DNA from: Escherichia coli
GTDB lineage: Bacteria > Pseudomonadota > Gammaproteobacteria > Enterobacterales > Enterobacteriaceae
Length of the DNA stretch: 64,000 bases
Strand: one strand, 5' to 3'
NCBI RefSeq assembly: GCF_024223415.1
Contig: NZ_CP100500.1
Part shown: positions 1-64,000 of the stretch, in pieces
Position numbering within the stretch: the stretch's first letter is position 1
How the letters are laid out: every line of letters starts with the position of its first letter
Program-made: the position numbers and the translations under genes
The notes under the pieces: model-generated
Databases searched by the model: none
What the model was told of the DNA's origin: nothing
The model's input: the letters and a program-made list of their open reading frames with translations, nothing else

Positions 1-600
1 GGCGAGTCGGTCAGTCTCTTGTCCGGTGATAAGATGAAATCCCCACCGGTCCCATCTCACCAGATTGTTGATAATGATTTTACTTCCAAATTTACAGGGA
101 GAGTTGGTTTTATAATTCCAGCTCAGTTCCCTGAAGACGTTAATCACTCCCCGCTTAAACACCTCATCCTTGTTCTGGTGCAGTTGTTCAAATGTGCTCA
201 GAATGTTCGCTTCGCTGATTTCCGGAAAATTATCGTACTCCAGTGACCGGTACCATGTATCACGGGCCTGTGCATCCATTAATGACAGCATCCCGGAACG
301 TTGCATCAGGTCACGCCAGATTTCACGGTCAAGGTTGCGGGTAATGGCTTTCATTATGGTTTCCGGTTTCTCAGTCAGCCAGCAACCACAGCGAAAATCC
401 TGTTTCATGGCCCAGTCCGGGGCGGTTTTATCTCCAATACTTTCTGTCATTGCTGAGATTTCTGTCAGTTGCCGGATAAGTGTGTCGATTTGCATCAGTG
501 TGGTCTTTCGTACAGCCAGAATGTGTCCGATTGAGGTGGAACAGATAACGTCCGTATGCCCGTTGACCACTTCAGGACGGGAGATTGTGATACCTGACAT
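1..600 (-). CDS. Conserved island-terminus protein (DUF4942-like), partial; 3' end lies beyond window start
   Basis: Minus-strand ATG at 600-598 (MSGITISRPEVVNGHTDVICSTS...), open to position 1; lies downstream of yeeW as in CP4-type islands; truncated paralogous start at 49261-49420. Confidence 0.6.
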   Translation of the reverse strand, partial: MSGITISRPEVVNGHTDVICSTSIGHILAVRKTTLMQIDTLIRQLTEISAMTESIGDKTAPDWAMKQDFRCGCWLTEKPETIMKAITRNLDREIWRDLMQRSGMLSLMDAQARDTWYRSLEYDNFPEISEANILSTFEQLHQNKDEVFKRGVINVFRELSWNYKTNSPCKFGSKIIINNLVRWDRWGFHLITGQETDRLA

Positions 601-684
601 AATCGTTTTTCCTTTTTGCCGATAAATGAAAACGTCAGCCCTGTTCAGGCTGGCGTCAGTGGAGTGAAGTATAGTGAGTGAGAC

Positions 685-1038
685 TCACGCGCTCAGGTGA
701 ATGAGTTGCAGGTGACGCAGGGTACGGACATCTTCCCTGGCCTGTTCGATACAGGGCAACAATGCTGCCGAATCCGTTTTATCCTCATTGTTGTCAAAGA
801 TAATCCCCGATTCGCAGTCGGATATTGTCCTGCAGCCACGCAATGTTGTAAACGGTGGTGGAGTGCAGGTTGACTGCTGGTCAGGGTCGTCCACCACGCG
901 GAGTGAATAACCGTATTCAGCGACCTTGTTAATCAGTTCAGTGAGCTCAACACCATCAATGTCAACGACAATTCGCCCTATATTCAGTGCCTGTACGTTA
1001 ACGCTGTCTGCTTCCAATGTCAGGGCCAGTTTCATCAT
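685..1038 (-). CDS. yeeW: YeeW-like protein (DUF5983)
   Basis: 117-aa ORF overlapping the cbtA stop by 4 bp; conserved position after the CbtA toxin gene. Confidence 0.7.
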   Translation of the reverse strand: MMKLALTLEADSVNVQALNIGRIVVDIDGVELTELINKVAEYGYSLRVVDDPDQQSTCTPPPFTTLRGCRTISDCESGIIFDNNEDKTDSAALLPCIEQAREDVRTLRHLQLIHLSA

Positions 1039-1409
1039 TTCGCCTCCGGATACTTACCCAGGGTAATGTTATTTACCGTTCTGTAATTGTCGCGGGTCAT
1101 CAGGCCGGTCGCCCTGCGAGCCCGGAGGATATCGATGCTGTTTATTAACTGAGAGCGGGTACAGGTGCTGAATCCCGGCTGGTCGGTACGCACCAGCGCG
1201 TATTTTTCCACGAGAAAGTTCACCGCATCACACAGTGAAATGCCAGCCTCAATATGCTGCTCAATCACACGTTCATCGGCAAACGGTGTGTCATGCAGTG
1301 TGAGGCCGTAATGCTGGTCCAGCAGCCGGGTCAGCAGTATCTGCCAGATTTCAAGCGGAGACGGGCGTGAACTGGCCGCTTGCTTGGGTAATACAGGTAA
1401 TGTTTTCAT
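1035..1409 (-). CDS. cbtA: CbtA (YeeV) family toxin, cytoskeleton-binding type IV TA toxin
   Basis: 124 aa, MKTLPVLP...ILLTRLLDQHYGLTLHDTPF... near-identical to remembered E. coli YeeV/CbtA. Confidence 0.9.
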   Translation of the reverse strand: MKTLPVLPKQAASSRPSPLEIWQILLTRLLDQHYGLTLHDTPFADERVIEQHIEAGISLCDAVNFLVEKYALVRTDQPGFSTCTRSQLINSIDILRARRATGLMTRDNYRTVNNITLGKYPEAK

Positions 1410-1454
1410 TTTAAGTTCTCAGTAATGGGGGAGATAAAGGTGAGATATTCGGGA

Positions 1455-1817
1455 TTATGCTGTTGTTGCGGGAACTGCTGGTGTCGGATAAACAGCCATA
1501 TAAACGTAGCCACAACTGCCGAGGGTGTCGGCTTCGCAGGTCAGCCCTTTTGCATACAGCGTGACGGTATGCTGATGACGGGGACTGAGTTCACCGCTGG
1601 TGAGCATTAATTCCAGTTGTTTCATCAGCAGCGGAAAGGCCTGGTCCGGATGGTATGCATCTGCGTCGCTGAAGCGGCCTCTGATACCGGCGCGGTCGGC
1701 AAGGTAATGCAACCGGTTACCCTCCTGCACCAGACAGGCCCCGAAACAGGGCGTCACGGTGCAGGGTAGTCCCCACCAGGGGCGGTCGTGATTGTCGTCG
1801 GGGAGTGTGTCTGACAC
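1455..1817 (-). CDS. cbeA: CbeA (YeeU) family antitoxin
   Basis: 120 aa, MSDTLP..DNHDRPWWGLPCTVTPCFGA...; immediately upstream of cbtA. Confidence 0.9.
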   Translation of the reverse strand: MSDTLPDDNHDRPWWGLPCTVTPCFGACLVQEGNRLHYLADRAGIRGRFSDADAYHPDQAFPLLMKQLELMLTSGELSPRHQHTVTLYAKGLTCEADTLGSCGYVYMAVYPTPAVPATTA

Positions 1818-1892
1818 GATAAAGTCCTCACAGAAAATCGGTTAAGAATGGTCCGGTAGTGGCGATAATTCTGCTCATCAGAATGCCCTGAC

Positions 1893-2114
1893 TCAGTTCA
1901 GGGTGACACTCATCAGGCGGACATACGGGCCAAAACTGTCCTTACGGCGTTCTGCAAATACAGCCAGCACACCGGGAATATCCTGCACTTCACGACCGGT
2001 ATACGCCTCAGCACTGCCGTGCCAGCGGTATTTACCGGTACAGAACGGAAAAAGACGGGATGTCGGATGTTGTTGGTGAATACGCATGGCTTCACCACGG
2101 GTGATAATTTTCAT
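1893..2114 (-). CDS. yeeT: YeeT-like protein (DUF987)
   Basis: 73-aa ORF in the conserved position between the radC-like gene and cbeA. Confidence 0.75.
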   Translation of the reverse strand: MKIITRGEAMRIHQQHPTSRLFPFCTGKYRWHGSAEAYTGREVQDIPGVLAVFAERRKDSFGPYVRLMSVTLN

Positions 2115-2176
2115 AATGGGATACCTCTGAAGACAGAAGATAAAAGTGAAAACAGGTGTGATGTGGTTGTGACGGG

Positions 2177-2668
2177 TTAAAGCAGACCATGTTCGGCAAA
2201 GGAGAAAACCTGGCTGCCACCGACTATCAGATGGTCCGGCACCCGGATATCCACCAGGCCCAGTGCCTGTACCAGACGTTCCGTGATAAGGCGGTCTGCC
2301 TTGCTGGGTGTGACTTCACCGGACGGGTGATTGTGCGCCAGCACCACGGCAGCGGCATTGTGGTACAGGGCGCGTTTAATCACTTCCCGGGGATGGACTT
2401 CCGTGCGGTTGATGGTGCCGGTGAAGAGGGTTTCACCGGCAATCAGCTGATTCTGGTTATTCAGATACAGCACCCGGAATTCTTCACGCTCCAGTCCCGC
2501 CATGTTCAGAATCAGCCATTCCCGTGCCGCACGGGTGGAGGTGAAGGCCACGCCGGGTTCATGAAGATGGCGGTCCAGGGCTTTCAGGGCCCGCTGAATG
2601 AGGCTGCGCTCGCCGGGCGTCATCGCTCCGGGCAGAAAGGAAAGCTGCTGCATTGTCCCTGCCTCCAT
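2177..2668 (-). CDS. yeeS: RadC-like JAB-domain protein (YeeS/YfjY family)
   Basis: 163 aa with JAMM-like motif HNHPSGEVTPSKADRLIT. Confidence 0.85.
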   Translation of the reverse strand: MEAGTMQQLSFLPGAMTPGERSLIQRALKALDRHLHEPGVAFTSTRAAREWLILNMAGLEREEFRVLYLNNQNQLIAGETLFTGTINRTEVHPREVIKRALYHNAAAVVLAHNHPSGEVTPSKADRLITERLVQALGLVDIRVPDHLIVGGSQVFSFAEHGLL

Positions 2669-3154
2669 TCAGTCGATAATGCGCATAATGGCGCTGCATT
2701 CCGGATGCTGCAGGGCGTAATCCCGCAGCCGGTAATAATGGACCGTCATGGCATAACACTCCGTACGACAGGCATGATGACTGTACGTCATCAGACAGGC
2801 AGCAATGCCGGCGGCTTCCGGGCTCATTTCAGCGCGGTTACCGTTCATGGCATTGAACAGTACCCATGTTTCGTCATCATCGTCATCCGGTTCGGGTGCC
2901 ATAAATGCCCCGCCATTGTTCAGGGTGTACAGATTCCAGATACCACCGCAGTAGTCTTCGCACAGACGGTCCATCCAGCCGAAGACACGGGGCTCCAGGG
3001 CCACCCACTGTGGAATGAGGCCAAAGTGCTGCGGCCAGAAGCTGATGCGCTGTTCATCAGGGACTATGGTGGCAACCAGTTGAGACTGGTTATTCCCTGA
3101 TGCAACGGTTACGGAAACAGAAGGTGTGGTGGAATTATGCGAAGAGGTTGTCAT
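2669..3154 (-). CDS. Antirestriction protein (ArdB/KlcA-like, YfjX family)
   Basis: Acidic DDDDDE stretch and conserved island position; start chosen at MTTSSHN after an AGGA ribosome-binding site. Confidence 0.8.
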   Translation of the reverse strand: MTTSSHNSTTPSVSVTVASGNNQSQLVATIVPDEQRISFWPQHFGLIPQWVALEPRVFGWMDRLCEDYCGGIWNLYTLNNGGAFMAPEPDDDDDETWVLFNAMNGNRAEMSPEAAGIAACLMTYSHHACRTECYAMTVHYYRLRDYALQHPECSAIMRIID

Positions 3155-3245
3155 GAGATTATTCCTTATAAAAAGCAAATGAATGGAAGAATGCCTGGGG
3201 ACTGGTACAGACGTGAGTCAGGGCTGCACTTTCAGGGAAACAGCA

Positions 3246-4064
3246 TCAGCGCAGGCTCTCCAGCAGCGTTTCTGCCATCACCCACAATGCGCGGTTGAGC
3301 CTAATGTCCGTGTCGATGCTGTGAATGGCACGGGTGTGGATACGTTTTCCTTTAGCGCTGCGACCGGAAATCCCGCCTTTCAGCATATTCTCCTGGATGG
3401 TCTGATATGCACTCCACAGGTCCTTACCGTAATCCTCCCTGCGTCGTGGCGTCAGAATGTCGGCGGTGGTGACCGGCTGATGTTCGTCACCATAACGGTA
3501 AGTCAGTGCCGCCTGTGCCAGCGCCTGACGTGCCGGTGGCGGCAGGACCAGAGACTGCATGGCATCACGCTTTTCCTCAATCCGGTCAAAAACGCCCACT
3601 ACCTCGTAAGCCCCTTCAATGACTCTGTCCACCACATTTCCCCGGTGGGGCACACGGACTTCCCCCAGAGACTGACCGCAGACGCAGCCGTTCTGGCAGA
3701 CGAATCTGAAGTAACCCGGCAGCATCTGGTAGCTGGAGGTACCGTCATGGGAGTTGAGCAGAATAATTTCAGGGACATGTTGTCCGGTTATCTCCCCGGC
3801 CCGCCGCAGACGCAGCATGTGTCTGGTGTATCCCCGGCGGCCCGGGTCGCGCACGCGGGTCTGGCAGGCGAAGAATGGCTGAAAACCTTCCCGCTGCAGG
3901 CTTTCCAGTACGGTGATGGTGGGAATGTACGCATAGCGTTCACTGCGGGAGGTATGCCGATCTTCCCCAAAAATACTGGGTACATAGTGCATCAGTTCTT
4001 CATGTGTCAGCGGACGGTCACGGCGTATCTGGTTTACATGACCAAAACGACTTGCTAATCGCAT
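3246..4064 (-). CDS. DUF932 family protein (YfjQ/YafZ-like)
   Basis: 272-aa ORF in the conserved position downstream of the island GTPase. Confidence 0.8.
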   Translation of the reverse strand: MRLASRFGHVNQIRRDRPLTHEELMHYVPSIFGEDRHTSRSERYAYIPTITVLESLQREGFQPFFACQTRVRDPGRRGYTRHMLRLRRAGEITGQHVPEIILLNSHDGTSSYQMLPGYFRFVCQNGCVCGQSLGEVRVPHRGNVVDRVIEGAYEVVGVFDRIEEKRDAMQSLVLPPPARQALAQAALTYRYGDEHQPVTTADILTPRRREDYGKDLWSAYQTIQENMLKGGISGRSAKGKRIHTRAIHSIDTDIRLNRALWVMAETLLESLR

Positions 4065-4154
4065 GATTTGCTCCTTATGAATGAGTTAGCGGTATAAATG
4101 AAAAAGCCGCGTCTCCCGGAGAAGACGCGGCCTGACCGATGAAATGAATGACGT

Positions 4155-4388
4155 TTATTGTCTGAGAAGCCCTTCACTGGCGAGCCACGCATTAAGTTGT
4201 TTGCCGGCATCGTATTCAAAATTCCAGCACCGCCAGCGCAACTGACATTCAGCATTGTGGATAACCAGCCGGAAATGCGTTCCCTGGTCATTTTCGATAA
4301 ACACATTGCGATAAGCTGTTGTGATGGCAACCGCCTGCTCTCGAGAGAAAGGGCCTTCGGGCAATAAAACAGGGTGACAGTCCGACAT
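4155..4388 (-). CDS. UPF0401/DUF905 family small protein (YkfF-like)
   Basis: 77 aa, [13 protein letters not shown]...[10 protein letters not shown]...[15 protein letters not shown] resembles the YkfF family of CP4 islands; family from memory. Confidence 0.55.
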
Positions 4389-4393
4389 ACCGG

Positions 4394-5071
4394 CTATTTT
4401 CCGATAAATTCAACGCTGGCACCGGTGGCATTACCGTCAGCACCAACCGTGACGGTCACTTTGTCGTACGCACGGTCTTCAGGATTGAACACTTCAAACT
4501 CAACCTTATTGCCTTTTACTTCGTAAGAGCCAAAATCAGCGGTTTCTGTTGTTTCCTCGTCATATTCCCGGGCGTATGCCTGCCGGGCAGCCTGCAGGAC
4601 GGAATCTTTATTAATGGCGGGTGTCTGTTTCGGGGAAAAATCGGCAAGTGATGTGACAAATTTCGGACAGACCTTCAGCATATCACCGCGGGTGAATTCC
4701 ATTCGTACACCAAATGCCTGTAAAACGGACACATCACGCTCTGCTATGGAGTGAACGGCTTTTTTGACCATTTCCGGCGCCTGTCCGACTTCCACCTCAA
4801 CAGCCCTGAATCCTGTCTGCTGATTACACATTTGTGATGTGGGGATCAGGTTACCGTTAATATTGATACGGCTGCCCAGGAGCGTCTGTACACCATTCGG
4901 GCATCCCTGCATCAGGCCGGTAATACCAATCGTGCCATTTTTCAGCATTACCAGCGCCTGACCATCTTCCGTCATGGTCTGACACCAGCCGTTTTTGACA
5001 GCCCAGTTGCCGGCGGAGGCGGAGAATGATGCCACAGTGAACAGCAGGGGAAAAAGAATTCTGGTATTCAT
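4394..5071 (-). CDS. Secreted hypothetical protein
   Basis: 225 aa with N-terminal signal peptide ([20 protein letters not shown]); same strand and spacing as neighbouring island genes. Confidence 0.6.
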
Positions 5072-5189
5072 GACTGACCTCTGAAATTAAAGAGCGTGTT
5101 ATTGATAATGACAGACGGTATACGGCAGTGGTTACCGTAATCCGTTGTCGTGTAAAGGTATACGGTTGCCACGGGGGACTCCGGGGCGC

Positions 5190-6074
5190 TCAGAACAGGT
5201 GATCCCACAGTGTGACCAGCAGGTGGATAATGCGGTCCCGGGTTTTGCGCAGAAGCTGTAACATCCAGGCCGGAAAACTGAAACGGGCAACGGCGTCGTC
5301 AAAACTTTTCCCGATGGTTTCACCAAAAGTCTGTTGTGCGTGTTTCCGGGCCTGTTCAGAGCGGTTTTCCCCCCGGATATGTGAATAAACCGCACTGGTT
5401 GCCTGTGGTGGCAGTGCGTGGATCATCAGCGACACAAACGCCGGAAGGTTCCAGCCGACAGGTGCGGCAACGGAGAGTACCGGAAATGATGAAGGGAACA
5501 GGGTTGCCACCCGGGCTGTCACCGTCGCCAGTGAGAGCGCCTGCTGACGGGACGGGCATTTTTCTGTGTCGTTCCATTCTTCAGCAGGAAACACGCGATC
5601 GGCATGGCTGAGAACAAACAGAAAACGCGAGGGATCTGCACCTTCATTCAGTAAAAACTGATGCATGGCAATATCAGCAGCATACGCACGTTCATCAGCC
5701 CGCAGGATCCAGATAATCAGATCCAGTTCGGGCAGTAACTGACTGTAAAGTGCCCGGTATTCCTGATCATGCTGTGGTGTTTCGCCAGTGCCGGGCAGAT
5801 CGACCAGCGTCATTCTTCGTTCACCGGGCTGAAAGGTAAGACGATGAGCCTGACGGGTGCAGCCGTTCAGCGGATGCGTGGCGCAGACACGGGACTGAAA
5901 AATGGCATTGCACAGGCTGCTTTTTCCGGCACCGGATTTACCCATAATGCCAATAACGGGTTCGTACTGAATGACGCTGCGAAGATGTTCAAGGATTTTC
6001 TGGCGAATTTCTTCAGGAAGAAAGGTCAGATGTGACTTTACGTGTGCGGAGAGGGAAGAATGGCTGAATGACAT
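5190..6074 (-). CDS. Island GTPase (YeeP/YkfA/YfjP family)
   Basis: P-loop GIMGKSGAGKSS and DLPGTGE motifs; 294 aa. Confidence 0.85.
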   Translation of the reverse strand: MSFSHSSLSAHVKSHLTFLPEEIRQKILEHLRSVIQYEPVIGIMGKSGAGKSSLCNAIFQSRVCATHPLNGCTRQAHRLTFQPGERRMTLVDLPGTGETPQHDQEYRALYSQLLPELDLIIWILRADERAYAADIAMHQFLLNEGADPSRFLFVLSHADRVFPAEEWNDTEKCPSRQQALSLATVTARVATLFPSSFPVLSVAAPVGWNLPAFVSLMIHALPPQATSAVYSHIRGENRSEQARKHAQQTFGETIGKSFDDAVARFSFPAWMLQLLRKTRDRIIHLLVTLWDHLF

Positions 6075-6174
6075 ACCGTTATCCTGTTGATTTCACTGAA
6101 CCGGATCACATTAATCCGGCCTATCAGTCAGGTAATATGGACGTGAAAATTTTTCCATTGACGGGAAGAAGAGT

Positions 6175-7323
6175 ATGGCTAAAAACAAAGGTATCTGTCG
6201 GAATAAAAAATGCAGCAATCCTGTTTCAGAATTTGATGAGGCAAATGCCCTGAGGTTATGTGATGATCATTATCAGTTATGGAAACGAAATAAAGAGAAC
6301 CGTCGGGTCAGGAATATTTGTCGTATAATCAGTAAATATGACAAAAGTCTGGACCGGGAGATATTTGACAGAGTAATAGATGCTGCAAGAAATCAAACGG
6401 GAAAGAGAATTGTTGAGGACGCAAAAATATTACATCAATTGCGCAATTCAAAGCAAGTAAGAAAAAGTCTTCATAATGGAGTACTCCGGTCACGGGAATG
6501 GCTCAATACACAGGAGTTACTGAGAAGAAAAAATATATCTGTTACAGGTGACTCATTTAAATCTTACATAAAGGATATTGTCAGATTATATTGCTATAAG
6601 TTTCTCTACAGCAGAGAATATCTTAATGAAAACGCATACAAAAAACAATATCAGAGAGTTATTAACCCCAGAGAATTTAATGTTCCGATACTTCAACTTG
6701 AAGTTGCATGGATCAATAATAATTGCCGTTCAAGTGATTCAAGCTCTGATATTATCATCCTTCCCAGGATGATAAGAAGAATGGTTGTATTTAATGATAC
6801 GAAGATAAATAAACAATTAGAGGAAATGTTGGGGGGGATAGCACGAAAAAAAGTCGCAGTAAGGAATAAAGGCGGTCTCTATACCAGAATAAAAAAAGAA
6901 AATGATTTTCGTTCTATGGATAGATTTATGGTGGAAATCGAAAATATCATAAGACCTGAAATATTTCCGACATCAATTTACCCGCCTTTTTCACTTTCAT
7001 TTATCGAGAGAGAATTGCCACTACTGAATCTGGCGCACTCACAGTACAAAAGAGCAATAAGTAAAAAAGTGGCGAATTCAATTTTTTATACTTTGCGAAA
7101 AACTCACGTGGCATTATGGCTGCATCTTGAAATGTTTGCTCTTGTGGCATTCATCAAACTGTATACAGGAAAAGGGTTTGAATTCATGAAAAACATGTGT
7201 GTATTTATAGATTATGATAAAGGGATAATAAAATCCACGCATGAAGAACTGCTGAGTGAAATTAAGTGTAACATTCAGTTGAATTTAAAGGTGAATCCTG
7301 ATAATTTTCCTGAATTAATATAA
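6175..7323 (+). CDS. Orphan hypothetical protein, 382 aa, AT-rich
   Basis: Long uninterrupted ORF in markedly AT-rich DNA; N-terminal Cys/His cluster (C8, C13, C29, H32), Lys/Arg-rich body, hydrophobic segment near the C-terminus; no family recognised by eye. Confidence 0.6.
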   Translation: MAKNKGICRNKKCSNPVSEFDEANALRLCDDHYQLWKRNKENRRVRNICRIISKYDKSLDREIFDRVIDAARNQTGKRIVEDAKILHQLRNSKQVRKSLHNGVLRSREWLNTQELLRRKNISVTGDSFKSYIKDIVRLYCYKFLYSREYLNENAYKKQYQRVINPREFNVPILQLEVAWINNNCRSSDSSSDIIILPRMIRRMVVFNDTKINKQLEEMLGGIARKKVAVRNKGGLYTRIKKENDFRSMDRFMVEIENIIRPEIFPTSIYPPFSLSFIERELPLLNLAHSQYKRAISKKVANSIFYTLRKTHVALWLHLEMFALVAFIKLYTGKGFEFMKNMCVFIDYDKGIIKSTHEELLSEIKCNIQLNLKVNPDNFPELI

Positions 7324-7984
7324 ATATACAATTCATGCTTTAGTAAAAATATATTGTTGTATGATGTTCAGGATGATGGTTTTAAATGGTGTTTATGATG
7401 TGAAAATATTAAATTTATATTACATTTTAATTATCGACAAAAAACACATAAAGAAATCTAAAGGGAATGAGCGTCAAATGAGCTGATATAGCGCCAGTTT
7501 GGTATGGTCATGTGATTTGATGATTAAAGCTTACGGATAATAACACTCCTCTGTGAGCCATATAAATGAGCATGCCATAATCGTCAGTTCAGAGATAAAA
7601 CTGACTGAATGATCTTATGTTATAGTAAGCAGTGTTTACCGGATACGATGACTTATCTCTCTCACATCATATGGATTCACTTTCATGGGGTAAAGCGATG
7701 GGACTACAGACGCTGATTATGATGGTTTGCTGTAAAGTTAGCACAAGTTTTTGCTGTACAGAATACGGAGTAAGAAAAATAATTCCAGAGTAAATCTGCT
7801 CTGCTTTTGAACAGAAAAGATTCATGCTTACCGTGAAAAACTGAAACCAACATTCAGTCTGCATGGATGTCTTAAGATGTTGAGAATGTCGGATATGGTA
7901 TTATATACACCTTTTCCATTAGGTCCTTTTATGTTTTCATTAAGTCGTTTTGTATGTATTCCTCCAGTGATTCATTAGTGCCTG

Positions 7985-8640
7985 TTTACGCATTTACACA
8001 CTTTTCCCATTAATCTCCTTTAAATGTGTTTCATTACGCATTGCTGTACACATTTTTGAACTGATACACATCCAAGTTAGTAAACCTGTCAGTTCTGATT
8101 TTACGTTAACTAAATCAGTTTAATGCTGCTGTAAAACAATCCTTCCTGTTTAAGCAATCAATCTGCTATTCGATTTTACTGATGTGACGTTTAACCTTTC
8201 CTGAGCTTTGGTTGTTTGTGGTTTTTGGTTTGTGTTTCGACGTTAAGCTGAGAAAAGTATCTTTACGCTAAATCAACCCGAACTTTCCTGAGGTGATCTG
8301 ACGTTCTTTTCGATGTGCTTACGACGATTCTGTTAAACGACTTTCTGGATGTTTTGATAACAATCAGATTGAGGCATTAACGATTCCTGACGTTTTGCTT
8401 TTTCATGTAAGGTCATTGTTTTCGTCATGATGTGGTTTTTCTTCTTGCATTGCGAAAGTGTGATGATTGGTTTTGGTTTTTTGATTCAGATGAGATTTAC
8501 GTTATCGATGGTTAATCGTTTTTATGGTGAGTAGTGAAACGTAACATTTTCGGGATGAGAAAATCGATTCTGATGGTGATGGGGATGATCGTGTTACGGC
8601 GTTATCTGTAAACAGGTTTTAAACGTGTCATTCGCATTCG
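7985..8640. repeat. Array of about 11 short ACGTT/ACGCT-core motifs plus CTTTCCTGAG-type repeats in AT-rich non-coding DNA
   Basis: Motifs such as TTACGTT, GACGTT(T/A/C), TTACGCT recur every 30-60 bp; no ORF of 60 aa or more spans the region. Confidence 0.45.
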
Positions 8641-8981
8641 TGATTGAGTTGTGTGATTAAGCTGTAGGTTTTGGCGTTGTTGTTGATTTGCATTGCCAGG
8701 AAGCGTTCTGGTTGCGTTTCTGGTGTTTTGTTCGAATGTTCTGTGGATCCTTTTCCCTTCAGGCTTTTCTCGTCGTCCATGTCGTTTTTAAATCCATTCA
8801 TGCTGTTGTTGCGTGTTTTGCTGCTGTGTGCAGGATTATCTTTTCGTTCCGGGATGGTTTGTTCCGTTTCAATCACTCTTAATCAGAGAGTTGTAGCATT
8901 GCTTAATGACATGATGCCGTAAAGTTTTACCGCGGTGATTAATGATGTGAAGTCAATCCAAATCAACGGAGATCTCTCATC

Positions 8982-9713
8982 ATGAATCAACCAATACACA
9001 ATGCTTACTGGTTATCCCGTTTTGACAGCCTTCTCGACAGTGCCCTGTCGCAGCACCGTGCCGTCTCGTTAATCCGGGTGGATTTACGTTTCCCTGAGTA
9101 TATGCCTGTCACCATCATGGATCCCGATCCGGATTCAGCGGTGATTTCTCGTTTTTTCGAATCCCTGAAAGCCAAAATCCAGGCTTACCAGCGGAAAAAA
9201 CGACGTGCCAACAAGCGTGTGCGTGCAACCACTCTGCGTTATTTCTGGTGTCGGGAGTTTGGCAAGGAAAAAGGCAGGAAACATTATCACGTGATATTGC
9301 TGCTCAACAAAGATACCTGGTGCTCGCCAGGGGATTTCAGCGAACCATCTTCGCTGGCGACGATGATCCTGGAGGCATGGTGCAGCGCCCTGCATCTTGA
9401 GGCCTGGCAAGGCGATGGCCTGGTCCATTTTTCCAGGTGGACGCCTTCCCGTAAACCAGCATCGTCTGATGCTCGCCCTTCTTCCGATGACACGCCTTTG
9501 TCGGGTGGATGTTCTGATACCAGGAAGGCTTCAGAAAAAAAGCCGGGTGAAGCCGCTGTTCTCTGGATCAAGCGTGGTGATGTGGAAGCGCTGCAGAAAG
9601 CCCGGAACAGAGCCAGTTATCTCGTGAAATATGAGACGAAGCAGCATGACGGTTCCGGGCAACGTAATTATGGTTGCAGTCGTGGGCCGGGGCGTCTGCT
9701 GGATGGCAGGTGA
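8982..9713 (+). CDS. Inovirus Gp2-family protein (YagK/YfjJ-like), copy 1
   Basis: 243 aa; HYHVILLLN motif typical of Gp2-family island proteins; preceded by a conserved leader motif. Confidence 0.8.
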   Translation: MNQPIHNAYWLSRFDSLLDSALSQHRAVSLIRVDLRFPEYMPVTIMDPDPDSAVISRFFESLKAKIQAYQRKKRRANKRVRATTLRYFWCREFGKEKGRKHYHVILLLNKDTWCSPGDFSEPSSLATMILEAWCSALHLEAWQGDGLVHFSRWTPSRKPASSDARPSSDDTPLSGGCSDTRKASEKKPGEAAVLWIKRGDVEALQKARNRASYLVKYETKQHDGSGQRNYGCSRGPGRLLDGR

Positions 9714-10039
9714 GCCCTGTAAAACGACATCCGGTGCCTGAGCTTATGCTACAGGACGTTGGCTGACGCCCTTAGCTCGTTTTCTGAAAAAGTCGTCCTG
9801 AAGTCATGCAACGGTATTTTTCTCTGCTTTCGCTCCTGGAAACACTCCGTCGGTAAAACCTTACTGTCCTGCTTAATGATGTGAACCGAAGTCAACGGAG
9901 ATCATTCATTCTGAACCTGCATCCGGTGTTCTGTCCCTTGTCGGTTACCTGATCTTCCCGTTCTGCCGCGGTTTTTCACTTATTCCATCAACCCCATACG
10001 CAAGCCATAACACGTCAGCGCATCCACGGGCAGGACGCG

Positions 10040-10642
10040 TTGTGGGCTGCGTATAACGGAACATATCTTATGAATGCTATCCCTTATTTCGACTATAGCA
10101 TGGCGCCCTTCTGGCCATCTTATCAGAACAAAATCATCGGCGTTCTCAACCGTGTGTTGCGCGAGCAGTCCTGCTCCCGAATACGGCGGATCCTGCTTCG
10201 TCTGCCGGGGGAACATGGCAACATCTTCAGCGACAGAAAAACCTGGTTCGGTATGGCCTTTATCGAAACCGTCAGTGCGCTGATGAATGCAACACCCGGA
10301 CGTGACCTCTGCTGGCTCCTGACTCGTCATCCTGAAAAACCGGAATACCACGTGGTGCTGTGCGTCAGACAGGAGTATTTCGACGGCCCTGAACTGGATC
10401 GGCTGATTCTGGATGCCTGGAGCAACGTACTGGGCTTCGCGTCACCGGGTGAAGCGGCACCGTACCAGAAACAGATAACCCGGGATGTGGTGCTGGACAG
10501 TTGTTCACCGGACTGCGAAGAGAGACTCAAAGAGCTGATATGGGCGTTCAGTGATTTCGCCCGCGATCATCGTGGTGTGCGCGATCCGGAAGCCCGTTAC
10601 CTCGCCGGTAATCCCTGGTATCCCGTAGCAGGCCAGCTCTGA
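10040..10642 (+). CDS. Inovirus Gp2-family protein (YagK/YfjJ-like), copy 2
   Basis: Paralogue of 8982-9713 (EYHVVLCVRQ motif); true start may be the internal Met near 10070. Confidence 0.75.
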   Translation: MWAAYNGTYLMNAIPYFDYSMAPFWPSYQNKIIGVLNRVLREQSCSRIRRILLRLPGEHGNIFSDRKTWFGMAFIETVSALMNATPGRDLCWLLTRHPEKPEYHVVLCVRQEYFDGPELDRLILDAWSNVLGFASPGEAAPYQKQITRDVVLDSCSPDCEERLKELIWAFSDFARDHRGVRDPEARYLAGNPWYPVAGQL

Positions 10643-10710
10643 AAGCTCAGCTCAGCAGATTCACCCGCATTTGCCCAACATTCATAAATCTCACAGAGGA
10701 CATTCTGACC

Positions 10711-10947
10711 ATGTTGACCTCAATGACAGGTCACGACAGCGTATTGCTGCGTGCCGACGATCCCCTGATCGACATGAACTACATCACCAGCTTCACTGGT
10801 ATGACCGACAAATGGTTTTACAAGCTGATCAGTGAAGGCCATTTCCCTAAACCCATCAAACTGGGGCGCAGCAGCCGCTGGTACAAAAGTGAAGTGGAGC
10901 AGTGGATGCAGCAACGAATCGAGGCATCACGAGGGGCAGCAGCATGA
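10711..10947 (+). CDS. alpA: AlpA-family phage/island regulatory protein
   Basis: 78 aa with HTH and conserved WYKSEVEQWMQQR C-terminus. Confidence 0.75.
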   Translation: MLTSMTGHDSVLLRADDPLIDMNYITSFTGMTDKWFYKLISEGHFPKPIKLGRSSRWYKSEVEQWMQQRIEASRGAAA

Positions 10948-11057
10948 AACGTGTTGTAATGCCGGTACGCTGGCAATGTGCAAAATACCAGCGTTGGTAT
11001 TGTGGAAGCCGGCCCTGTCCCTGGTGCTGGCGACACTCCCGCTCATCTTTCTGCTGA
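10944..11057 (+). CDS. Small Cys/Trp-rich peptide (37 aa), possible zinc-ribbon protein
   Basis: ATG overlaps the alpA stop (ATGA coupling); MKRVVMPVRWQCAKYQRWYCGSRPCPWCWRH has a C-x7-C-x4-C-x2-C pattern; below the ORF-track cutoff, read by eye. Confidence 0.35.
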   Translation: MKRVVMPVRWQCAKYQRWYCGSRPCPWCWRHSRSSFC

Positions 11058-11149
11058 CACCCTCTGGTCAGCCAGCGGACTATCGTCCTTTCCTGACCGA
11101 TTCGTCATTCCATTCTTATTGATTATAACTGGCATTACACCGGTGCCGG

Positions 11150-11760
11150 CGTGCTTTTCTGTAGATCTGCACCGGTTTAACAAAATTCGACAAGGTTTGA
11201 AGGAGTATTCTGTGCAAATAAGCGAGGCCCTAATTTCAGAACCGGGGAAAATCCAGCGTTTTGTTCAGCAGGCGGTGGACCACTAGCCGCGTCTGCTGGC
11301 AGTCCACTTCACGCTTGATTCGGCTGAAGGGAATATTGACGAGGGGCAGATTCATGCATTCTGTACTGCCTTTTACCGACAGGTGCACGAGCGTATTACT
11401 GAACGTAATCACACGGCCAGCCCATCCTCGCCGGTGGTATTACGCTGGTTGCGGGAACAACATGGAGGAGCAACAATACGATGCCTGTTGCTGTTCAGCC
11501 AGGAGCTTTTCTGCCATCCGCGAGCCAGTGTGACAGTTGATGAAGAATGTTCACAACTGGTGGATTTACTACAACAGACTTGGCAGGTGATAAGCGCTGG
11601 CGGACAATGCCGGGTGGAAAAGCGTTTTCAGGTCGTCCGGGGTGATACATCTGGCCAGTATGTTGCGTTAAAAACAGTCGCATTGTCTCTGGGGTTACCG
11701 GTTGTGATCGCCATTACCCATCGTCCGGTACAGCGCTGTACATTGATTACAGCTCAGTGA
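11150..11760 (+). pseudogene. Gp2-family gene, copy 3, frameshifted
   Basis: Gp2-like segments (LLAVHFTLD..., ...HGGATIRCLLLFSQE) spread over three overlapping frames. Confidence 0.5.
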
Positions 11761-12882
11761 ATCAGCGCAGTTGTGCAGTCAACGAGGTTTTCTGGCTTTT
11801 CGTCGGTCATTCAGCATCATTAAACGGGTCTCTGCCTCTTTCTGTTCCTGTGGTGTCACTTCCCCGCACGGCTGACCGTTCAGGTTGTAACGGGCGCCAC
11901 CTGCTATTAACGCACGGTAATAGCGCGGAGACTGCACATAAGACGCCACTGCTGCATGTAATGTACCAGCGCCAAACGCCAGTTCTCGGATGGCGATATC
12001 CTGTATCAGGTCGTCAGGTATCCCCACTTTAAGTGGTTTTGTTTTTTTCCCGGTTGAATGACTCAGGCCAGAGTTCCACAAGACGAATAATGCGCTTACG
12101 GTTTTTGCTCTGGCGTTTTGTCATGTCGCCACGGTGTTTTATCAGCAGGTTTCTGTTTATCGTTCAACTGTGGTATCTGGTCACCGGCCTTCATTTTGTA
12201 TGCTGTGTCCGTTTTATTCTGCAGCGGCGTTGCCGGTGATTTACTGAAAATACCCTGCGGTTTACGGTTAATGGTCAGAGTTACCATCAATTTTGTTACC
12301 TCGCGCTGTCAATGGAAGTAGTACCTCATCCGATATCTGAAAATGTTTTCCGGTGGATGTTACAGCGAATTTCATGTAAGACATGTTGTTGTCGGTATTG
12401 TTCAGTACTGTGCGTTGTGAGCGTATTCGTTATCAGACAGAGGGGCAGGGAACAAACGTCAGAGGTTAAGGATATCCGGGAACAAATGGCGTAAACGGAC
12501 ATCTCAGTGCCTGAGAAACAGTACAGGTCAGGCCATCATGGCCTGCAAACAGAGCCCTGGCGACCCCGTGGCCGAAAACGAAACAATAACCCGCGCGCAG
12601 TGCGAGGAATCCGGATGTGAAGCAATCAGCAGGTAATATTAATGGCAGGACCAGCAGGTTCTTTAAACAAACGAACATGCTGTAATTGATATTTTGCTTA
12701 TTGTATTTTCTTTTTAGTTATTAAATTAATTTATTTACGAAAAATTTTCTGCAGATACAGGATGGGAATTCAGGGTGTCATCACGCCTTATGATGACACC
12801 CTTCCCCTGGTTGTGGAAAACCGAAGGATATATCAGGTTCAGCAACAAAATCAGTGAGCTGAAAGATACCAGTCCCCCAGCT

Positions 12883-13902
12883 TCAGCAGCTTTCACGTAA
12901 ACATAAACAGGGCTCAATGAATATCTGATTGCTCCAGTTACCTTCTTTAATTCGTTCCAGCAAAACATTTCCTGCTTCCAGACCAATTTTCCTGTGAGGA
13001 ACGGCCATTGTTGTTAATGATGGTTGGCAAACTTTGCTGACGTCACTGTCACCAAATCCTACTACGGCGAGCTCGTCTGGAACTTTGATCCGTCTTCGTT
13101 GACATTCATAGAGAACACCGCAGGCTAACTCATCTGACACACATACCAGGGCATCCAGTTCCGGCCATGCGAGCAAAAATTCCGGTAGTTGTGATGCTCC
13201 GGTGGAAAAAACAGGTGGCAGAGCAGCGTTAATAACACGGTTGGGAGACATATGATGGCGTAACATAGCTTTATACCATCCCTGTAAATGCTGCTGAAAG
13301 ATCCACTGTTCCTGGTTAGCGCATAGCAAACCGATATTCTGATAACCACGTTGTACCAGCATATCCGTCAGCTCGAACATTGCTGCAACATTATCAATAC
13401 CAATGTTGATATCTATCGGATCAGTACGAATGGCACCGATTTCTATAACAGGAATCGAGGCATTTTTGAGCAAGTGACGCACGGTACTATTATGCTCAAC
13501 ACTAAGCAAAATTGCTGCAGCGATATTAGAAGCCAGCAGGGTTTCCAGCAGTTTTTCTTCTTGTTCCAGACGATGGCGTGACTCAGCCAGGATTATTTGA
13601 TACCCCGCTGGTTGTAGCACATGTTGCAGCCCGGCAAACATTTCCGTGCATCCCGCTTCAGCCAGGTTTGGCACGACCATTGCGATCGTGTGTGAAGATG
13701 CCGATGCCAGTGCGCTTGCAGTGAGGTTGGGCATATACCCTAATTCATTAACTGCGGCTTCAATCTTCTCCCGCAATTTATCTGAAACTTGTTCGGGAGT
13801 GCGTAACGCTCTGGATACAGTCATTGTGCCAACTCCCGCGAGTTGCGCGACATCAGCAATAGTGACTTTACCTGTACTACGACGTTTTCGGGTTATTGCC
13901 AT
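12883..13902 (-). CDS. LacI-family transcriptional regulator
   Basis: 339 aa; N-terminal HTH VTIADVAQLAGVGTMTVSRAL and periplasmic-binding-like body; divergent from the PTS/transketolase operon. Confidence 0.85.
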   Translation of the reverse strand: MAITRKRRSTGKVTIADVAQLAGVGTMTVSRALRTPEQVSDKLREKIEAAVNELGYMPNLTASALASASSHTIAMVVPNLAEAGCTEMFAGLQHVLQPAGYQIILAESRHRLEQEEKLLETLLASNIAAAILLSVEHNSTVRHLLKNASIPVIEIGAIRTDPIDINIGIDNVAAMFELTDMLVQRGYQNIGLLCANQEQWIFQQHLQGWYKAMLRHHMSPNRVINAALPPVFSTGASQLPEFLLAWPELDALVCVSDELACGVLYECQRRRIKVPDELAVVGFGDSDVSKVCQPSLTTMAVPHRKIGLEAGNVLLERIKEGNWSNQIFIEPCLCLRESC

Positions 13903-14034
13903 ACAAAATCCTGCTCAGCGACTACATATGGAGATCTTTTATTACTTATCATCAACGGCTTCCTGCACTGCCAGTAGCAGAGTATACCTCTTAATATCTG
14001 CCATAAGTCTGGATTTAATCAGTGAAATCTATTT

Positions 14035-14082
14035 TGATAGCGCTATCACAAATTCGAACAATACCTCCTGATAGCGCTATCT
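14035..14082. promoter_or_regulatory. Two LacI-type operator palindromes (TGATAGCGCTATCA)
   Basis: Perfect 14-bp palindrome at 14035-14048 and a 13/14 copy at 14069-14082 in the divergent intergenic region. Confidence 0.5.
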
Positions 14083-14153
14083 TTGTGATATTGATCGCAG
14101 ATATACCGTCGTTACTTGAATACATTCTGGTCATATAAATAAGAAATTAGGGG

Positions 14154-14603
14154 GTGGGAGTGCTTAATATCTGGCTTTCTGATTCAACAATCGCATTACG
14201 AAAGAATGCCGCAACCTGGCAGCAGGCATTAGATATCTGTGCCAGACCGTTACTGGATGCAGAGATAATTACGACGGATTATCTCAGTGCGATAAAGACA
14301 CAACATGAAAAACTGGGGCCTTATTATGTCCTGGCACCCGGGCTGGCCATGCCGCATGCCCGACCAGAAGAAGGGGCAAAAGGATTAGGTTTATCATTAT
14401 TAAAACTTGAAGAAGGTGTCAGTTTTCATACAGAGGAATTTGATCCTGTAGATGTTATCATTTTACTTGCCGCACCAGACAAACACAGTCATATCGAAAT
14501 GATATCTGCACTGGCTGAGTTATTCTCCAGCGAAAAAGATTTACATGAATTGCATCAGGCTTGCAATGTGGAGGAAATAAAAAAGATAATTTCACGGTTC
14601 TGA
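14154..14603 (+). CDS. PTS ascorbate-family EIIA component (UlaC/SgaA-like)
   Basis: PYYVLAPGLAMPHARPEEG active-site region; GTG start at 14154 or 14160. Confidence 0.8.
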   Translation: MGVLNIWLSDSTIALRKNAATWQQALDICARPLLDAEIITTDYLSAIKTQHEKLGPYYVLAPGLAMPHARPEEGAKGLGLSLLKLEEGVSFHTEEFDPVDVIILLAAPDKHSHIEMISALAELFSSEKDLHELHQACNVEEIKKIISRF

Positions 14604-14681
14604 TTACATTATAAATTCAGTCTTTTCACAACATTGCGCCGTTGCGTGATGGGACTTCTTCAACTTAAAATGGTGAATATA

Positions 14682-14954
14682 ATGAAAATTATGGCTATTT
14701 GTGGCTCAGGGCTTGGTAGTAGTTTTATGGTCGAAATGAATATTAAAAAAGTTCTGAAAAAAATGGATATAGAGGCGGAAGTGGAACATTCCGATCTCTC
14801 ATCAGCAACGCCAGGGGCTGCCGATTTATTTGTGATGGCCAAAGATATTGCTGCCAGTGCCAGCGTACCGGAAAGTCAGTTGGTGGTTATCAACAACATC
14901 ATTGATATTAATGAACTCGAAACGCAACTGCGTAACTGGTTAGCAAAACAATAA
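14682..14954 (+). CDS. PTS ascorbate-family EIIB component (UlaB/SgaB-like)
   Basis: MKIMAICGSGLGSS with catalytic Cys; start placed at the ATG at 14682. Confidence 0.8.
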   Translation: MKIMAICGSGLGSSFMVEMNIKKVLKKMDIEAEVEHSDLSSATPGAADLFVMAKDIAASASVPESQLVVINNIIDINELETQLRNWLAKQ

Positions 14955-14970
14955 CCTTAATTGAAGCGAG

Positions 14971-16365
14971 GTGGATATGTTTATCCTTGAAACGCTGAAT
15001 TTTGTTGTTGATATACTTAAAGTGCCCGCGATACTGGTCGGCTTGATTGCCTTAATTGGTCTGGTTGCCCAGAAAAAATCTTTTTCAGATGTTGTTAAAG
15101 GTACAATTAAAACTATTCTCGGCTTTATTGTACTGGGCGGTGGTGCCACTGTTTTGGTTGGTTCGTTAAATCCTCTTGGGAGTATGTTTGAACATGCCTT
15201 TAATATTCAGGGCATCATTCCGAATAATGAGGCTATTGTTTCTATTGCGCTGGAAAAATATGGCGCATCGACGGCCCTTATTATGGCATTTGGTATGGTG
15301 GCGAATATTATTGTTGCCCGCTTTACCCGCCTTAAATATATCTTCCTGACCGGACACCACACATTTTACATGGCCTGCATGATTGGTGTGATTCTGACAG
15401 TGGCTGGTTTTGAAGGTATATCACTGGTCTTTACCGGTTCTCTTATTCTGGGACTTGTGATGGCATTTTTCCCGGCATTAGCACAACGCTATATGAAGCG
15501 TATTACGGGGAATGATGACATTGCTTTTGGTCACTTTGGCACTCTGGGATATGTACTTTCTGGCTGGATTGGCAGCGTGTGCGGTAAAGGTTCCCGCTCC
15601 ACCGAAGAGATGAATTTGCCCAAAAATCTGAGCTTCCTGCGCGACAGTTCCATCTCTATTTCTCTTACGATGATGGTGATTTATCTGATCATGGCGATCA
15701 GTGCTGGTCGTGAGTTCGTTGAAAGCCAGTTCAGTGGTGGTCAAAACTACCTTGTCTACGCCATCATAATGGCCATCACCTTCGCTGCTGGTGTATTTAT
15801 TATTCTGCAAGGCGTGCGTTTAATCCTTGCTGAAATAGTTCCGGCATTTACCGGGTTTTCAGAAAAGCTGGTGCCGAATGCCCGTCCGGCCCTCGATTGC
15901 CCGGTTGTGTATCCGTATGCGCCAAACGCAGTGTTAGTTGGTTTCTTGTTTAGCTTTTTTGGCGGTCTGGTAGGGCTATTTTTGTTGGGACAGATGAAAC
16001 TGGTGTTGATTCTTCCGGGTGTCGTTCCTCACTTTTTTACCGGGGCGGCTGCTGGCGTATTTGGTAACGCTACGGGGGGACGTCGTGGCGCAATGATTGG
16101 TGCTTTTGCGAATGGCTTATTGATTACCTTCCTGCCTGTACTGTTATTGCCGGTTCTTGGGGCGATAGGCTTTGCTAATACGACCTTTTCCGATGCAGAT
16201 TTTGGTGCTGTCGGCATCGTCCTCGGAAACCTGGCACGTTATCTCTCACCTTTTGCCATCACCGGACTTGTAGTAGCGCTATTTGTGCTGCTGGTTGCCT
16301 GGAACATTTTCGCCAGTAACAAAATCGCTGCCAAAGCGCAGAAGAAGAGTGGAGCCAAATCATGA
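14971..16365 (+). CDS. PTS ascorbate-family EIIC permease (UlaA/SgaT-like)
   Basis: 464-aa polytopic membrane protein immediately after EIIB. Confidence 0.85.
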   Translation: MDMFILETLNFVVDILKVPAILVGLIALIGLVAQKKSFSDVVKGTIKTILGFIVLGGGATVLVGSLNPLGSMFEHAFNIQGIIPNNEAIVSIALEKYGASTALIMAFGMVANIIVARFTRLKYIFLTGHHTFYMACMIGVILTVAGFEGISLVFTGSLILGLVMAFFPALAQRYMKRITGNDDIAFGHFGTLGYVLSGWIGSVCGKGSRSTEEMNLPKNLSFLRDSSISISLTMMVIYLIMAISAGREFVESQFSGGQNYLVYAIIMAITFAAGVFIILQGVRLILAEIVPAFTGFSEKLVPNARPALDCPVVYPYAPNAVLVGFLFSFFGGLVGLFLLGQMKLVLILPGVVPHFFTGAAAGVFGNATGGRRGAMIGAFANGLLITFLPVLLLPVLGAIGFANTTFSDADFGAVGIVLGNLARYLSPFAITGLVVALFVLLVAWNIFASNKIAAKAQKKSGAKS

Positions 16366-17192
16366 ATGTTAAAGAATTGACTCAATTTGCACGGGATATA
16401 CGTATCCAGACGCTTAAATCATTAACTCATCTCGGCTTCGGTCATTATGGTGGCAGCATGTCGGTTGTGGAAACGCTGGCAGTGCTTTATGGCGCTGTAA
16501 TGAAAATTGATCCTGCTGCTCCCGACTGGCCTGAGCGTGACTATTTTATCCTGTCCAAAGGACATGCCGGACCTGCTCTCTACAGTACTCTGGCGCTGAA
16601 AGGCTACTTTCCACTGGAAGAATTAAGCACCTTAAATCAGAACGGAACCCGCTTACCAAGTCATCCGGATCGGCTAAAAACGTGTGGTGTTGATAGCACC
16701 ACAGGATCGCTGGGGCAGGGGATATCCATTGCCGGAGGGATGGCGCTGTCGCATAAACTGGCGGGGCGCAAGAATCGGGTTTTTTGTATTGTCGGCGATG
16801 GCGAACTTAATGAAGGCCAATGTTGGGAAGCTTTCCAGTTTATCGCGCATCATCGTTTGAATAACCTCACTGTGTTTGTGGACTGGAACAAACAGCAGCT
16901 TGATGGTCAACTGGATGAAATTATTAATCCATTTGATTTGGAAGGAAAATTCCGGGCTTTCGGTTTTGATGTCGTGACAGTGAAGGGCGATGATATTGAG
17001 GGCTTGTTGAATGTAGTTAAACCTGTCCTGCCAGCTGAGGCCAGACCGAGAGTGGTCATTCTCGATAGCATTAAAGGGCAGGGGGTGCCGTGTCTCGAGC
17101 AACTCAGTAATTCTCATCACTTACGCCTCACAGAAGAGATGAAGGGGACGCTAAACGAAACAATTCGCCAACTGGAGGCTATGCATGATTAA
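16362..17192 (+). CDS. Transketolase, N-terminal (TPP-binding) subunit
   Basis: GHYGGSMS and GDGELNEGQ motifs; 4-bp overlap with EIIC; resembles the split transketolase of ExPEC tkt1 islands. Confidence 0.85.
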   Translation: MNVKELTQFARDIRIQTLKSLTHLGFGHYGGSMSVVETLAVLYGAVMKIDPAAPDWPERDYFILSKGHAGPALYSTLALKGYFPLEELSTLNQNGTRLPSHPDRLKTCGVDSTTGSLGQGISIAGGMALSHKLAGRKNRVFCIVGDGELNEGQCWEAFQFIAHHRLNNLTVFVDWNKQQLDGQLDEIINPFDLEGKFRAFGFDVVTVKGDDIEGLLNVVKPVLPAEARPRVVILDSIKGQGVPCLEQLSNSHHLRLTEEMKGTLNETIRQLEAMHD

Positions 17193-18138
17193 TCTCGCAC
17201 CGGCAGGACAAAAAGACAGCATTGAAATGCGCAAAGTTTATGCAGATTTTATCGCGCAACAGAGTAAAAACGTCAGTTCTGTCATTGCTCTTGAGGCTGA
17301 TTTAATGAGTTCCATGGCAATGGACAGCGTGGCGCAGGATTATCCAGATCACGTCATTAATTGCGGCATTATGGAAGCCAATGTTATCGGCACAGCTGCA
17401 GGGCTGGCCTTAACCGGGCGCAAGCCATTCGTGCATACCTTTACCGCATTTGCCAGTCGTCGCTGTTTTGATCAACTCTTTATGTCGCTTGATTACCAGG
17501 GCGCTAACGTCAAAGTTATAGCTTCTGATGCGGGTGTTGCTGCTTGCCACAATGGCGGAACACATATGTCATTTGAAGATATGGGAATTGTGCGCGGGCT
17601 GGCGCATTCGGTGGTGATGGAGATGACAGATGCCGTAATGTTCAGCGATATCTTGCGTCAACTCGTTGCACTGGAAGGATTTTATTGGATTCGTACCATT
17701 CGGAAGCAAGCAGCGAGTATTTACGCACCAGGTACAACCTTTACAATTGGCAAAGGGCAGGTATTACGTGAAGGTACGGATGTCACCTTAATTGCTAATG
17801 GCATTATGGTGGTGGAAGCCCTGGAGGCCGCACGTCAACTTGAGCTGGCTGGGGTAAGTGTAGCGGTGATTGATATGTTTACGCTCAAACCCGTTGATCG
17901 GATGTTAATTAAAAATTATGCCGAAAAAACAGGACGGATCGTAACATGTGAAAACCATAGTATTCATAATGGATTAGGTTCAGCGGTTGCTGAAGTGCTT
18001 GTAGAAACTTGTCCTGTGCCCATGCGTCGGGTGGGGGTTAAAGAGCGGTATGGCCAGGTTGGAACTCAGGACTTTTTACAGAGAGAGTACGGGTTAACCG
18101 CGCAAGATATTGTGGCGGCAGCCAGAGAGCTATTGTAA
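17185..18138 (+). CDS. Transketolase, C-terminal subunit
   Basis: 317 aa, pyrimidine-binding and C-terminal domains; overlaps the upstream subunit by 8 bp. Confidence 0.85.
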   Translation: MINLAPAGQKDSIEMRKVYADFIAQQSKNVSSVIALEADLMSSMAMDSVAQDYPDHVINCGIMEANVIGTAAGLALTGRKPFVHTFTAFASRRCFDQLFMSLDYQGANVKVIASDAGVAACHNGGTHMSFEDMGIVRGLAHSVVMEMTDAVMFSDILRQLVALEGFYWIRTIRKQAASIYAPGTTFTIGKGQVLREGTDVTLIANGIMVVEALEAARQLELAGVSVAVIDMFTLKPVDRMLIKNYAEKTGRIVTCENHSIHNGLGSAVAEVLVETCPVPMRRVGVKERYGQVGTQDFLQREYGLTAQDIVAAARELL

Positions 18139-18256
18139 TTCATGGAGTTTGTTTACCATTCTGTTTTTCTTAAAAGTGAGTGTCTGTGCGGTCACTAAAC
18201 TCGGTAATAAAGCAGTTCATTGCAGGATAAGAAGCGTTTGGTTGTGTCGTTTTACC

Positions 18257-18507
18257 GTAAGAACCGACCGCCGTATGTAGCCATTAAGCCAGTATTGGTA
18301 ACGTAGGTGCCCACCTTTTCAAACTGGTGGACGCCTGTTATGGAGCAAAAACATTATCCGCAGAACCCCGCAGATCATTTTCAAATGAGTTAAACTTCAA
18401 ATGGTTAAACTGGTTTTGCAACCAGGAGCCTCTGTTGCCCGTATTGCCCGGGAACACGATATCAATGATAACCTCCTGTTCAAATGGCTCAGACTCTGGC
18501 AGAACGT
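18257..18507 (+). mobile_element. IS66-family left-end fragment (terminal repeat plus truncated orf1)
   Basis: GTAAGAACCGACCGCCGTATGTAGCCAT matches the left ends at 31477 and 37679; encodes ...IAREHDINDNLLFKWLRLWQN then similarity stops. Confidence 0.6.
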
Positions 18508-18593
18508 AAGGTAAAGGGAGATGAAAAAGGCAATAGCAGAACTGAGTGACAGTGAAACCATTCTGGCGTACAGGGTTGGATGGTGAAACTGAT

Positions 18594-18626
18594 AAAAAAA
18601 CCCCTCTGAAAATTCTGTCAGAGGGG
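18594..18626 (-). terminator. Rho-independent terminator-like hairpin (minus strand)
   Basis: 9-bp perfect stem CCCCTCTGA/TCAGAGGGG followed on the minus strand by a T7 run. Confidence 0.45.
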
Positions 18627-19365
18627 TGTAGTCAATAAGGGTGTCATATTCAACATGAAGATGTCTTCTGGGAATGTTTACATAGCAAATGCTTTCACTC
18701 CGGTAATTAATTTCCGTGATTAACTGCTTTCGATCAATAAAGGAATTGCAAAAGTGTGATCTTGTTCACGACATTGTGGATGATAATATGCCTGATGTCT
18801 GAATCCGGAAACAGTGCTCTGGCGGGTTTCATGTGAAGTTGACGGATAAAAAATCCTCACGACCAGACAGACGTGCGGTTTACGAAATTCGTAACAAGAG
18901 GCTTTTCTACGGATCACGTGGTGCGTGCCACGTGAAATTTTTGTAGCGCAAAATGTGTGATGTGTAAATACAGGAAGGAAAAAAGTTAAATCGGTGGAAG
19001 TCCATACCTGCCACGTGTACGTCTGCATTCCTCGTTTTGAACAGAATTCTCACCAGACATCGTGAATTTCTCATTCAATCATCAGAGATATTAACCAGGA
19101 TTTTTATTGTTTTGTGATAGCAGTACTTTAAATGTTCAGATGCTAAAATAAGCGCGCTTATTATAATTATAGTTATGATGTTTTATCTGTATGTATTTTA
19201 ATGATTTTCGCGTCATTGCTTTTCTGCTGCTTAAATTGAGGGCGCATATTATACACAATAATATTCCTGGTATTATTAAATTAATAAAAGAGGATTCTTA
19301 TCACTGTATTTTTGCTCCGCACTACCGTTCTGGCTGGTGAAGTAATAATACAGGAGAATAACAGA

Positions 19366-20601
<1,236 letters not shown>

Positions 20602-20624
20602 CAGGTCAGGATTTAGATATCTGT

Positions 20625-20643
20625 CCCGGGGGAGTCCCCCGGG
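20625..20643 (+). terminator. Perfect palindrome CCCGGGGGAGTCCCCCGGG after the adhesin gene
   Basis: 8-bp GC stem with 3-nt loop, 24 bp after the stop; no T-run follows, so terminator function is uncertain. Confidence 0.35.
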
Positions 20644-20661
20644 ATATAATGAGGTACAGAG

Positions 20662-21117
20662 ATGCTGGATATAATCCTGGCGACGAGAGATATTTATTTT
20701 GAAAAAGCCCTGCGAGAGATATTTGGAACCGTAAGCAGTCGAATCAGATATATAGAAGATGCCATATCAGACAGAAGAAGGGTGCAGTCAGGCAGGTCAT
20801 TCAGATATTATTTTGTATTCTGTGATGATGAGTATACAGATATTGTTCGTATTCTTTTTACCGGAGAGGCCTGCTGTATTCTGAATAAGTCGATGCTGAA
20901 TCTGAGAGCGGCCGGAGGTGTGTTGACGCTGGAAGAGCGCAGAGCGGTACTGAACCGGTATTACAGAGGTTTAAGTATTGCGGAGATTACAGAAGAGACG
21001 GGGCAGAATGACAAGACGGTATACGGTCATCTTCGTCGTGCACTGCAGCGGTCTGGATTCCGGAAGGGGCGTTTTATAAAGGGGAGAGAAGCTGCGGGGG
21101 ATTCAGGTGTTGAATAA
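20662..21117 (+). CDS. Small HTH regulator (LuxR / sigma-70 region-4 type)
   Basis: 151 aa; C-terminal LTLEERRAVLNRYYRGLSIAEITEETGQNDKTVYGHLRRAL HTH. Confidence 0.6.
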   Translation: MLDIILATRDIYFEKALREIFGTVSSRIRYIEDAISDRRRVQSGRSFRYYFVFCDDEYTDIVRILFTGEACCILNKSMLNLRAAGGVLTLEERRAVLNRYYRGLSIAEITEETGQNDKTVYGHLRRALQRSGFRKGRFIKGREAAGDSGVE

Positions 21118-21501
21118 TGTATCTTATATTGTGATATCGGTGCTGCTGCTGTTATTTTTTGTTGTATTTGTGACGAATGGTTAAGAATAAAACATGAGCT
21201 GGTGATTATCAGGACAGGTTGCTTGTATATGAAGATAACAAAGGCGGCATTTATTTTTGCGCTGTCAGTGTGGAGTGTTGCTGTGATATGTCTTTTATTA
21301 TTTGTACTGATTGTTCTGGGATAGCCATAGTGAAATAAAAAGCTGTCTGAATTAAATTATTTTGCACACATATTTTAATTCTGCACTGAATTCAGAATGG
21401 GTAATCAGTGACCGTCCTGACGGTCACTTTAAAGAAAAGGCATTTACACAGAATGGTAAACAGGTTAAGTCAGCAGAATATCACGGTTAGCACGATGGCT
21501 G

Positions 21502-21840
21502 TCATTCGGCCGATGAACAGTTGCTTAAGACAGGATTATCATTCCCTTCCACCAGATTGGCTTTTTTCCCTTTTGTGTACAGTTTATATGAGTATCTTTT
21601 ATTGATGGCTTCGTAATTGGCTCCGGAGGCCATTTTCATAAGCTGCATAGGTATCATCTCATCCATCTGATTAATCACTGCATATGAGTTCCCAGCAGTG
21701 GTGTTGATATAGACCACCTCCATTGTCTTATTTCCATTACAGACATAAGCTGTTTTTGAGATTTCTTTTGTGGCAGCGGAGGATACCATACTGCTGCTAA
21801 CAAGAATGAGTGCAAGGACGGGAGAAGAGTATTTTTTCAT
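21502..21840 (-). CDS. PliC/MliC-family lysozyme inhibitor-like periplasmic protein
   Basis: 112 aa, signal peptide, conserved Y-x-C ... SGA-x-Y ... NC pattern resembling E. coli MliC. Confidence 0.55.
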   Translation of the reverse strand: MKKYSSPVLALILVSSSMVSSAATKEISKTAYVCNGNKTMEVVYINTTAGNSYAVINQMDEMIPMQLMKMASGANYEAINKRYSYKLYTKGKKANLVEGNDNPVLSNCSSAE

Positions 21841-21979
21841 AATAACTCCTTCTGTAGGTTAAAAAAACAGGTGTTTGATCAGAATTATATTAATAATTCA
21901 TTCATCAGAAAAAAAGGTTTTTGTTATAGCAATAATAATGAGCACAATTGCTTGTGAAACTGGTGCCATTTTACGGTTG

Positions 21980-33978: not shown

Positions 33979-34784
33979 GCGTCAATACGGTGCTCCGTTG
34001 ACGCTTACCGTTTACCGGATAATGAGCGAAAATATCCTGTTGTTACATGACAAACCATCACGACCGCAGCGGGAACATAAAGGCCGAATATCGGTAAGGA
34101 AAGCGACCAGCGTTGATGTTCTGATGGCTTTGAGTTCGGTTGCGATGATGGCGAAAAAGTCCGGGTTACGTTCGCTCTGGACTGTTGCGATCGTGAAGCT
34201 ATCGACTGGGCATCCAATACGGGAGGTTACAATAAAGCGACAGTGCAGGATGTGATGTTAGGAGCGATAGAAAAACTCTTTGGCGATAAAGTACCGGAAC
34301 AGTCCATCCGGTGGTTGACAGATAACGGTTCAGCGTATAGAGCGCATGAAACACGGCAGTTCGCCAGAGAGTTGGATCTGGAGCCCTGCACAACGGCAAT
34401 CAGCAGCTCTCAGAGTAATGGAATGGCAGAAAGGTTAGTGAAAACGATGAAGGAAGACTACATTGCGTTCATACAGAAACCGAATGTAATAACGGCATTG
34501 CATAACCTTGCATAGGCGTTCGAGAATTACAATGAGAACCACCCGCATAGTGCGTTAGGTTATCTCTCACCACGGGAATATCGATGTCAGCGGATAACGT
34601 CACCTTAGATGTAGCAGTTGCCAAACAGTGACTCAAGGGCAGGCTTACCGCATACACTGACACTTAGCGGATCGACAGAATATTATTAACAGTTCATCAC
34701 TGAACGCTACATAATCAGAGTTGCATAAATAAAATGTTATGTTATAACATTTTAATACCGACATATGTTTTCGGATGTATATGA

Positions 34785-36755
34785 ATGTATATGAATGTAA
34801 TCAGAACTGTCATTTGTACATTAATTATAGTCCCGGTGGGACTACAGGCAGCGACCAGTCATTCTTCTATGGCTAAAGATACAATCACCATTGTCGCGAC
34901 AGGAAATCAGAACACGGTATTTGAAACGCCGTCGATGGTCAGTGTCGTCACGAATGACACACCGTGGAGTCAGAATGCGGTTACATCGGCCGGCATGCTG
35001 AAAGGTGTTGCCGGTCTCAGCCAGACTGGTGCAGGACGGACCAATGGGCAGACCTTTAATCTACGCGGCTATGACAAAAGCGGGGTACTTGTTCTTGTTG
35101 ACGGCGTCCGCCAACTTAGTGACATGGCAAAAAGCAGTGGCACTTATCTGGATCCGGCTCTTGTCAAACGTATCGAAGTTGTCCGCGGGCCAAACTCCAG
35201 TCTGTACGGCAGTGGCGGGCTGGGAGGTGTAGTGGACTTCAGAACTGCCGATGCAGCAGATTTCCTTCCCCCCGGAGAGACAAACGGTTTAAGTCTGTGG
35301 GGAAATATTGCCAGTGGTGACCACAGCACAGGCTCGGGGCTCACCTGGTTCGGTAAAACCGGAAAAACAGATGCGCTCCTTTCTGTCATTATGCGTAAAA
35401 GAGGTAATATCTATCAAAGTGATGGTGAGCGCGCACCTAACAAGGAAAAACCTGCAGCCCTGTTTGCGAAAGGCTCTGTCGGTATAACAGACAGTAACAA
35501 AGCAGGTGCCAGCTTGCGTCTCTACCGGAATAACACCACTGAACCGGGCAATCCCACTCAGACACATGGTGACAGCGGCCTGCGTGACAGAAAAACAGTA
35601 CAAAATGACGTACAGTTCTGGTACCAGTACGCTCCTGTGGATAACAGCCTCATCAATGTACAGTCAACGTTATATCTCAGTGATATCACTATCAAGACAA
35701 ACGGTCACAACAAAACGGCAGAATGGAGAAACAACAGAACCTCCGGTGTTAATGTTGTCAACAGGAGTCATACTCTGATTTTTCCGGGAGCCCATCAGTT
35801 AAGTTATGGCGCTGAATATTACCGTCAGCAGCAGAAGCCAGAAGGCTCTGCCACACTATATCCGGAAGGAAATATTGACTTTACATCGTTGTATTTCCAG
35901 GATGAAATGACAATGAAAAGCTACCCTGTTAACATTATCGTCGGTTCCCGCTATGACCGGTACAAGAGCTTCAATCCCCGTGCCGGAGAACTGAAAGCCG
36001 AACGCCTGTCCCCAAGGGCGGCGATTTCAGTCTCACCGACAGACTGGCTGATGATGTACGGCTCCATATCCTCTGCATTCCGAGCGCCCACAATGGCAGA
36101 AATGTACAGGGATGATGTACATTTTTACCGCAAGGGTAAACCCAATTACTGGGTTCCTAACCTTAATCTGAAACCAGAAAATAACATCACCCGTGAGATT
36201 GGCGCAGGTATTCAACTGGATGGCCTGCTTACAGACAATGACCGGCTGCAGTTAAAAGGCGGATATTTCGGAACGGATGCCAGAAACTATATTGCCACAC
36301 GCGTGGATATGAAACGGATGCGTTCTTATTCTTATAATGTATCCCGGGCCCGTATCTGGGGATGGGATATGCAGGGAAATTACCAGTCTGATTATGTTGA
36401 CTGGGTGCTTTCTTATAACCGGACGGAAAGTATGGATGCCAGCAGCAGGGAATGGCTGGGCTCCGGCAATCCTGACACACTTATCAGTGACATCAGCATA
36501 CCTGTTGGTCATAGAGGCGTTTATGCCGGATGGCGTGCTGAACTTTCAGCATCAGCCACGCATGTGAAAAAAGGCGACTCCTATCAGGCTGGCTATGCCA
36601 TACATTCCTTTTCACTGTCTTATAAGCCTGTAAGTGTTAAAGGCTTTGAGGCGTCAGTAACTCTGGATAATGCCTTCAACAAGCTTGCCATGAATGGCAA
36701 AGGTGTGCCGCTTTCAGGCCGAACTGTCAGTCTTTATACCCGTTATCAGTGGTAA
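34785..36755 (+). CDS. TonB-dependent outer-membrane haem/haemoglobin receptor (ChuA/ShuA family)
   Basis: 656 aa; GRTNGQTFNLRGYDKSGVLVLVDGVRQ plug motif, FRAPTMAEMY box, C-terminal TRYQW. Confidence 0.85.
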   Translation: MYMNVIRTVICTLIIVPVGLQAATSHSSMAKDTITIVATGNQNTVFETPSMVSVVTNDTPWSQNAVTSAGMLKGVAGLSQTGAGRTNGQTFNLRGYDKSGVLVLVDGVRQLSDMAKSSGTYLDPALVKRIEVVRGPNSSLYGSGGLGGVVDFRTADAADFLPPGETNGLSLWGNIASGDHSTGSGLTWFGKTGKTDALLSVIMRKRGNIYQSDGERAPNKEKPAALFAKGSVGITDSNKAGASLRLYRNNTTEPGNPTQTHGDSGLRDRKTVQNDVQFWYQYAPVDNSLINVQSTLYLSDITIKTNGHNKTAEWRNNRTSGVNVVNRSHTLIFPGAHQLSYGAEYYRQQQKPEGSATLYPEGNIDFTSLYFQDEMTMKSYPVNIIVGSRYDRYKSFNPRAGELKAERLSPRAAISVSPTDWLMMYGSISSAFRAPTMAEMYRDDVHFYRKGKPNYWVPNLNLKPENNITREIGAGIQLDGLLTDNDRLQLKGGYFGTDARNYIATRVDMKRMRSYSYNVSRARIWGWDMQGNYQSDYVDWVLSYNRTESMDASSREWLGSGNPDTLISDISIPVGHRGVYAGWRAELSASATHVKKGDSYQAGYAIHSFSLSYKPVSVKGFEASVTLDNAFNKLAMNGKGVPLSGRTVSLYTRYQW

Positions 36756-36773
36756 CCTCTCAGGAAATAAATC

Positions 36774-37565
36774 ATGATGAAAAATACAGGCTATATCTTA
36801 GCTCTTTGTCTGACAGCATCGGGGCATGTCCTGGCCCATGATGTCTGGATTACCGGCAAACAGGCAGAGAACAACGTTATCGCAGAGATTGGTTATGGTC
36901 ATAATTTCCCCTCAAAGGGCACGATTCCTGACAGAAGGGATTTCTTTGAAACTCCCCGGCTTTATAACGGGAAAGAGACAATAACGCTGAAGCCAACATC
37001 CACGGATTATGTCTATAAAATTGAGACTGCAGGCAACGGTAATAGCTACGTTCTGTCAACGAAAATGAAACCGGGATACTGGTCGAGAACCTCGTCAGGA
37101 TGGAAGCCTGTCAGCCGGGAGGGCAGAAATGATGTGGCATACTGTGAGTTTGTGACTAAATATGCAAAATCTTTTATTCCTGGTGAACAGCAGATGCCAG
37201 CACAACTCTATCAGTATCCAATAGGGGATGAGCTTGAAATCATTCCGTTATCCGATATCAGTCGTTTCGGTGAAGATGTGAAGCTGAAAGTTCTGTATAA
37301 AACTTCCCCGCTTGCCGGAGCCACTCTGGAGCTTGACTCTGTCAGTTATCTGAAATCATCCCGCCATACTCATGCGGCAGAGCATAAACATTCGGCTCAT
37401 AAAGCAGAACTTACCTTTGTAAGTAATGAGGACGGTATCATCACTGTACCCTCCCTTCATGTCGGGCAATGGCTAGCTAAAGTCAAAAATAAGAAAGTAT
37501 TTCAGGACAAAAACCTGTGTGATGAAACTGTCGATGTGGCAACCTTAAGCTTCTCCCGAAATTAA
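36774..37565 (+). CDS. DUF4198-like periplasmic protein
   Basis: 263 aa with signal peptide, 18 bp after the receptor stop; family from memory. Confidence 0.6.
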   Translation: MMKNTGYILALCLTASGHVLAHDVWITGKQAENNVIAEIGYGHNFPSKGTIPDRRDFFETPRLYNGKETITLKPTSTDYVYKIETAGNGNSYVLSTKMKPGYWSRTSSGWKPVSREGRNDVAYCEFVTKYAKSFIPGEQQMPAQLYQYPIGDELEIIPLSDISRFGEDVKLKVLYKTSPLAGATLELDSVSYLKSSRHTHAAEHKHSAHKAELTFVSNEDGIITVPSLHVGQWLAKVKNKKVFQDKNLCDETVDVATLSFSRN

Positions 37566-37811
37566 TAATACTATTCCTGCCCTGTAATTTACGGGCAGGG
37601 TATATCAACCGGAAATAGCCTACTGACATCCATGTATAAAGCCACATAATTATTTTGTTGATGTATCTTACCTAATACGTAAGCGTAAAGCCAATGCCGT
37701 CTGTAACTCCTGATCCTTGCAGACTAAATGTAAGCGCCCTATCAGCGACGTCTTGTGAAAATTGTCCTGTCTGGCAACAATTGCGCCCATCTATATTGAT
37801 GGACACGAACG

Positions 37812-38486
37812 ATGAATTCCCAGACAACAAAAGATATTCTCTGCTTCCGTTCTTATTTGCCTGATGCCCTACGTTTAAGATTTGAAGATAAACTGACTAT
37901 CCGAGCCATCGCTCAGCGTCTAGGTCTCAGTCATTCCACAATACATACGCTTTTTCAGCGATTTCTTGCATCCGGTATCGCATGGCCATTGCCCGATTCA
38001 GTTTCATTCGCTCAACTTGACGCCATCCTTTATGCCAACAGAAAGAAGGAATTAACAGAGCCTCAAATCAGAGAAGGCTCATGGCGAAAAGAACGGCGAA
38101 CCAGCTATAGCCGTGAATTTAAGGTCCGTCTGGCTAAGCAGGCATTACAGCCTGGTGCTGTTGTTGCCCGGATCGCCAGAGAACACGATATCAATGATAA
38201 GCTGCTGTTTAAATGGAAAAGCCAGTACGAGGACGGCTTACTGAGCGATGATGACATACAGGAATGCATGCCTGTCCCGGTGGCACTGACTGATAAGCCA
38301 GAGCCGACCAGACCAGTTACAAATCCCTTCTGGCGTAACAAGCCTGATGAGCGCCCTGAGGGGGATCCCGGAAACGTCCCACGGTGCGAGCTGCATCTTA
38401 AATCAGGTGTGGTAAAACTGTTTGACCCTCTCACTCCGGAACTGTTACGGGCGCTAATCCGCGAAATGAAAGGGGGTACCCGATGA
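37812..38486 (+). CDS. IS66-family orf1 with about 90-aa N-terminal HTH extension
   Basis: 224 aa; IAREHDINDKLLFKWKSQY core. Confidence 0.75.
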   Translation: MNSQTTKDILCFRSYLPDALRLRFEDKLTIRAIAQRLGLSHSTIHTLFQRFLASGIAWPLPDSVSFAQLDAILYANRKKELTEPQIREGSWRKERRTSYSREFKVRLAKQALQPGAVVARIAREHDINDKLLFKWKSQYEDGLLSDDDIQECMPVPVALTDKPEPTRPVTNPFWRNKPDERPEGDPGNVPRCELHLKSGVVKLFDPLTPELLRALIREMKGGTR

Positions 38487-38830
38487 TAACGCTGCCGACC
38501 GGTACCAAAATCTGGATCATCGCTGGCATCACAGATATGCGTTGTGGCTTCAATGGCCTGGCTTCGAAGGTGCAGAACACGCTGAAAGATGACCCGTTCT
38601 CCGGGCATATCTTCGTCTTCCGGGGCCGCAGTGGCAAAATGGTGAAAATACTGTGGGCCGATCGTGATGGGTTATGCCTGTTCGCCAAACGCCTGGAACG
38701 GGGCCGCTTCATCTGGCCGGTGACCCGGGAAGGGAAAGTGCACCTGACGCCAGCTCAGTTATCCATGCTACTGGAGGGGATCGCGTGGCAACATCCCAAA
38801 CGGACAGAACGGCCTGGCATCCGGATATAA
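38483..38830 (+). CDS. IS66-family TnpB (orf2)
   Basis: 115 aa; KIWIIAGITDMRCGFNGL. Confidence 0.85.
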   Translation: MITLPTGTKIWIIAGITDMRCGFNGLASKVQNTLKDDPFSGHIFVFRGRSGKMVKILWADRDGLCLFAKRLERGRFIWPVTREGKVHLTPAQLSMLLEGIAWQHPKRTERPGIRI

Positions 38831-38849
38831 CCCGTGATAAAACAAGGGA

Positions 38850-40454
38850 ATGAACAATGAACTCCCCGACGATATTGAGCTGCTTAAAGCCATGTTGCGT
38901 AAGCAACAGAGTCGGCTTCGCCAGTATACCTGTCAGGTCGCGGGCTATGAGCAGGAAATTGAACGGCTGAAAGCGCAACTCGACAGGTTGCGTCGTATGT
39001 TGTTCGGCCAGAGTTCAGAGAAAAAGCGTCATAAGCTTGAAAATCAGATCCGACAGGCAGAAAAACGACTGTCGGAACTGGAAAACCGGCTGAACACAGC
39101 CAGAAATCTTCTGGAAGATGCATCGTCAGTCACAGATTCACCTGACACCAGTCCCCCGTCAGAAAACCCGATCGCCAGTAAGCCTGAATCCCTGGGACGA
39201 AAATCTTCACGAAAACCGCTGCCGGCAGAACTTCCCCGGGAGACACATCGCCTTCTGCCTGCTGAAACCAGTTGCCCGGCCTGTGGAGGTGTTCTGAAAG
39301 AAATGGGGGAAACAATCTCAGAGCAACTGGATATCATTAATACCGCCTTTAAAGTTATTGAAACCATACGTCCCAAACGGGCCTGTAGCCGGTGCGACCA
39401 TATTGTGCAGGCGCCGGTTCCTTCAAAACCCATTGCACGCAGTTATGCCGGAGCGGGGCTTCTGGCTCATATCGTCACCGGGAAGTATGCAGACTATCTG
39501 CCGTTATACCGCCAGTCAGAAATATACCGTCGTCAGGGCGTGGAACTGAGCCGCGCCACGCTGGGGCGCTGGACCGGTGCCGTTGCTGAACTGCCGGAGC
39601 CGCTGTATGACGTGCTGCGCCAGTATGTGCTGATGCCCGGTAAAGTCCATGCGGATGATATCCCCGTTCCGGTCCAGGAGCCGGGCAGCGGTAAAACCCG
39701 GACAGCCCGGCTGTGGGTCTACGTCCGTGATGACCGCAATGCCGGTTCGGAAATGCCCCTGGCGGTCTGGTTCGCGTACAGTCCGGACCGGAAAGGCATA
39801 CATCCCTAGACTCATCTGGCCGGTTACAGCGGAGTGCTTCAGGCCGATGCTTACGGTGGCTACCGGGCGTTATACGAATCCGGCAGAATAACGGAAGCCG
39901 CGTGTATGGCTCATGCCCGGAGAAAAATCCACGATGTGCATGCAAGAGTGCCAACCGACATCACCACGGAAGCCCTGCGGCGTATCGGTGAACTGTATGT
40001 CATCGAGGCAGAAGTCCGGGGATGTTCAGCAGAACAGCGTCTGGCGGTAAGAAAAGCCAGAGCTGCGCCACTGATGCAGTCACTGTATGACTGGATACAG
40101 ACTCAGATGAAAACACTGTCGCGTCACTCGGATACGGCAAAAGCGTTCGCATACCTGCTGAAACAGTGGGATGGCCTGAACGTGTACTGCAGTAATGGCT
40201 GGGTGGAAATCGACAACAACATCGCAGAGAACGCCTTACGGGGAGTGGCCGTAGGCCGGAAAAACTGGCTCTTCGCGGGTTCCGACAGCGGTGGCGAACA
40301 TGCGGCGGTGTTGTACTCGCTGATCGGCACATGCCGTCTGAACAATGTGGAACCAGAAAAATGGCTGCGTTACGTCATTGAGCATATCCAGGACTGGCCG
40401 GCAAACCGGGTACGCGATCTGTTGCCCTGGAAAGTGGATCTGACCTCTCAGTAA
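38850..40454 (+). pseudogene. IS66-family transposase TnpC interrupted by an in-frame TAG at 39807-39809
   Basis: Two ORFs (38850-39809, 39834-40454) in the same frame; the intact copy has Glu at this position. Confidence 0.75.
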
Positions 40455-40491
40455 ATATCAATACGGTTCTGGCGAGCCGCTTACGAACAAT

Positions 40492-42205
40492 GTGAATTAT
40501 GTTAATTATGTTTTCAGGCAGATGCTTCTCTGTCTGTTATTGTTCTGGCTGCCTGTATCCTGGGCTACCGAAAGTGGCTGGTTGCGTTCTCCTGAGAATG
40601 AGCATGCCAGTATACGGATACGTGCTGATTCCGTGGTCTCCGGGGAAACACGTGTTTTGCTGGACGTTAAACTGGATAACGGCTGGAAAACTTACTGGCG
40701 CTCACCCGGATAAGGGGGGATTGCACCGTCAGTCGACTGGAAAAGTGAAACACCGGAAGTGGAGTGGTACTGGCCTGGCCTTCACGTTTTGACGTGGCCG
40801 GCATTACCACTACGGGATATCACAACACAGTCACGTTTCCCGTGGTGTTACGTGGTATATCACCTGAGAGGATCACTGGCGTACTGACCCTGCCTGTCTG
40901 CAGCAATGTCTGTCTGCTGACCGATTACCCTTTCACTGTGAATGTTTCCACACAGGATACAACATTTGCACATGATTACGCACAGGCCATGGGGAAAATT
41001 CCGCTTTCCCATGGGGTAGCGGATTCCTTAAACGCGGTTTACCGACCTGGTGGACTGCTCATTACCGCAATACGGGCAGACGGCTGGTCATCTCCGGATA
41101 TTTATCTGGATTCTGTTGATTATGCAAGCTTCGGTAAGCCGCAGATGCAGATTGACGGCAAGAATCTGCTCGCATCTGTGCCGGTCACGGACAACTGGGG
41201 AGAGGGGGCGCCGGACCTGACTGGCCAACAAGTCACACTGGTTATTGAAAGCGGCGGCCTCGCTCAGGAAAGTACGCTTACGGTTGCGGCAGGTGCAACC
41301 AAAATAGCAGAGAATGTCTTACCTCTTTGGCAGGTCACTCTGATGGCATTAGCTGGTGGACTCATTCTTAACCTGATGCCCTGTGTATTACCGGTTCTGG
41401 GGATGAAGCTGGGCTCAGTTTTACTGGTGGAAGAGAAAAACCGTCAGCAGATTCGATGTCAGTTTCTGATGTCTGTAGCCGGGATCCTTACTTCCTTTAT
41501 GGCTCTGGCTACGTTAATGACCCTTCTGCGGCTGACAAACCGGGCTCTGGGGTGGGGGATCCAGTATCAGAGTCCCTGGTTTATTGTTCTGATGACGCTG
41601 GTTATGCTGATTTTTAGTGCCAGTCTGTTTGGCCTGTTTGAGTTCCGCCTGCCTTCCGGCCTCATGACTCGTCTGGCGACATTTGGTGGTAATGGAATGT
41701 CCGGACATTTCTGGCAGGGCGCTTTTGCGACTCTTCTGGCGACACCGTGTAGCGCCCCCTTCCTCGGTACGGCAGTGGCAGTGGCGCTGACGGCATCACT
41801 ACCCACTCTGTGGGGGATTTTCTTTGCACTGGGCGTGGGAATGAGTCTTCCGTGGCTGTTGGTGGCGTTGCGACCCGGGCTTGCGTTGTGTTTGCCCCAT
41901 CCGGGAGGATGGATGAATATTTTGCGTCGGGTGCTTGGCCTGATGATGCTGGGTTCTGCCTTCTGGCTGACAACACTGTTACTGCCACACTTGGGAGTAT
42001 CCTCACACAGTACAACGAAAGAACAGGTTGTCTGGCAGCCTCTCAGTGAACAGGCGATTAAGGAGGCGCTGGCTCAGCATAAGCGGGTATTTATCGATGT
42101 GACTGCAGACTGGTGTGTTACCTGTAAATTCAATAAATACAATGTGCTGCAAAAAGACAATGTGCAGAAGTCGCTGCAGGAGGCGGATGTTGTTGCACTG
42201 CGTGG
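40492..42205 (+). pseudogene. scsB: ScsB-like (DsbD-family) thiol:disulfide interchange gene, decayed
   Basis: In-frame TAA at 40714-40716, 5-bp tandem duplication TGGCC near 40769-40779, 3' end truncated by IS629-like element at 42206. Confidence 0.7.
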
Positions 42206-42259
42206 TGAACCGCCCCGGGAATCCTGGAGACTAAACTCCCTGAGAAAGAGGTAAACAGA

Positions 42260-42586
42260 ATGACTAAAAATACTCGTTTTTCCCCCGAAGTCCGTCAGAG
42301 GGCGATTCGTATGGTTCTGGAAAGTCAGGGCGAATATGACTCACAGTGGGCGGCAATTTGTTCCATTGCCCCAAAGATTGGCTGTACACCGGAGACTCTG
42401 CGTGTCTGGGTACGCCAGCATGAGCGGGATACCGGAGGCGGTGATGGCGGGCTCACCACCGCTGAACGTCAGCGTCTGAAAGAGCTGGAACGTGAAAATC
42501 GTGAACTGCGCCGCAGTAACGATATCCTTCGCCAGGCTTCCGCTTATTTTGCGAAGGCGGAGTTCGACCGCCTCTGGAAAAAGTGA
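42260..42586 (+). CDS. IS629-like transposase OrfA
   Basis: [30 protein letters not shown]...; 108 aa. Confidence 0.85.
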
Positions 42587-43473
42587 TGCCACTGCTGGAT
42601 AAGCTGCGTAAGCTGTACGGGGTCGGACCGGTATGCAGTGAACTACATATTGCCCCGTCAACGTATTACCACTGTCAGCAACAGCAGCATCATCCTGATA
42701 AACGCAGCGCCCGTGCGCAGCGTGATGACTGGCTGAAGAAAGAGATACAGCGCGTATACGATGAAAATCACCAGGTGTACGGTGTGCGTAAAGTCTGGCG
42801 TCAGTTGTTACGGGAAGGTATCAGAGTGGCCAGATGCACTGTGACACGTCTTATGGCGGTTATGGGTTTTGCCGATGTTCTCCGGGGTAAAAAGGTCCGC
42901 ACTACCGTCAGCCGGAAAGCCGTTGCCGCAGGCGACCGCGTAAACCGTCAGTTTGTGGCAGAACGTCCTGACCAGTTGTGGGTGGCTGATTTTACTTACG
43001 TCAGCACATGGCAGGGGGTCGTCTATGTGGCGTTCATCATTGATGTGTTTGCCGGATACATCGTGGGGTGGCGGGTCTCATCGTCTATGGAAACGACATT
43101 CGTGCTGGATGCTCTGGAGCAGGCGTTATGGGCCCGTCGACCGTCCGGCACAGTCCATCACAGTGATAAAGGTTCTCAGTATGTATCGCTGGCCTACACA
43201 CAGCGGCTTAAGGAAGCCGGATTACTGGCATCAACAGGAAGTACTGGTGACTCGTATGACAACGCGATGGCGGAGAGCATCAATGGCCTTTACAAAGCGG
43301 AGGTAATACACCGTAAGAGCTGGAAAAACCGGACAGAAGTGGAGCTGGCCACACTCACGTGGGTGGACTGGTATAACAATCGACGATTGCTGGAAAGGCT
43401 GGGCCATATCCCACCGGCAGAAGCAGAAAAAGCTTATTATGCTTCCATCGGAAACGATGATCTGGCAGCCTGA
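42583..43473 (+). CDS. IS629-like transposase OrfB
   Basis: 296 aa with HSDKGSQY and DNAMAES motifs. Confidence 0.85.
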
Positions 43474-43515
43474 GTTCACAGATAAAACACTCTCCAGGAA
43501 ACCCGGGGCGGTTCA

Positions 43516-43790
43516 CTCCGGAGGTGGCGGCTTTATCTGCCAGGGGAGAGAATGTGATGACGATTGCATACCGTTCCGGCTCATCTGATGAGGTGAGCCG
43601 GAAGCTGGCTCTCAGGAGGAACAGGTTCCCGGTGATCAATGATGCTGATGGCACAATATCCCGTTTATGGAGAATTAGAGTAACCCCGACGTTCGTAGTG
43701 ATATCGAAGGGGCGGGTAATCTCCACAACCAGCGGCTGGACCAGTTCCTGGGGGATGAAGCTACGACTGCGGTGGGCCACAATAGTCTGA
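43516..43790 (+). pseudogene. Thioredoxin-like ScsD 3' fragment
   Basis: ...GENVMTIAYRSG...FPVINDADG...VTPTFVVISKGRVISTTSGWTSSWGMKLRL directly after the IS629-like right end. Confidence 0.45.
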
Positions 43791-44119
43791 GCAGAAGACA
43801 GCCTTCTGAGAAGGAAACCTTTCAGAAGACGCCCTTACCAAAGTTGGTGATGGAAAGACTGTTGGCAGAGAGACAGATGGACATATCCGGTCGCGCTTAT
43901 GAGACAAGTCTGTGGTCACAGAGCCTGTTTATCACTCAGTGTAAATGTCTTTTCTCAGTCGGGGGCCGTCCAGACGATAACTGGGTCCGATAATAAAGCT
44001 ACATCGCCCATTTTTGTGATGCTGCCTGGATTACCGGCTGTACGGCCTTGTACTGAGAAACAGAAAAAGACTTCAGTCACCCGGCGAAAACGGTCCCTGT
44101 CCCCCCGTTACCTTATTCG

Positions 44120-44239
<120 letters not shown>

Positions 44240-44301
44240 TACCCATCTGAAACCCGAACAGTTGTCCATACGCTATAACGCATTTGCAAGGATGGGTAAT
44301 C

Positions 44302-44585
44302 ATGAGTCAGCCAAATCAGCTTTGTGTGGGTATTGATGTTTCTAAAACAACTCTTGACATTGCTACTGCTAACAACGAGTTTGCTCAGTTTACTTCTTGT
44401 AACGACACCGATGGTTTTTAGCTCATCATTGCTGAATTGAGAAATCATTCGGTGGCGCTGGTTTTGATGGAGGCTACTGGTGGGTTTGAAGCTGCTGTAG
44501 CCTGTTCACTTTAGGCTGAAGGTTTTGATATAGCTGTTATCAATCCCAGACAGGCCAGGAATTTCTCTCGTGCTAAAATCAGTTA
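44302..44585 (+). pseudogene. IS110-family transposase N-terminal fragment with in-frame stops
   Basis: MSQPNQLCVGIDVSKTTLDIA...MEATGGFE...DIAVINPRQARNF interrupted by TAG codons. Confidence 0.55.
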
Positions 44586-44787
44586 TTTCCCGAGGTTGGA
44601 TAGCCCTGTCCGATCAACATTTCCCAACATAGCTCACAAAACAGACACTTTATTTATTGACTTTGTTTTAATATGTGATAAATACGGAGAAGTGGTCTAA
44701 CAGGTTTAATGATTGGTCGGACAAGATGATAATAAATGGCATTTTATATCAACCAATTTTCATGTTTATACATAGAGGAGGGATTAT

Positions 44788-45777
44788 ATGAAAATTAGGT
44801 TATTTATCCATTCGTTATTTTATTCATCAGTTCTGGTGACTTTGCTTATCAATAGCGTAAATGCCGCAGAAAAAGTGACATTAAAATTGGCACACAACCT
44901 TGAACGCAGTCATGTTGTACACCAGACTTTTGAACATCTGGCAAACGAGGTAAAACAACTTTCTAATGGCAATATTGTCATTCGTATATACCCCAGTAGC
45001 CAGATGGGTAATGCGCGAGAAACTATGGAGTTGTTACAAAATGGCGCACTGGATATGACCAAAGGTTCCGCCAGTGATCTGGAGTCTTTTGATAATATTT
45101 ATGCTATCTATAATTTGCCGTTCTTATTTAAAGATCAGGCGCACTTCAACAAAGTGGTTTTTGGTGAAGTTGGTAAAGAAATTATGGACTCAACAAAAGA
45201 CAAAGGCTTTTTTGCTTTATCAGCTTATGTAGCGGGTACTCGCAGTTTCTATGCGAAAAAACCGATTACTAAGCCAGAAGATCTTAAAGGGCTGAAAATT
45301 CGTGTTCAGCCAAGCCCGACCACCATCAAAATGATTGAACTGATGGGGGGCTCACCCACTCCAATTTCATTTGGCGAAGTTTATACTGCGATGCAGCAAG
45401 GTGTAGTAGATGGCGCAGAAAATAACGTGCCTTCCTGGGTGCAGACTCGACATATCGAAATTGCCAAAGTCTTTTCTGAAGATGAACATGCCTCAATTCC
45501 TGACTTTTTGGTTATCTCCACCAAAACATGGAATAAATTAACCCCAGAACAGCAACAAATCCTCGAAACAGCGGCGAAGAAATCCGAAGCTTATCAACAA
45601 AAATTGTGGGAAAAAATTGACGCTGACACACGTGCTCAGGCGAAAGCTATGGGTGGTGAAATCGTTAAGGTTGATAAAGCCCCATTCCGTGCCGCAGTTC
45701 AACCTCTGTTTGACGACTTCAAAAAAGATCCAAAACAAGCTGCTTTGTTAGAGAAATTCGACAACGCTGCTCAATAA
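44788..45777 (+). CDS. TRAP transporter substrate-binding subunit (DctP family)
   Basis: 329 aa with signal peptide; LKGLKIRVQPS and DGAENN motifs. Confidence 0.85.
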   Translation: MKIRLFIHSLFYSSVLVTLLINSVNAAEKVTLKLAHNLERSHVVHQTFEHLANEVKQLSNGNIVIRIYPSSQMGNARETMELLQNGALDMTKGSASDLESFDNIYAIYNLPFLFKDQAHFNKVVFGEVGKEIMDSTKDKGFFALSAYVAGTRSFYAKKPITKPEDLKGLKIRVQPSPTTIKMIELMGGSPTPISFGEVYTAMQQGVVDGAENNVPSWVQTRHIEIAKVFSEDEHASIPDFLVISTKTWNKLTPEQQQILETAAKKSEAYQQKLWEKIDADTRAQAKAMGGEIVKVDKAPFRAAVQPLFDDFKKDPKQAALLEKFDNAAQ

Positions 45778-45812
45778 TATTTCGGGCCAGTCTCTGGCCC
45801 TGATTTTCCAGG

Positions 45813-46325
45813 ATGCTTACAATGATATTTAACCGCCTGAAACTTGCGGTAGACCGCGTCATTGCCGCGTTTTCTGTCGCCGTCATGCTTGCTCTGGTTG
45901 TATGCGTAGTCTGGCAAGTATTTAGCCGCTACGTACTTAACCAGCCAAGTACATTAACCGATGAGCTGGCACGCTTTTTGATGATCTGGGTAGGATTATT
46001 AGGTGCTGCATATACCGTCGGCGCGCAGAGACATCTCTCTATCGATTTATTTGCTCTCGCCCTGAATAAGCGCAAGCAATTACTTCTTAGTATAGTCATT
46101 AACATTCTCATTTTAGGTTTTGCCGGTTCGGTCATTGTGACTGGTGGCCTGAAATTAATTGATAAAACACTGGCAACATCACAGGTATCTGCCGCGATGC
46201 AAATACCGATGGGATACGTATATATCATTCTGCCATTAAGTGGATTGGTGATGATGTTTTATGCCTTGTGTTTTATTAATCAAAGCATTCAACAACTGAA
46301 ACAACCTGCGCAGGAGGCCAGTTAA
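45813..46325 (+). CDS. TRAP transporter small permease (DctQ family)
   Basis: 170 aa, four predicted TM helices. Confidence 0.8.
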   Translation: MLTMIFNRLKLAVDRVIAAFSVAVMLALVVCVVWQVFSRYVLNQPSTLTDELARFLMIWVGLLGAAYTVGAQRHLSIDLFALALNKRKQLLLSIVINILILGFAGSVIVTGGLKLIDKTLATSQVSAAMQIPMGYVYIILPLSGLVMMFYALCFINQSIQQLKQPAQEAS

Positions 46326-47626
46326 TGGATAGTTATATCGCGCTTACACTATTTGGCTGTTTTTTTGTGCTGGTCTTTATTGGTGTGCCCATTTCGTTCT
46401 CAATCGGTATTGCGACTGTAGCTTCAATGCTGTTGATGTTTCCCTGGGATATCGCGGCAATCACTGTTTCGCAACGATTGGCTAATGGACTGGATAACTT
46501 TGCCCTGTTGGCAATCCCCTTTTTCATCTTTGCCGGAACACTGATGAACAGCGGCGGTATTGCGATACGTTTGATTAACCTCGCCCAGGTAATGGTTGGC
46601 CGCGTTCCTGGTTCGCTTGGTCATGTGAACGTCCTGGCGAATATGATGTTTGGTTCCATTTCTGGTTCAGCCGTTGCGGCAGCTGCTGCCGTTGGTGGCA
46701 CACTGAATCCCATTCAGACCAAAGAAGGTTATGATCCGGCATTTTCTACCGCTGTAAACGTCTCATCTTGTATTACTGGATTACTGATACCGCCCTCAAA
46801 CGTGTTAATTGTATTTTCCCTGACAGCTGGCGGCGTTTCTGTAGCATCGCTATTTATGGCGGGATATTTGCCAGGGATCTTAATGGGTCTCGCGGTAATG
46901 ATAGTCTGCGGCATTATTGCTAAACGCCGTGGCTACCCACTTTCAGAAAGAGCAACCTTTGCTCAGGCATGTAAAGCGTTTCTGGATGCCTTACCAAGTT
47001 TGCTTCTGGTGTTCATTGTAATGGGCGGCATTCTGGGCGGCATTTTTACCGCAACTGAAGCGTCAGCAATTGCCGTGGTCTACACATTTATTCTCTCGGT
47101 GCTGATTTACCGGGAAGTAAAATGGCGCGATTTACCCAAACTGATTCTGGAGTCGGTTGTTACCACTTCGATTGTATTACTGTTGATCGGTTTTTCCGTG
47201 GGCATGTCCTGGGCAATGACCAATGCTGATATTCCTTATATGATCAGCGACGCGTTGATGGGGATTTCTGATAACCCACTGGTCATATTGCTGCTGATTA
47301 ATATCGTCTTATTAATTGTCGGCATCTTTATGGACATGACACCGGCTGTACTAATCTTCACACCAATCTTCTTGCCGATTGCACAAGAGCTGGGAATGGA
47401 TCCGGTACATTTCGGTATTATGATGGTGGCCAACCTTTGTATTGGGCTGTTAACACCGCCGGTGGGTAGTGCGCTATTTGTTGGTTGTTCTATTTCAGGT
47501 GTGAAGATTCAACATTTGCTTAGACCATTGCTACCCTTTTATACAGCATTGCTAGTCGCATTGATGATGATCACTTACATTCCACAAATCTCTTTATTTA
47601 TCCCACAATTTCTAGGGCTGATGTAA
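46325..47626 (+). CDS. TRAP transporter large permease (DctM family)
   Basis: 433-aa polytopic membrane protein, abuts dctQ. Confidence 0.85.
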   Translation: MDSYIALTLFGCFFVLVFIGVPISFSIGIATVASMLLMFPWDIAAITVSQRLANGLDNFALLAIPFFIFAGTLMNSGGIAIRLINLAQVMVGRVPGSLGHVNVLANMMFGSISGSAVAAAAAVGGTLNPIQTKEGYDPAFSTAVNVSSCITGLLIPPSNVLIVFSLTAGGVSVASLFMAGYLPGILMGLAVMIVCGIIAKRRGYPLSERATFAQACKAFLDALPSLLLVFIVMGGILGGIFTATEASAIAVVYTFILSVLIYREVKWRDLPKLILESVVTTSIVLLLIGFSVGMSWAMTNADIPYMISDALMGISDNPLVILLLINIVLLIVGIFMDMTPAVLIFTPIFLPIAQELGMDPVHFGIMMVANLCIGLLTPPVGSALFVGCSISGVKIQHLLRPLLPFYTALLVALMMITYIPQISLFIPQFLGLM

Positions 47627-47638
47627 ATAATTAATAGC

Positions 47639-47660
47639 CGGACAATTTTTATTGTCCGGT
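47639..47660 (+). terminator. Hairpin after dctM (CCGGACAAT tttt ATTGTCCGG)
   Basis: 9-bp perfect stem 12 bp after the stop; only a short A/T tail follows. Confidence 0.4.
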
Positions 47661-47670
47661 AAAATTCATC

Positions 47671-47764
47671 GTAAGCGCTCCTTCTGTGCCGTCTTGTGGT
47701 GGTTGTCCTGTCTGGCAACAATCGCGTCCATCTATTGATGGACACGAACGATGAATTCTCAGAC
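47671..47764 (+). mobile_element. IS66-family left-end fragment truncated by IS2
   Basis: GTAAGCGCTCC terminus and an 80-bp match to 37738-37825, ending at the orf1 start codon where IS2 begins. Confidence 0.6.
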
Positions 47765-47775
47765 TGGATTTGCCC

Positions 47776-48681
47776 CTATATTTCCAGACACCTGTTATCA
47801 CTTAACCCATTACTGGCTTGCTGCCGTAGATATTCCCGTGGCGAGCGATAACCCAGTGCACTATGCGGATGCCATTCGTTATAATGCTCGAACGCCTCTG
47901 CAAGGTTCTTTGCTGCCGTTAACCCGTCTGGTTTAGGCATGATACTGATGTAGTCACGCTTTATCGTTTTCACGAAGCTCTCTGCTATGCCGTTACTCTC
48001 CGGACTCCGCACCGCCGTGCTCTTCGGTTCAAGCCCCAACATCCGGGCAAACTGCCGTGTTTCATTAGCCCGGTAGCATGAACCATTATCCGTCAGCCAC
48101 TCTACTGGAGACGCCGGAAGCTCGTTGCCGAAGCGGCGTTCCACCGCTCCTGGCATGACGTCCTGTACTGTTTCACTGTTGAAGCCGCCCGTAGTGACCG
48201 CCCAGTGCAGTGCCTCACGGTCACAGCAGTCCAGCGCGAACGTGACTCGCAGTTTTTCTCCGTTATCACAGCGGAACTCGAACCCGTCAGAGCACCATCG
48301 CTGATTACTTTCTTTCACAGCCACTCTGCCTGTATGTGCCCGTTTCGATGGCGGTACAGCAGGTTTTCGCTCAAGCAACAGCGCATTCTGGCGCATGATC
48401 CGGTAAACACGTTTGGCATTGATCGCAGGCATACCATCAAGTTCTGCCTGTCTGCGAAGCAGCGCCCATACCCGACGATAACCATACGTGGGCAGCTCTC
48501 CGATAACATGGTGTATACGGAGAAGCACATCCGTATCATCTGAGTGACGGCTGCGGCGACCATCTTTCCAGTCATCGGTTCGTCTGAGAATGACGTGCAA
48601 CTGCGCACGCGACACCCGGAGACAACGGCTGACTAAGCTTACTCCCCATCCCCGGGCAATAAGGGCGCGTGCGCTATCCAC
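47776..48681 (-). CDS. insD: IS2 transposase InsD
   Basis: 301 aa with DDE motifs. Confidence 0.9.
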
Positions 48682-49004
48682 TTTTTTGCCCGTCCATATT
48701 CAACGGCTTCTTTGAGGAGTTCATTTTCCATCGTTTTCTTGCCGAGCAGGCGCTGGAGTTCTTTAATCTGCTTCATGGCGGCAGCAAGTTCAGAGGCAGG
48801 AACAACCTGTTCTCCGGCGGCGACAGCAGTAAGACTTCCTTCCTGGTATTGCTTACGCCAGAGAAATAACTGGCTGGCTGCTACACCATGTTGCCGGGCA
48901 ACGAGGGAGACCGTCATCCCCGGTTCAAAGCTCTGCTGAACAATTGCGATCTTTTCCTGTGTGGTAAGCCGTCTGCGTTTCTCCGGTCCTAAGACATCAA
49001 TCAT
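48639..49004 (-). CDS. insC: IS2 InsC
   Basis: 121 aa from [12 protein letters not shown]... Confidence 0.85.
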
Positions 49005-49095
49005 CTGCTCTCCAATGACTAGTCTAAAAACTAGTATTAAGACTATCACTTATTTAAGTGATATTGGTTGTCTGGAGATTCAGGGGGCCAGTCTA

Positions 49096-49190
49096 TTCGG
49101 CAGCACTGTTGCCCTGTATCGAACAGGCCAGAGAGGATGTCCGTACCCTGCGTCATCTGCAGCTTCTGCACCAGAACCGGTGAATATCAC
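49096..49190 (+). pseudogene. 3' fragment of a yeeW-like gene cut by IS2
   Basis: Encodes ...[28 protein letters not shown], matching the C-terminus of YeeW at 685-1038. Confidence 0.5.
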
Positions 49191-49211
49191 TCACCACGCT
49201 TCATTACCCTG

Positions 49212-49243
49212 ACGCCAGCCTGAATACGGCTGGCGTTTTCGTT
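49212..49243 (+). terminator. Rho-independent terminator-like hairpin
   Basis: CGCCAGCC tgaatac GGCTGGCG followed by TTTTCGTTT. Confidence 0.5.
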
Positions 49244-49260
49244 TATAAACCAAAAGGAAA

Positions 49261-49420
49261 AATGATGATGTCAGATACCACACTCTCCCGCCCGGAGGTG
49301 GTCAGCGGGCATACGGACGTTATCTATTCCACCTCAGTCTGCCACATTCTGGCTGTACGAAAGAGTACACTGTTGCCAATCGACACAATTATCCGGCATC
49401 AAGTGAGCGATATCAGTTAA
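49261..49420 (+). pseudogene. Truncated second copy of the DUF4942-like gene
   Basis: MMMSDTTLSRPEVVSGHTDVIYSTSVCHILAVRKSTLLPIDTIIR then diverges and stops; paralogous to the minus-strand gene at 1-600. Confidence 0.5.
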
Positions 49421-49820
49421 CCGATATAGATGGGGAAGATGCTTTTATCCGGATTGGATCTATCGCGATGGTGCGAGTACCACTTGATGCAATGGAGCCT
49501 GTCGAGGCAGATGACGAGTAACAGAGCTCGGTATCTCAATCAGGACCTGATTGTCCTGGTTCGATGCCGAAAACCAGTGATTTTTCGTGTTGGTATCTGT
49601 GTTGGTATAGGATGGTGTTGTTTATTATTAACAATTTTAAATCATGAGGTTAAATCGCATGTTTGAGTCAGGCCTTCGCATCAATATCAAAACAATCAAT
49701 AAATAAGTCCTTTAACCTAGCCACGACCAATCATTGATCAACCACGAAATCCTCTCCGAAACACAGTCCCAATCCCTAAACCCTACGCTCAACATCGAAA
49801 CCCGCTTATCACCATCCCCC

Positions 49821-50690
49821 TCATCCCCTGAACACCTCCCGCCGGTGCCACGCCACAAACCCCTCCTGGGGATAGCATTCTTTCCCCATCGGCAAGGTAA
49901 TCGGCTTACCATCAAAATCCCAGAACAACCTGCCAACGATGCCTCCGCCGTTCACCGCCGGCGAAACCTGGATGCGCATATCCTCATCCAGACCAATGGA
50001 TCCTTTATCAAAATCCTTATGGTGAATCGCGCAGAGCGCCAGGCCGTTAGGGATTTCGCAGGGGCCGCCGTGCTGCTTCCACTTGATATGGGCCGCTTCC
50101 AGGGCGACGGAGGTATTATCATGGCGCATATTGAAGCCGCAGATAGCGCACTCATAGTTATAGGCGCGCAGCACCTGCTGGCGAAAATGCGGGTCGCGCT
50201 CTTTGCGGATCTGCAGCAGATCAAACCCCATCTCTTCAGCCAGTTCTTCCTGAATACTCTCCGGAAAGTGCGCCTCAAGGATCTGATGGGCGAGGGTATT
50301 GATCAGCTTCTTATTTCTGTTAAGTAACGCAAAATGCTGCTCATCAAAGCCGCCGGCGACGTGGCAGAGCTCCAGCTCTTTGCCGGGCGGCTGTCGGCTG
50401 CCCTGGGTTGAGCACTGTTCGCTGTTGTGTAGCTCCCAGAAGCCGTCGCCTTTCAGGCGCCAGAAGGGCATGTCCGGCCGGTACTGGCGGCGCTGCGGGC
50501 CAAAGCGTTCCAGCAGGCTATGCAGCTCATCACGTATCTCCGAGGCGTAGTCGAACATCCGCGCATGGCCGCGCTGGTATTGCGAGAGGACGTACAGCAG
50601 CAATAGTGGTTTATGCGGCGCACGCTGTTCGCCTTTGCGCCAGATGGTGATGTTCTCGATCGCGTGTTGCAGGGTCGTGCTGGAGGGCAT
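49821..50690 (-). CDS. HNH endonuclease with N-terminal recognition-like domain (putative type IV restriction enzyme)
   Basis: C-terminal HNH motif ECAICGF...AAHIKW...NGLALCAIHHKDFD; GC-rich; start at MPSSTTLQ. Confidence 0.75.
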   Translation of the reverse strand: MPSSTTLQHAIENITIWRKGEQRAPHKPLLLLYVLSQYQRGHARMFDYASEIRDELHSLLERFGPQRRQYRPDMPFWRLKGDGFWELHNSEQCSTQGSRQPPGKELELCHVAGGFDEQHFALLNRNKKLINTLAHQILEAHFPESIQEELAEEMGFDLLQIRKERDPHFRQQVLRAYNYECAICGFNMRHDNTSVALEAAHIKWKQHGGPCEIPNGLALCAIHHKDFDKGSIGLDEDMRIQVSPAVNGGGIVGRLFWDFDGKPITLPMGKECYPQEGFVAWHRREVFRG

Positions 50691-50869
50691 AGCGTTACAT
50701 TGGCAGCTAAATAAATGCGATGATGCTCGCAAAATCCTTGCCGATCAACCTACCAGATGCGGCGATTCTACGTGGATCGCGATTTAATTATCACTGCCAG
50801 TTATTTGTTCGAAAAGACCATAGCTTTCTATTTATACTCAAGCTTCGCGCCATCAGATAGCTATGTCTT

Positions 50870-51508
50870 ATGAAAAAACTACCGGACCATTTATCCAGGG
50901 AATGCATCATCGCCGCCATTCGCGCTTACGATGCAGGCGTTGCGCATCAGTTTAAAAGCGCGCGTCTGTATGAGATCGAGTTTGAGGGGCGTCGGTATCC
51001 TTCAAAAGCCATCGTCGGGTTAGCGGCCACGCTTGCGACGGGAACGGAATTTACCCCGGCGGATTTCAGCGGGGGGATTAAATCAAAATGCGTGCGTCTG
51101 TTACTGGAGCAAGGATTTACGATCGCGTCGCAGGGCGCTGGCGATGACGAGGTTGCGCTTTTCCCCGATGAGGGGCAGACGACCATGGAGTACGTGGAAG
51201 GGGCGGCGTTGCAGGTGGTGGTCAATCGCTATGAGCGCGACCGTCAGGCTCGTCAGGCGGCGCTTCGCCTGCATGGCTGCCAGTGTCAGGTATGCGGTCT
51301 GGATATGGCCAGCCGCTATGGCGATATCGGCCAGGGCTTTATCCATATCCACCATCTCATCCCGCTGGCCGGGATAAAGCAGGACTACCGCCTGAACCCT
51401 GAAACCGATCTGATCCCGGTATGTCCCAACTGCCATGCGATGCTGCACCGGCGAGATCCGCCGTTTACCCCCGAAGAGCTGAAGGCCCGGCTGCGCCCCA
51501 CAGACTGA
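50870..51508 (+). CDS. McrA-like HNH endonuclease
   Basis: C-terminal CQVCG...HIHHLIPLAG...DLIPVCPNCHAMLH resembles the E. coli McrA HNH region; divergent from the preceding gene. Confidence 0.75.
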   Translation: MKKLPDHLSRECIIAAIRAYDAGVAHQFKSARLYEIEFEGRRYPSKAIVGLAATLATGTEFTPADFSGGIKSKCVRLLLEQGFTIASQGAGDDEVALFPDEGQTTMEYVEGAALQVVVNRYERDRQARQAALRLHGCQCQVCGLDMASRYGDIGQGFIHIHHLIPLAGIKQDYRLNPETDLIPVCPNCHAMLHRRDPPFTPEELKARLRPTD

Positions 51509-51590
51509 CATCCGACAGCGCTCGCTTTAATTACATCAAACACACCACAAACCCCACGCTACCTTACCGGTAGCGTGGGCCCACTCTCTT

Positions 51591-53270
51591 TTACTTATCC
51601 CGCGTCTCGCCAGCCTCCCAGCTGTAGCTGCCATCGGCCGCTAAGCTATCGCCCAGCTCCTGATACTCGAACTGATAAAACTCAGCCTGGGTGCCGTACC
51701 CGGCGTAGTCTACCGCCGCCAGGCCGACGAACGCCCCGGTAAAGAACCCGCCGTAGCTCTGCAACACATAGTCATCGGACAGCACCGCGGCATCCAGCTG
51801 GACCGGGATCTCGGTGAACGTCACGCCATCGAAGCTGTATTCATAGCTGTAGGTCTGCTTGCGGACTTTGGTCCGGAACCAGACGTATTCCACGCCGTCC
51901 GGCACCTTGATGGCGTTATCTTTCAGGTACGACGTGTATTTCCCGCGGTTATTTTCGCCGACTTCGATGACCTTGCCGTTAATTTCATTCCAGGTCAGGA
52001 AGACGAAGCTCCAGTGGCGGTCGTTATAGTAATTCGTTAACCCGGCCATCTGCTGGTAGCTGAAGGGCTCGAATTTCACCTTCACCGCGGCGTCAAAATA
52101 GAAGGCCTGCCAGCGGCGGGCAATCAGCGACAGATCATGCGTATTGGCTAACGAGCCCTGGCCGATTAAGGTTAATTTGCCGTTACCGGTGGTGCCCATT
52201 TTGGCCGTAAACGGCACCCGCAGGGTATTCCAGTTCGGGTCGAGGGCTGGCGACGTAAAGTCATCCTGCTGGCTATTATCGCTGGCGCTTTCGGTGAAGA
52301 TGGCGTCTTTCGGTCCTTCGACGAAGGTTTTCCCGCCGTGACCGCCTTCAATACGCGGCCAGCCCTCGTCATCCCAGTACACTTTCTGGATCGCGGTTTC
52401 CCGGCCGAGGGTTGACCAGCCGCGCGGGTCGTAGATGGATTCCCCCGGGCGATTCCACGGCCGGGCGCAGAGCGAGGCGTAATACCATTCGCCTTCCGGG
52501 GTGGAGACCAGCGCGCCATGGCCCTGTTTCTGGATGTAGCTGTCCGGGGTGTCGACGTTGGTTAAGAACACGTCGCCCGGCTCGGTTTCAAAGCTGTCGG
52601 CCTCGAGGGTTTTCGACCGCGCCACCACCTCCTGGTGGGTAAACACGGTGCCGCCCTGGGCGGCAAACAGGTAGTAGTAGCCGTTCAGTTTATAGAGGTG
52701 CGGCCCCTCGACCAGCGCTACGGCGGTGCCGCGGTAGATGGTGCGCGCGGTTTCCGGCATTAACTTCAGCGTGTTGGTATCCAGCTCCGTTAAGGTAATG
52801 CCATCGAAGGGGTGATGGTACTCCCGGTGATCCCAGGTTTGCTGGACGATATATTTCCGGCCATCGTCGTCATGGAACAGCGAGGCGTCAAACCCGACTC
52901 CGTTCAGCTTGATCGGGTCGCTCCACGGGCCCCGAATATCCTTCGCGGTGGTCAGGTAGTTGGTCATGTCTTTGAAGGCGCCTTCGGTGACCTTCACATC
53001 GGTATACACCAACCAGAATTGCCCGTCGGCCCAGGAGAGCGCCGGCGCCCAAATGCCGCCGGAGGAGGGGTTGCCCTTCATGTCCAGCAGGGTGGTGGTG
53101 GAGAGCGGCGAAGGCAGCAGGTTCCAGTTTTTCAGGTCTTTCGACTCATGTAAACGCACGCCCGGAAACCACTCAAACGTCGAGTTGGCAATATAGTACG
53201 TATCCTCGACGCGAATAATACTGGGGTCGGCATTAAAGCCGCGTAATATCGGGTTTTGAATAAGTGACAT
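51591..53270 (-). CDS. xynB: Glycoside hydrolase family 43 beta-xylosidase (XynB/YagH-like)
   Basis: 559 aa; N-terminal GH43 five-bladed propeller motifs (NPILRGFNADPSI, WLVYTD). Confidence 0.85.
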   Translation of the reverse strand: MSLIQNPILRGFNADPSIIRVEDTYYIANSTFEWFPGVRLHESKDLKNWNLLPSPLSTTTLLDMKGNPSSGGIWAPALSWADGQFWLVYTDVKVTEGAFKDMTNYLTTAKDIRGPWSDPIKLNGVGFDASLFHDDDGRKYIVQQTWDHREYHHPFDGITLTELDTNTLKLMPETARTIYRGTAVALVEGPHLYKLNGYYYLFAAQGGTVFTHQEVVARSKTLEADSFETEPGDVFLTNVDTPDSYIQKQGHGALVSTPEGEWYYASLCARPWNRPGESIYDPRGWSTLGRETAIQKVYWDDEGWPRIEGGHGGKTFVEGPKDAIFTESASDNSQQDDFTSPALDPNWNTLRVPFTAKMGTTGNGKLTLIGQGSLANTHDLSLIARRWQAFYFDAAVKVKFEPFSYQQMAGLTNYYNDRHWSFVFLTWNEINGKVIEVGENNRGKYTSYLKDNAIKVPDGVEYVWFRTKVRKQTYSYEYSFDGVTFTEIPVQLDAAVLSDDYVLQSYGGFFTGAFVGLAAVDYAGYGTQAEFYQFEYQELGDSLAADGSYSWEAGETRDK

Positions 53271-53328
53271 TTCATTACACCTTTTAAAATGGAAAGTGAC
53301 GAATCGGTCTGATTTATAATTTTTTTAA

Positions 53329-54783
53329 CTACACGCGGATCTCATCCAGCTGACGGTTGATGTCGGTAACATGTTTATCGGAGATCGGATAAACCTGGAT
53401 AATCACCATCGAAATAGCGGCCAGCGCGATCGGGATCCACACCGCGGTCATAATGATCCCGTCGATGGCGCTGGCGCTCTGCACGGCGCCGCTTTCATTA
53501 AAGCCATACACCGCCAGCAGCCACAGCGGGATCGCGCCGCCGATGGTGAAGCCGATCTTGAAGAAGAGTCCCATAATGGCATTGATAATGGCGGCATTGC
53601 GTTTGCCAGATTTTAATTCGCCGTACGCGATGACTTCCGGTACCAGCGCCCACATAAAGCCGGTGGCGGAGGTTAAGCCCCACTGTTTAATAAAGGTGGC
53701 GATGTAGGCCAGCCACAGGGCGTCGTGCATCCCTTCGCGGGACCAGACGTAGGTCAGCAGTTCGCCGACGATAAACATGGCGAGGAACAGATGGAAGAAG
53801 CCTTTTTTACCAAAGATTTTTTTCAGTTTCGGCCAGAAAATCGGGAAGGCGATGCCGGGAATAGACGCGACGAGACCCACCGCGCCCATCCATTCGGAGT
53901 GGCCGACGACGTACTGGTTGAAGAAGCCGTTAACAGTGTTCATGAAGAACATGAAGGTAAAGGCCAGCATAAAGAACATGCCCAGAATAACCAGCGGGCG
54001 GTTATGTCGGAGCTCGTGGAAAAGGTCGGTGGTTTTGACGTTGGCGGTCTGCTCGGCGGTCGCGACAACGCGTTCTTTGGTGAATTTATAACAGATAAAC
54101 AGAGCCACCGCGCCGATGATCATATAGATGGCGTACACGCCAAACCAGGCGTAATTTGCCGACGGATCGGCATAATTCCCCAGATTCAGCTCAAGGCCAA
54201 AAAAGCCGGTGTCTTTCAGGCTGCGATCTTTCGGCGCCGCCATCTGCACAAACATCGGGAACAGGGTATAGACCAGCAGGTTGGCGCTGTTGGCCAGCAT
54301 CATGCGGGTACTGGTCAGTTTATCGATCGATTCCGGGTCGCGGGTCAGCGACGCATTCAGCGAGCCATAGGGAATATTGACTAAGGAATAAACCAGGTCC
54401 AGCGCCAGATAAATAATAAAGGCGAAAGCCACCGAACCTTTCACTCCGGGGATGGGCGCGAACAGTAATGCCGAGAGGATCACCAGCGGCACGCCGGCTC
54501 GTAACAGCCACGGACGATATTTCCCTGCCTTCGAGGTTCGTTTATCCACGTAGGTGCCGACCATCGGATCCCAAAACACGTTAATTATGCGGACAAAAAG
54601 AAAAATAAAGCCTGCCGTTGCCGTGCTGATGGTATTTACCGTCAGCATATGCAAAGCCAGAAAACCCCCAATTGTGCCGAAAACCAGGTTTTGCGCAAAG
54701 TCGCCCATGCCATAACCAATTCGTTCTCCACGGGTTAATTTATGATATTCATCATGCCGACTGTGCATTATGTTTTTACTCAT
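53329..54783 (-). CDS. xynT: Glycoside-pentoside-hexuronide:cation symporter (xyloside transporter XynT/YagG-like)
   Basis: 12-TM GPH-family transporter upstream of xynB; start at MSKNIM after a GGAG ribosome-binding site. Confidence 0.85.
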   Translation of the reverse strand: MSKNIMHSRHDEYHKLTRGERIGYGMGDFAQNLVFGTIGGFLALHMLTVNTISTATAGFIFLFVRIINVFWDPMVGTYVDKRTSKAGKYRPWLLRAGVPLVILSALLFAPIPGVKGSVAFAFIIYLALDLVYSLVNIPYGSLNASLTRDPESIDKLTSTRMMLANSANLLVYTLFPMFVQMAAPKDRSLKDTGFFGLELNLGNYADPSANYAWFGVYAIYMIIGAVALFICYKFTKERVVATAEQTANVKTTDLFHELRHNRPLVILGMFFMLAFTFMFFMNTVNGFFNQYVVGHSEWMGAVGLVASIPGIAFPIFWPKLKKIFGKKGFFHLFLAMFIVGELLTYVWSREGMHDALWLAYIATFIKQWGLTSATGFMWALVPEVIAYGELKSGKRNAAIINAIMGLFFKIGFTIGGAIPLWLLAVYGFNESGAVQSASAIDGIIMTAVWIPIALAAISMVIIQVYPISDKHVTDINRQLDEIRV

Positions 54784-55194
54784 TCTAAGCAGACTCCGGT
54801 TTGTTTTGTGTAGGTGAAACACTTTCTGACACAGTTGACATGGAAGAATCTATTACGTTTTTAAATTAAGTAATTATGTTTTTTTACTTCTGTGATCCTC
54901 GAAGCAAAGGCCTGTATCACCTGCGTTGAGCCGCCATCCGCCGCTAATTTTTTGGCAGACAGGCAATGTGACAAAACCGGCATTTTAATTCGCTATGCCC
55001 ACCTGAATTCCCCAGGAAGTGTACTCTATACGCGCGCGAAGCGAGATATTTAAAATAGTTTTATTTGCGAGATGGCTCACATTTGAGCATTTTCTCAATC
55101 GCTGAGTGAAATAACGTAATTGAGCAACCGACGATGAGAATACACGATGTGTCACAGTTGTTAATTTTCGGCTTCCTCAATTTCGGAGTTCATC

Positions 55195-56514
<1,320 letters not shown>

Positions 56515-56524
56515 ATTTGGCTGA

Positions 56525-56544
56525 CATGCCCCTGCGGGGGCATG
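56525..56544 (+). terminator. Hairpin after xylA (CATGCCCC tgcg GGGGCATG)
   Basis: 8-bp perfect stem 11 bp after the stop; weak T tail. Confidence 0.4.
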
Positions 56545-56844
56545 TATTCCGCCGTGTGCCCGCTGCCGGGAAATAGCGTTTATTTGTTCGTGTTGTATTT
56601 ATGCTGTCTGTGCCGAAAGGCTATCTGTTTGACTGTCTATAGAGGAACAATCCGCCGCGCGGATGGTTCTGCCATTGTGCCACCTTTTTAATATCAGTGA
56701 GGGAGGGCGAGTAGCGATAATTGTGTAATGCCTCTGTGACCGTACAAAATAAAAAATAATTTGTTCTGATGATAGCGACATATTCTGTCAGCTCAGAATA
56801 GGCTGGTTATTGTCTGAATAAAATTAACCTATATTGAGAAACTC

Positions 56845-57156
56845 ATGACAATGATAAAAAAACTTCCATTAACCATGGCGGTTATCGCCGCGTTTTTTCC
56901 GCTTACCTCTGTAATGGCGCAAGAATTTACTCAGGAACAGATCGACGCCATCGTCGCCAAAGCCGTTGATAAAGCGCTGGCCGAGCAAATTGACGCCTTG
57001 AAAGCCGCCGCCCGTGAATGCGGTCCGTTACCCGATGAGCCGTTTATTCAGATGGCGTTTCTTTCTCTGCCAGTGATCCCCGCGCTGAAACTAACCAGTC
57101 AGGGGCTATTTGATGGCGAGAAGTTTGCCTTCACCACGCTGGAAGTCACGGAATGA
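56845..57156 (+). CDS. Small ORF with porin-like signal peptide and N-terminus (possible truncated porin paralogue)
   Basis: First ~50 aa ([47 protein letters not shown]) parallel the N-terminus of the porin at 62214, then diverge. Confidence 0.4.
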
Positions 57157-57388
57157 AAAAAAGACCGTATTAGCTGATTTACGGAAAATATGTACTCCAC
57201 AAGCGTCAATATCAGACGAGGCCTGGGAAAAGATAATGTTGTCTGATGAAAGTAATCAGCAGCACATCCGTGAGGCTATTGTGGCGATGGAACGCAATAA
57301 CCAGAACAATTACTGGGAAGCGTTAGGCAAGGTTGAATGCCCGGATATGTAGACGTGAAGCTGCAGCTTCACGTCATACATTTAGCAC

Positions 57389-64000: not shown

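Follow-up and report, generated by a model that had tools for sequence, protein, structure and literature searches.

The closest described systems are the K-12 islands CP4-6 and CP4-57, whose genes YagK and YfjJ, respectively, resemble ORF1 of the present locus in being island-borne and situated near an AlpA gene. CP4-57 has the gene order intA-yfjH-alpA-yfjI-yfjJ; only one of its genes is of the Gp2 kind, the annotation of the stretch shown includes nothing of ORF2 or ORF3 type, and it carries the same kinds of accessory genes (GTPase, DUF932, antirestriction, RadC, CbeA/CbtA) as relatives of the DNA described here. In Pseudomonas, the core genes of the tmRNA-integrated islands I23, I44 and I55 include an inovirus Gp2-like gene next to AlpA, both at the far end from the integrase, plus RadC; the same report describes no multiple Gp2 paralogues, motif loss or shared operator (bioRxiv 10.1101/2024.08.29.610337). 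For the YagK/YfjJ family itself, the literature yields annotations only, and no experimental report of an activity was found.

The locus lies in what we call the window, i.e., the whole 64-kb stretch of E. coli DNA that was analysed. It differs from CP4-57 in having three paralogues, AlpA being placed after the second of them, and in that no integrase was found nearby. Its AlpA is, like that of CP4-57 and CP4So (PF05930), a small winged-helix protein, here in an island probably of the tRNA/tmRNA type; unlike these it is not adjacent to an integrase, and it has diverged too far from K-12 AlpA for detection by tblastn. The island shares gene kinds with Pseudomonas I23, I44 and I55, a likeness drawn from their published description, and differs from them in host genus, integration site and cargo. 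ORF1 also has the same ordered motifs as the HUH endonucleases (rolling-circle Rep proteins and relaxases, inovirus gpII; PF23343); unlike HUH Rep systems, no adjacent hairpin-with-nick-site origin was identified at ORF1, and unlike HUH endonucleases, ORF2 and ORF3 are without the His pair and the Tyr. The reading that we favour, with moderate confidence, is that this is the conserved Gp2/AlpA core of an E. coli island resembling CP4-57, consisting of one motif-complete gene (ORF1), two motif-less ancient paralogues, AlpA, and a shared palindrome as putative operator. The features of the region are as follows.

5190-6074, minus strand: YeeP/YfjP-type GTPase gene (RefSeq annotation of relatives), transcribed away from the Gp2 module
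6175-7323, plus strand: protein of 382 aa with a Cys-rich N-terminus, syntenic, flanked by the GTPase gene and the Gp2 module
8040-8660, plus strand: T-rich, ORF-poor stretch upstream of ORF1, with (T)TACGTT / TGACGTT repeats
8919-8986, plus strand: leader 1, with palindrome, box, Shine-Dalgarno sequence and ORF1 ATG; repeat families D1, D3 and D4
8919-8930, plus strand: palindrome GTAAAGTTTTAC, 5′ end of leader 1
8939-8951, plus strand: box TTAATGATGTGAA, within leader 1
8963-8974, plus strand: TCAACGGAGATC with Shine-Dalgarno GGAG, in leader 1; ORF1 ATG at 8982
8982-9713, plus strand: ORF1, 243 aa, canonical YagK/YfjJ ("inovirus Gp2") protein
9853-9915, plus strand: leader 2, a diverged copy of leader 1 with the same two boxes
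9853-9864, plus strand: palindrome GTAAAACCTTAC, 5′ end of leader 2
10070-10642, plus strand: ORF2, 190 aa, divergent YagK/YfjJ paralogue (RefSeq 'hypothetical protein')
10711-10947, plus strand: AlpA-family winged-helix regulator / excisionase-type protein, 78 aa, RefSeq-annotated
10944-11057, plus strand: tentative ORF of 37 codons (MKRVVMPVRWQCAKYQRWYCGSRPCPWC...), its ATG overlapping the AlpA stop (ATGA)
11212-11760, plus strand: ORF3, 182 codons, UCP030791/PF27752 family, remote Gp2 homologue, pseudogene here
11779-12290, minus strand: ProQ/FinO-family gene, broken by a frameshift into two ORFs (100 and 64 aa)

The gene trio and its catalytic motifs

The sequence-only reading had described three tandem Gp2-family genes with AlpA among them, and three tandem same-strand ORFs are indeed present, with the AlpA gene between the second and third. 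The family label holds directly for ORF1, which has a Pfam match, and for ORF2 and ORF3 at the profile level only. ORF1 matches YagK_YfjJ_C (PF11726) with 128.3 bits (E 3.6e-37; gathering cut-off 25.8) and REP_ORF2-G2P with E 1.9e-10, while 'replication initiation protein' families of PHROG match it at 8e-8 to 3e-4. It is 31% identical to K-12 YfjJ over the full length, and an alignment of orthologues shows an Escherichia-specific Ser/Pro-rich insertion of ~45 residues.

ORF2 gave no direct match in Pfam (E <= 0.1), NCBIfam or PHROG, and did not reach the PF11726 gathering score. In hhalign it matches the ORF1 family with 97.7% (E 1.7e-12), the match spanning residues 16-146 only. Exhaustive phmmer searching also yielded a bridging homologue, P0317, which is 35% identical to ORF2 (E 2e-14) and itself matches PF11726 (41.8 bits, E 1.4e-10). 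Intact alleles of ORF3 match neither PF11726 nor any other family in local Pfam at E <= 1, nor anything in NCBIfam or PHROG; the PF27752 (UCP030791) label is a precomputed assignment carried by ORF3 homologues. The hhalign match of ORF3 to the ORF1 family reaches 97.0% (E 8.4e-11, 144 columns), and HMM cross-hits reach 1e-4 to 1e-9. Pairwise protein identity among the three is ~16-20%. Structural information is limited to an AF2 model of ORF2 with a pLDDT of 39, which is unusable, and a model of ORF3 that generic palm/ferredoxin-like folds match as well as viral Rep does; searching PDB sequences with the ORF1 profile revealed no solved structure. The profile comparisons support the view that ORF1, ORF2 and ORF3 all belong to the Gp2/YagK-YfjJ family or are remote homologues of it, and ORF2-type genes could be annotated as divergent members.

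The motifs of ORF1 occur in the order beta-strand motif (RVDLR), HUH (HYH) and YxxK. The HUH motif, H101-Y-H103, is nearly invariant among 17 orthologues, and within the YxxK motif (Y213-L-V-K) residues Y213, L214 and K216 are invariant in the orthologue alignment. At the HUH position ORF2 has E-Y-H instead of HYH, and its distant relatives have C/F-Y-H; as read from a MAFFT alignment, its C-terminal third has no conserved Tyr, with position 177 varying among Y, C, H and A. The ORF3 subfamily has MRC, IRC, CGM or LHG at the HUH position and again no conserved Tyr. Because they are without the His pair and a conserved Tyr, ORF2 and ORF3 are probably non-catalytic. In the window the motif-complete member is ORF1; in the related E. 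coli locus L003 and the metagenome locus L010 it is of a 188-191-aa type with H-A-H and YLAKE, and in a second metagenome locus, L012, it is a 208-aa protein of the HYH type. All modules studied in detail across genera have one motif-complete and at least one motif-less member.

Conservation, selection and the state of the island

Sixteen loci from other genomes were retrieved via the ORF3-like gene. The order Gp2 - AlpA - ORF3-like is kept in 11 of the 16, in at least nine genera besides Escherichia (Enterobacterales), and the divergent GTPase gene arrangement is found in 7 of the 16. An ORF2-like gene is also present in L010 and L012. Within E. coli, ORF1 (dN/dS 0.35-0.42), ORF2 (0.06-0.28) and intact ORF3 alleles (0.31-0.42) are under purifying selection. 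Identities of ~16-20%, orthologues of each gene's own subfamily in the same order, and purifying selection together indicate that the trio is an old, maintained gene set, and no recent or decaying duplication series.

The third copy had been thought to be frameshifted. It is instead one continuous frame from the GTG at 11212 to 11760, whose sole interruption is a TAG at 11284-11286, an in-frame TGG to TAG change at codon 25 (Trp25). That this copy is inactive in the present sequence was correctly recognised, the cause being the nonsense codon. Trp25 is present in all 22 aligned ORF3 homologues, and of 5,426 complete E. coli genomes a single one has the TAG allele; strain CM2 has the same allele in a different surrounding context. 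ORF3 is thus inactivated here by a rare single nonsense mutation.

The AlpA gene product matches Phage_AlpA (PF05930) with 40.8 bits (E 2e-10; cut-off 21) and the PHROG family 'excisionase and transcriptional regulator' at 6e-10. The 37-codon ORF that follows has no Pfam match; in locus L014, genes of the DUF7828+Zn_ribbon_11 type separate AlpA from the ORF3-like gene, and the small ORF may be what is left of the zinc-ribbon genes that other genera have there. The 382-aa protein has no match in Pfam, NCBIfam or PHROG, and has a homologue in L010 at the same position next to AlpA (phmmer 2e-63). The GTPase gene represents the island's other conserved block, and the accessory block listed above for CP4-57 is annotated in relatives that match window positions 1-6074.

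The island is an IS-ridden mosaic with copies of IS66, IS3 and IS110, and its ProQ/FinO gene (Pfam ProQ, 3.2e-17) carries a 'frameshifted' flag in every annotated relative examined; together with the ORF3 nonsense codon, these features leave it visibly degraded. The earlier statement that the window has no integrase is supported: tblastn of the window with IntA of CP4-57 gave E values of 3 at best; in annotated relatives that span most of the window, the matching part shows IS transposases only, and their integrase pieces are fragments outside this part. The distance to an integrase is no evidence of remodelling: Pseudomonas tmRNA islands place Gp2 and AlpA at the end opposite the integrase. 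No tRNA or tmRNA gene is present in the window, the ends of the island falling outside it. In strain 135, which is 100% identical to the window over positions 8850-10110 only, a related island abuts cadC, a position that we take to be the pheU neighbourhood of K-12.

The leaders and the GTAA-N4-TTAC palindrome

ORF1 and ORF2 had been described as each preceded by a similar leader. The repeat is real: positions 8919-8951 align with 9853-9885, and 8948-8986 with 9877-9915, at 76-77% identity with a 5-nt indel; pairwise alignment gives ~76% for the leaders and ~16-20% for the genes. Leader 2 does not directly precede its gene, however, but lies 155 nt upstream of the ORF2 ATG (10070), and it has CTG where leader 1 has the ORF1 ATG. 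The string 'GCTTAATGA...' by which the leader was first characterised is a composite of two of leader 1's box copies, at 8900 and 8936. TCAACGGAGATC occurs in two copies only in the 64 kb (0 of 100 shuffles reach two), and TTAATGAYRTGAA has 7 matches, with 0.42 expected.

Both leaders are kept in five related E. coli loci (L001-L004 and L006). Leader 2 of L003 departs from that of the window at 8 of its 63 positions, nearly all of them between the palindrome and box A, and the two loci have an ORF2 dS of 0.27; conservation in the leader cores exceeds that at synonymous sites. In L003, leader 2 sits after an extra 188-aa YagK gene and before ORF2, and the 155-nt spacer is conserved. Leader 2 therefore belongs to the upstream region of ORF2, and the idea that it is the stump of a deleted Gp2 gene was rejected on these grounds.

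A further possibility that had been raised, that the leader is unrecognised coding sequence, was rejected: no ORF spans both copies, and the leader is non-coding. In the window, a stop at 9950-9952 closes the ORF2 frame on the way from leader 2 to the ATG. L003 has lost this stop through a 12-nt deletion, and its frame stays open from the CTG for 53 stop-free codons; a run of that length is unremarkable as a chance event, and homologues only distantly related to ORF2 begin at the downstream Met.

The 12-bp palindrome GTAA-N4-TTAC has two exact copies in the window, both at leader starts. Each of eight non-E. coli loci (~10-14.5 kb) has exactly one exact copy, always in a Gp2/AlpA intergenic region. 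In four loci of other genera it precedes the Gp2 start codon by 57-63 nt, and three more such loci have it ahead of AlpA. From palindrome start to ATG the distance is 63 nt in the window and 62-63 nt in L022, L026 and L028. The palindrome also precedes the extra 188-aa paralogue in L003. GTAA-N4-TTAC is probably an operator. The leader boxes are absent from distant loci, and the leader motif has one match only in viral contigs.

The RNA fold of leader 1 has z = -3.8, with a hairpin that covers the Shine-Dalgarno sequence and AUG, and is significant in E. coli only (z -3.8 and -4.9). Leader 2 folds no better than shuffles, and the hairpin is not seen in Yersinia, Serratia or Yokenella, so that a conserved RNA hairpin was discarded as an explanation. 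An Rfam search of positions 6000-13000 gave no match at E <= 1 for the leaders or upstream region, and a sigma-70 consensus promoter and terminator scan found no site at either leader, with totals not above shuffles. In the T-rich stretch upstream of ORF1 (T = 39.5%), ACGTT occurs 6 times, with 0.5 expected; in the homologous stretch of L003, the palindrome is part of a tandem array (17 nt x 3.7).

Alternative readings and possible functions

Two key questions are: (i) how the genes and leaders came to be repeated; and (ii) what the proteins do. With regard to the first, it had been proposed that a single Gp2 gene and its leader were locally duplicated, the copies diverged, and the module is now decaying in a degenerating integrative element. 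The 76% identity of the leaders, the ORF3 stop codon, the ProQ frameshift, the many IS elements and the lack of any integrase match in the window would all fit this scenario, but we consider it very improbable. The cross-genus orthologues of each subfamily in conserved order largely refute it; the coding identity is only 16-20%, dN/dS is well below 1, and the ORF3 nonsense allele is private; moreover, one old duplication followed by neutral drift cannot give leaders at 76% beside proteins at ~20%. It is less improbable, though still unlikely, that the likeness of the leaders arose incidentally, through recombination or gene conversion among adjacent modules of the island, and that its sole function is the ribosome-binding site of ORF1. 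The match to other islands is interrupted shortly ahead of leader 2, at ~9808-9832; L003 and L004 have unrelated cargo after ORF1; and leader 2, with its CTG and its distance from ORF2, has neither a significant fold nor a promoter consensus. Such a by-product would not account for leader cores that are more conserved than synonymous sites, nor for a palindrome before Gp2 or AlpA in otherwise dissimilar loci at the same 62-63 nt from the ATG, and before the additional paralogue of L003.

As to the second question, the YagK/YfjJ island proteins might not be nucleases, all three instead being DNA-binding or regulatory (e.g., transcription or anti-defence factors), with the HUH-like motif of ORF1 a relic. 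The family has no activity in the literature and no solved structure detectable by sequence, it is rare in phages and plasmids, and two of the three paralogues are motif-less yet under purifying selection. We nonetheless doubt this reading: H101, H103, Y213 and K216 are invariant or nearly so across ORF1 orthologues from distant genera, ORF1 matches REP_ORF2-G2P and PHROG replication-initiator families, and one motif-complete member is kept per module examined. A role of Gp2 as a plasmid or phage replication protein is a different matter and is unsupported, because homologues on plasmids are confined to large replicons (64 of 72,556 records, with no small plasmid relying on one as its only Rep) and nearly absent from sequenced phages (1 of 50,697 records, an unverified 4.5-kb 'phage' contig).

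Under our preferred reading of a conserved Gp2/AlpA core, the palindrome would be an operator at which a dimeric island DNA-binding protein co-regulates the Gp2-family genes, AlpA being the obvious candidate for that protein. AlpA is needed for excision of CP4So (PMC5148205). ORF1 may nick or otherwise process island DNA after AlpA-controlled excision, with ORF2 and ORF3 as non-catalytic partners or regulators of ORF1, and in E. coli the leader-1 RNA may also hide the ribosome-binding site. A bolder and quite improbable version is that the trio forms a heteromeric HUH machine, in which one catalytic Gp2 subunit and two dead paralogues giving site specificity would act on the palindromes and T-rich repeats (such as the 17-nt palindrome array in strain UC4316) as an origin or transfer site. 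An implication of that version is that 'cryptic prophage-like' CP4-type islands could replicate or mobilise by rolling-circle processing after AlpA-triggered excision.

Three results, namely the motif-less ORF2/UCP030791 paralogues, the single motif-complete copy per module and the cross-genus palindrome, make this a testable system. In other respects the copy in the window is ordinary and partly degraded; its definition here is sharper than the annotation gives. CP4-type islands occur in most E. coli genomes and carry virulence, metabolic and defence cargo; matches to the 4.6-kb region are found in 2,939 of the 5,426 complete genomes.

Family relationships and catalytic motifs of the three genes

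The elements under discussion, in window coordinates, are:

8919-8986, leader 1, before ORF1
8982-9713 (+), ORF1, a canonical YagK/YfjJ ("inovirus Gp2") gene
9853-9915, leader 2, a diverged copy ahead of ORF2
10070-10642 (+), ORF2
10711-10947 (+), the AlpA gene
11212-11760 (+), ORF3, of the UCP030791 type

The sequence-only reading had described three Gp2-family paralogues here. Its ORF positions were confirmed, and all three genes are indeed related, but for ORF2 and ORF3 the relationship is one of remote homology only, as given by hhalign and HMM comparisons of profiles. By its sequence, ORF1 is a clear YagK/YfjJ member (Pfam match, 3.6e-37; REP_ORF2-G2P, 1.9e-10), and AlpA scores above its Pfam threshold; ORF2 and ORF3 have no match in Pfam, NCBIfam or PHROGs. 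Pairwise BLASTP among the three proteins gives matches that are collinear, but weak and confined to the surroundings of one motif.

A word-indexed search with ORF2 returned only E. coli sequences (at least 71% identity). When 1.84 billion representatives were searched exhaustively with HMMER, two distant, full-length relatives emerged as well: P0317 (35% identity, E 2e-14) and P0322 (31%, E 9e-8), the former of which passes Pfam YagK_YfjJ_C (1.4e-10). The profile of ORF2 with these two relatives matches the ORF1-family profile with an hhalign probability of 97.7% (E 1.7e-12, 127 columns). For ORF3, a profile of E. coli sequences alone reached a probability of only 23% against the ORF1 family; with the distant ORF3-like genes that adjoin P0317 and P0322 included, the value was 97.0% (E 8.4e-11, 144 columns). 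The ORF1-family model also cross-matches ORF3-like ORFs of other genera in hmmsearch (1e-4 to 1e-9), and the label "inovirus Gp2 family protein" is already attached to ORF3-type proteins in some NCBI records. New here, though incremental, are the assignment of ORF2 to the family and the profile-level link between UCP030791 and Gp2.

In a joint alignment, the ORF1 family keeps RVDLR, the HUH motif (H101-Y-H103) and Y213-L-x-K, which correspond, in order, to the motifs of HUH rolling-circle endonucleases. The other two subfamilies have lost motifs: ORF2 proteins have E/C/F-Y-H at the HUH site and no subfamily-wide tyrosine in the C-terminal third, the sole candidate (position 177) varying among Y, C, H and A, and ORF3 proteins lack both the histidine pair and a conserved tyrosine. 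A fourth YagK/YfjJ subfamily of 188-191 aa, not found in the window, has H-A-H and YLAKE motifs; it occurs in E. coli strain UC4316 (locus L003, 9477-10043) and in the metagenome locus L010 (2520-3095). In L010, as in some E. coli islands, its gene comes before ORF2. By this motif distribution, including the fourth subfamily, every module examined in detail has one motif-complete member and at least one motif-less member.

ORF1 also has a Ser/Pro/Asp-rich insertion of ~45 residues (residues ~152-196; 9435-9570), situated between the AWCSAL and Tyr motifs, which is present in Escherichia orthologues but missing from K-12 YfjJ and from other-genus orthologues.

The third copy had been taken to be frameshifted. 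It is interrupted, but by one TAG codon (11284-11286) in a single frame that runs from GTG 11212 to 11760. The TAG codon corresponds to Trp in 22 of 22 aligned homologues, and among 5,426 complete genomes the exact 49-mer around it is found in one, that of strain CM2, where the surrounding island differs. This is either a recent, rare knockout or, less probably in view of the independent CM2 record, an error of sequencing. WP_001167455 is an example of an intact ORF3 allele. The sequence AGTAT(T/C)CTGT lies at the ORF3 start (11203-11214) and also just past the stop codon of the ORF2-like gene in L010 (~5440) and in a second metagenome locus, L012 (~6600), a recurrence that may be due to chance.

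Age and assembly of the module

The same reading attributed the module to duplication, divergence and decay, a scenario that its gene order across genera largely refutes and that dN/dS values of 0.06-0.42 speak against. At the two loci that encode P0317 and P0322, L010 and L012, AlpA, Gp2, ORF2-like and ORF3-like genes lie on a single strand. A synteny scan with the ORF3 profile, using one genome per species, returned 16 loci, which belong to Siccibacter, Tenebrionibacter, Yokenella, Mixta, Hafnia, Yersinia, Superficieibacter, Serratia, an Escherichia sp. and MAGs. The order Gp2 - AlpA - ORF3-like is found in 11 of the 16, and a GTPase gene is on the opposite strand in seven; a divergent GTPase gene is also present in L012 and, at the contig edge, in L010. 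ORF2-like genes were seen in E. coli, L010 and L012 only. Within E. coli, dN/dS is 0.35-0.42 for ORF1, 0.06-0.28 for ORF2, 0.08-0.14 for AlpA and 0.31-0.42 for ORF3, indicating purifying selection. Together, synteny and selection show the trio to be an old, maintained gene set rather than a recent, decaying duplication.

Zinc-ribbon genes were read between AlpA and the ORF3-like gene in the Siccibacter locus (L014). At the corresponding site in the window is an unannotated, Cys-rich 37-codon ORF (10944-11057), whose ATG overlaps the AlpA stop codon (ATGA) and which has no Pfam match of its own; in other genera this place is taken by one or two DUF7828+Zn_ribbon_11 genes.

The window's version of the module is recombinant. 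Many islands, including those of UC4316 and strain 163, share ORF1 and ~100 nt downstream, to ~9808-9830; beyond that point their cargo is unrelated, an acyltransferase gene being one example. From ~9832 the window has the block leader 2 - ORF2 - AlpA - ORF3, which in UC4316 comes after the 188-aa paralogue. The junction is therefore placed as follows:

9808-9832, recombination junction

The adjacent 43 nt (9766-9808) are 100% identical to STEC plasmid NZ_CP075666.1.

The window is E. coli-like island DNA. Its 4.6-kb segment 8000-12600 is 96-98% identical to E. coli chromosomes and matches at 7,325 places, which lie in 2,939 of 5,426 complete E. coli genomes; the median is two per genome, and the segment is therefore part of a multi-copy island family. 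Most annotations, like the module and the island family themselves, were already known. The RefSeq gene order in relatives is:

Gene 1, "inovirus Gp2 family protein"
Gene 2, "hypothetical protein"
Gene 3, "AlpA family / helix-turn-helix transcriptional regulator"
Gene 4, "hypothetical" or "UCP030791 family putative phage-derived protein"
Gene 5, frameshifted ProQ/FinO gene, opposite strand

In the window, the ProQ/FinO-family gene (11779-12290, minus strand) is split by a frameshift, and all annotated relatives seen (GF60, ApSLC23, strain 135 and H8) have it marked as "frameshifted"; the gene therefore has either an old, fixed lesion or a programmed shift. The left part of the window is the usual CP4-type block on the minus strand (CbtA/YeeU, RadC, antirestriction, DUF932, GTPase), and the right part is cargo interrupted by IS66, IS3 and IS110. 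The protein of 382 aa encoded at 6175-7323, with a Cys-rich N-terminus (CRNKKCSNP...LRLCDDHYQLWKRNKE), matches no Pfam, NCBIfam or PHROG family. Since the distant locus L010 has a homologue in the equivalent place next to AlpA (phmmer 2e-63), this protein looks like a further conserved component of the module.

No tRNA gene is present in the window. In line with the lack of an integrase in the sequence-only reading, a search with IntA found no IntA-like integrase; relatives have integrase fragments only, outside the span that matches the window. The accompanying idea of a degenerating element holds insofar as the island shows degradation. Little can be read from the distance to an integrase, however: the Gp2-like and AlpA genes of Pseudomonas tmRNA islands are core and lie at the end opposite the integrase (bioRxiv 10.1101/2024.08.29.610337).

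ORF1 is proposed to nick or process island DNA, with ORF2 and ORF3 as its putative non-catalytic partners. Against a role in replication are the near absence of homologues from sequenced phages (one unverified contig), the confinement of plasmid homologues to large replicons, and the literature, in which we found no reported YagK/YfjJ activity.

Leaders, palindromes and upstream repeats

The leader motif shared by ORF1 and ORF2 was confirmed: 8919-8986 aligns with 9853-9915 at ~76% identity and a 5-nt indel, and the 12-mer TCAACGGAGATC is confined to the two leaders in 64 kb, two copies being reached in 0 of 100 shuffles. The leader is non-coding; no ORF spans both copies. Leader 1 includes the ORF1 Shine-Dalgarno sequence and ATG. 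Leader 2 has CTG at the aligned ATG position; 155 nt separate this leader from ORF2 downstream, and they include an in-frame stop. Both leaders are kept in five E. coli loci despite different further-upstream flanks. A comparison of leader 2 in the window and in L003 shows 8 differences over 63 positions (our own count); ORF2 dS for the same pair is 0.27. Identity of ~76% in the leaders against ~20% in the proteins cannot result from one old duplication with neutral drift, and the leader is either under selection or was copied later.

Leader 1 RNA has a predicted hairpin over the Shine-Dalgarno sequence and AUG (z -3.8 in the window, -4.9 in L003). Folding beyond that of shuffles was not seen for leader 2 or for upstream regions of other genera, so any translational control would be specific to the E. 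coli leader 1. The leaders have no sigma-70 consensus and match no Rfam family.

The most telling part of the leader is its 5′ end, a 12-bp palindrome, GTAA-N4-TTAC, which we read as a putative operator. Exact copies occur in the window only at 8919 and 9853. Eight non-E. coli loci (~10-14.5 kb) contain a single exact copy each, whereas the window rate would predict ~0.2 per locus. Of these eight copies, five start 57-128 nt ahead of the Gp2 ATG, the distance being 62-63 nt in L022, L026 and L028 versus 63 nt in the window, and the remaining three are located between Gp2 and AlpA. In L003, the palindrome is also upstream of the 188-aa paralogue. The conserved palindrome and the pattern of a motif-complete member with motif-less paralogues are likewise incremental novelties. 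AlpA, which is needed for CP4So excision (PMC5148205), or another island protein is proposed to bind the palindromes and thereby co-regulate the Gp2-family genes.

In L003, GTAA-N4-TTAC is further contained in a tandem array of 3.7 units of 17 nt (GTTTAGTAAATCTTTAC), which lies ~900 nt ahead of ORF1; a (TGATGG) x 8.8 microsatellite is present in the same upstream stretch. The positions of these repeats are:

L003 4199-4261, window counterpart 8078-8110
L003 4686-4738, window counterpart 8571-8590

The window has one degenerate unit of each, and both arrays therefore vary in length between strains. The 1.66-kb stretch between the 382-aa gene and ORF1 (7324-8981, especially 8040-8660) is ORF-poor and T-rich (39.5% T), and RefSeq places in it only a doubtful 82-aa "hypothetical protein" (8628-8876, minus strand). 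It has repeated TGACGTT / TTTACGTT, with ACGTT occurring 6 times versus 0.5 expected.

Follow-up and report, generated by a model that had tools for sequence, protein, structure and literature searches.

Does the 37-codon, Cys- and Trp-rich open reading frame (mini-ORF) that begins within the stop codon of an alpA-family gene encode a protein, or is the product of this locus made from the hydrophobic frame that overlaps it? Both frames had been pointed out as possible unannotated small genes in the initial annotation of the window, i.e. of the whole 64,000-nt stretch of Escherichia coli DNA analysed here. The arrangement described there was confirmed: the mini-ORF ATG (10944–10946) overlaps the alpA TGA (10945–10947) in the sequence ATGA (10944–10947; gap −4 nt), its 37 codons translate to exactly the string noted, and the second frame is present, running from an ATG at 10976 to a stop at 11122. 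The features concerned are:

10711–10947, + strand: alpA-family helix-turn-helix gene, 78 aa, with a match to Pfam PF05930 (Phage_AlpA); upstream partner of the mini-ORF
10944–11057, + strand: mini-ORF, 37 codons plus stop, product MKRVVMPVRWQCAKYQRWYCGSRPCPWCWRHSRSSFC, with its ATG in the alpA TGA; divergent relative of PF11682 (Zn_ribbon_11)
10976–11122, + strand: overlapping hydrophobic 48-aa frame (MCKIPALVLWKPALSLVLATLPLIFLLTPSGQPADYRPFLTDSSFHSY), inside the ORF 10832–11122; judged not to be a gene

Taken by itself, the mini-ORF of the window lies within chance, as the 4.5 kb between 9000 and 13500 hold, wholly or in part, 67 ORFs of 25 aa or longer, and searches of Pfam (no PF11682 match at E ≤ 1), NCBIfam, PHROGs and PADLOC with the window mini-protein gave no match. 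Both observations would suit an ORF that arose by chance and owes its Cys pattern to coincidence. What raises the mini-ORF above chance is that the same frame is conserved in other genera. Loci from these genera were fetched by AlpA homology alone, with one genome per species, and of the 36 close AlpA loci obtained, 12 carried a Cys-rich ORF in the same frame starting −1 to +20 nt from the alpA stop. By a local HMM scan, 15 of the 36 loci carried the mini-ORF 3' of alpA, which added Rosenbergiella to Citrobacter, Superficieibacter, Siccibacter, Tenebrionibacter, Hafnia, Kosakonia, Trabulsiella and an Enterobacteriaceae MAG. Wherever it was found, the mini-ORF was on the same strand as alpA and just 3' of it; among those loci that were checked for a Shine-Dalgarno motif, the distance was −1 to +17 nt. 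Conservation in related islands, on which the initial annotation had staked its proposal, was found: at least eight genera beyond E. coli, all enterobacterial, have the Cys frame directly 3' of alpA. The products, for example MKKWNNVKSGSIPPRWICERCRRQYCGEKPCPFCWRVISRM, MEKQRRTKPQNIPARWKCPRCRRQYCGARPCPVCFRTSVASAQP and MSALKYNRRKAVSAKTSRAVSAGIPTRWICPRCRRQYCGAKPCPFCHRIV, have in common the motif P-x-RW-x-C-x2-C-x4-[C/S/G]-G-x3-C-P-x-C, and in the cross-genus alignment W10, C12, C25 and C28 are invariant, and C15 and G21 almost invariant. In view of the cross-genus conservation, the synteny with alpA and the selection described below, a chance origin of the ORF is effectively refuted already, and we give it almost no credence.

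Selection acts on the Cys frame alone. For a cross-genus core of 25 codons, Nei-Gojobori pN/pS was 0.30 in this frame (pS 0.67) and 1.48 and 1.13 in the other two, the set having been chosen by motif, which lowers pN somewhat. The mean pairwise difference across genera at the three codon positions of the Cys frame was 0.25, 0.27 and 0.55, with both TGT and TGC in use for the conserved Cys. Among the E. coli-like copies, which come from metagenomes and are not independent samples, 14 of 29 polymorphisms were synonymous in the Cys frame compared with 19.5% expected (P = 4 × 10−4), the other two frames showing 8/29 and 9/29 (not significant). The codon-level analysis that had been suggested for the locus thus pointed to purifying selection in the Cys frame only.

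Could the DNA instead be conserved for a role in cis, as an AlpA site, an attenuator, a leader peptide or an sRNA, with the ORF as a side effect? The E. coli copies are 83–93% identical over an 801-nt query (10600–11400), coding and non-coding parts alike, short Trp/Cys-rich ORFs can be leader peptides, and a hairpin resembling a terminator lies downstream of the mini-ORF:

11129–11159, + strand: terminator-like hairpin (11129–11149) with T-rich tail, a weak consensus match, 3' of the mini-ORF

The hairpin may be the end of the alpA–mini transcript, but terminator-like sites were not more frequent than expected from shuffling (2 seen, 1.2 expected; not significant), and Rfam covariance models run over both strands of 10400–11800 gave no match at E ≤ 1. 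Moreover, the genera differ at 55% of third codon positions while the peptide motif has been kept, and the homologues checked in other genera have only 1–3 Trp but retain the Cys ligands, the Trp-rich sequence of the window mini-protein being particular to the E. coli lineage. A cis role as the reason for the conservation is therefore highly unlikely in our view.

Profile searches showed that the family to which the conserved peptides belong is very small, with 15 clusters and, at 50% identity, 24 representatives; its members of 46–61 aa keep RW-x-C-x2-C-x9-C-P-x-C. Several of these have Ser or Gly where the middle Cys would be, suggesting that the ligands are the first, second, fourth and fifth Cys. 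All five distant members checked lie 2–118 nt 3' of a Phage_AlpA gene (alpA stop to mini start, +2 to +118 nt), and their islands carry various of the YagK_YfjJ_C/Rep-G2P, GTPase and DUF932 genes. With a gathering threshold of 24 bits, PF11682 was matched by P0077 (44.5 bits), P0068 (30.9 bits), P0073 (30.0 bits) and P0065 (27.3 bits), and P0067 (23.3 bits) as well as the AlpA-anchored homologues of other genera (16.8–20.5 bits) scored below it. A form with Cys15 from locus L003 that is nearly identical to the window mini-protein had no Pfam match at E ≤ 10. In a profile–profile comparison with hhalign, the E. coli group aligned with the above-threshold PF11682 members at a probability of 97% (E = 8.8 × 10−11, 30 aligned columns). 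The window allele has C12, Y15, C25 and C28 plus C20 in place of the four-Cys CxxC…CPxC pattern. By these comparisons the window mini-protein, which is below threshold and lacks the second Cys, is a divergent relative of PF11682 and not a formal member, and the mini-ORF adds to this uncharacterised family a new and divergent relative that has mostly gone unannotated.

The sequences thus show that the frame is conserved and under purifying selection, that it lies in synteny with alpA and that its product is homologous to PF11682. These results bear out the initial view of the mini-ORF as an unannotated gene of zinc-ribbon type. We consider it very probable that 10944–11057 is a real gene and that it encodes a basic zinc-knuckle/zinc-ribbon microprotein paired with alpA in CP4-like/YagK-YfjJ enterobacterial islands.

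The hydrophobic frame, which had been offered as a small regulator or membrane peptide, did not hold up as a gene. It has no counterpart in the AlpA-anchored loci of other genera, its cross-genus pN/pS is the 1.13 given above, and in the E. coli-like copies it is conserved for about 20 residues overlapping the zinc-ribbon core and then scrambled by frameshifts. Its relation to the mini-ORF becomes apparent from a segment bounded by direct repeats:

10959–10991, + strand: segment between 7-nt direct repeats, ATGCCGG (consensus) at 10959–10965 and, in the window, the degenerate ATACCAG at 10985–10991

In the consensus of 92 copies, ATGCCGG occurs at +16 and +42 from the ATG, a spacing of exactly 26 nt, and recombination between the two copies has removed 26 nt in some E. 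coli islands, as seen in the alignment with VE-V10-F and in 16 of 118 copies. This loss destroys the first zinc knuckle and puts the hydrophobic frame behind the coupled ATG. In VE-V10-F, PGAP has annotated from the same ATGA a hydrophobic 52-aa 'hypothetical protein' (WP_000831911.1; MKRVAMSALVLRK... / MKRVAMSALVLRKSALSLVLATLPFIFLL...), the exact sequence of which is present on at least 1000 contigs; locus L002 (3348–3506) has the form with the 26-nt deletion. WP_000831911.1 resembles the mini-ORF product in its locus, in its ATGA-coupled start and in its occurrence in E. coli islands, but differs in being the product of the 26-nt deletion in the hydrophobic frame, with no protein-level homology to the zinc-ribbon product. 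Probably this 52-aa protein is what a frame shift has left behind, annotated systematically in error. The hydrophobic peptide had been favoured as the true gene on account of this 52-aa protein and of a protein search returning 47 clusters of hydrophobic peptides (those with a named source mostly from E. coli, with diverse N- and C-termini), and was dropped after the AlpA-anchored loci and the frame-by-frame tests.

That the hydrophobic frame is nevertheless the true product, a small membrane peptide, with the Cys frame incidental, would agree with its being open for 96 codons in the window and with its being joined to the coupled ATG and annotated in the deletion alleles. The chances of this are exceedingly small in our judgement, given its absence from other genera, its synonymous fraction of 9/29 within the E. 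coli-like copies, the frameshifts past the overlap with the core, and the fact that the deletion is the derived state, flanked by a 7-nt direct repeat. As judged from the sequence comparisons, the hydrophobic frame is a by-product of the same DNA in another register: the richness in Leu, Val and Ala (CTG/GTG/GCG) on the one hand and in Trp and Cys (TGG/TGC) on the other arises because the same CTGGTGCTGGCG-type DNA is read in two frames.

With the Cys frame as the coding one, the state of the gene within E. coli was determined with a 21-nt anchor at the alpA stop, which yielded 117 usable E. coli-like metagenome copies (118 with the window). Of the 118 copies, 100 had a full-length N-terminus, 16 carried the 26-nt deletion and 2 had a nonsense codon at Trp10. 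Among the 100 full-length copies, the four-Cys core was intact in 81, 11 had Tyr as in the window and 8 were otherwise broken, so that disrupted copies (16 with the deletion, 2 with the nonsense codon and 8 otherwise broken) amount to about 22%. Past CWR (residue 30) the tails are free; some copies end there, including that of GF60, whose island is the one most closely related to that of the window, and others have unrelated tails created by frameshifts. From the comparison of copies, the conserved unit is the first 30 residues only, the tail varying freely:

10944–11033, + strand: conserved 30-residue core M1–R30 with the ligand positions, from comparison of E. coli-like copies
10977–10979, + strand: codon of C12, core ligand position
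10986–10988, + strand: codon TAC of Y15, at the position of the second Cys ligand
11001–11003, + strand: codon of C20, additional middle Cys
11016–11018, + strand: codon of C25, core ligand position
11025–11027, + strand: codon of C28, core ligand position

The pattern C-x7-C-x4-C-x2-C given in the initial annotation is correct for the window allele (C12, C20, C25, C28) but not for the family, which has C-x2-C-x9-C-x2-C and a middle Cys that can be dispensed with; the pattern appears in the window because the second ligand is Tyr here (TGC to TAC). Tyr15 is a minority allele, the consensus E. coli allele having Cys15. It accompanies a distinct AlpA sublineage (MLTSMTG...IEASRG), the tails that follow it are of several kinds, and the core is intact apart from Tyr15, suggesting that the allele has persisted for some time.

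While the gene family would be real, the window copy could be a non-functional relic in a degraded island. In line with this, Tyr occupies a nearly invariant ligand position, the downstream YagK-like gene contains an in-frame TAG (11284–11286), the orthologous ProQ/FinO gene of GF60 is annotated as frameshifted, and disruptions of other kinds affect about 22% of the E. coli-like copies. Against it stand the frequency of the Tyr allele (11/100), its intact core otherwise and its own AlpA sublineage, and Cys20 could act as the fourth ligand in the C-x7-C-x4-C-x2-C arrangement. We regard a relic as a serious possibility, though one to which we would not commit ourselves. The Tyr15 copy may be weakened, or Cys20 may serve as ligand instead, and this allele, situated in a decaying module, has roughly even chances of being functional.

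The position of the mini-ORF start would fit translational coupling with alpA. A ribosome-binding motif was recognised upstream of it:

10931–10936, + strand: Shine-Dalgarno-like GAGGGG, read from the sequence, 7 nt 5' of the mini-ORF ATG and inside the Arg-Gly codons of alpA

A purine-rich GAGG, GGGG or AAGGA sequence about 5–14 nt 5' of the start was present in most E. coli-like copies and in 15 of 15 non-E. coli homologues examined, and the coupled-pair architecture of the window (start overlapping the upstream stop, Shine-Dalgarno-like motif inside alpA) is kept in most E. coli-like copies. The upstream product matched PF05930 Phage_AlpA in the Pfam scan (E = 2 × 10−10, 40.8 bits, cut-off 21) and, weakly, TIGR01764 ('excise'), and its GF60 orthologue is named 'AlpA family transcriptional regulator' by PGAP. 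The AlpA family (AlpA/TorI/Vis/Hef/SEN1998, PF05930) consists of small basic winged-helix proteins that are excisionases or regulators of enterobacterial islands (PMC8844411). By analogy with this family, the AlpA of the window would be an excisionase or a regulator.

The two genes are occasionally joined. In about 11 of about 120 E. coli-like copies (P0056, P0062, P0066, P0070), a deletion between two GCAGCAGC repeats, located in the window at about 10871–10878 and 10936–10943 (region 10870–10946), has dropped the C-terminal third of AlpA and connected AlpA residues 1–54 in frame to the mini-protein (...PIKLGRSS-MKRVVMPVRWQC...). These AlpA::mini alleles could represent decay or a natural fusion.

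The window mini-protein contains no acidic residues and has a pI of about 10, and the alpA-linked mini-proteins are strongly basic throughout (pI 10–11, 0–2 acidic residues). An AF2 model (pLDDT 71) showed a beta-hairpin (residues 9–11 and 18–20) and a helix (26–34), a fold that, with moderate confidence, would place the first knuckle on the beta-hairpin and the start of the helix at CPxC, and would thus be zinc-knuckle/treble-clef-like. A Foldseek search of the model against the PDB returned nothing at E ≤ 0.001, the top non-significant hits being ribosome entries, and a PDB sequence search returned chance-level zinc-finger matches only. When AlpA and the mini-protein were modelled as a fusion with a linker (AF2, paired alignment of 20 loci), pTM was 0.40 and the confidence of the mini-protein part was no higher, which lends no support to a direct complex; this linker-fusion test is a weak one.

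From these data we infer the translation, zinc binding, partner and biological role of the mini-protein as follows. The microprotein would be produced alongside AlpA, by ribosomes that have come to the end of alpA or that bind the GAGG motif 7 nt upstream. It would fold around one Zn2+, with the CxxC knuckle in the beta-hairpin and CPxC at the start of the short helix. The resulting strongly cationic module could bind nucleic acid and/or the AlpA–RNA polymerase/recombination machinery, and this binding would modulate what the AlpA-type protein does in the island, be it excision or regulation. A bolder proposal is that AlpA of the commonest E. coli island family (CP4-like, YagK/YfjJ) needs a co-translated 30-residue zinc microprotein, acting as a second subunit or a built-in antagonist, which would set island excision, replication or transcription, and that the alleles seen in nature (the Tyr15 form, the 26-nt deletion that switches the frame and the AlpA::mini fusions) would tune island stability; we put it forward as a speculation that is rather unlikely to be correct in full.

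The locus is common in E. coli. The 801-nt query matched 2764 of 5426 complete E. coli genomes by megablast, and the 231-nt region with the mini-ORF was found in 2033 of them. In tblastn searches there was no match among phage records and 24 among 72,556 plasmids, suggesting that the gene belongs to islands and not to phages. Of the 60 best locus matches in complete E. coli genomes, 54, including UTI89, 536 and NU14, have alpA as the one RefSeq/PGAP annotation under the match; the mini-ORF of GF60 is likewise unannotated, and about 15 billion predicted proteins that were searched did not include the common 37-aa zinc-ribbon forms.

The island of the window contains CbtA/CbeA, RadC, DUF932, a YeeP-like GTPase and YagK/YfjJ genes, and is thus of the same kind as the islands of the distant family members. 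The CP4-like cargo (DUF5983 protein, CbtA toxin, CbeA antitoxin, RadC, DUF932 and YeeP-like GTPase) is encoded at 685–6074 (− strand). No tRNA genes were found in the whole 64-kb window, and no integrase domain among the island ORFs scanned against Pfam. The gene 3' of the mini-ORF (11212–11760), which has a GTG start at 11212 preceded by AAGGAG (11200–11205) and corresponds to a 182-aa hypothetical protein in GF60, looks YagK/YfjJ-like by eye and had no Pfam or NCBIfam match; its in-frame TAG stands where GF60 has Trp. It is one of three seemingly paralogous genes around alpA on the same strand (8982–9713, 10040–10642 and 11212–11760), only the first of which is above the Pfam threshold (YagK_YfjJ_C and Rep_ORF2-G2P), the others appearing divergent or decayed. 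At the island edge, a 100-aa ORF (11779–12081, − strand) corresponds to the ProQ/FinO-family gene that PGAP marked as frameshifted in GF60, and adjoins the LacI/PTS genes from 12883 on. These form a cluster (12883–17000) coding for a LacI-family regulator, an ascorbate-type PTS transporter and a transketolase; it is 99.9% identical to E. coli and occurs in only 133 of 5426 complete genomes, indicating that it is itself accessory DNA.

At this locus, gene callers have clearly passed over a conserved microprotein and recorded its shadow from another frame in its place. If the mini-protein works with AlpA, it would be an unrecognised component of an excision/regulatory module in very common pathogenicity-type islands, and it opens a way to test what PF11682 does. 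A literature search retrieved no paper mentioning PF11682, DUF3279, Zn_ribbon_11 or the peptide strings; such an ORF is not mentioned in papers on RgdR, the EcCIMP1 PICI and SEN1998, nor did a literature search on YagK/YfjJ return a description of the module.

Among known systems, PF11682 Zn_ribbon_11 ('probable zinc-ribbon'; 'putative zinc ribbon protein' at NCBI) is the one to which the mini-protein is related, through the common W-x-C-x2-C...C-P-x-C core. Its stand-alone members P0077, P0068, P0073 and P0065 (46–61 aa) are encoded directly after alpA in islands of the same kind as that of the window. The window mini-protein differs from PF11682 in its score below threshold, its Tyr at the second Cys, its extra middle Cys and its shorter length (30–37 aa). 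Many PF11682 members, moreover, are the C-terminal domain of DUF7828 proteins of roughly 150 aa, whereas the window has no such protein. In other genera, the alpA–mini pair is followed further 3' by one or two such proteins of about 150 aa, consisting of DUF7828 and a C-terminal Zn_ribbon_11 (L010, L011, L013, L014 and L015 at about 2900–3850; L163 at 3266–4053; L165 at 3636–4094), which have an N-terminal C-x2-C...F-x-H...C motif and are named only 'putative zinc ribbon protein'; such an island thus has up to three zinc-ribbon genes in a row.

The recombination directionality factors and regulators AlpA, TorI, Vis, Hef and SEN1998 are the group to which the alpA gene of the window belongs, but the mini-protein does not; we know of no characterised member of this group described with a coupled zinc-ribbon partner. 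The Ogr/Delta activators of P2 and P4 are small, basic, Cys4 zinc proteins of P4-like elements that contact RNA polymerase in transcription. At about 72 aa and with C-x2-C-x22-C-x4-C, they showed no sequence relationship to the mini-protein (no Ogr_Delta match in the Pfam scans), but as small basic zinc proteins of mobile elements they provide a plausible functional analogy to it.

Follow-up and report, generated by a model that had tools for sequence, protein, structure and literature searches.

Within a 64,000-nucleotide stretch of Escherichia coli DNA (hereafter the window), positions 12883-18138 hold six real genes: a LacI-family regulator on the minus strand and, on the plus strand, genes for PTS EIIA, EIIB and an Asc-family EIIC followed by those for the N- and C-terminal subunits of a transketolase. 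This gene set and its coordinates had been claimed in the original prediction and were borne out, with all six genes found at exactly these limits; gene order and domains also bear out that the regulator is divergent from an Asc-family PTS and split-transketolase operon. Because homology to a chromosomal locus of Escherichia whittamii spans positions 12879-18139, the limits of the predicted region are those of a mobilised cassette. A terminator-like hairpin (12857..12882, minus strand; consensus scan only) is located directly 3′ of the regulator stop codon and almost wholly outside the segment common with the ancestral locus.

The regulator (12883..13902, minus strand, 339 aa) belongs to the LacI/GalR family (PF00356 HTH_LacI with PF13377/PF00532), is labelled LacI family regulator by PGAP and is the predicted repressor of the operon. 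Its best NCBIfam matches, GntR, IdnR and CytR, all scored under their cut-offs, and its helix-turn-helix is almost invariant among 81 orthologues. For its own promoter, an alignment of 79 intergenic regions revealed a conserved AGTATAC block, which yields a candidate -10 element (TATACT, 13981..13986, minus strand) with a predicted start near 13974; no good -35 element was found for this candidate.

The EIIA (14160..14603, plus strand, 147 aa, PTS_EIIA_2, PF00359) is given with the GTG start at 14160 used by PGAP, and an alternative GTG start is present at 14154. It is 41% identical to UlaC and, because the APGLAMPH motif is conserved, its His66 corresponds to UlaC His68. In EIIB (14682..14954, plus strand, 90 aa, PF02302), the N-terminal AICGSGLGSS aligns with AVCGNGQGSS of UlaB, so that Cys7 corresponds to UlaB Cys9. 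The EIIC (14977..16365, plus strand, 462 aa) is a member of the L-ascorbate (SgaT/UlaA) family (PF03611, 510 bits) and scored 989 bits against NCBIfam NF009549 ('PTS ascorbate transporter subunit IIC'; cut-off 890). The cassette shares with E. coli UlaABC the PTS family, the EIIB cysteine, the EIIA histidine and the EIIC residues H135, H194, D314, R288, G58 and G286, whereas it has no ulaG/D/E/F, follows the order A-B-C rather than C-B-A and has a LacI-type regulator instead of the DeoR-type UlaR.

The label 'ascorbate-type', which the original prediction had given to this PTS, is valid only at the level of the family. Identity between the EIIC and K-12 UlaA is 27-29%, and six of the 11 residues that contact vitamin C in UlaA (listed in PMC6048161) are replaced (T86N, Y87E, I136H, Q139Y, Q195F and M410T), invariantly so in 73 orthologues and two Firmicute homologues. 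Because the pocket departs from UlaA at these six contacts, ascorbate is an unlikely substrate. The cassette might still serve as a second L-ascorbate uptake system, like pneumococcal ula2, with UlaG/D/E/F of the host turning ascorbate-6-P into xylulose-5-P and the extra transketolase adding pentose phosphate pathway capacity. In keeping with this, the EIIC passes the NCBIfam model for ascorbate transporters, the EIIA resembles UlaC, the nearest named relatives of the regulator, GntR and IdnR, sense sugar acids, and the homologous Streptococcus pneumoniae ula2 is induced 2-3 fold by ascorbic acid via UlaR2 (PMC4324149). We consider this reading unlikely, given the replaced contacts, the low identity to UlaA, a pocket glutamate that is a poor fit for an anion, the absence of UlaG/D/E/F from the cassette, and the small size of the pneumococcal induction, which could stem from an ascorbate breakdown product.

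The transketolase is encoded in two pieces, both on the plus strand. The N-terminal, TPP-binding subunit (TK-N; 16362..17192, 276 aa, PF00456) has the split transketolase of C. hydrogenoformans (6YAK) as its best solved relative and keeps the equivalents of His26, His66, His100, Asp155, Asn185 and His261. The C-terminal subunit with the pyrimidine-binding and C domains (TK-C; 17185..18138, 317 aa, PF02779 and PF02780) matches 6YAJ with E = 1e-70 and keeps the equivalents of Arg358, Ser385, Glu411, His473 and Arg520; it departs at His461, which is Asp, and at Glu468-Asp469, which is His-Asn. Start and stop codons overlap by 4 bp between EIIC and TK-N and by 8 bp between TK-N and TK-C, which suggests that the three genes are translationally coupled.

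This enzyme could mainly be a stress or housekeeping isoenzyme that, as TktC, would contribute to the pentose phosphate pathway, in which case the link to the PTS would say little of a dedicated pathway. Salmonella TktC reportedly supports pentose phosphate pathway function beside TktA and TktB, a role ascribed to it in the 2018 J Biol Chem study of Shaw et al. PMC12651746 cites that study for RpoS-type regulation of tktC, and Firmicute members of the same Asp...Asn motif subfamily are found in housekeeping contexts. We regard a mainly housekeeping role as quite improbable, since the PTS-TKN-TKC order of five genes is kept across phyla, the reading frames overlap and there is a dedicated regulator, all of which argues for the PTS and the transketolase being one functional unit.

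AptA/AptB, the apulose-4-phosphate transketolase of the D-apiose cluster (E. coli SE15 ECSF_RS02710/15; PMC13001218), is likewise a split transketolase for one sugar pathway on accessory E. coli DNA, but its identity to the subunits described here is only 39% (A) and 28% (B), the substrate-channel motif differs, and its cluster, which lacks a PTS, includes a kinase, an ABC transporter and oxidoreductases. One Pseudocitrobacter TK-C orthologue carries a UniRef name beginning 'Apulose-4-phosphate transket…'.

The original prediction had matched the gene set to the tkt1-type accessory island of extraintestinal pathogenic E. coli, and this identity was ruled out by sequence comparison. Both are island-borne accessory transketolase loci beside a PTS gene in ExPEC/APEC, but tkt1 of APEC O1 is one full-length gene of 1998 bp (665 aa) between metE and ysgA, where it is accompanied by hxlB, a glucose-type IIBC, RpiR and LysR regulators and carbamate kinase (PMC3349570), so that the published island differs in gene content, PTS family and regulators. 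Tkt1 shares 31% identity with TK-N and can hardly be aligned with TK-C, and no tkt1-island DNA was matched in the window. Of 5426 complete E. coli genomes, 1135 have the tkt1 locus and 132 the cassette. The chance that the two are the same island is therefore negligible.

About 75 species were found to share these six genes in identical order, and in most loci of other Enterobacterales the cassette is located between pta/yfcC and yfcD, its ancestral position. None of the 5426 complete E. coli genomes has it at that site; where E. coli carries the cassette it is island-borne, and here it lies on a mosaic island amid IS remnants. The best explanation is that the cassette is a horizontally re-acquired copy of the pta/yfcC-yfcD locus, the same locus that encodes Salmonella TktC.

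The divergent intergenic region had been said to hold two perfect palindromes. One of them is a perfect 14-mer, the putative operator O1 (TGATAGCGCTATCA, 14035-14048, within an invariant block that reaches 14050), but the second, the putative operator O2 (TGATAGCGCTATCT, 14069-14082, 34 bp from O1), matches at 13 of 14 positions, its one mismatch leaving a perfect 12-bp core (GATAGCGCTATC). At up to two mismatches, the 14-mer has three matches in the window (O1, O2 and a two-mismatch site at 35681), compared to a mean of 0.14 in dinucleotide shuffles of the window, of which 1 in 100 reached three. Conservation is stronger evidence for the palindromes than these shuffle statistics: O1 is identical in all 79 Enterobacterales intergenic regions and O2 occurs as TGrTAGCGCTATCT in 79 of 79, with a spacing of 34 bp in 64 regions and 35 bp in 15, while the sequence around them is largely unconserved and the regions, 216 to 356 bp long, are otherwise divergent. 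Because of this near-invariance at a nearly fixed spacing, the palindromes are very probably the operators of the regulator, as had been proposed; their shape, which is that of LacI-type sites with CG at the centre, and their constancy in some 78 species make this very likely. Exactly two operator cores per 15-kb locus were found in 78 of 81 loci, which points to a local regulon.

A candidate CRP site (14081..14102, core TGTGA-N6-TCGCA at 14084-14099, centre 14091.5) abuts O2. Its left half TGTGA is present in 66 of the 79 regions and a right half TC(A/G)C(A/G) in most, and 14 species have a perfect TGTGA-N6-TCACA. Downstream lies a candidate -10 element of the PTS operon promoter (14121..14126, plus strand; TACATT here, TAAAGT in most species) with a predicted start near 14133. 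Hexamer positions T1, A2 and T6 are invariant across the aligned regions, and in 76 of 79 the TAnnnT hexamer lies 29.5 bp from the centre of the CRP site, which is class II (-41.5) geometry. We infer the promoter, the CRP site and the transcription start from conservation and geometry alone, and this arrangement would place the operators upstream of the promoter, as at gal OE, and not over it. Repression by operators upstream of the core promoter is the less common way, which counts against this model, as do the mismatch in the E. coli CRP site (TCGCA), the -10 element TACATT in place of the common TAAAGT, and the different promoter that a consensus scan offers.

That promoter, TTGATA (14034-14039) and AACAAT (14057-14062) separated by 17 bp, would imply classical occlusion, with O1 covering the -35 element and O2 at the start site (+1), and the downstream TGTGA-N6-TCGCA would be unrelated or serve a second promoter. 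It is the sole plus-strand promoter-like match of the scan in the intergenic region and would yield textbook repressor geometry. Still, we give it only a small chance, because the AACAAT hexamer lacks conservation (per-column identity 0.1-0.8), the number of promoter-like sites from the scan did not exceed that for shuffled sequence (14 versus 10.9 ± 3.3), and the fixed-spacing conservation belongs to the downstream TAnnnT hexamer and the CRP-like site.

Taken together, the region is a sugar-uptake operon of an ordinary kind, under repressor control and joined to a transketolase in two pieces, and we think it probable that it works as a self-contained catabolic cassette under CRP and LacI-type control. 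EIIA, EIIB and EIIC would take up a sugar and phosphorylate it with PEP as the phosphate donor, and the co-translated split transketolase would pass the product into the pentose phosphate pathway. As the cassette encodes no other enzyme, transketolase probably acts directly on the PTS product, which could for instance be a ketose that carries the phosphate on its terminal hydroxyl. Transcription would start near 14133 from a weak promoter with its -10 element at 14121-14126 and depend on CRP at -41.5. In the absence of inducer, repressor dimers would occupy O1 (at about -91.5) and O2 (at about -57.5) and, with O2 directly adjoining the CRP site, would shut out CRP or the alpha-CTD, comparable to GalR at gal OE, until a sugar phosphate or sugar releases them. 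In the gal operon, GalR at OE is centred at -60.5 beside CRP at -41.5, similar to the predicted position of O2 directly upstream of the CRP site, and both systems have a second operator, which in gal lies within the first gene and here would lie upstream. We know of no looping partner or HU requirement for the cassette. Against the explanation as a whole, a canonical product would not strictly require a transketolase of its own, since TktA and TktB are already present in the host, and the sole induction data for a homologous module, those for S. pneumoniae ula2, point to ascorbate (PMC4324149).

The region represents the Salmonella tktC locus in an island-borne E. coli copy, is distinct from the published tkt1 island, and has as its real relatives that Salmonella locus and the pneumococcal ula2 operon. 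The S. enterica tktC locus is orthologous: in S. arizonae all six genes occupy the pta/yfcC-yfcD site in an unchanged order, their proteins show 74-94% identity to the window counterparts, and the 90%-identity clusters of the S. arizonae transketolase subunits take in S. enterica serovars, Typhimurium among them. We take the tktC locus to comprise STM2340/STM2341 and the PTS genes beside them, adjoining pta. Its transketolase activity was reportedly the subject of the study by Shaw et al. (2018; J Biol Chem 293:11271), which is not known to have described the operators, a CRP site or a PTS substrate. The E. coli cassette differs in being island-borne, away from pta/yfcC-yfcD. The S. pneumoniae ula2 operon (ulaR2-ulaB2-ulaA2-tktN-tktC; Afzal et al. 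2015, PMC4324149) likewise joins an Asc-family PTS to a split transketolase with no other enzyme, but a PRD-containing activator, not a LacI-family repressor, controls it, and D39 has no separate EIIA gene. The Firmicute homologues found here, to which the following figures refer rather than to the pneumococcal proteins, are 70-72% (EIIC) and 56-65% (TK-C) identical, carry the same EIIC pocket residues and keep the order EIIA-EIIB-EIIC-TKN-TKC with no extra enzyme, which supports the cassette being a two-function module.

The gene set of the original prediction was borne out: the same six genes emerged from the ORF listing, from scans against Pfam and NCBIfam, and from the PGAP annotation of an identical copy in the avian pathogenic (APEC) strain IMT5155, and the limits of 12883-18138 proved exact. 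The gene of the LacI-family regulator (12883-13902, minus strand) is followed on the plus strand by the genes for EIIA (14160-14603; PF00359), EIIB (14682-14954; PF02302), an SgaT/UlaA-type EIIC (14977-16365; PF03611) and the transketolase N and C subunits, TK-N (16362-17192; PF00456) and TK-C (17185-18138; PF02779 plus PF02780). Because the reading frames of EIIC and TK-N overlap by 4 bp and those of TK-N and TK-C by 8 bp, the arrangement suggests that translation of these three genes is coupled. Window 12879-18139 is 93.4% identical at the nucleotide level to a chromosomal locus of E. whittamii (8024-2769 of that locus), and the homology between the two is confined to the cassette, from stop codon to stop codon. 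Searching 11000-20000 against Rfam gave no match. The system is an ordinary repressor-controlled PTS operon that is probably activated by CRP.

The regulator combines an N-terminal HTH_LacI domain (PF00356, residues 14-59, E = 1e-19) with an effector domain of the type I periplasmic-binding-protein-like kind (PF13377 and PF00532), and solved LacI-family structures match it with a best E of 4e-49. Repressors of the LacI/GalR type bind a palindromic operator of 14-20 bp with a central CG near the target promoter. Two perfect palindromes had been predicted between the regulator and EIIA genes; one of them, O1 (TGATAGCGCTATCA, 14035-14048), is indeed perfect, whereas the second copy, O2 (TGATAGCGCTATCT, 14069-14082), has one mismatch and a perfect 12-bp core. 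The palindrome takes the form TGnnAnCGnTnnCA, with the central CG seen in LacI-family sites. With up to two mismatches allowed, the window holds three matches, a count also reached in 1 of 100 shuffled windows, so that support from shuffling is weak. The third match, TGATATCACTATCA (35681-35694, two mismatches), lies inside a TonB-dependent receptor ORF (34785-36755) and is probably due to chance.

The comparison across species was decisive. Querying 100,044 species genomes with the regulator yielded 80 loci from Citrobacter, Klebsiella, Raoultella, Enterobacter, Kosakonia, Lelliottia, Cedecea, Mixta, Mangrovibacter, Serratia, Rahnella, Erwinia, Salmonella arizonae, other Escherichia species, and others, and the six genes stand in identical order at every locus that is sufficiently long. 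We compared 79 intergenic regions of 216-356 bp, whose regulators are as little as 73% identical. All 79 share the same O1, and in every one of them O2 reads TGrTAGCGCTATCT, 34 bp downstream of O1 in 64 regions and 35 bp downstream in 15, while the sequence flanking the two palindromes is mostly unconserved. Exactly two operator cores were present in 78 of 81 loci of about 15 kb each, and the regulon is therefore local. Because this conservation coincides with a local regulon, a near-invariant helix-turn-helix of the regulator and the LacI-family form of the sites, O1 and O2 are very probably the operators of the cassette regulator.

Directly after O2 lies a conserved CRP-like site, TGTGA-N6-TCGCA (14084-14099), that has one mismatch in E. 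coli; its left half, TGTGA, is present in 66 of the 79 species, and the perfect core TGTGA-N6-TCACA in 14. Further downstream is a conserved hexamer with invariant T1, A2 and T6, which reads TACATT here (14121-14126) and TAAAGT in 63 species, and its distance of 29.5 bp to the centre of the CRP-like site is fixed in 76 of the 79 regions. Class II CRP-dependent promoters carry a 22-bp CRP site (TGTGA-N6-TCACA) centred at -41.5 and a -10 element at -12 to -7, and the 29.5-bp spacing reproduces exactly this geometry. Transcription is accordingly predicted to start near 14133, which would put the operators at about -57.5 (O2) and about -91.5 (O1). With a start at this position, both operators would lie upstream of the promoter and O2 would abut the CRP site, and repression could then operate by exclusion of CRP or of the alpha-CTD, with the core promoter left uncovered. 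The predicted arrangement resembles that of the gal operon, where GalR at OE (-60.5) sits beside CRP (-41.5), as O2 does beside the candidate CRP site. A consensus scan proposed another promoter, TTGATA-17-AACAAT, in which O1 would cover the -35 element and O2 would fall at +1; because its -10 element is unconserved, we keep it only as a rival to the favoured CRP-dependent promoter. On the minus strand, a conserved TATACT (13986-13981), overlapped by neither operator, is a plausible candidate for the -10 element of the regulator gene. The predicted cis-regulatory architecture is well supported, and its two operators, candidate CRP site and candidate -10 hexamer, conserved across about 78 species, form a compact regulatory model that is testable.

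The PTS of the cassette belongs to the L-ascorbate (SgaT/UlaA) family, TC 4.A.7, with a PF03611 EIIC and separate EIIB and EIIA proteins. EIIC scores 989 bits against NCBIfam NF009549 (cut-off 890) and is 27-29% identical to UlaA of K-12; Cys7 of EIIB aligns with Cys9 of UlaB, and His66 of EIIA, within APGLAMPH, with His68 of UlaC. UlaA contacts vitamin C through T86, Y87, H135, I136, Q139, H194, Q195, D314, I358, F362 and M410 (PMC6048161). H135, H194, D314 and F362 are kept in the cassette EIIC and I358V is conservative, whereas T86, Y87, I136, Q139, Q195 and M410 are replaced by Asn, Glu, His, Tyr, Phe and Thr, respectively, and the contact set of UlaA function is thus not reproduced. All six replacements are invariant in 73 enterobacterial orthologues and recur unchanged in two Firmicute EIICs with an overall identity of 70-72%, and the residues of transport and phosphotransfer (G58, G286, R288, the EIIB Cys and the EIIA His) are retained. 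This combination points to one well-defined ligand other than ascorbate, and the glutamate in the pocket would argue against an anion. The annotation as an 'ascorbate' system holds at the level of the family only and should not be read as assigning a substrate.

The transketolase has the layout of a split-gene enzyme, with separate N and C subunits encoded side by side, and TK-N and TK-C find their best solved relatives in 6YAK and 6YAJ, the chains of a split transketolase. The cofactor and catalytic residues of E. coli TktA, namely His26, His66, His100, Asp155, Asn185, His261, Glu411, His473, Arg358 and Arg520, all have identical equivalents. In canonical transketolases, His461 and Asp469 (E. 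coli numbering) contact the acceptor phosphate and the C2-OH. These substrate-channel residues are missing from TK-C, where His461 is replaced by Asp and Glu468-Asp469 by His-Asn, in a motif (SDAGVAACHNGGTH) that is invariant in 68 orthologues. We considered the motif as a sign of a new substrate and set it aside: a large subfamily shares the Asp...Asn pattern, and because some of its members apparently stand in housekeeping contexts, we draw no conclusion on specificity from the motif.

Among the Enterobacterales and Firmicutes, no further enzyme is conserved together with the module, and the simplest reading is therefore that the product of the PTS is itself the substrate of the transketolase. 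We tentatively propose, as a possibility that we rate as somewhat unlikely, that the module forms a full two-step route for the use of a neutral ketose handled by no known E. coli system; D-xylulose, sedoheptulose and L-erythrulose, which is formed on ascorbate decay, are speculative candidates. On this reading, EIIC would phosphorylate a terminal hydroxyl, and the dedicated transketolase would take the resulting product directly as ketol donor. Enterobacterales and Firmicutes alike keep the module, with a pocket that is invariant and unlike that of UlaA, and it represents a widespread, highly conserved and very small orphan carbohydrate unit of gut- and plant-associated Enterobacterales and of Firmicutes.

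Nearly all of the other species, among them E. whittamii, E. albertii and S. arizonae, carry the cassette between pta (with or without yfcC) and yfcD-yfcE-yfcF-yfcG-folX-yfcH. In K-12, yfcC directly adjoins yfcD, and the ancestral TK-C/yfcC junction was found in 0 of 5426 complete E. coli genomes, so that E. coli lacks the locus at the ancestral site. The cassette resides instead on a mosaic island in about 2.4% of these genomes (132/5426), many of them from poultry and many avian pathogenic. For the population biology of E. coli, this means that the ancestral site is empty and that the cassette is carried again on a pathogenicity island. One paper mentions the cassette briefly, describing a putative transketolase-like protein beside an ascorbate-specific PTS on PAI I5155, a 94-kb island of APEC IMT5155 (PMC4232414).

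The surroundings of the cassette are those of a mosaic. Upstream, window 1-12500 is a CP4-type island backbone according to the annotation of matching genomes, with genes for DUF4942, a CbtA/YeeU toxin-antitoxin pair, RadC, an antirestriction protein, DUF932, a GTPase, an inovirus Gp2-like protein and a ProQ/FinO-family protein; an AT-rich segment (6001-8000) has 35% GC. The island site is tRNA-Sec in APEC E19035 and is reported to lie beside tRNA-Phe in IMT5155. Directly downstream of TK-C, a short ORF (18327-18509) matches a transposase that is annotated as frameshifted and truncated in IMT5155 and E19035, and in some strains the matched region is broken up by an ISEc22 element of the IS66 family. 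A YadA-like trimeric autotransporter adhesin follows (19312-20601), with an (AQ)n run near its N terminus and three near-identical tandem repeats of about 35 aa; it measures 429 aa here, against annotated gene lengths of 1359 nt (IMT5155) and 1194 nt (E19035), a difference that suggests a varying number of repeats between strains. A second accessory sugar cluster (22345-25580) comprises a nanE-like N-acetylmannosamine-6-P epimerase, a MalX-like PTS IIC(B) of the glucose/maltose family and a divergent RpiR/MurR regulator, and is followed by a phytase-like esterase (25737-27080).

The original prediction had also matched the cassette to the tkt1-type island of extraintestinal pathogenic E. coli (ExPEC), and here gene content, protein identity and DNA all differ. 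The defining paper describes tkt1 (APECO1_2641) as a single full-length gene of 1998 bp, on an island of 16 kb that lies between metE and ysgA and also carries a sugar isomerase, a glucose-type IIBC, two regulators, a permease, carbamate kinase and yahEFG-like genes (PMC3349570); current RefSeq annotation confirms this layout, with hxlB, a ptsG-like IIBC and carbamate kinase. BLASTP gave 31% identity between Tkt1 and TK-N and essentially no alignment with TK-C, and tkt1-island DNA gave no match to the window; the identification of the cassette as tkt1 was rejected on these three grounds. Of the 5426 complete E. coli genomes, 1135 carry the tkt1 segment, as against 132 with the cassette. The apulose-4-phosphate transketolase AptAB of the D-apiose pathway, suggested by the UniRef name of one orthologue, was likewise rejected: identities are 39% to AptA and 28% to AptB and the context differs, the cassette having no kinase and no ABC transporter, unlike the AptAB cluster. 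In E. coli ST131/ST14, AptA/AptB, a split transketolase unrelated to that of the cassette, lies in a D-apiose cluster beside entD (21231-22989 of the SE15 locus). Together with tkt1 and aptAB, the present tktC-type cassette brings the number of distinct extra transketolase loci in the accessory genomes of E. coli to at least three.

The tktC-type locus of Salmonella shares with the cassette the order LacI-EIIA-EIIB-EIIC-TKN-TKC and protein identity; it occupies the pta/yfcC-yfcD site, a position that the E. coli cassette has not kept. STM2340/STM2341 of Salmonella LT2 lie beside pta and encode TktC, which Shaw et al. (2018) reportedly described as the third transketolase of Salmonella. Because of this position and because the S. 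arizonae subunits fall into 90%-identity clusters with many S. enterica serovars, among them Typhimurium, we treat the cassette as the orthologue of the tktC locus. A plain TK-C search was filled by close orthologues, and more distant relatives were reached through 50%-identity cluster representatives. Two homologues, 65% and 56% identical to TK-C, lie on Firmicute metagenome contigs that keep the order EIIA-EIIB-EIIC-TKN-TKC and carry a PRD-containing activator in place of the LacI-type gene. Identities of 70-72% for EIIC and 56-65% for TK-C are unusually high across phyla, and this suggests that the five-gene module moved laterally in the fairly recent past, with replacement of the regulator. 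The pneumococcal ula2 operon has the same architecture as these Firmicute loci and is induced 2-3 fold by ascorbic acid through UlaR2 (PMC4324149); the ketose pathway, if true, would also explain this weak 'ascorbate' induction. The cassette thus belongs with the locus type of Salmonella tktC and pneumococcal ula2, and not with the ExPEC marker tkt1.

What the first reader, a model, noticed from the sequence alone, without database searches (positions are those of the whole stretch)
21229..21324. Possible 31-aa hydrophobic peptide gene between the HTH regulator and the lysozyme-inhibitor-like gene
An unannotated ORF encodes MKITKAAFIFALSVWSVAVICLLLFVLIVLG, a single predicted transmembrane helix, followed by a tight hairpin at 21409-21428. 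The size and composition resemble type I toxin or small membrane regulator peptides. The ribosome-binding site is weak, so this is speculative.
Basis: seen in the sequence. Interest (0 to 1): 0.3.

Follow-up and report, generated by a model that had tools for sequence, protein, structure and literature searches.

The report
Small membrane peptide in adhesin cassette
The 31-codon hydrophobic reading frame is real and is probably a diverged copy of a small, uncharacterised membrane protein that ends a mobile E. coli adhesin gene cassette; it is not a toxin gene, and the hairpin after it is debris from an insertion sequence.

Summary
The ORF at 21229-21324 (+) exists as described. Its length means nothing: 62% of shuffles of the spacer contain an ATG-ORF of at least 31 codons. 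Its transmembrane character is unusual (1.8% of shuffles).

The hairpin at 21407-21428 is not its terminator. It lies in a ~68-nt right-end remnant of IS1414 (21405-21472) and has no U-tract.

The locus is a mobile E. coli cassette present in 183 of 5426 complete genomes, all copies at least 99% identical. It consists of an Eib-like trimeric autotransporter adhesin, a 151-aa HTH protein, and then this ORF. The same cassette also sits in a prophage, next to tail-fibre genes.

In classical Eib prophages the adhesin gene is followed by ORF-156, a distant homologue of the 151-aa protein. ORF-156 is followed by ORF-60 (phrog_9340), a 41-62-aa protein with a C-terminal transmembrane helix that is under purifying selection (pN/pS 0.23).

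The ORF occupies the ORF-60 position and has the same architecture. Its resemblance to ORF-60 is weak: hhalign P=4e-4 and shuffle p=0.0015, but no HMM hit.

No type I toxin feature is met other than size and hydrophobicity.

Verdict: probably a divergent ORF-60-like micropeptide (about 0.5). It could instead be a frameshift-split remnant of one. Function is unknown and interest is low to moderate.

The parts
21229..21324 (+). The reported small ORF (sORF): 31 aa, MKITKAAFIFALSVWSVAVICLLLFVLIVLG. It has a basic N-terminus (K2, K5) followed by one TM helix that runs to the C-terminus.
   Evidence: Open in all 26 sampled copies. Observed variants A6V, F9L, I20M, I28V and L30M are all conservative.
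21202..21228 (+). In-frame upstream extension from GTG 21202 (the 40-aa form annotated as EKJ80020.1). It also contains the SD-like AGGA (21211-21214) and AGGT (21216-21219).
   Evidence: Anti-SD pairing is -1.5 kcal/mol for the GTG start and -5.6 kcal/mol for the ATG start, so ATG 21229 is the more likely start.
21107..21184 (+). orfA: a second hydrophobic mini-ORF (25 aa, (M)LNNVSYIVISVLLLLFFVVFVTNG). Its GTG lies 8 nt before the HTH stop, in frame +1 relative to the HTH gene and the sORF. It contains the T6 tract at 21155-21160.
   Evidence: SD-like GGGGGA pairs at -8.6 kcal/mol. Intact in 24 of 26 copies. No similarity to ORF-60 (p=0.95). The 62-aa ORF-60 forms use the same GTG(-8) geometry.
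20662..21117 (+). 151-aa HTH protein (Sigma70_r4_2 / LuxR-like HTH at residues 87-130). It is a distant homologue of ORF-156A (phrog_6585) of Eib prophages. Its stop TAA (21115-21117) is in the same frame as the sORF.
   Evidence: Pfam E=2.2e-7. BLASTP against ORF-156A gives E=2e-4, collinear over the full length. phrog_6585 E=3.3e-4. Frame relation.
19312..20601 (+). YadA-like / Eib-like trimeric autotransporter adhesin gene, the first gene of the cassette. The likely true start is the ATG at 19366 (MLKRRDAF...).
   Evidence: YadA_anchor E=1e-16. The 3' part is 73-80% identical in DNA to eibA, eibC, eibD and eibE.
20624..20644 (+). GC-rich intercistronic hairpin (TCCCGGGGG-AGT-CCCCCGGGA) between the adhesin and HTH genes, with no T-run.
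   Evidence: Read from the sequence. The P-EibA record annotates a stem-loop at the equivalent place. The window lacks one G that is present in all 22 other copies.
21405..21472 (+). Solo right-end remnant of an IS1414 (IS256-family) element. It contains the 'tight hairpin' at 21407-21428 and is not part of the cassette.
   Evidence: An intact IS1414 lies beside the prophage copy of the cassette.
21325..21336 (+). Right-hand end of the conserved cassette block. The island and prophage copies diverge about 12 nt after the sORF stop.
   Evidence: The matches of L014, L015, L023 and L024 end at window ~21336.

Best explanation
The ORF is the third and last gene of a mobile, prophage-borne E. coli adhesin cassette: an Eib-like trimeric autotransporter, then a small HTH protein, then a small membrane peptide. 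It is the positional, and probably evolutionary, counterpart of ORF-60 (phrog_9340) in the classical Eib prophages.

ORF-60 is a 41-62-aa protein with a short basic cytoplasmic N-terminus and a single TM helix that ends at the C-terminus. Here that gene has diverged about as far as its partner regulator (21% identity) and exists as a 31-aa form.

Inferred mechanism, not shown: the ORF is transcribed as the tail of the adhesin-regulator mRNA and translated from its own moderate Shine-Dalgarno sequence at ATG 21229. The peptide inserts N-in into the inner membrane. It acts through helix-helix contacts as an accessory or modulator linked to the cassette's regulator or adhesin, rather than as a self-poisoning toxin.

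The hairpin downstream is an unrelated IS1414 remnant.
For: Shown:
1. The cassette order [tail fibre][DUF4376][YadA-like][ORF-156-like][41-62-aa TM protein] recurs in many E. coli prophages. The window's own cassette is found in exactly that prophage context in the same genome.
2. The 151-aa protein is a collinear distant homologue of ORF-156A.
3. The ORF-60 family is a real gene under purifying selection: pS 0.58 against pN 0.13 over the last 30 codons, and 0.62 against 0.05 in the core.
4. sORF against the ORF-60 profile: hhalign P=4.3e-4 with 32% identity over 25 columns. In that register the two C-termini coincide and W15 aligns with W44. The same register is the best ungapped one, with score 35.3. 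It is reached by 0.13-0.15% of composition-preserving shuffles. No natural hydrophobic window reaches it (max 21-27).
5. The overlapping or neighbouring ORFs (orfA and two others) show no such similarity.
6. TM-like coding periodicity is unlikely by chance (1.8% of shuffles). The G>C skew of the cassette continues through the ORF and collapses after ~21350.
7. The ORF is open in all 26 sampled copies across two genomic contexts, and the conserved block ends 12 nt after its stop.
8. SD pairing is as good as that of typical genes in the window.
Against: - The ORF-60 HMM does not detect the ORF: E=37 on the six-frame window, and no phrog_9340 hit at E <= 1. BLASTP finds nothing in that register.
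- Only 5 of 13 residues match the invariant GAMCFMLFVWLGG core.
- All copies are at least 99% identical, so there is no evolutionary depth. The two SNPs inside the ORF are both nonsynonymous.
- The ORF starts 111 nt after the regulator's stop, whereas most ORF-60 genes overlap or abut it.
- No promoter or terminator was found for it.
- IS elements have inserted between the regulator and the ORF in some strains.
- No expression data exist, and the function of ORF-60 itself is unknown (one search found no literature).
Confidence: 0.5

Rival explanations
1. Frameshift-split remnant. The cassette once had a single ORF-60-like gene of about 70 codons that started at the regulator's stop (GTG at -8, the orfA frame) and ended at TAG 21322. 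An indel at or near the T6 tract (21155-21160) split it into orfA and the sORF. The sORF is then a recently orphaned 3' fragment that is not expressed, or only fortuitously.
For: - orfA uses the same GTG(-8) start geometry as the 62-aa ORF-60 forms.
- A single extra T (T7) joins orfA to the sORF frame, as seen in rare assemblies.
- The frame is open for 69 codons from the HTH stop to TAG 21322, which occurs in only 0.36% of shuffles.
- There is a 111-nt gap between the regulator and the sORF, unlike most family members.
- Near-clonality (at least 99%) means there has been no time for further decay.
Against: - T6 is fixed. None of the 183 complete genomes matches the T7/G4 variant better than 98%, and 24 of 25 sampled copies have T6.
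- orfA has no similarity to the polar N-terminus of ORF-60.
- The sORF has its own ATG with adequate SD pairing.
- Natural short forms of ORF-60 (41-42 aa) exist, one of them starting 46 nt downstream of the regulator.
Confidence: 0.27
2. Chance ORF in a T-rich, horizontally acquired spacer, with no coding history.
For: - ATG-ORFs of at least 31 codons occur in 62% of shuffles of the spacer.
- The spacer is 39% T.
- PGAP does not annotate the ORF.
- No homologue beyond near-identical copies in 5.8 and 1.84 billion proteins.
- Both SNPs in the ORF are nonsynonymous.
Against: - A TM-like ORF arises in only 1.8% of shuffles.
- T is concentrated at codon position 2 (59%).
- Register-specific similarity to ORF-60 (p about 0.0015; hhalign P=4e-4), at exactly the syntenic position.
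- The conserved block ends just after the stop.
Confidence: 0.1
3. Type I toxin-antitoxin toxin: a membrane-depolarising peptide held in check by an antisense RNA.
For: Size, single TM helix and basic N-terminus resemble Ibs, ShoB, TisB and Zor-type toxins (from general knowledge). The locus sits on mobile DNA.
Against: - No Pfam or NCBIfam toxin family match.
- No Rfam family.
- No own promoter. The only antisense-strand promoter-like match is weak (9 of 12), would start upstream of the ORF's initiation region, and falls within the shuffle expectation.
- No unusually stable RNA structure.
- The putative terminator hairpin belongs to IS1414.
- The ORF is embedded in an operon-like cassette whose counterpart gene is often translationally coupled to a regulator.
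Confidence: 0.04
4. C-terminal membrane anchor of a formerly longer, membrane-tethered HTH regulator. The 220-aa form would be ancestral and the TAA at 21115 a nonsense mutation.
For: The sORF is in the same frame as the HTH gene, with no further stop between them (0.36% of shuffles). 220-aa and 225-aa fused proteins are deposited in GenBank.
Against: - The deposited fused forms do not read through the TAA. They need two homopolymer indels (G5 to G4 and T6 to T7).
- They come from assemblies with other frameshifts.
- None of the 183 complete RefSeq genomes matches the variant better than 98%.
- The TAA is present in every copy aligned.
- ORF-156 homologues end at the equivalent position (E/A-stop) and are followed by a separate small gene.
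Confidence: 0.04

Closest known systems
ORF-60A of prophage P-EibA (GenBank AF151091, AAF63236.1) and its family (phrog_9340, 'unknown function')
   Same: - Same cassette position: last gene after the Eib-like adhesin and the ORF-156-type HTH protein.
- Same architecture: basic N-terminus and one TM helix reaching the C-terminus, with a tryptophan 16 residues from the end.
- Short 41-42-aa forms exist.
- Weak but register-specific sequence similarity.
   Different: - 31 aa instead of 41-62.
- Lacks the near-invariant RYTxGAMCFMLFVWLGG core (5 of 13 identical).
- Not detected by the family HMMs.
- Starts 111 nt after the regulator's stop instead of overlapping or abutting it.
- Preceded by an extra hydrophobic mini-ORF (orfA).
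Small E. coli inner-membrane modulators such as MgrB, SafA, AcrZ and MgtS (from general knowledge, not tested here)
   Same: Single-pass peptides of 30-65 aa, often encoded beside or within regulons of transcription factors. They act through TM helix contacts with larger membrane proteins.
   Different: No sequence relationship was found. No partner protein has been identified. This one is on a prophage or island cassette rather than in the core genome.
Type I toxins (Ibs, ShoB, TisB, ZorO, DinQ, Hok, Ldr)
   Same: Size, hydrophobicity and predicted single TM helix.
   Different: No family match, no antisense RNA or Rfam hit, no own promoter or structured leader. It is the tail of a multi-gene cassette.
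IS1414 / IS256-family right end (applies to the hairpin only)
   Same: Window 21405-21472 aligns with the last ~25 nt of the transposase gene plus the terminal repeat. The palindrome GTGACCG-N6-CGGTCAC is included.
   Different: Only ~68 nt remain and the rest of the element is deleted. It has no relation to the ORF.

Membership tests
Type I toxin-antitoxin toxin | Small (<60 aa) hydrophobic peptide with one TM helix | tested here: met
   31 aa with a maximum KD19 of 3.0
Type I toxin-antitoxin toxin | Sequence match to a described toxin family (Hok/Gef, Ldr, Ibs, ShoB, TisB, Zor, DinQ, Fst ...) | tested here: not met
   Pfam and NCBIfam at E <= 1 give only a meaningless 'Doppel' hit at E=0.016-0.044
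Type I toxin-antitoxin toxin | Overlapping or adjacent antisense RNA gene with its own promoter | tested here: not met
   No Rfam match at E <= 1 in 19000-23500. There is one weak minus-strand promoter-like site (21233 to 21205, 9 of 12) that would start upstream of the ORF's initiation region. The count is within the shuffle expectation: 3 found against 4.3 expected.
Type I toxin-antitoxin toxin | Own promoter and structured leader or terminator framing a stand-alone locus | tested here: not met
   No + strand promoter-like site between 21118 and 21229. Folding z-scores are -1.5 and -1.0. The downstream hairpin is IS1414.
Type I toxin-antitoxin toxin | Toxicity or membrane depolarisation on overexpression | not testable with these tools
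   Needs an induced-expression experiment
ORF-60 / phrog_9340 small membrane protein of Eib-type cassettes | Encoded directly downstream of an ORF-156-family (phrog_6585) gene that follows a YadA-like adhesin gene | tested here: met
   Synteny. Homology of the 151-aa protein to ORF-156.
ORF-60 / phrog_9340 small membrane protein of Eib-type cassettes | Basic N-terminus plus a single TM helix reaching the C-terminus, with a conserved Trp 16 residues from the end | tested here: met
   Alignment A5 against the sORF. The best register makes the C-termini coincide and aligns W15 with W44.
ORF-60 / phrog_9340 small membrane protein of Eib-type cassettes | Match to the family profile HMM | tested here: not met
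   hmmsearch with an HMM built from A5 gives E=37 for the sORF frame among 2384 six-frame segments. No phrog_9340 hit at E <= 1.
ORF-60 / phrog_9340 small membrane protein of Eib-type cassettes | Profile-profile or compositional-null similarity | tested here: inconclusive
   hhalign probability 34%, P=4.3e-4. Shuffle p=0.0013-0.0015. z=3.8 against only 40 natural hydrophobic windows.
ORF-60 / phrog_9340 small membrane protein of Eib-type cassettes | Near-invariant core RY[TI][TA]GAMCFMLFVWLG[GA] | tested here: not met
   Only A, F, L, V and W of the 13-residue GAMCFMLFVWLGG block are shared
ORF-60 / phrog_9340 small membrane protein of Eib-type cassettes | Purifying selection on the peptide | tested here: inconclusive
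   For the family: pN/pS 0.23, and 0.09 in the core. For the sORF: only 2 SNPs in 25 copies, both nonsynonymous and conservative.
Intrinsic (Rho-independent) terminator, as implied for the hairpin at 21409-21428 | GC-rich stem-loop followed immediately by a U-tract, placed just after the gene | tested here: not met
   The stem is present, but it is followed by TTTAAAG, is not called by the scan, lies 83 nt after the stop, and belongs to the IS1414 right end
Membrane-tethered HTH regulator (sORF as C-terminal anchor of the HTH protein) | One continuous reading frame from the HTH domain through the TM segment | tested here: not met
   The TAA at 21115-21117 is present in all aligned copies. The fused 220-aa form needs two homopolymer indels, and none of the 183 complete genomes matches it better than 98%.

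The most novel reading that the evidence does not exclude
Eib-type adhesin cassettes carry a conserved pair: an orphan LuxR/sigma-region-4-type regulator and a micropeptide. The membrane micropeptide (ORF-60, and here the 31-aa sORF) would couple an envelope or membrane cue to the regulator and so to adhesin expression. That could explain, for example, the static-versus-agitated switch reported for EibG (PMC4352079).

A variant of this reading is that the T6 tract allows a -1 ribosomal slip or slipped-strand switch from orfA into the sORF frame. That would give a 72-aa two-TM protein as a second product.
Probability: 0.12. Interest if true: 0.55.

Novelty: new member of a known kind. Interest (0 to 1): 0.3.

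Why it matters
The ORF on its own is a minor annotation point. The useful result is the context.

A three-gene module recurs in E. coli prophages and islands: an Eib-like adhesin, a small HTH protein, and a micropeptide with a C-terminal TM helix. Its third gene has been deposited since 2000 as 'ORF-60' without any function. Here it is shown to be under clear purifying selection.

If the 31-aa ORF is a working, highly diverged version, the two forms together indicate which features matter (TM helix, Trp position, C-terminal end) and which do not (the cytoplasmic N-terminus). That gives a simple genetic handle on how these adhesins are controlled.

The result also removes two false leads: the 'terminator' is IS debris, and the 220-aa 'fused regulator' entries are probably homopolymer assembly errors.

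Tried and rejected
- **Peptide homology search.** The 40-aa form found only copies at least 94% identical.
- **Exhaustive HMMER search** of 1.84 billion representatives with the 220-aa fused form found nothing beyond near-identical fragments.
- **Other sequence collections.** Plasmids by blastn: no match. Phages by tblastn with the 151-aa protein: no match. Species-representative genomes with an exact 27-mer: 0 hits. Species-representative genomes with peptide patterns: only a 601-nt, probably contaminant, contig.
- **Literature.** Searches for the peptide sequences and the ORF-60A/ORF-156A names returned only irrelevant papers. The AGI-3 island paper (PMC1347334) is not held. The Eib papers I read do not discuss the downstream genes.
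- **220-aa protein as ancestral state.** Rejected. It needs G5 to G4 plus T6 to T7, no complete genome matches it, and its sister entries carry further frameshifts.
- **Hairpin as terminator.** Rejected; it is IS1414.
- **RNA structure or Rfam element around the ORF.** Nothing found.
- **AlphaFold model of the 151-aa protein.** Mean pLDDT was 54.5, too low to use, so no fold search was run.
- **SNP-density comparison.** The counts are 3 SNPs in 207 nt for 21118-21324 against 6 in 80 nt downstream. I do not rely on this, because two of the downstream SNPs mark the junction between the island and prophage lineages.

Full report
**1. The observation**

The ORF is in the sequence exactly as described. 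ATG 21229 to TAG 21322-21324 on the + strand encodes MKITKAAFIFALSVWSVAVICLLLFVLIVLG. An in-frame GTG at 21202 would give a 40-aa form.

Length alone is not evidence. In 5000 dinucleotide-preserving shuffles of the 287-nt spacer (21118-21404), 62% contain an ATG-ORF of at least 31 codons.

The hydrophobic character is unusual:
- Only 1.8% of shuffles give an ORF with a TM-like 19-residue window (Kyte-Doolittle >= 2.5; the observed value is 3.0).
- T occupies 59% of second codon positions.

AGGA (21211-21214) and AGGT (21216-21219, 9-nt spacer) pair with the anti-Shine-Dalgarno sequence at -5.6 kcal/mol. The median for long ORFs of the window is -4.5 and the median for random ATGs is -2.35.

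**2. The hairpin**

The perfect 10-nt arms at 21407-21416 and 21419-21428 exist. They are not a terminator of this ORF:
- They lie 83 nt after the stop.
- They are followed by TTTAAAG, not a U-tract.
- The terminator scan does not call them.

A sensitive BLAST of 21100-21500 against E. coli genomes showed that 21405-21475 matches thousands of IS256-family elements. Alignment with IS1414 copies places the hairpin in the last codons of the transposase gene (FGDRLDGHF*), directly before the right terminal repeat. The window therefore holds a ~68-nt solo right end of IS1414. The MliC gene to the right is separated from the ORF by this debris. In other genomes the cassette has quite different right-hand neighbours.

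**3. Where the locus comes from**

The region is an E. coli accessory segment found in 183 of 5426 complete genomes, mostly avian and extraintestinal strains. 180 of the 183 are at least 99% identical to the window.

It consists of three parts:
- A YadA-like trimeric autotransporter gene (19312-20601).
- A 151-aa protein with a sigma-70 region 4 / LuxR-like HTH (20662-21117).
- The spacer that holds the ORF.

PGAP annotates nothing in the spacer. GenBank does hold a 40-aa 'hypothetical protein' (EKJ80020.1), and gene callers have called the 31-aa form on at least 179 contigs.

Neither the peptide nor the 151-aa protein has any relative beyond near-identical E. coli or Salmonella copies, in a 5.8-billion-protein word search or in an exhaustive HMMER search of 1.84 billion representatives.

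In 25 aligned copies (complete genomes, metagenomes and one Salmonella contig) the ORF has two SNPs, A6V and I28V. Both are nonsynonymous and conservative. Protein clusters add F9L, I20M and L30M. All 26 copies keep the frame open. With this little divergence, conservation can neither confirm nor refute a gene.

**4. Frame relations, and a false lead**

The ORF is in the same frame as the HTH gene, and no stop lies between TAA 21115-21117 and TAG 21322. That happens in 0.36% of shuffles.

A second hydrophobic mini-ORF, orfA (21107-21184, 25 aa), starts at a GTG 8 nt before the HTH stop, in frame +1.

GenBank contains 220-aa and 225-aa 'sigma factor-like' proteins that run from the HTH domain through part of orfA into the ORF. 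These do not read through the stop. They require G5 to G4 (21096-21100) and T6 to T7 (21155-21160). Their sister entries carry further frameshifts. No complete RefSeq genome among the 183 matches the variant better than 98%. I treat them as homopolymer assembly errors, or at most rare mutants, and not as the ancestral state.

**5. The comparison that explains the locus**

- **Prophage copy.** The same genome that matches the window at 100% (NZ_CP033635.1) carries a second copy of the cassette inside a prophage. That copy lies directly after tail-fibre and DUF4376 genes. Its similarity to the window ends about 12 nt after the ORF's stop.
- **Eib link.** The adhesin gene's 3' part is 73-80% identical to eibA, eibC, eibD and eibE.
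- **P-EibA layout.** In prophage P-EibA (AF151091), eibA is followed by a stem-loop, then ORF-156A, then ORF-60A.
- **ORF-156A.** It aligns collinearly over its full length with the 151-aa protein (BLASTP E=2e-4, 21% identity). There are invariant positions across five family members. The 151-aa protein also hits the ORF-156A family phrog_6585 at E=3.3e-4.
- **ORF-60A.** Its sequence is MAVLPDARHLLMIQKVQMMNKDRDRRYGRKRYTTGAMCFMLFVWLGGVVALFTAAAVLLQ. It belongs to phrog_9340, 'unknown function'. It has a basic N-terminus and a TM helix that runs to the C-terminus.
- **Recurrence.** The order [tail fibre][DUF4376][YadA-like][156-178 aa][41-62 aa TM protein] recurs in dozens of prophage loci. The start geometry of the third gene varies: a TGATG overlap, an ATGA overlap, a GTG at -8, or an ATG 46 nt downstream giving a 41-aa form.
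- **Selection on ORF-60.** The family is clearly selected. Over the last 30 codons pS is 0.58 and pN is 0.13. In the 17-codon core pS is 0.62 and pN is 0.05.

**6. Is the ORF an ORF-60 relative?**

Position and architecture say yes.

Sequence evidence is mixed. In favour:
- hhalign of the two small alignments gives P=4.3e-4 (probability 34%) with 32% identity over 25 columns. In that register the two C-termini coincide and W15 aligns with W44.
- An ungapped BLOSUM profile score picks the same register as the best of all registers (score 35.3).
- That score is reached by 0.13-0.15% of composition-preserving shuffles.
- orfA and the two overlapping ORFs score at chance.

Against:
- An HMM built from the family does not find the ORF (E=37).
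- phrog_9340 gives no hit.
- BLASTP finds nothing in that register.
- Only 5 of the 13 residues of the invariant GAMCFMLFVWLGG core are shared.

Because the partner regulators are only 21% identical, about 30% identity in a TM helix is what a true orthologue might retain. Membership remains unproven.

**7. What it most likely is and does**

Best explanation (about 0.5): a divergent, shortened ORF-60-type micropeptide that forms the last gene of the cassette.

Shown: the synteny, the architecture, the compositional continuity with the cassette (G>C skew of +0.25 to +0.46 from the adhesin gene through the ORF, collapsing after ~21350), an adequate SD, and intactness in all copies.

Inferred:
- Co-transcription with the adhesin and HTH genes, since no separate promoter was found.
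- N-in membrane insertion.
- Action through helix-helix contacts as an accessory or modulator of the cassette's regulator or adhesin.

With only about 5 cytoplasmic residues, the peptide cannot bind the soluble HTH protein the way an anti-sigma factor would. The functional link to the regulator is therefore the weakest step.

Main rival (about 0.27): the ORF is the 3' piece of a gene of about 70 codons that began at the GTG(-8) of orfA and was split by an indel near the T6 tract.

Lesser rivals:
- A chance ORF (about 0.1).
- A type I toxin (about 0.04). It meets none of the defining features other than size and hydrophobicity.
- A truncated membrane-tethered regulator (about 0.04).

**8. Novelty and score**

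The cassette and ORF-60A have been in GenBank since 2000. The ORF is best filed as a probable new, divergent member of that uncharacterised small-protein kind, not as a new kind of system.

A specialist would not be surprised by a hydrophobic micropeptide at the end of a prophage moron. The modest interest lies in the conserved adhesin-regulator-micropeptide module and in a natural 'minimal' variant of its third gene.

Interest: 0.3.

Noticed in passing
window 21107-21184 (+): A second hydrophobic mini-ORF (orfA, 25 aa, (M)LNNVSYIVISVLLLLFFVVFVTNG) starts at a GTG 8 nt before the HTH stop. It has a strong SD-like GGGGGA (-8.6 kcal/mol) and is intact in 24 of 26 copies. It shares start geometry with the 62-aa ORF-60 forms but has no sequence similarity to them.
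   Followed up: partly
window 21405-21472: Solo right-end remnant of IS1414 (IS256 family). An intact IS1414 lies next to the prophage copy of the cassette in the same genome (L027 6502-7710).
   Followed up: yes
window 21096-21100 (G5) and 21155-21160 (T6); L004 3001-3663: GenBank holds 220-aa and 225-aa 'sigma factor-like' proteins (for example MDC9149451.1) created by G4 plus T7 at these tracts. None of the 183 complete RefSeq genomes matches that variant better than 98%, so these are probably homopolymer assembly errors.
   Followed up: yes
window 20624-20644: Very stable GC hairpin (9 bp, 3-nt loop) between the adhesin and HTH genes, with no U-tract. The window lacks one G that is present in all 22 other copies. 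The P-EibA record annotates a stem-loop at the same place after eibA. It may be an attenuator or mRNA-processing site of the cassette.
   Followed up: no
window 19431-19487 and 19921-20198: A hexanucleotide repeat (9.7 copies, encoding (AQ)n just after the signal-peptide-like N-terminus) and a 99-nt repeat (2.8 copies) in the stalk of the YadA-like protein. Protein length varies from 388 to 473 aa among copies.
   Followed up: no
L027 (NZ_CP033635.1 2066218-2068500); window 19312-21336: The whole adhesin-HTH-sORF cassette is duplicated in the same genome inside a prophage, after tail-fibre and DUF4376 genes. Some genomes have up to 7 places matching the spacer.
   Followed up: partly
L005 3456-6152; window ~21106-21117: An ISCro1 (IS66 family) element is inserted exactly at the HTH stop codon in strain 23CRST026, separating the regulator from the sORF. 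Many draft contigs break at this point (a 35-member cluster of 'partial' 59-68-aa proteins), which suggests a recurrent insertion site.
   Followed up: partly
L028 4807-4989; L030, L034, L036-L058: The ORF-60 / phrog_9340 family (41-62 aa) is under strong purifying selection (core pN/pS about 0.09), yet it has no assigned function and no Pfam family. Its partner ORF-156 (phrog_6585) also has no Pfam match.
   Followed up: partly
window 22160-22337 (-): Short ORFs resembling a DDE (IS3-type) transposase fragment lie between the MliC gene and nanE. IMT5155 has a longer remnant at the same place.
   Followed up: no
L070 (NZ_JPLE01000137.1, 601 nt): A 601-nt contig in a Xanthomonas pisi assembly encodes an 87%-identical ORF-156 fragment. 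This is probably E. coli contamination of that assembly.
   Followed up: no

Follow-up and report, generated by a model that had tools for sequence, protein, structure and literature searches.

The 64-kb stretch of the Escherichia coli chromosome analysed here (the window) contains an IS66-family element in which tnpA, tnpB and tnpC follow one another in the same orientation (Table 1). Transposition of IS66 requires all three genes, and IS66 transposases carry DDE and CwAH motifs. Both tnpA and tnpB are intact, and the stop codon of the former overlaps the start codon of the latter at ATGA. The third gene, tnpC, is a frame of 535 codons that ends in TAA and contains a single internal stop, the amber codon TAG, which divides it into an N-terminal part of 319 aa and a C-terminal part of 214 aa. 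Translation of this frame agrees with the preliminary description, in which an otherwise full-length tnpC with one in-frame amber had been reported, and the coordinates proved correct.

Pfam analyses of the two parts identified LZ_Tnp_IS66, zf-IS66 and profile positions 1-119 (of 284) of DDE_Tnp_IS66 in the 319-aa part, and profile positions 121-283 of DDE_Tnp_IS66 together with DDE_Tnp_IS66_C in the 214-aa part. Given that the DDE_Tnp_IS66 profile is divided at 119/121, the TAG must lie within the catalytic DDE domain. When Gln is put back at the stop, the tnpC product scores 464 bits against the NCBIfam model transpos_IS66 (NF033517), for which the cutoff is 180 bits, ruling out chance as the source of the frame. 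Specifically, the TAG falls within the conserved motif G-x-H-P-Q-x-H-L and precedes the conserved LQADAY aspartate by 13 codons.

Table 1. Features of the IS66-family element, its interrupted transposase gene and the neighbouring IS66-family sequences (positions in the window)
Feature	Position	Strand	Basis
Chimeric IS66-family element, 2755 bp, with tnpA, tnpB and tnpC pseudogene	37730..40484	+	Ends by alignment to ISSfl3 (L005) and ISCro1 (L003, L004)
ISSfl3-derived left portion: IRL, tnpA, tnpB, tnpC codons 1 to ~180	37730..39390	+	Sliding-window identity
Left inverted repeat (IRL), ISSfl3 type, GTAAGCGCCCTATCAGCG...	37730..37759	+	
tnpA, 224 aa, intact	37812..38486	+	NCBIfam IS66_access_TnpA (NF038385), 279 bits; Pfam HTH_Tnp_1, HTH_23
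tnpB, 115 aa, intact	38483..38830	+	Pfam TnpB_IS66, 8.5e-39; NCBIfam IS66_TnpB (NF033819), 125 bits
tnpC pseudogene, 535 codons, one internal amber	38850..40454	+	Translation; Pfam; NCBIfam; PGAP 'internal stop' in ECCNB12-2
Approximate ISSfl3 to ISCro1 crossover, zinc-finger region of tnpC	39391..39396	+	Three-way alignment of 39300-39480
ISCro1-like right portion: tnpC codons ~183 to end, IRR	39397..40484	+	Sliding-window identity
C>T, CAT to TAT, His216Tyr, window sub-lineage only	39495..39495	+	His in 108/108 homologues
Probable second recombination tract, contains the TAG	39737..40484	+	Difference density relative to L023; differing right flanks
Amber codon TAG, from CAG (Gln320) by C>T transition	39807..39809	+	Homologue alignment; sister allele
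Right inverted repeat (IRR), ISCro1 type, reverse complement GTAAGCGGCTCGCCAGAACCG...	40455..40484	-	
51-bp remnant resembling an IS66-family left end, GTAAGCGTAAAGCC...	37679..37729	+	Adjoins IRL of the chimera
ISEc23, complete, 2532 bp	31477-34008		8-bp duplications at 31469-31476 and 34009-34016, CGTTTACC

An ISSfl3/ISCro1 chimera

Comparisons in sliding windows of 100 nt revealed that the left 1.66 kb of the element has 98-100% identity to ISSfl3 and 20-80% to ISCro1, with 19 differences from an intact copy of ISSfl3 (L005) within 37730-39350. The right 1.09 kb (~39400-40484) is 87-100% identical per window to ISCro1 and 53-75% identical to ISSfl3; overall, this portion is ~96% identical to one ISCro1 copy (L003), with 45 differences within 39400-40484. 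The best-matching parent also changes near residue 180 in the TnpC protein alignment. On these alignments, the element is a chimera of ISSfl3 and ISCro1. Assignment to one and the same IS, in the manner of ISfinder, calls for near-identity along the entire element, and no single reference IS extends along the whole length here, the left portion matching ISSfl3 only and the right portion being ISCro1-like only.

The element shares with ISSfl3 (Shigella flexneri / E. coli) the left inverted repeat, tnpA, tnpB and the first ~180 tnpC codons at 98-100% identity, as well as the three-ORF layout with the tnpA/tnpB overlap. ISSfl3, however, has its own right inverted repeat, a CAG codon in place of the amber and a target duplication, whereas the element is ISCro1-like from ~39391. 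With ISCro1 (Citrobacter rodentium / E. coli) the element shares tnpC codons ~183-534 and the right inverted repeat (~96% identity in DNA and ~95% in protein, dN/dS 0.17); the two differ in the left 1.66 kb, and the intact ISCro1 copies have CAG and 8-bp duplications.

Both ends of the element start with GTAAGCG and match each other at 18 of 30 positions, the two ends coming from different parents. Native IS66-family elements match end to end at 18-22 of 30 positions. We considered mismatched inverted repeats as evidence of immobility and rejected them, because over 30 nt the hybrid ends are about as similar to each other as those of native elements; the ends alone are thus no proof that the element is immobile.

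The flanks of the chimera, GACTAAAT on the left and GAACAATG on the right, differ from each other, which bears out the earlier report that matching target-site duplications are missing. Perfect 8-bp duplications surround ISSfl3 (TTTTCAAA, in L005) and two ISCro1 copies (GTAAAAAC and GTCTGATC), but none was found around the chimera, either in the window allele or in the sister allele described below. This pattern follows if the two ends of the chimera have each retained the DNA beside a different parental insertion. As the chimera has no duplications, its present site would not have been reached by its own transposition.

The IS66-type DDE domain in TnpC, the position of tnpA and tnpB upstream of it in the same orientation, and the GTAAGCG termini all place the element in the IS66 family. 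An 8-bp target-site duplication and an intact, translatable transposase ORF, which also belong to the definition of the family, are absent. For the duplication, the chimeric origin appears to be the best explanation, and not a place outside the IS66 family. The scsB-like DNA that forms the right flank is present in only 1 of 5426 complete E. coli genomes, and an ISCro1-like element with its own duplication beside scsB was not found. We infer that recombination took place in situ: homologous exchange between different IS66-family elements nested at the site would have brought an ISSfl3-like left part together with a right part of ISCro1 type.

Distribution and ancestry of the amber codon

The complete genome of E. 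coli ECCNB12-2 (NZ_CP033635.1) has this element at the corresponding chromosomal site, with an identical TAG and with 3 SNPs relative to the window over 3001 bases. The pseudogene is already flagged in RefSeq, as CQP61_RS24065, with the PGAP annotation 'IS66 family transposase; internal stop'. The ECCNB12-2 copy differs from that of the window in having His216 (CAT) instead of Tyr (TAT) and in the rearranged island that surrounds it. All 15 other E. coli loci that we aligned to the window (L001, from ECCNB12-2, and L009-L022, from independent NCBI, ENA and Logan assemblies) carry the TAG, without any difference at 39807. Over 37630-40600, or whatever part of it they cover, four of the 15 match the window exactly, and the right junction is the same as in the window in every one of the 15, wherever the sequence extends that far. 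Differences among the TAG-bearing loci amount to 0-10 per 3 kb.

The 319-aa product occurs on 32 contigs, as two exact variants (24 and 8 contigs). In all places listed, and as far as the contigs permit, its ORF has identical neighbours: genes for a TonB-dependent receptor and a DUF4198 protein, tnpA and tnpB before it, then a 182-aa ORF and a DsbD-like gene. Among these places, the TAG allele was not found at a second locus. The TAG has thus been recovered in a complete genome and in the independently assembled L009-L022, and its 319-aa product is known from 32 contigs. These observations are contrary to the idea that the codon is a sequencing or assembly error in a gene that is really intact, which we regard as so improbable as to be negligible. 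The possibility of a sequencing error, for which resequencing had been advised, is accordingly excluded by the 15 further assemblies. On the same comparisons, the stop arose before the strains carrying it diverged from one another, and the element appears to have been inherited vertically at a single site.

In a search for an intact version of the chimera among 5.8 billion protein clusters, we did not detect a protein with more than 80% identity to the full-length chimeric TnpC, the best match being at 80%. Exact-pattern scans with the local sequence carrying either NAG codon returned 0 matches in genome contigs and 0 in metagenome contigs. These scans of genomes and metagenomes thus recovered no donor for the 39737-40484 tract, and no CAG version of it either.

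ISSfl3 and ISCro1 both have CAG (Gln) at the codon equivalent to the TAG, as does codon 320 of a sister allele at the same locus (L023; GCA_902843545.1). In an alignment of 108 homologues, this column is occupied by Gln in 105, and by Glu (ISEc23), Arg and Val in one each; an in-frame stop occurs in none of the 108. By this comparison the ancestral codon is CAG (Gln320), and the mutation is a single C>T transition to TAG. We also considered GAG as the ancestral codon and rejected it, since Glu appears solely in the distant ISEc23, while ISSfl3, ISCro1 and the sister allele all have CAG. It had been proposed that resequencing to GAG would overturn the description of the locus. With CAG as the ancestral state, that proposal named the wrong codon.

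The Glu had been read from the ORF at 32365-33978, which does have this residue at the TAG position (HPEQHL aligned with HP*THL, the asterisk being the stop). This ORF was taken to represent another copy of the same element. It belongs instead to ISEc23, as annotated in strain GF60, whose TnpC is just 52% identical in amino acids to the interrupted TnpC. ISEc23 resembles the chimera in its IS family, in its tnpA-tnpB-tnpC layout and in its GTAAGCG termini, but carries Glu at the position occupied by Gln in the relatives of the chimera, and is bounded by a perfect 8-bp duplication. It interrupts a transposase pseudogene, for which locus L023 keeps the empty site GCGCGTTTACCGGATAATG; the perfect duplication and the empty site mark ISEc23 as a genuine separate insertion. 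A distant paralogue in the same window is thus a poor guide to the ancestral codon, and it is the nearest relatives and the sister allele that reveal CAG (Gln) and not GAG (Glu).

In the sister allele L023, the left flank of the window allele, GACTAAAT, likewise precedes the chimera, which here has an amber of its own at codon 342 (TAC>TAG; window equivalent 39875), 22 codons downstream of codon 320. With CAG at codon 320 and an amber at codon 342, this allele was disabled by a mutation other than that of the window allele. Its right flank, ATTTATTC followed by glycosyltransferase genes, differs from that of the window. The window and L023 differ at 1 position in 39396-39736 and at 33 in 39737-40484. 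This abrupt rise in differences, together with the unlike right flanks, indicates a probable second homologous exchange, in which a third ISCro1-like copy would have swapped in the last ~750 bp plus the adjoining right flank. The TAG is located 70 nt inside this tract, and may have arisen in situ or may have come with the right-end donor. In L023, the right flank ATTTATTC (6636-6643) agrees at 7 of 8 positions with the left flank GACTAAAT (3873-3880) once the latter is reverse-complemented, probably a coincidence in AT-rich DNA and not the mark of an inversion.

Predicted loss of function and alternative readings

The conserved acidic positions of HADD (269-270) precede the stop, and the conserved motifs LQADAY (D333), CxAHxRR (352-358) and NNxAE (E460) follow it. 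Based on their conservation and on what is reported by Gourbeyre et al. 2010, we take HADD, LQADAY and NNxAE to be the DDE triad and CxAHxRR to be an IS66-specific motif. Translation would end between the first conserved aspartates (269-270) and the second (333), leaving a 319-aa product that retains the leucine-zipper and zinc-finger regions and is without the second Asp, the CxAHxRR motif and the NNxAE glutamate. As all of these lie beyond the stop, we predict that the 319-aa product should be catalytically dead.

The dN/dS values relative to ISCro1, ISSfl3 and L023 are 0.15-0.25, the divergence being mostly synonymous. Most of the divergence therefore predates inactivation, and purifying selection acted on tnpC until a time not long before the stop appeared. 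The gene had been described as recently inactivated, and this holds in the sense that the event is recent relative to the divergence from its relatives. After the stop, the copy in the sub-lineage of the window has gone on decaying, as indicated by His216Tyr (Table 1); ECCNB12-2 and L009-L018 keep C at 39495 and hence His216. The genes tnpA and tnpB are intact at every locus listed, with a divergence too low to tell whether selection kept them so.

Given the comparisons presented above, we conclude that the element is very probably immobile, a chimera lying in an IS-rich E. coli chromosomal island, and that its tnpC is a plain pseudogene. The preliminary description was right in this central point, that of an inactivated copy with a single TAG in an otherwise full-length tnpC. 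Its suggested alternative was a dependence on read-through. The amber might be tolerated or even used, such that full-length transposase is made through a near-cognate tRNA-Gln or a suppressor tRNA and supports a very low, self-limiting transposition. UAG is misread by E. coli tRNA-Gln, according to the passage of PMC5289835 that cites Nilsson and Ryden-Aulin 2003, so that any leak would restore the ancestral Gln320, and insertion of Q, Y and W at amber codons has been described (PMC4333366). A U directly after the stop lowers read-through (PMC5289835), and the base that follows the TAG here is an A; the intact tnpA and tnpB would also fit an element still in use. Nevertheless, the fold of 39795-39900 (z = +0.88, with 164 of 200 shuffles folding at least equally well) gives no sign of a stimulatory RNA structure 3' of the TAG, and tRNA genes are absent from the 64-kb window. 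The TAG allele occupies no second site among the places listed, and the chimera, being without duplications, did not come to its present position by its own transposition. Moreover, the stop in the sister allele falls at another codon, the invariant His216 was lost after the stop arose, and homologues have Gln in the TAG column (105 of 108) and never a stop. We know of no programmed read-through described in IS66-family transposases. We consider the use of the amber very unlikely, and find no support for it in the unstructured RNA, the single locus, the differing sister stop or the loss of His216.

Equally hard to credit is a role for the 319-aa fragment, retained along with intact TnpA and TnpB, as a trans-acting regulator or inhibitor of other IS66-family elements. 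Shortened transposase derivatives do inhibit transposition in other IS families, as with the IS50 inhibitor protein. Both LZ_Tnp_IS66 and zf-IS66 are preserved in the fragment, no locus listed has a damaged tnpA or tnpB, and the genome contains several related IS66-family elements on which such a protein might act. The sister lineage, however, ends its TnpC at a different point, and His216Tyr alters an invariant residue inside the very fragment that would have been retained. The 0-10 differences per 3 kb among the TAG-bearing loci are, in addition, too few for selection on the fragment to be detected. Whether the locus were to modulate related IS66-family elements by a trickle of read-through chimeric transposase or by a dominant-negative 319-aa fragment, its being a retained regulator is very unlikely; if this were true, the element would have to be seen as such a regulator and not simply as a dead copy.

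With tnpC read as a plain pseudogene, for which we infer the loss of activity from sequence comparison, the importance of the locus beyond annotation is little. What is added here to the RefSeq annotation is that the element is of chimeric origin, that a second exchange tract is probable and that a sister allele exists; for E. coli IS biology, these findings are unsurprising. The locus illustrates how recombination within nests of related IS66-family elements produces chimeras, which are left without target duplications and subsequently decay through point mutations. Such chimeras can mislead both the typing of IS elements and the assembly of short reads, and in the genomic islands of E. coli they are markers of inversion or deletion sites.

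A nest of IS66-family elements

The 75 bp to the left of the chimera are present in ~141 of 5426 complete E. coli genomes. The short remnant that adjoins the chimera on this side (Table 1) belongs to the old left junction common to these ~141 genomes, and its start, GTAAGCGTAAAGCC, is comparable to the left inverted repeat of ISEc23, GTAAGCGTAAACTG. We examined three genomes with this left junction and identified several IS66-family elements at the site in each. In GPEC1258, the alignment of the ISSfl3-like element to the window stops after its first 249 bp, and genes of ISEc8 type, of ISCro1 and of other IS66-family elements come next. Strain 104 has a similar short remnant, annotated as such, and then other IS66-family genes; in APEC IMT5155, a complete ISCro1 separates the DUF4198 gene from that remnant.

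Tight clusters of substitutions within otherwise near-identical copies of the tnpC pseudogene were found at two of the aligned loci, with 8 substitutions in L013 (window equivalent 40125-40175) and 3 in L016 (40269-40295). Both clusters have the look of short patches introduced by gene conversion from other paralogues of the IS66 family. Taken with the several IS66-family elements at the site and the fragments in the window, the conversion-like patches show that substrates for recombination between paralogues are abundant here.

The window contains further pieces of such elements. Another ISSfl3-like left end lies at 47671-47764 and is 84% identical to 37730-37825, the start of tnpA included; it stops at ~47764, beside an IS3-family fragment (47763-48651). 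A tnpA-like IS66-family fragment at 18262-18511 is 70-78% identical to parts of ISEc23 and of the chimera.

To the right of the chimera, the scsB-like gene of the DsbD family (40492-42254) is itself a pseudogene, frameshifted and with an internal stop according to the RefSeq annotation of ECCNB12-2. An IS3-family element of ~1.3 kb (42203-43515) lies inside this DsbD/Scs-like pseudogene region, and no clear target duplication could be read at its ends. It is 98% identical to an element found elsewhere in ECCNB12-2, which lacks it at this position.

The window is rearranged around IS elements relative to ECCNB12-2. Specifically, 28623-31608 and 33789-34554 align in inverted orientation to DNA downstream of the TRAP transporter genes of that genome, an arrangement that suggests IS-mediated inversions across 28623-34554.

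Follow-up and report, generated by a model that had tools for sequence, protein, structure and literature searches.

An Escherichia coli contig (NZ_CP100500.1) carries, within the 64,000-nucleotide stretch analyzed here (the window), sequences resembling the copper-stress genes scsB and scsD. What did this locus once encode, how was it damaged, and could anything made from it still function? A first-pass annotation, made from the sequence alone, had proposed inactivation by three independent lesions. We called lesions base by base against intact alleles from three relatives (L003, L004, and L012), with L003 serving as the outgroup. The locus is, with high probability, a dead remnant of an scsABCD (suppressor of copper sensitivity) operon that was acquired horizontally and lies on an IS-ridden accessory island of E. 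coli. It is an ordinary pseudogene, already annotated in RefSeq, which describes the locus in NZ_CP033635.1 as pseudogenes (“frameshifted; internal stop; incomplete”).

The assignment to scsB and scsD held up. Over the part retained in the window, repaired ScsB is 100% identical to P0127, an intact 630-aa E. coli protein whose coding gene adjoins scsC and scsD, and it is ~70% identical to Salmonella ScsB. It has the three-domain architecture of ScsB: a DsbD_N-like periplasmic domain, a DsbD_TM core, and a thioredoxin-like domain with a CXXC motif (CVTC at 542–545 of repaired ScsB, P0127). The corresponding Pfam families (DsbD_N, DsbD_TM, and Thioredoxin_7) are kept in the window remnant, with the C-terminal thioredoxin-like domain cut at profile position 56 of 83. 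The N-domain of the repaired protein matches PDB 6c29. NCBIfam offered no ScsB-specific model, and DsbD models alone matched, below their cut-offs. In the intact relatives, the genes stand in the order scsA, scsB, scsC, scsD, and the neighboring ScsC matches the Salmonella ScsC structure 4gxz (E = 4.8e-91). The intact island, as seen in L004 and L012, runs IS66, nicO/DUF1007 (reverse strand), DUF302, scsA, scsB, scsC, scsD, dctPQM; assembly GCA_012902545.2 is one example with an intact island. This order is not present in the window: when the intact loci were compared by BLAST with the window as a whole, only scsB and the 3′ end of scsD were returned, so that scsA is missing and scsC is absent, the latter as first proposed. 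A plasmid nucleotide search recovered relatives at only ~68% identity, informative solely for operon order.

The scsB-like frame begins at 40492, and the following features define the remnant and its point lesions:

40492–42205, plus strand: scsB pseudogene remnant, codons 1–572 of 630, 99.7% identical to intact L012 and L004
40711–40713, plus strand: nonsense codon TAA; GAA (Glu74) in the intact alleles
40771–40780, plus strand: site of a 1-bp deletion; codon 96 (GTG) lacks one T, between 40777 and 40778

Relative to L012, the scsB remnant shows four substitutions and one deletion in 1721 bp, and the following 529 bp show no differences. The in-frame TAA of the first-pass annotation is real, and the Glu74 that it replaces is invariant in an alignment of nine ScsB homologues. 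The frameshift had been attributed to a 5-bp TGGCC tandem duplication. A −1 frameshift does lie at 40771–40780, where the window literally reads TGGCCTGGCC, but its cause is different. A duplication implies an intact sequence of TGGCCTTCACG; L003, L004, and L012 instead all read TGGCCTGTGCC (W-P-V-P), against which the window aligns with a single gap as TGGCCTG-GCC. Since the intact alleles agree on this sequence and P95-x-P97 is invariant in ScsB homologues, we rejected the duplication: the lesion is the loss of one T, and the repeat-like appearance is merely a by-product. Aligned with all three intact alleles, the frame stays broken, by the stop at codon 74, the −1 frameshift at codon 96, and the loss of the last 58 codons.

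Other differences near the start of the gene were assigned by the same comparison. At 40492, scsB begins with GTG where L004 and L012 have ATG. A 9-bp in-frame duplication at the scsB start (AATTATGTT twice, adding N-Y-V) is shared by L004 and L012 and was rejected as a lesion, and M142L and the change at 41150 were rejected as window mutations because the outgroup L003 places both on the L004/L012 side. This leaves three substitutions and one deletion as point changes on the window lineage. All four are disruptive and fall within the first 294 bp of a comparable stretch of 2250 bp, and silent or ordinary missense changes number zero in the 2.25 kb compared.

Single-base indels beside short repeats are a frequent type of sequencing or assembly error, and the gene could in principle be intact in the organism itself. 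We regard the chance of this as practically nil. The same dead allele, with its TAA, missing T, and IS66 junction (described below), is shared by at least 15 further assemblies from different projects (one complete chromosome and 14 draft or metagenome assemblies), and the intact alleles assemble normally. Thirteen other independent assemblies contain the scsB remnant at 100% identity, and two more differ by one inserted base, so the lesions are not read errors. They arose once and then spread clonally. The locus is rare: among 5426 complete E. coli genomes, one carries it.

Downstream, scsB is truncated by a full-length insertion element, as the first-pass annotation had stated, and only a 3′ fragment of scsD lies beyond it:

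42206–43515, plus strand: IS629-like element of the IS3 family, 1310 bp, with 14-bp perfect terminal inverted repeats (TGAACCGCCCCGGG)
42260–42586, plus strand: orfA of this element, 108 aa
42583–43473, plus strand: orfB of this element, 296 aa
42541–42657, plus strand: ALIL pseudoknot, a frameshift-stimulating RNA in the orfA/orfB overlap (Rfam RF01497, 116.2 bits versus a gathering score of 50)
43516–43790, plus strand: scsD 3′ remnant, comprising part of codon 78, codons 79–168, and the stop

The element has the characters of the IS629 group: a length of ~1.3 kb, inverted repeats, and orfA and orfB joined by a −1 frameshift with ALIL. It matches NCBIfam transpos_IS3 at 306.9 bits and is 94.35% identical, over its full length and without gaps, to IS629 of pO157 Sakai. 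In ISfinder practice, iso-forms are called at a threshold of ~95% identity. Its flanks, TGG and CTC, do not form a 3-bp target duplication; both are native, and they lie 1019 bp apart in the intact alleles, which indicates insertion plus deletion rather than a simple insertion. The 1019 bp replaced by the element comprise the last 58 codons of scsB, all of scsC, and scsD codons 1–77 with part of 78, including CGVC. What remains of scsD is 100% identical to residues 79–168 of the 168-residue intact L012 ScsD. It thus starts beyond the CGVC of the intact protein (residues 71–74), and neither the membrane anchor nor the CXXC is present. Pfam detected no family in the scsD fragment alone; intact ScsD matches Redoxin and AhpC-TSA.

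A second element abuts scsB on its upstream side:

37730–40484, plus strand: IS66-family element with termini GTAAGCG...CGCTTAC, its right end 7 bp short of the scsB start codon
37812–38486, plus strand: tnpA
38483–38830, plus strand: tnpB (NCBIfam IS66_TnpB)
38850–40454, plus strand: tnpC (NCBIfam transpos_IS66), broken by a stop at 39807–39809
40485–40492, plus strand: the 8 bp adjoining the IS66 element, GAACAATG in the window and natively GAAAAATA

The presence of tnpA, tnpB, and tnpC together with GTAAGCG-type termini places this element in the IS66 family, with an internal stop in tnpC; RefSeq annotates the identical copy in NZ_CP033635.1 accordingly. It is not bounded by an 8-bp target-site duplication: the left flank reads GACTAAAT and the right flank GAACAATG, which fits a history of deletion or recombination. 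The missing segment amounts to 3587 bp of the intact relatives and contains nicO, DUF1007, DUF302, scsA, the scsB upstream region, and the native GGAG Shine-Dalgarno sequence. Two substitutions mark the 8 bp next to the element, A>C at 40488 (position −4) and the ATG>GTG change at 40492. The first-pass annotation had mentioned neither the IS66 insertion nor the 3587-bp loss nor the altered start codon. Compared with the copy in L004, the window copy is a mosaic, with 3 differences in 38049–39378 and 26 in 39379–40484. Because its right 1.1 kb (~2.3% divergent) differs far more than its left part (~0.2%), we favor a scenario in which a second, diverged IS66 copy inserted at scsB and then recombined with the resident copy; the alternative, that the resident IS66 merely deleted the sequence next to it, seems less likely.

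Counted from these alignments, at least four independent events inactivated the locus. The idea of inactivation by multiple hits therefore stands, and the number and kind of hits originally listed do not. It is very unlikely that the damage consisted of exactly three lesions (TAA, the 5-bp TGGCC duplication, and IS truncation) accumulated under relaxed selection. Such an account is right about the TAA, the position of the frameshift, and the IS truncation, but it overlooks the IS66-linked deletion and the start-codon change, in addition to misreading the frameshift.

The remains are predicted to yield no functional Scs product: ScsA and ScsC are absent, ScsB ends after 73 residues, and the scsD stub is missing its start codon, membrane anchor, and CXXC. 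A 496-aa ORF (40764–42254) is called as a protein by gene callers and contains a complete DsbD_TM domain (Pfam E = 7e-24), and one might suppose that it still yields a CcdA-like membrane electron transporter. This is extremely improbable: the ORF has no signal peptide; its first codon is an internal GTG that falls within the periplasmic N-domain, and the sequence shows no ribosome-binding site for it; it ends in IS-derived residues with its thioredoxin domain truncated; and the partners ScsC and ScsD are absent. Some strains carry an additional +C frameshift at 41008, inside this ORF, which further argues against constraint.

Damage of four kinds thus built up in the window's lineage. An IS66-linked deletion removed 3587 bp, from nicO to scsA and the region upstream of scsB, leaving the IS66-family element at −7 of scsB; the 8 bp at this junction differ by two substitutions, one converting ATG to GTG. 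Codon 74 became a stop (GAA>TAA), and codon 96 lost one T, shifting the frame. The IS629-like element stands in place of 1019 bp, a loss that an adjacent deletion could explain, as could two IS copies recombining with each other. Later, in most carriers, the IS629-like element was lost along with 3 bp on each side. The molecular routes proposed for both deletions are deduced from the junctions, and the order of the four damage events is likewise conjectural. Intermediate alleles with only some of the lesions, which would order the events, did not turn up in an exact-sequence look-up. The look-up covered five products that such alleles would encode (with the TAA alone, the missing T alone, the IS alone, or the IS-less junction alone, and the scsD stub), and its finding none is a weak test, as short or odd ORFs often go uncalled.

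The polarity of the last step is clearer. Most carriers lack the IS629-like element and 3 bp on either side of it, giving the junction GCACTGCGCGGAGG, and this IS-less junction is far commoner than the IS-bearing one (77 index blocks versus 10 contigs). Despite its abundance, we rejected it as the ancestral state: the IS-less form is without the native TGG and CTC that the window and the intact alleles keep, so the IS-bearing form is, on the evidence of these junctions, the older of the two.

Relaxed selection on the scs locus is plausible, given a review describing E. coli as lacking Scs (PMC10907172), an island full of IS debris, and the further frameshift in some strains. The later hits were presumably neutral. 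The confinement of exclusively disruptive changes to the first 294 bp is a pattern that neither pure neutral drift nor a single knock-out followed by decay predicts. Selection might instead have shut off a presumably costly truncated DsbD-like membrane reductase after IS66 landed or the C terminus was truncated, through the loss of the Shine-Dalgarno sequence, ATG>GTG, the stop at codon 74, and the frameshift at codon 96. Such adaptive silencing would account for three substitutions and one deletion that are all disruptive, lie within 294 of 2250 bp, and come with no silent or ordinary missense changes. A stop results from just 3.7% of the substitutions possible in the retained ORF, and the chance of both a nonsense and a start-codon hit among three random substitutions is ~4e-4. 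We nevertheless consider it unlikely. The statistic is post hoc and based on four events; two of the substitutions lie within 8 bp at the IS66 end and may have arrived with the junction rather than independently; and after one null mutation, further ones are not selectable. We are similarly doubtful of the broader proposition that the point lesions are non-random, whether through repeated selection against a harmful IS66-driven truncated reductase or because IS66 integration is mutagenic in its target duplication, although two of the changes do fall in a stretch beside the element whose length, 8 bp, is exactly that of an IS66 target site.

The importance of the locus beyond annotation is small. 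The rare E. coli scs island is usually a dead remnant, and “scsB” or “dsbD-like” ORFs in carrier strains are not a sign of added copper or redox tolerance. The locus does offer a clean worked example of two IS families dismantling an accessory operon. A dated polymorphism, the IS629-like element being either present or excised together with 3 bp on either flank, might be used to mark lineages. That a 5-bp “duplication” turned out to be a 1-bp deletion shows why lesion calling needs a close intact allele.

Among known systems, ScsB, ScsC, and ScsD act in copper tolerance and ScsA in peroxide tolerance; Scs is said to be absent from E. coli, with the swine diarrhoeagenic strain TA206 listed among carriers (PMC10907172). 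The intact relatives of the window locus share the gene order of Salmonella enterica scsABCD, a Dsb-like system whose expression is copper-inducible and CpxR-dependent. Compared with the Salmonella operon, the window locus has lost scsA and scsC to deletion, carries an scsB that is interrupted by a stop and a frameshift and truncated at its 3′ end, retains only a 3′ stub of scsD, and is borne on an E. coli accessory island that is mobile and rich in IS elements. With IS629 of EHEC O157, the window element shares its 1310-bp length, terminal repeats, and orfA/orfB with the ALIL pseudoknot; it differs in falling just under the ~95% iso-form level and in having no target duplication. IEE-dependent events include IS excision and IS629-adjacent deletions of a few nucleotides to >40 kb (PMC9943667). 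A close parallel is the pair of pseudogenes in E. coli ECCNB12-2 (NZ_CP033635.1, CQP61_RS24060 and CQP61_RS32350), which have the same island, IS66 junction, TAA, and missing T as the window. The ECCNB12-2 scsB remnant is 100% identical to that of the window up to the junction, where the IS629-like element, TGG, and CTC are gone, a 1316-bp deletion relative to the window.

The scs locus of the window is dead: no fewer than four independent events destroyed it. The first-pass annotation had counted three independent lesions in scsB/scsD and overlooked a 5' deletion linked to an IS66 element; its observation is partly confirmed and its interpretation, relaxed selection, partly supported. Reading window positions 39800–44600 and listing open reading frames (ORFs) gave the following features.

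Ending at 40484, + strand: 3' part of an IS66-family element, terminal ...GCCGCTTAC (sequence reading)
40492 (GTG) to 40711–40713 (TAA), + strand: scsB-like head ORF (ORF listing)
40764–42254, + strand: second scsB-like ORF, in a different frame (ORF listing)
42206–43515, + strand: IS3-family element, with orfA at 42260–42586 and orfB at 42583–43473 (ORF listing)
Ending at 43790, + strand: 88-aa ORF, the scsD stub (ORF listing)

In NCBIfam the 40764–42254 ORF belongs to the DsbD family, with IS3 and IS66 TnpB/TnpC assignments for the ORFs on either side. Pfam found partial DsbD_N, DsbD_TM and a truncated Thioredoxin_7 (profile positions 2–56 of 83) in that ORF, and no domain in the 73-aa head ORF or the downstream stub.

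We obtained comparators by searching a conceptually repaired scsB translation against the protein collection. It is 96–100% identical to intact E. coli proteins of 627–630 aa, ~73% to Citrobacter and ~70% to Salmonella homologues, and by exact look-up its retained part is identical to a 630-aa E. coli protein (P0127, MBB8077383.1). Intact proteins are encoded on contigs L003, L004/L005 and L012, which carry nicO and DUF1007 on the reverse strand, DUF302, scsA (115 aa), scsB, DsbA-like scsC (206 aa) and Redoxin-like scsD (168 aa); in L004 these are followed by the same dctPQM TRAP transporter as in the window. ScsC from the intact locus matches the Salmonella ScsC structure 4gxz (E=4.8e-91) and the ScsB N-domain matches 6c29, which justifies the scs name.

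The dctP/dctQ/dctM genes (44788–47760) appear intact, adjoin both intact and dead scs loci, and differ from L004 by 19 substitutions over 4.25 kb. Nearby lies an IS110-family transposase fragment (44303–44560) with in-frame stops (e.g., TAG at 44419–44421), whose identical sequence in the ECCNB12-2 chromosome is annotated as a pseudogene. Positions 1–25000 form an accessory island with 94–97% identity to avian and other E. coli, including PTS genes, a YadA-like adhesin and the ireA neighborhood. Because 5190–6149 matches an L003 GTPase-like gene at 91%, sequence similarity suggests that L003 belongs to a related island.

Alignment to the intact alleles shows that the scsB reading frame is not continuous. 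Across 40485–42205 the window differs from L012 at 40488, 40492, 40711 and 41150 and lacks one base at 40777/40778; the 529 bp 3' of the IS3-family element (43516–44044) are identical. With L003 as outgroup, 41150 (and 40914 relative to L004) is altered on the intact side, so the window lineage acquired four changes.

40488, position -4: A>C
40492: start codon ATG>GTG
40711: codon 74, GAA>TAA
40777/40778: codon 96, one T lost

The in-frame TAA reported in the first pass is thus real. So is the frameshift, attributed there to a 5-bp TGGCC tandem duplication, but intact alleles read TGGCCTGTGCC (W-P-V-P) where the window has TGGCCTG-GCC, so the TGGCC repeat is only apparent, created by the loss of one base. 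Glu74 and P95-x-P97 show no variation among nine ScsB homologues. We also considered a 9-bp in-frame tandem duplication at 40495–40512 (AATTATGTT twice), which adds Asn-Tyr-Val to the N-region of the signal peptide; being common to intact L004 and L012 and missing from L003, it is a harmless polymorphism rather than a lesion.

Homology to intact loci begins exactly at 40485, 7 bp 5' of the start codon and immediately after the IS66 terminus. This IS66 right end is also present in L004 and L012, but 3587 bp farther upstream, past nicO; missing from the window, therefore, are nicO, DUF1007, DUF302, scsA, the scsB upstream sequence and its GGAG Shine-Dalgarno, none of which was found elsewhere within the 64 kb. 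IS66-family elements have an 8-bp target duplication, and none surrounds this one. The window IS66 differs from the L004 copy at 3 positions in 38049–39378 and 26 in 39379–40484, a mosaic that would be expected had another, diverged copy landed at position -7 of scsB and recombined with the resident element. Positions 40488 and 40492, the two substituted sites at this end of scsB, lie in the 8 bp (40485–40492) touching the IS66 right end, a stretch as long as an IS66-family target duplication, and the two changes may have arisen jointly with the junction; coincidence or a mutagenic junction could account for this placement.

Both IS66 copies look defective: tnpC (38850–40454) has a premature stop at 39807–39809 (T at 39807, C in L004), and the L004 copy carries an additional C of its own, at the site corresponding to 38864. 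At 37679–37729, ~50 bp upstream of the true left end (GTAAGCGCCC, 37730), lies an orphan sequence resembling an IS66 terminus (GTAAGCGTAAAGCCAATGCC...), probably a leftover stump of a further IS66-family element.

The IS3-family element is 1310 bp long and has terminal repeats TGAACCGCCCCGGG. Its ALIL frameshift pseudoknot scores 116 bits in Rfam, and the element is 94.35% identical, gap-free, to the pO157 Sakai IS629 copy, so the earlier label "IS629-like" is fair. No 3-bp duplication flanks it; on either side stands native sequence, TGG and CTC, whose positions in L012 are 1019 bp apart. The missing 1019 bp take in the final 58 codons of scsB, the whole of scsC and, in scsD, codons 1–77 with part of 78, including the membrane anchor and CGVC motif (residues 71–74). 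The first-pass account of truncated scsB, absent scsC and a lone 3' scsD fragment accordingly holds, with ScsD residues 79–168 kept at 100% identity to the intact protein.

The dead allele recurs, with an scsB remnant 100% identical to the window, in the ECCNB12-2 chromosome, in five window-type draft contigs ending in the IS and in six further IS-less contigs. Most carriers have lost the IS629-like element together with 3 bp per side: the IS-less junction, GCACTGCG|CGGAGG (L001 7743/7744; L013–L020), lacks the native TGG and CTC. Since the window, like intact alleles, keeps both, its form is the older one, and the IS-less form derives from it by a later deletion of 1316 bp. The derived form is more frequent: its 502-aa ORF is indexed in 77 blocks, whereas the 496-aa ORF of the window type occurs in 10 contigs. 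Small adjacent deletions are documented for IEE-dependent IS629 excision (PMC9943667). Two IS-less contigs (L019 and L020) have an additional +C frameshift at the position matching 41008, which shows that decay is still continuing.

E. coli has canonical Dsb and copper systems with which scs is redundant, and this makes relaxed selection the default reading of the decay. Less easily accommodated is that each of the four point changes in the window lineage is disruptive and that, of the ~2250 bp available for comparison, only the first 294 contain them; silent and ordinary missense changes are absent. Stop codons are 3.7% of possible substitution outcomes, and three random substitutions would yield a nonsense as well as a start-codon change with a probability of ~4e-4. 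Selection for silencing scsB might produce such a pattern. Yet this calculation is post hoc and draws on a handful of events, and two of the four changes may have come with the IS66 junction, so we regard such selection as unlikely and keep relaxed selection as the default.

The locus is an ordinary pseudogene cluster with nothing novel about it, already known as two pseudogenes in the RefSeq annotation of ECCNB12-2. Among 5426 complete E. coli genomes a single one has it, a rarity consistent with a review according to which the Scs system is missing from E. coli; the sole E. coli among the scs carriers listed there is the swine diarrhoeagenic TA206 (PMC10907172).

Follow-up and report, generated by a model that had tools for sequence, protein, structure and literature searches.

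Downstream from a captured TRAP transporter operon, the analyzed window, a 64,000-nucleotide stretch of Escherichia coli DNA (contig NZ_CP100500.1), contains in direct succession the 94-bp left end of an IS66-family element, a complete IS2 read from its IRR tip to its IRL tip, and the 3' tail of a DUF957-family open reading frame. The TRAP operon (44649..47663, plus strand) comprises dctP (44788-45777), dctQ (45813-46325), and dctM (46325-47626), and a terminator hairpin is predicted from its sequence at 47638-47659. It displays 95-96% identity to the hemW-yggM TRAP operon, which is present in 1461 E. coli genomes, and the homology stops 7 bp short of the IS66 left end. The window is an island of accessory DNA from an E. 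coli of avian or extraintestinal type: islands of APEC strains match its left 25 kb at 95-97% identity, and E. coli H8 and others match its right part at 99.8%. No tRNA gene that could act as an island anchor was detected in the window, and a promoter scan of positions 47500-49400 revealed no sigma-70-like site.

The IS66-family fragment (47671..47764, plus strand) is ISCro1-like. It starts with GTAAGCGCTCC at 47671 (terminal GTAAGCG) and comprises the leader, an ATG codon at 47751, and 14 nucleotides of tnpA (MNSQ-). The fragment is colinear with positions 37730-37825 of the window and with sequences from strain 104, 64.1, and plasmid D1-B. Its identity is 85.6% to positions 37730-37825, 93.8% to the element of plasmid D1-B, which adjoins an annotated ISCro1-family transposase, and 98.9% to a left end that strain 104 and numerous E. 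coli islands carry beside DUF4198, and that continues there with CAGACAACAAAAG. The latter remnant was itself truncated in every island examined. The fragment is thus not, as the initial annotation implied, a third copy of the element at 37.7-40.5 kb, since it is far closer to the common island remnant than to this neighboring copy. The fragment is a remnant rather than an element because only 14 nucleotides of tnpA are left and no IS66 sequence occurs past IS2 within the window; the loss of the rest of the element was correctly recognized from the outset. The tnpA-tnpB-tnpC set (TnpB_IS66, DDE_Tnp_IS66) is thus missing, the full set being found in the neighboring copy. Elements of the IS66 family generate an 8-bp target duplication; the right end of the element from which the remnant derives is absent.

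The neighboring ISCro1-like copy (37730..40484, plus strand; tnpA 37812-38486, tnpB 38483-38830) had been put forward as an intact reference spanning 37679-40484. It starts at 37730, directly after a separate 51-bp IS66-like end (37679-37729), and its tnpC gene is split by an internal stop into segments 38850-39809 and 39834-40454.

The IS2 copy (IS3 family; 47765..49095, minus strand) is complete. Its length (1331 bp) and tips are those of IS2A of K-12, from which it differs by 36 mismatches in 1331 bases (97.3% identity). The donor end, IRR, spans 41 bp (47765..47805, minus strand), with its tip TGGATTTGCCCC at 47765, and the recipient end, IRL, spans 42 bp (49054..49095, minus strand), starts with TAGACTGGCCCC, and has its tip, CCAGTCTA, at 49095 (end lengths and donor and recipient roles from PMC3299598). 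On the minus strand, orfA (48639..49004, 121 aa, coordinates transferred from K-12 insC1) and orfB (47776..48681, 301 aa, DDE integrase core) overlap at an A6G -1 frameshift site (AAAAAAG, 48681-48687, IS2 nucleotides 409-415). Pfam matches were HTH_Tnp_1 (E 5.6e-20) for orfA and rve (2.6e-18), rve_3, and HTH_21 for orfB. The terminal repeats, the orfA/orfB pair with its A6G site, and the identity to the reference assign the copy to IS2, and it is apparently functional. IS2 does abut a broken IS66-family left end, as initially described; it is not inserted exactly at the start codon, since its first base falls within codon 5 of tnpA, 14 nucleotides past the A of the ATG codon (47751).

IS2 was multicopy in the matching genomes, with a median of 6 and a maximum of 44 matching places per genome. 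Copies located at orthologous sites differ in patches, and these mosaics show that exchange between copies is continuing. Because of this patchiness, SNPs designating the window's copy as a hybrid IS2 were discarded as decisive evidence.

On the other side of IS2, the window contains the remaining 3' end of a CP4-type island (49096..49683, plus strand), which displays 99.3% identity to positions 9001-9589 of the UM146 sequence (L020) and whose homology to strain 042 stops at 49680. The last gene of the CP4-type module is represented by the 3' fragment of a DUF957-family open reading frame (49097..49183, plus strand; 28 codons and a stop). The 28 C-terminal residues are identical to those of the UM146 DUF957 protein (WP_000839272.1) and similar to those of the 042 protein (WP_000839290.1). 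RefSeq annotates the same fragment in H8 as 'missing N-terminus'. The name DUF957 is that of the RefSeq annotation, the Pfam DUF957 model matching neither the fragment nor the full-length 042 protein. Identification of the right flank as yeeW (DUF5983), as in the initial annotation, was rejected: yeeW occupies positions 2441-2635 of the K-12 sequence (L014) and homology to the window starts at position 2679, that is, 44 bp past the end of yeeW in CP4-44. The DUF5983 gene is located upstream from DUF957 in both 042 and UM146. A second, diverged CP4-type module is present in inverted orientation at 470-6100.

The left joint (47764/47765) reads GTAAGCGCTCC...GAACGATGAATTCTCAGAC on the IS66 side followed by TGGATTTGCCCC on the IS2 side, and the right joint (49095/49096) reads GGGGGCCAGTCTA followed by TTCGGCAGCAC. 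The corresponding 31-mers are GAACGATGAATTCTCAGACTGGATTTGCCCC and GGGGGCCAGTCTATTCGGCAGCACTGTTGCC. The 5-mer at the IRR tip (CAGAC, 47760..47764) and the 5-mer at the IRL tip (TTCGG, 49096..49100) share 0 of 5 bases, indicating that the window's IS2 is not flanked by a 5-bp target duplication. Perfect 5-bp repeats flank other IS2 copies, such as GCTAC in 042, ATTCC beside DUF4198 in GF60, and GGGTC at focH in strain 9; a target repeat is a trait of the insertion event and not of the element. The left target is uninterrupted in strain 104 and plasmid D1-B (TCTCAGACAACAAAAG, with the continuation mentioned above). The right target is uninterrupted in the intact DUF957 gene of UM146 (GGATTCGGCAGCAC; 99.3% identity over 589 bp), in which TTCGG occurs once. 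Since the two 5-mers differ and each flank has its own uninterrupted counterpart, IS2 joins two different targets in the window, and it lacks a 5-bp repeat because its flanks derive from these different targets. The window's IS2 is a rearrangement joint anchored on IS2, not a simple insertion. Insertion of IS2 into a pre-existing IS66/DUF957 joint, followed by mutation of the duplication, would account for the presence of a complete IS2 and for nothing further. The probability of this scenario is close to nil: it is effectively refuted by the flank sequences, which have no base in common in the two 5-mers, and an IS2-free joint of both flanks was found in no search, the test for an H8-type empty site being also negative.

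The exact left joint of the window had no other case in 5426 complete E. coli genomes, the best match being a joint shorter by 11 bp. Used as a query in plasmids, it gave no match, and the pattern GGACACGAAYGATG-N(0-30)-TGGATTTGCCCCTATAT gave 0 matches in genome contigs and 0 in metagenome contigs. This joint is a private variant and not a new kind of feature.

Close relatives of the window display four other arrangements at the same IS2 or at most 11 bp from the joint, in agreement with the recombination hotspot proposed in the initial annotation. IS2 and the right flank occur without the window's left flank in nine other complete E. coli genomes (H8 and eight additional strains). The joint between IRL and TTCGG-DUF957' was identical in the five genomes checked by sequence (H8, ET479, ES1, GF43, and EC0585). 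All five have GGGAATTCAG, which corresponds to position 12773 of the window, next to the IRR tip, and 35 kb are absent. The similarity to these strains changes abruptly across IS2. On the right, the window differs from H8 by 2 mismatches in 6405 bp (99.97% identity) and from ET479, ES1, GF43, and EC0585 by 1-4 mismatches in 3405 bp. On the left, the identity of the five H8-type strains to the window is only 95.6-97.8% (2.2-4.4% divergence). Within IS2 itself, the comparison of the window with H8 revealed 0 fixed differences in the IRL-proximal segment of about 650 bp and 4-6 fixed differences in the IRR-proximal 681 bp.

A second type of joint between the IS66 end downstream from TRAP and IS2, shorter by 11 bp (CGATG followed by IS2), is carried at a second, roughly 1% diverged locus by GF60, TUM9803, and ECCNB12-2. 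In GF60, this joint is accompanied by a different IRL flank (CTCCC), and the whole TRAP-IS66-IS2 unit of this second GF60 locus is not surrounded by a 5-bp duplication (TTTCC versus CTCCC). Each flank of the window thus occurs elsewhere with a different partner, as would be expected if two IS2 copies had recombined.

These comparisons bear on the order of events proposed in the initial annotation, namely that IS2 was inserted into the IS66 element, at codon 5, and that the same or a following event deleted rightwards from IRL to DUF957. Part of this proposal stands, since no target duplication is present and the IS66 remainder is gone, and the adjacency of IS66 and IS2 at the second, diverged locus suggests that this adjacency is old. 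The one-step rightward order itself, although possible, appears quite improbable. IRL does not act as a donor in step I of IS2 transposition (PMC3299598), so that a one-ended deletion on the IRL side would be unexpected. In addition, the joint of IRL with DUF957' is found in the nine other genomes, with a different IRR partner in 5/5 of those checked, and DUF957, in which TTCGG is uninterrupted in UM146, plausibly provided the primary target. Owing to the shared IRL joint, the unequal divergence on the left and on the right, and the UM146 target, the existence of two IS2 target sites that were later joined, by recombination between IS2 copies or by a transposase event on the IRR side, fits the data at least as well.

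We favor the view that the window's IS2 is the joint produced by homologous recombination between two originally separate IS2 insertions, to which we assign a probability of roughly 0.45, slightly short of even odds. One IS2 copy would have been inserted at CAGAC in codon 5 of tnpA, in an ISCro1-like IS66 element located just downstream from the TRAP operon. A second, similarly oriented copy would have targeted TTCGG in codon 37-38 of DUF957, the gene located at the 3' end of a CP4-type island. The two would then have been joined by RecA-type crossing-over within the 1.3-kb IS2 homology, either through a deletion, both direct copies being in one island, or through a replacement during gene transfer with IS2 serving as one homology arm. 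The product would be a single IS2 with the IS66 flank on the IRR side and the DUF957 flank on the IRL side, and the locus would have lost the 5' part of the DUF957 module together with all that followed in the IS66 element. We infer both the existence of the two parental simple insertions and the homologous, rather than transposase-catalyzed, nature of the exchange. Homologous recombination is preferred to a one-ended deletion because of the shuffling of the flanks and the step in divergence across IS2.

The reciprocal joints predicted by recombination between two copies are GGGGGCCAGTCTACAGACAACAAAAGATATC (IRL followed by the rest of IS66) and GATAAAACAGGTTCGGTGGATTTGCCCC or GAACGGATTCGGTGGATTTGCCCC (the 5' part of DUF957 followed by IRR). 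No contiguous match was detected in the 5426 complete E. coli genomes for a chimeric query built from the 5' part of DUF957 up to TTCGG and IRR, for IRL joined to CAGACAACAAAAG (IRL, CAGAC, and the IS66 continuation), for the H8-type joint of IRL with TTCAGGGTGTC (IRL, TTCAG, and the island continuation), or for the IS2-free H8 joint. The failure to find the predicted parental and reciprocal joints in these genomes argues against recombination between two copies. In addition, the distribution of SNPs within IS2 could stem from later gene conversion instead of the founding crossover, and marks of transposase activity are present at the same IS2 in two relatives, ECCNB12-2 and GF60. Similarities found beside other IS2 copies matched the flanks only in part and were dismissed as unrelated sequence.

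ECCNB12-2 matches positions 44700-47760 of the window with 100% identity and has the segment 34550-47759 in the opposite orientation. Position 34550 adjoins the IS2 IRR tip, and position 34554 adjoins nucleotide 89 of IS66. Both inversion joints contain GTGCG, as a 5-bp inverted duplication, and exactly 5 bp (CAGAC) were lost. In GF60, the locus at 5.22 Mb is 99.85% identical to the window up to position 37630 and continues directly with position 49097 onwards (99.92% identity). This locus lacks positions 37631-49096, with one end of the deletion lying 1 bp beyond the IRL tip. The deletion joint, which is a single case among the 5426 genomes, is located 385 bp from a new IS2 copy with an ATTCC duplication.

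The same two genomes bear on the possibility that the joint is an artifact, two contigs ending in IS2 having been wrongly joined during assembly. The 1.3-kb IS2 repeat is present many times per genome and the exact left joint is absent from all other records searched, as expected for a chimera. Nevertheless, an artifact is very unlikely. The independent complete genome of GF60 links the same flanks through a deletion ending 1 bp from the IRL tip, a joint that is hard to explain unless an ancestor had IS2 and the TRAP segment between these flanks, which argues against a chimera. ECCNB12-2 likewise has the IRR tip at the far end of an inverted segment whose other end is nucleotide 89 of IS66.

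Because of the marks detected in ECCNB12-2 and GF60, a transposase-driven origin is a real alternative to recombination between two copies, although we consider it rather unlikely. According to this scheme, a single IS2 was inserted into DUF957 at TTCGG, and its IRR end was later joined to nucleotide 94 of IS66, deleting all the intervening DNA and leaving IS2 and the IRL joint in place. The joining could have occurred by a 'sloppy' first strand transfer into the element's own flank or by attack of a nearby target by an IS2-dimer junction. IRR is the sole donor in step I of IS2 transposition, IRL acting only as the recipient (PMC3299598). Transfer of the strand to ectopic DNA instead of the second end, and strand switching, have been proposed for deletions caused by IS3-family elements (bioRxiv 10.1101/2023.06.07.543989). 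IS2 also forms dimers, and the active IR-IR junction of IS30 dimers gives rise to deletions and inversions (PMC9333248). In keeping with an event on the IRR side, relatives sharing the IRL/DUF957' joint vary on the IRR side. The 5-bp signature of ECCNB12-2, with its IRR tip at 34550, GTGCG at both joints, and loss of CAGAC, and the 1-bp signature of GF60 are those expected from the chemistry of the IS2 transposase. Finally, the searches of the 5426 complete genomes yielded no parental joint that would point to a second IS2 copy. Against this scheme, a simple internal deletion predicts equal similarity of both flanks to the H8 type, whereas the observed divergence was 2-4% on the left and 0.03% on the right. 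An event on the IRR side alone also leaves unexplained the IS66/IS2 joint with a different IRL flank at the second locus, and one-ended deletion by IS2 is itself a proposed mechanism.

The window's IS2 might also be viewed as bearing the natural traces of a series of transposase-driven rearrangements that began at the IRR donor end, a reading that we regard as doubtful. The first and second arrangements would be the deletion to nucleotide 94 of IS66 in the window and the 35-kb deletion of the H8 type. The third would be the ECCNB12-2 inversion, which involves only one IS2, carries an inverted 5-bp duplication of the target, and has lost exactly 5 bp from the donor flank. The fourth would be an excision-type deletion in GF60, ending 1 bp outside IRL, the size of the minicircle spacer.

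The breakpoints on the left side of IS2 are themselves clustered, three of them occurring within 11 bp in the IS66 5' region. The uninterrupted form of this region, TGAATTCTCAGACAACAAAAGATATCAC, aligned with positions 14-38 of IS2 IRL with a score of 24, compared to 14.3 +/- 2.1 for shuffled sequences, of which 3/2000 reached this score (post hoc test). The 5' end of the IS66 variant thus resembles the transposase-binding part of IRL and might be a preferred target. As evidence for an IS2 hot spot, this resemblance was set aside and retained as an observation, the orientation and the distance being unsuited to a surrogate recipient end and the test being post hoc. Neither the clustering nor the resemblance to IRL has a clear mechanism.

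An insertion sequence devoid of target repeats at a rearrangement joint is a textbook phenomenon, and all the components of the locus (IS2, the remnant of an ISCro1-like IS66 element, and a CP4-type island 3' end) are known, with no new kind of element. The locus has little significance beyond annotation and reflects ordinary IS biology. In the annotation, the 94-bp IS66 remnant should not be considered as a gene, IS2 should be marked as lacking target repeats, and the right fragment should be designated as DUF957 and not yeeW. The joint shows how the end of a CP4-type island came to be connected with a captured TRAP module and with pathogenicity-island cargo, and illustrates that IS2 copies provide portable homology and breakpoints in the islands of avian and extraintestinal E. 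coli. The alternative joints present in relatives could provide natural material for testing models of deletion and excision by IS3-family elements.

Comparison with known systems was made for each component and for the joint itself. The IS66 remnant shares the terminal GTAAGCG, the leader, and the tnpA start (MNSQT) with the copy at 37730 and with ISCro1-like elements adjoining transposases annotated as 'ISCro1 family'; it differs in that the window keeps 94 bp only, and in that it is a distinct variant. The right flank corresponds to the last 590 bp of the 3' module of CP4-44/CP4-57-type islands (order yeeR-yeeS-yeeT-cbeA-cbtA-yeeW-DUF957), with 99.3% identity to UM146 and 88% to K-12 CP4-44 downstream from yeeW. 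In contrast to these islands, the module of the window is cut inside DUF957, all upstream genes including yeeW being missing at this locus. The IS2 copy has the same length, terminal sequences, orfA/orfB organization with the A6G site, and HTH_Tnp_1 and rve domains as K-12 IS2A, but its sequence is a mosaic of IS2 haplotypes and it lacks the 5-bp direct repeat. With respect to other IS-anchored joints, such as those produced by recombination between insertion sequences or by IS629 deletions involving IEE, the window differs by the lack of parental joints in the searches of 5426 complete E. coli genomes. It resembles them in the following respects: the insertion sequence is retained, the target repeats are mismatched, the flanks are continuous with two uninterrupted targets, and relatives display alternative joints.

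The 94-bp left end of an ISCro1-like element of the IS66 family (47671-47764) adjoins the IRR tip of IS2 (47765-49095, minus strand), and its 5' region contains three IS2-related breakpoints within 11 bp (47753/4, 47759/60, and 47764/5). In the uninterrupted IS66 variant at locus L005, the sequence TGAATTCTCAGACAACAAAAGATATCAC (L005 5081-5109) is similar to positions 14-38 of the IS2 IRL, which form the protein-binding domain. The part of this stretch surviving in the window is 47752-47764. The local alignment score was 24, as compared to 14.3 ± 2.1 for shuffled sequences, with 3 of 2000 shuffles and 2 of the 1782 70-mers of the window reaching the same value. The IRL-like stretch was also considered as a surrogate recipient end, a role that its orientation does not match.

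The IS66/IS2 joint creates a 61-codon chimeric ORF on the plus strand (47751-47936), combining the start of IS66 tnpA (MNSQ) with the antisense of the 3' end of IS2 orfB. A simple scan revealed no sigma-70-like promoter for this ORF, which showed no sign of function. IS2 occupies the same orthologous site, with common flanks, in five strains (L001 and L008 to L011), but the copies differ from one another at up to about 10 positions, the substitutions being clustered (e.g., at 537-599 and 870-1139). This pattern indicates that the IS2 copies of a genome frequently undergo gene conversion with each other.

The TRAP transporter operon (44649-47663), whose homology stops 7 bp short of the IS66 left end, is a 95-96% identical copy of the operon found in the hemW-yggM interval of 1461 E. 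coli genomes. In the window, the operon has been relocated to the island. A second CP4-type 3' module (470-6100, minus strand), encoding a GTPase, DUF932, antirestriction, cbeA/cbtA-like, yeeW-like, and DUF957 proteins, occupies the left edge of the window in inverted orientation, with 85-91% identity to UM146 and 85% identity to 49095-49398. The cargo is thus flanked by two outward-facing island ends. Just past the island end, genes encoding a phosphorothioated-DNA-binding restriction endonuclease (minus strand) and an HNH endonuclease (49821-51508) precede GH43, an MFS transporter, and an accessory xylA, according to the annotation of H8 and GF60. In UM146, a 74% identical endonuclease allele adjoins nanM and nanC.

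The neighboring IS66-family copy (37730-40484) has a tnpC gene split by a stop codon into 38850-39809 and 39834-40454. A separate IS66-like terminal fragment of 51 bp (37679-37729), beginning with GTAAGCGTAAAGCC, lies directly in front of this copy, and neither of the two candidate left ends shows an 8-bp target repeat. The corresponding insertion site of strain 104 (flank CAGACTAAAT) is occupied by the other IS66 variant.

E. coli GF60 (NZ_CP172185.1) lacks 37631-49096, a loss that extends over this IS66-family copy, the DsbD genes, and the TRAP operon as well as the IS66 remnant and IS2. The resulting joint (L007 15700-15745; window 37630/37631 to 49096/49097), CTGACA(T)CGGCAGC, was found in GF60 alone among 5426 complete E. 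coli genomes. It lies 1 bp outside the IRL tip of IS2, an offset equal to the length of the IS2 minicircle spacer. A new IS2 with an ATTCC repeat is likewise present in DUF4198 of GF60 (window-equivalent 37242-37246). The deletion looks like transposition-associated excision with strand switching.

Sequence comparison revealed that segment 34550-47759 is inverted in ECCNB12-2 (NZ_CP033635.1; L003 9095-9150 and L006 2795-2850) relative to the window. The target was supplied by an IS3-family pseudo-element (about 31190-34650) displaying 71-75% identity to IS2 and interrupted by an ISEc23-like element of the IS66 family (about 31.5-34.0 kb). The inversion is associated with a single IS2, the IRR tip of which abuts window-equivalent 34550. 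Both joints carry GTGCG (window 34550-34554), in inverted orientation, and the old IS66 flank has lost exactly 5 bp, CAGAC (window 47759-47765 region). To our knowledge, an inversion involving one IS2 is predicted by no single known pathway. The gain and the loss, each of 5 bp, correspond to the distance separating the catalytic centers of IS2.

Follow-up and report, generated by a model that had tools for sequence, protein, structure and literature searches.

The ~590 bases at 49096-49683 of the window, by which we mean the whole 64,000-nucleotide stretch of Escherichia coli DNA analysed here, are very probably a non-functional relic: the distal end, on the attR side, of a second integrative island of the GI-leuX/CP4 type, paralogous to the end of the resident island. 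The relic consists of the 3' end of a DUF957 gene, a hairpin, the start of a DUF4942 gene fused to a regulator fragment, a spacer of ~140 nt and a degenerate 3' end of leuX. Part of it pairs in inverted orientation with sequence at the start of the window, and the two arms of this pair are the paralogous ends of two different islands that stand head-to-head, not the products of a duplication or inversion in place. The features under discussion are listed here, with the basis of each assignment in brackets.

1-600, minus strand: DUF4942-family gene, 5' 600 nt, cut by the window edge (Pfam PF13708 at residues 87-199, E=2.5e-36; translation)
470-773, minus strand: left arm of the inverted repeat (repeat search and alignment)
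685-1038, minus strand: 117-aa ORF, DUF5983 N-terminal domain fused in frame to a DUF957 C-terminal part (Pfam and RefSeq comparison)
47765-49095, transposase genes on the minus strand: IS2, 1331 bp, IS3 family (terminal sequences; near-identical copies annotated as IS3 family / IS2 transposase)
49095-49398, plus strand: right arm of the inverted repeat (repeat search and alignment)
49097-49183, plus strand: DUF957-family gene, last 28 codons and stop, an 87-nt pseudogene fragment (translation against DUF957 proteins)
49211-49247, plus strand: terminator-like hairpin with a 10-bp stem and a T-tract, between the DUF957 and DUF4942 fragments (sequence)
49262-49420, plus strand: 52-codon ORF whose first ~45 codons are DUF4942-family (alignment to the left-arm gene; RefSeq 'missing C-terminus')
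49393-49521, plus strand: regulator C-terminal fragment, 42 codons in another frame (RefSeq: helix-turn-helix / transcriptional regulator, N-terminus missing)
49660-49683, plus strand: degenerate copy of the tRNA-Leu leuX 3' end, an attR-like scar (16/19 core match to GGTTCGAGTCCGGCCTTCG)
49821-50732, minus strand: phosphorothioated-DNA-binding restriction endonuclease (PT-REase) gene, the first gene outside the scar (NCBIfam NF045808, 438 bits against a cut-off of 180)
50870-51508, plus strand: HNH endonuclease gene (paired with a PT-REase gene also at native leuX-nan loci)

A repeat search of the window found one long inverted pair, 470-773 against 49095-49398, with arms of 304 nt that are 85% complementary and lie 48,321 nt apart. 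Gapped local alignment left these limits unchanged and returned an ungapped match with 258 of 304 positions identical, and comparison of arm with arm by blastn gave E=3e-85. The inverted copies that a preliminary description of this DNA had placed at the window start and from 49096 onwards are thus real. Base 49095 is the final base of IS2, and its match to the left arm is a coincidence; the start given earlier, 49096, is the base directly after the IS2 right end (...CCAGTCTA at 49095; written also ...GGGGGCCAGTCTA). The end given earlier, 49420, corresponds to the stop that closes the truncated ORF of 52 codons, whereas the arm homology has already ended at 49398 and the relic runs on to 49683.

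The left arm is part of the resident island's end and includes codons 1 to ~45 of its DUF4942 gene (470-600). Homologues of 1-600 are annotated 'DUF4942 domain-containing protein' in strains A65EC, GF60 and E19035; the gene had been called intact, a label that cannot stand, since the window edge cuts it. The minus-strand yeeW-like gene beside it had also been taken to be intact, but ORF 685-1038 is an in-frame fusion: residues 5-60 match Pfam PF25638 (DUF5983_N, E=6e-29), the tail of ~44 residues matches the DUF957 proteins of H8, A65EC and GF60, and ~356 nt are absent relative to strain H8. Positions 1-25000 of the window are found in APEC O2:K1:H5 E19035 at 97% identity and 95% coverage, next to yicL (the selC locus), and these first 25 kb of the resident island also occur at lower identity in GF60, next to cadC (the pheU side). 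The resident island, with its distal end at 1-1038, is of the selC/pheU type.

On the plus strand, fragments of yeeW and DUF4942 had been reported. The DUF4942 start is present; the 87-nt piece, however, is the 3' end of a DUF957 gene and not yeeW/DUF5983, as its product matches the C-terminus of RefSeq 'DUF957' proteins in H8, A65EC, GF60 and FORC_031. An identical stretch in relatives is carried in RefSeq as 'hypothetical protein, missing N-terminus'. Searched against Pfam, the full-length DUF957 protein gave no match, and the name DUF957 is taken from the RefSeq annotation. The hairpin at 49211-49247 has a counterpart in the left arm with one stem mismatch. From ~49398 on, the 52-codon ORF is unrelated to the left-arm DUF4942 gene. 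Furthermore, the right arm holds no DUF4942 Pfam domain, since the domain begins at residue 87 of the left-arm homologue and only ~45 N-terminal codons are kept here. The DUF4942 start is fused to the regulator fragment by an old deletion. No full-length parent of the 42-codon regulator fragment was found: tblastn against plasmids returned a single near-identical copy, and a search of 5.8 billion proteins returned 34 matches, all of at most 76 aa and domain-free. The four small ORFs of the left arm and the relic gave no NCBIfam match.

The scar at 49660-49683 marks the true outer edge of the relic; the copy is degenerate, and attR-like as judged from its sequence. A tRNA-derived repeat at the outer boundary, as expected for the distal end of an island, is therefore present. 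With a leuX query from K-12, the leuX-like 19-mer had a single match in the window and none in 100 shuffles. When the whole leuX gene and its flank were aligned locally, the score of the relic was no better than that of other places in the window, and only the search with the 19-nt 3' end discriminated. ARAGORN found no tRNA genes in the window, and an Rfam scan of the window returned only the ALIL pseudoknot, in an unrelated IS. Of the second element's integrase, backbone and toxin-antitoxin module, nothing is found to the left of 49096, where IS2 abuts, and no 'head' of the element remains. The plus-strand block at 6175-12773 (Gp2 and AlpA-like genes) was considered as this head and rejected, because the same divergent arrangement of Gp2 and the GTPase gene is seen in GI-leuX of EC958, and islands that lack the relic contain the block as well.

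The stretch 49399-49683 is present once per genome in 1617 of 5426 complete E. coli genomes (30%), mostly at 95-99% identity, and in almost all of these 1617 it does not extend past 49680-49684, where the tRNA-like copy ends. In EC958, FORC_031, 3359 and 2013C-3252, the relic sequence (90-98% identity) ends a complete YeeU-CbtA-DUF5983-DUF957 backbone, which reads in full GTPase, Ag43/Cah, DUF932, antirestriction, RadC, DUF987, YeeU, CbtA, DUF5983, DUF957; the right arm thus has both the homology and the gene order of an intact island end. Positions 49096-49680 are 95.4% identical over 586 nt to the island end of FORC_031, where they follow a complete plus-strand backbone, 49399-49683 are 98% identical to EC958, and the right arm is 90% identical to the end of H8's own leuX island. 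Because the same sequence ends intact islands, and because homology stops at the tRNA-like copy, we infer that the relic is the attR-side end of a leuX-type island. The genes beyond the scar vary between strains: EC958 has restriction-modification genes and McrBC, FORC_031 has SNF2, methyltransferase and helicase genes, EC50 has an integrase gene, and the window has PT-REase and HNH genes; the latter are degraded in 2013C-3252 and H8, beside nanS/nanM.

Inverted arms that bracket an interval could also have arisen in place, through inverted duplication of the resident end or a 48-kb inversion between the arms, and H8 carries a longer mirror image, of 582 nt at 90% identity around a 12-kb interval. 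We nevertheless regard such an origin as very improbable, because the arms are only 85% identical to each other, with a longest exact run of 25 nt, while the right arm is 95% identical to the FORC_031 end and the sequence beyond it closely matches EC958. Furthermore, the right arm carries the DUF4942'::HTH' fusion and the leuX-like scar, whereas the left arm runs on as a normal DUF4942 gene beyond the fusion point, and all 11 of 11 RefSeq genomes with the relic next to a PT-REase gene share one orientation. This single orientation, and arms that are gene fragments of such limited identity, also argue against a site-specific invertible segment, and the annotations of relatives contain no invertase gene near either arm. 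Recombination between the arms should be rare today, because the longest exact run that they share is so short. The arms had been described as copies of the same terminus, which these identities contradict. Of the suggestion that two CP4-type elements were inserted head to head or that an inversion took place, the first half holds insofar as the tail of a second island lies opposite to the resident tail, and the second is unlikely. Nor is the ~48 kb between the arms shown to be a bracketed unit, as had been proposed: it combines backbone of the resident island and sugar cargo resembling that of AGI-3 with a module full of IS elements, which in ECCNB12-2 is contiguous.

IS2 at 47765-49095 is not a simple insertion: the 5-bp sequences on its two sides, CAGAC (left) and TTCGG (right), differ and form no target duplication. 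Simple IS2 insertions with 5-bp duplications are found in FORC_031 (GCTAC, in DUF5983), 3359 (ATCTG, at the DUF5983 end) and GF60 (ATTCC, in DUF4198). The right junction, at which the IS2 right end is followed by TTCGGCAGCACTG of the relic, is identical in nine complete genomes, which have one other left flank in common; the left junction, between an orphan IS66 end and IS2, occurs in the window and in no other RefSeq complete genome. IS2 itself is present in several copies, at a median of 6 places in each genome. Between the IS2 copies of the window and H8 there are 11 differences, all in positions 54-929, and the last 402 nt are identical. By our own arithmetic, the chance of all 11 falling in this part is about 0.02, and the pattern is consistent with a crossover inside IS2. 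The IS2 copy of ECCNB12-2, which has nearly the same left flank, is ruled out as the recombination partner by its 41 differences from the window copy. There is no second IS2 at the other end of the interval, as a composite transposon or an IS-bounded invertible segment would have, and the only further inverted pair involves a distinct IS3-family fragment (34311-34591), with a match of 71%.

Several further observations concern the insertion sequences of this region. An orphan IS66-family terminal repeat at 47671-47764 abuts the IS2 left end; with the left end of the complete IS66-family element at 37730-40460 it shares 82% identity. In ECCNB12-2, IS2 is joined to the same orphan IS66 end 11 bp further in, and a third junction lies 4 bp from that of the window; the breakpoints cluster. 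The IS3-family element at 42206-43515, in which Rfam recognises an ALIL frameshift pseudoknot (RF01497, 116 bits, 42541-42657), is an insertion when compared with the ECCNB12-2 module, which is otherwise contiguous. IS2 is found in one orientation at three positions within ~500 bp of the island end, in FORC_031 (15001-16333 of the locus compared), in 3359 (4870-6200 of the locus compared) and in the window, and two of these three copies are simple insertions with target duplications. The three positions suggest either repeated targeting of the DUF5983/DUF957 region or chance.

Three arrangements in relatives correspond to the window with a segment removed. The H8-type arrangement equals the window minus 12774-47764, with IS2 kept; A65EC equals the window minus 2840-49065, with the last 30 nt of IS2 kept and GGTT microhomology at the junction; and GF60 equals the window minus 37631-49096, with TC microhomology, a right breakpoint no more than 3 nt from the IS2 tip and no IS2 beside the relic. 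Because 34549-47760 is a naturally contiguous module in ECCNB12-2, GF60 is the deleted form. All three have the appearance of deletions of the window arrangement that are anchored at this IS2 or inside it. On grounds of parsimony, and not of a dated phylogeny, we infer that the window is the most complete form and the ancestor of the H8-type, GF60 and A65EC arrangements. IS2 is the pivot of these rearrangements, and it is plausible that it also caused the truncation of the second island. An IS2-mediated deletion of the toxin-antitoxin module had been put forward earlier; that IS2 abuts the break and lacks the 5-bp duplication makes this a reasonable reading, although an intermediate, with a DUF5983 or CbtA remnant to the left of IS2 joined at 49096, was not found in any genome.

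The truncation could instead predate IS2, given that GF60, with no IS2 there, has the relic boundary to within 1-3 nt, in which case IS2 would have landed exactly on an old break. An older illegitimate deletion of this kind, with IS2 arriving later or being merely adjacent, accords with the junction of GF60, in which DUF4198 is separated from the relic by 63 nt with no IS2 and only the 2-nt microhomology TC. We think it unlikely, however, because the sequence past 37630 continues in ECCNB12-2 and in the window, which makes GF60 the deleted form, and because an endpoint this close to the IS2 tip is improbable unless IS2 was present. Furthermore, at this same junction A65EC still has the terminal 30 nt of IS2, and nine more genomes have IS2 at exactly this position. 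It is less probable still, to the point of being hardly credible, that the arrangement is an assembly artefact in which the TRAP/IS66 module and the relic were wrongly joined across the 1.3-kb IS2 repeat. Such a join would fit the multicopy nature of IS2, a left junction seen in the window only and the absence of a target duplication, but the right junction is identical in nine independent complete genomes, GF60 joins the DUF4198 module to the relic in the order and orientation expected from a deletion of the window arrangement, and ECCNB12-2 has the series TRAP-IS66 end-IS2, with an 11-bp offset.

The relic moves with its own right flank, which comprises the PT-REase and HNH genes and sugar genes (GH43/MFS/xylA/porin). 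At the leuX locus of H8 and 2013C-3252, the order DUF957-DUF4942'-HTH'-PT-REase'-HNH is found beside nanS/nanM, and the relic looks like a captured copy of such a leuX-locus junction. The PT-REase and HNH genes of the window are divergent, and that for PT-REase is intact; the site behind the scar holds different defence genes in each strain. At native leuX loci beside nanS/nanM, the PT-REase/HNH pair is diverged (67-70%) or degraded. The mirror image in H8 (NZ_CP010172.1 483223-499626) is bigger than that of the window: the series DUF957-DUF4942'-HTH'-scar-PT-REase-HNH is present twice, inverted, around an interval of ~12.7 kb, and the two copies are 90% identical over the island end and 67-70% identical over the endonuclease genes.

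Further out, the 5' stub of a porin gene at 56845-56984 precedes remnants of two core genes from around selC that now lie stranded in the island: the 3' end of adeD (56977-57162), which is inverted and 96% identical to E. coli adeD, and part of yicS (57176-57351; 84%). The segment 56985-62203 encodes a LacI-family regulator, a cellobiose-type PTS IIC and a GH1 6-phospho-beta-glucosidase, upstream of a LamB-like porin gene (62199-63593), and is missing from GF60, H8 and A65EC; these strains appear to have lost it through recombination between the 84%-identical porin 5' ends (56916-56984 and 62282-62350). Two sets of direct repeats are also present in the window. At 63666-63867, two 78-nt copies (88% identical, 124 nt apart) resemble REP/BIME-type intergenic repeats, and at 19921-20217 a YadA-like adhesin gene contains three tandem 99-nt repeats (99% and 83% identical), for which relatives differ in copy number.

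We propose the following history for the region. The end of a leuX-type island would have been captured, along with the flank outside it (PT-REase, HNH and GH43/MFS/xylA/porin), in inverted orientation into another CP4-type island, by recombination either between homologous island backbones or between IS copies. Flank and relic would have come from another lineage as a piece of a leuX-locus junction. On the inner side, the breakpoint within DUF957 would be the one now marked by IS2, and the rest of the second island (the toxin-antitoxin module and everything upstream) may have been lost in an IS2 event, either an adjacent deletion or IS2-IS2 recombination. Later deletions would then have given rise to the shorter variants in other strains. 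A bolder version is possible but doubtful: that IS2 is an active pivot and the window the progenitor of the nested deletions in H8-type genomes, A65EC and GF60, that the loss of 37631-49096 in GF60 was a transposase-initiated one-ended excision of 11.5 kb with its end at the right terminus of IS2, and that the degenerate leuX scar, once carried into selC/pheU islands, still docks defence cargo (PT-REase/HNH) there.

Most likely, the relic does nothing today and is at most a poor substrate for homologous inversion. It could be argued that it is functional, whether as a conserved 50-52-aa protein, as a terminator or as an att site still used by integrases: the frame and stop of the truncated ORF are kept in diverged copies (window, FORC_031 and H8), the sequence occurs in 30% of genomes, and in EC50 an integrase gene follows the tRNA-like scar. 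Yet the copies of the ORF differ by many amino-acid replacements and a 2-codon deletion, no Pfam or NCBIfam family was matched, the plus strand has no promoter-like site and RefSeq calls all of the pieces pseudogene fragments, and we therefore give a present-day function very little credence.

The relic is an ordinary rearrangement scar that is also found in other E. coli genomes, and parts of it are already partial CDSs in RefSeq. Mosaic tRNA-associated E. coli islands, CP4-like backbones, IS-mediated deletions and decayed island ends are likewise already known, and the analysis reveals no new mechanism or gene; its value is mainly for annotation. It describes the island as a mosaic of at least two CP4-type islands and a captured leuX-locus junction, in which one IS2 copy marks a breakpoint, and several of the shorter variants known from other strains can be traced back to it. 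This can be of use in reconstructing the exchange of modules among selC, pheU and leuX islands and in giving four small pseudogene fragments their correct labels.

The resident backbone at 1-6074 resembles the K-12 elements CP4-44, CP4-57 and CP4-6 in its genes for a GTPase, DUF932, antirestriction, RadC, DUF987, YeeU antitoxin, CbtA toxin and DUF5983 (yeeW-like), an order that follows the annotations of relatives and that is presumably the same in the K-12 elements. It differs from them in that no integrase or tRNA gene lies within this window. The CbtA/CbeA-type toxin-antitoxin family of the K-12 CP4 elements has been described (PMC5371832, PMC5624674). The resident-like island of E19035 can be likened to AGI-3 of APEC BEN2908, which is a selC-associated island according to PMC3325963 and the reference list of PMC12928451, by its selC location and its LacI/PTS/transketolase sugar cargo; E19035 has neither the relic nor the right-hand module.

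The arrangements around IS2 share several features with IS-mediated adjacent deletion and IS-IS recombination of IS2 and the IS3 family: the IS is retained, one flank is constant while the other varies, there is no target duplication, and the deletions are nested. They differ from classical adjacent deletion in that GF60 and A65EC lost all or most of IS2, and the mechanism proposed here derives from the arrangements themselves. With GI-leuX, a named island of E. coli ST131 EC958 (PMC4134206), and its counterparts in FORC_031 and 042-type strains, the relic shares the distal order DUF957, hairpin, DUF4942 start::regulator fragment and leuX-like scar, at 95-98% identity. In contrast to those islands, only the last ~590 nt are present here, inverted inside another island, and the scar is followed by an intact PT-REase/HNH pair, whereas there it is followed by restriction-modification/McrBC or SNF2 genes.
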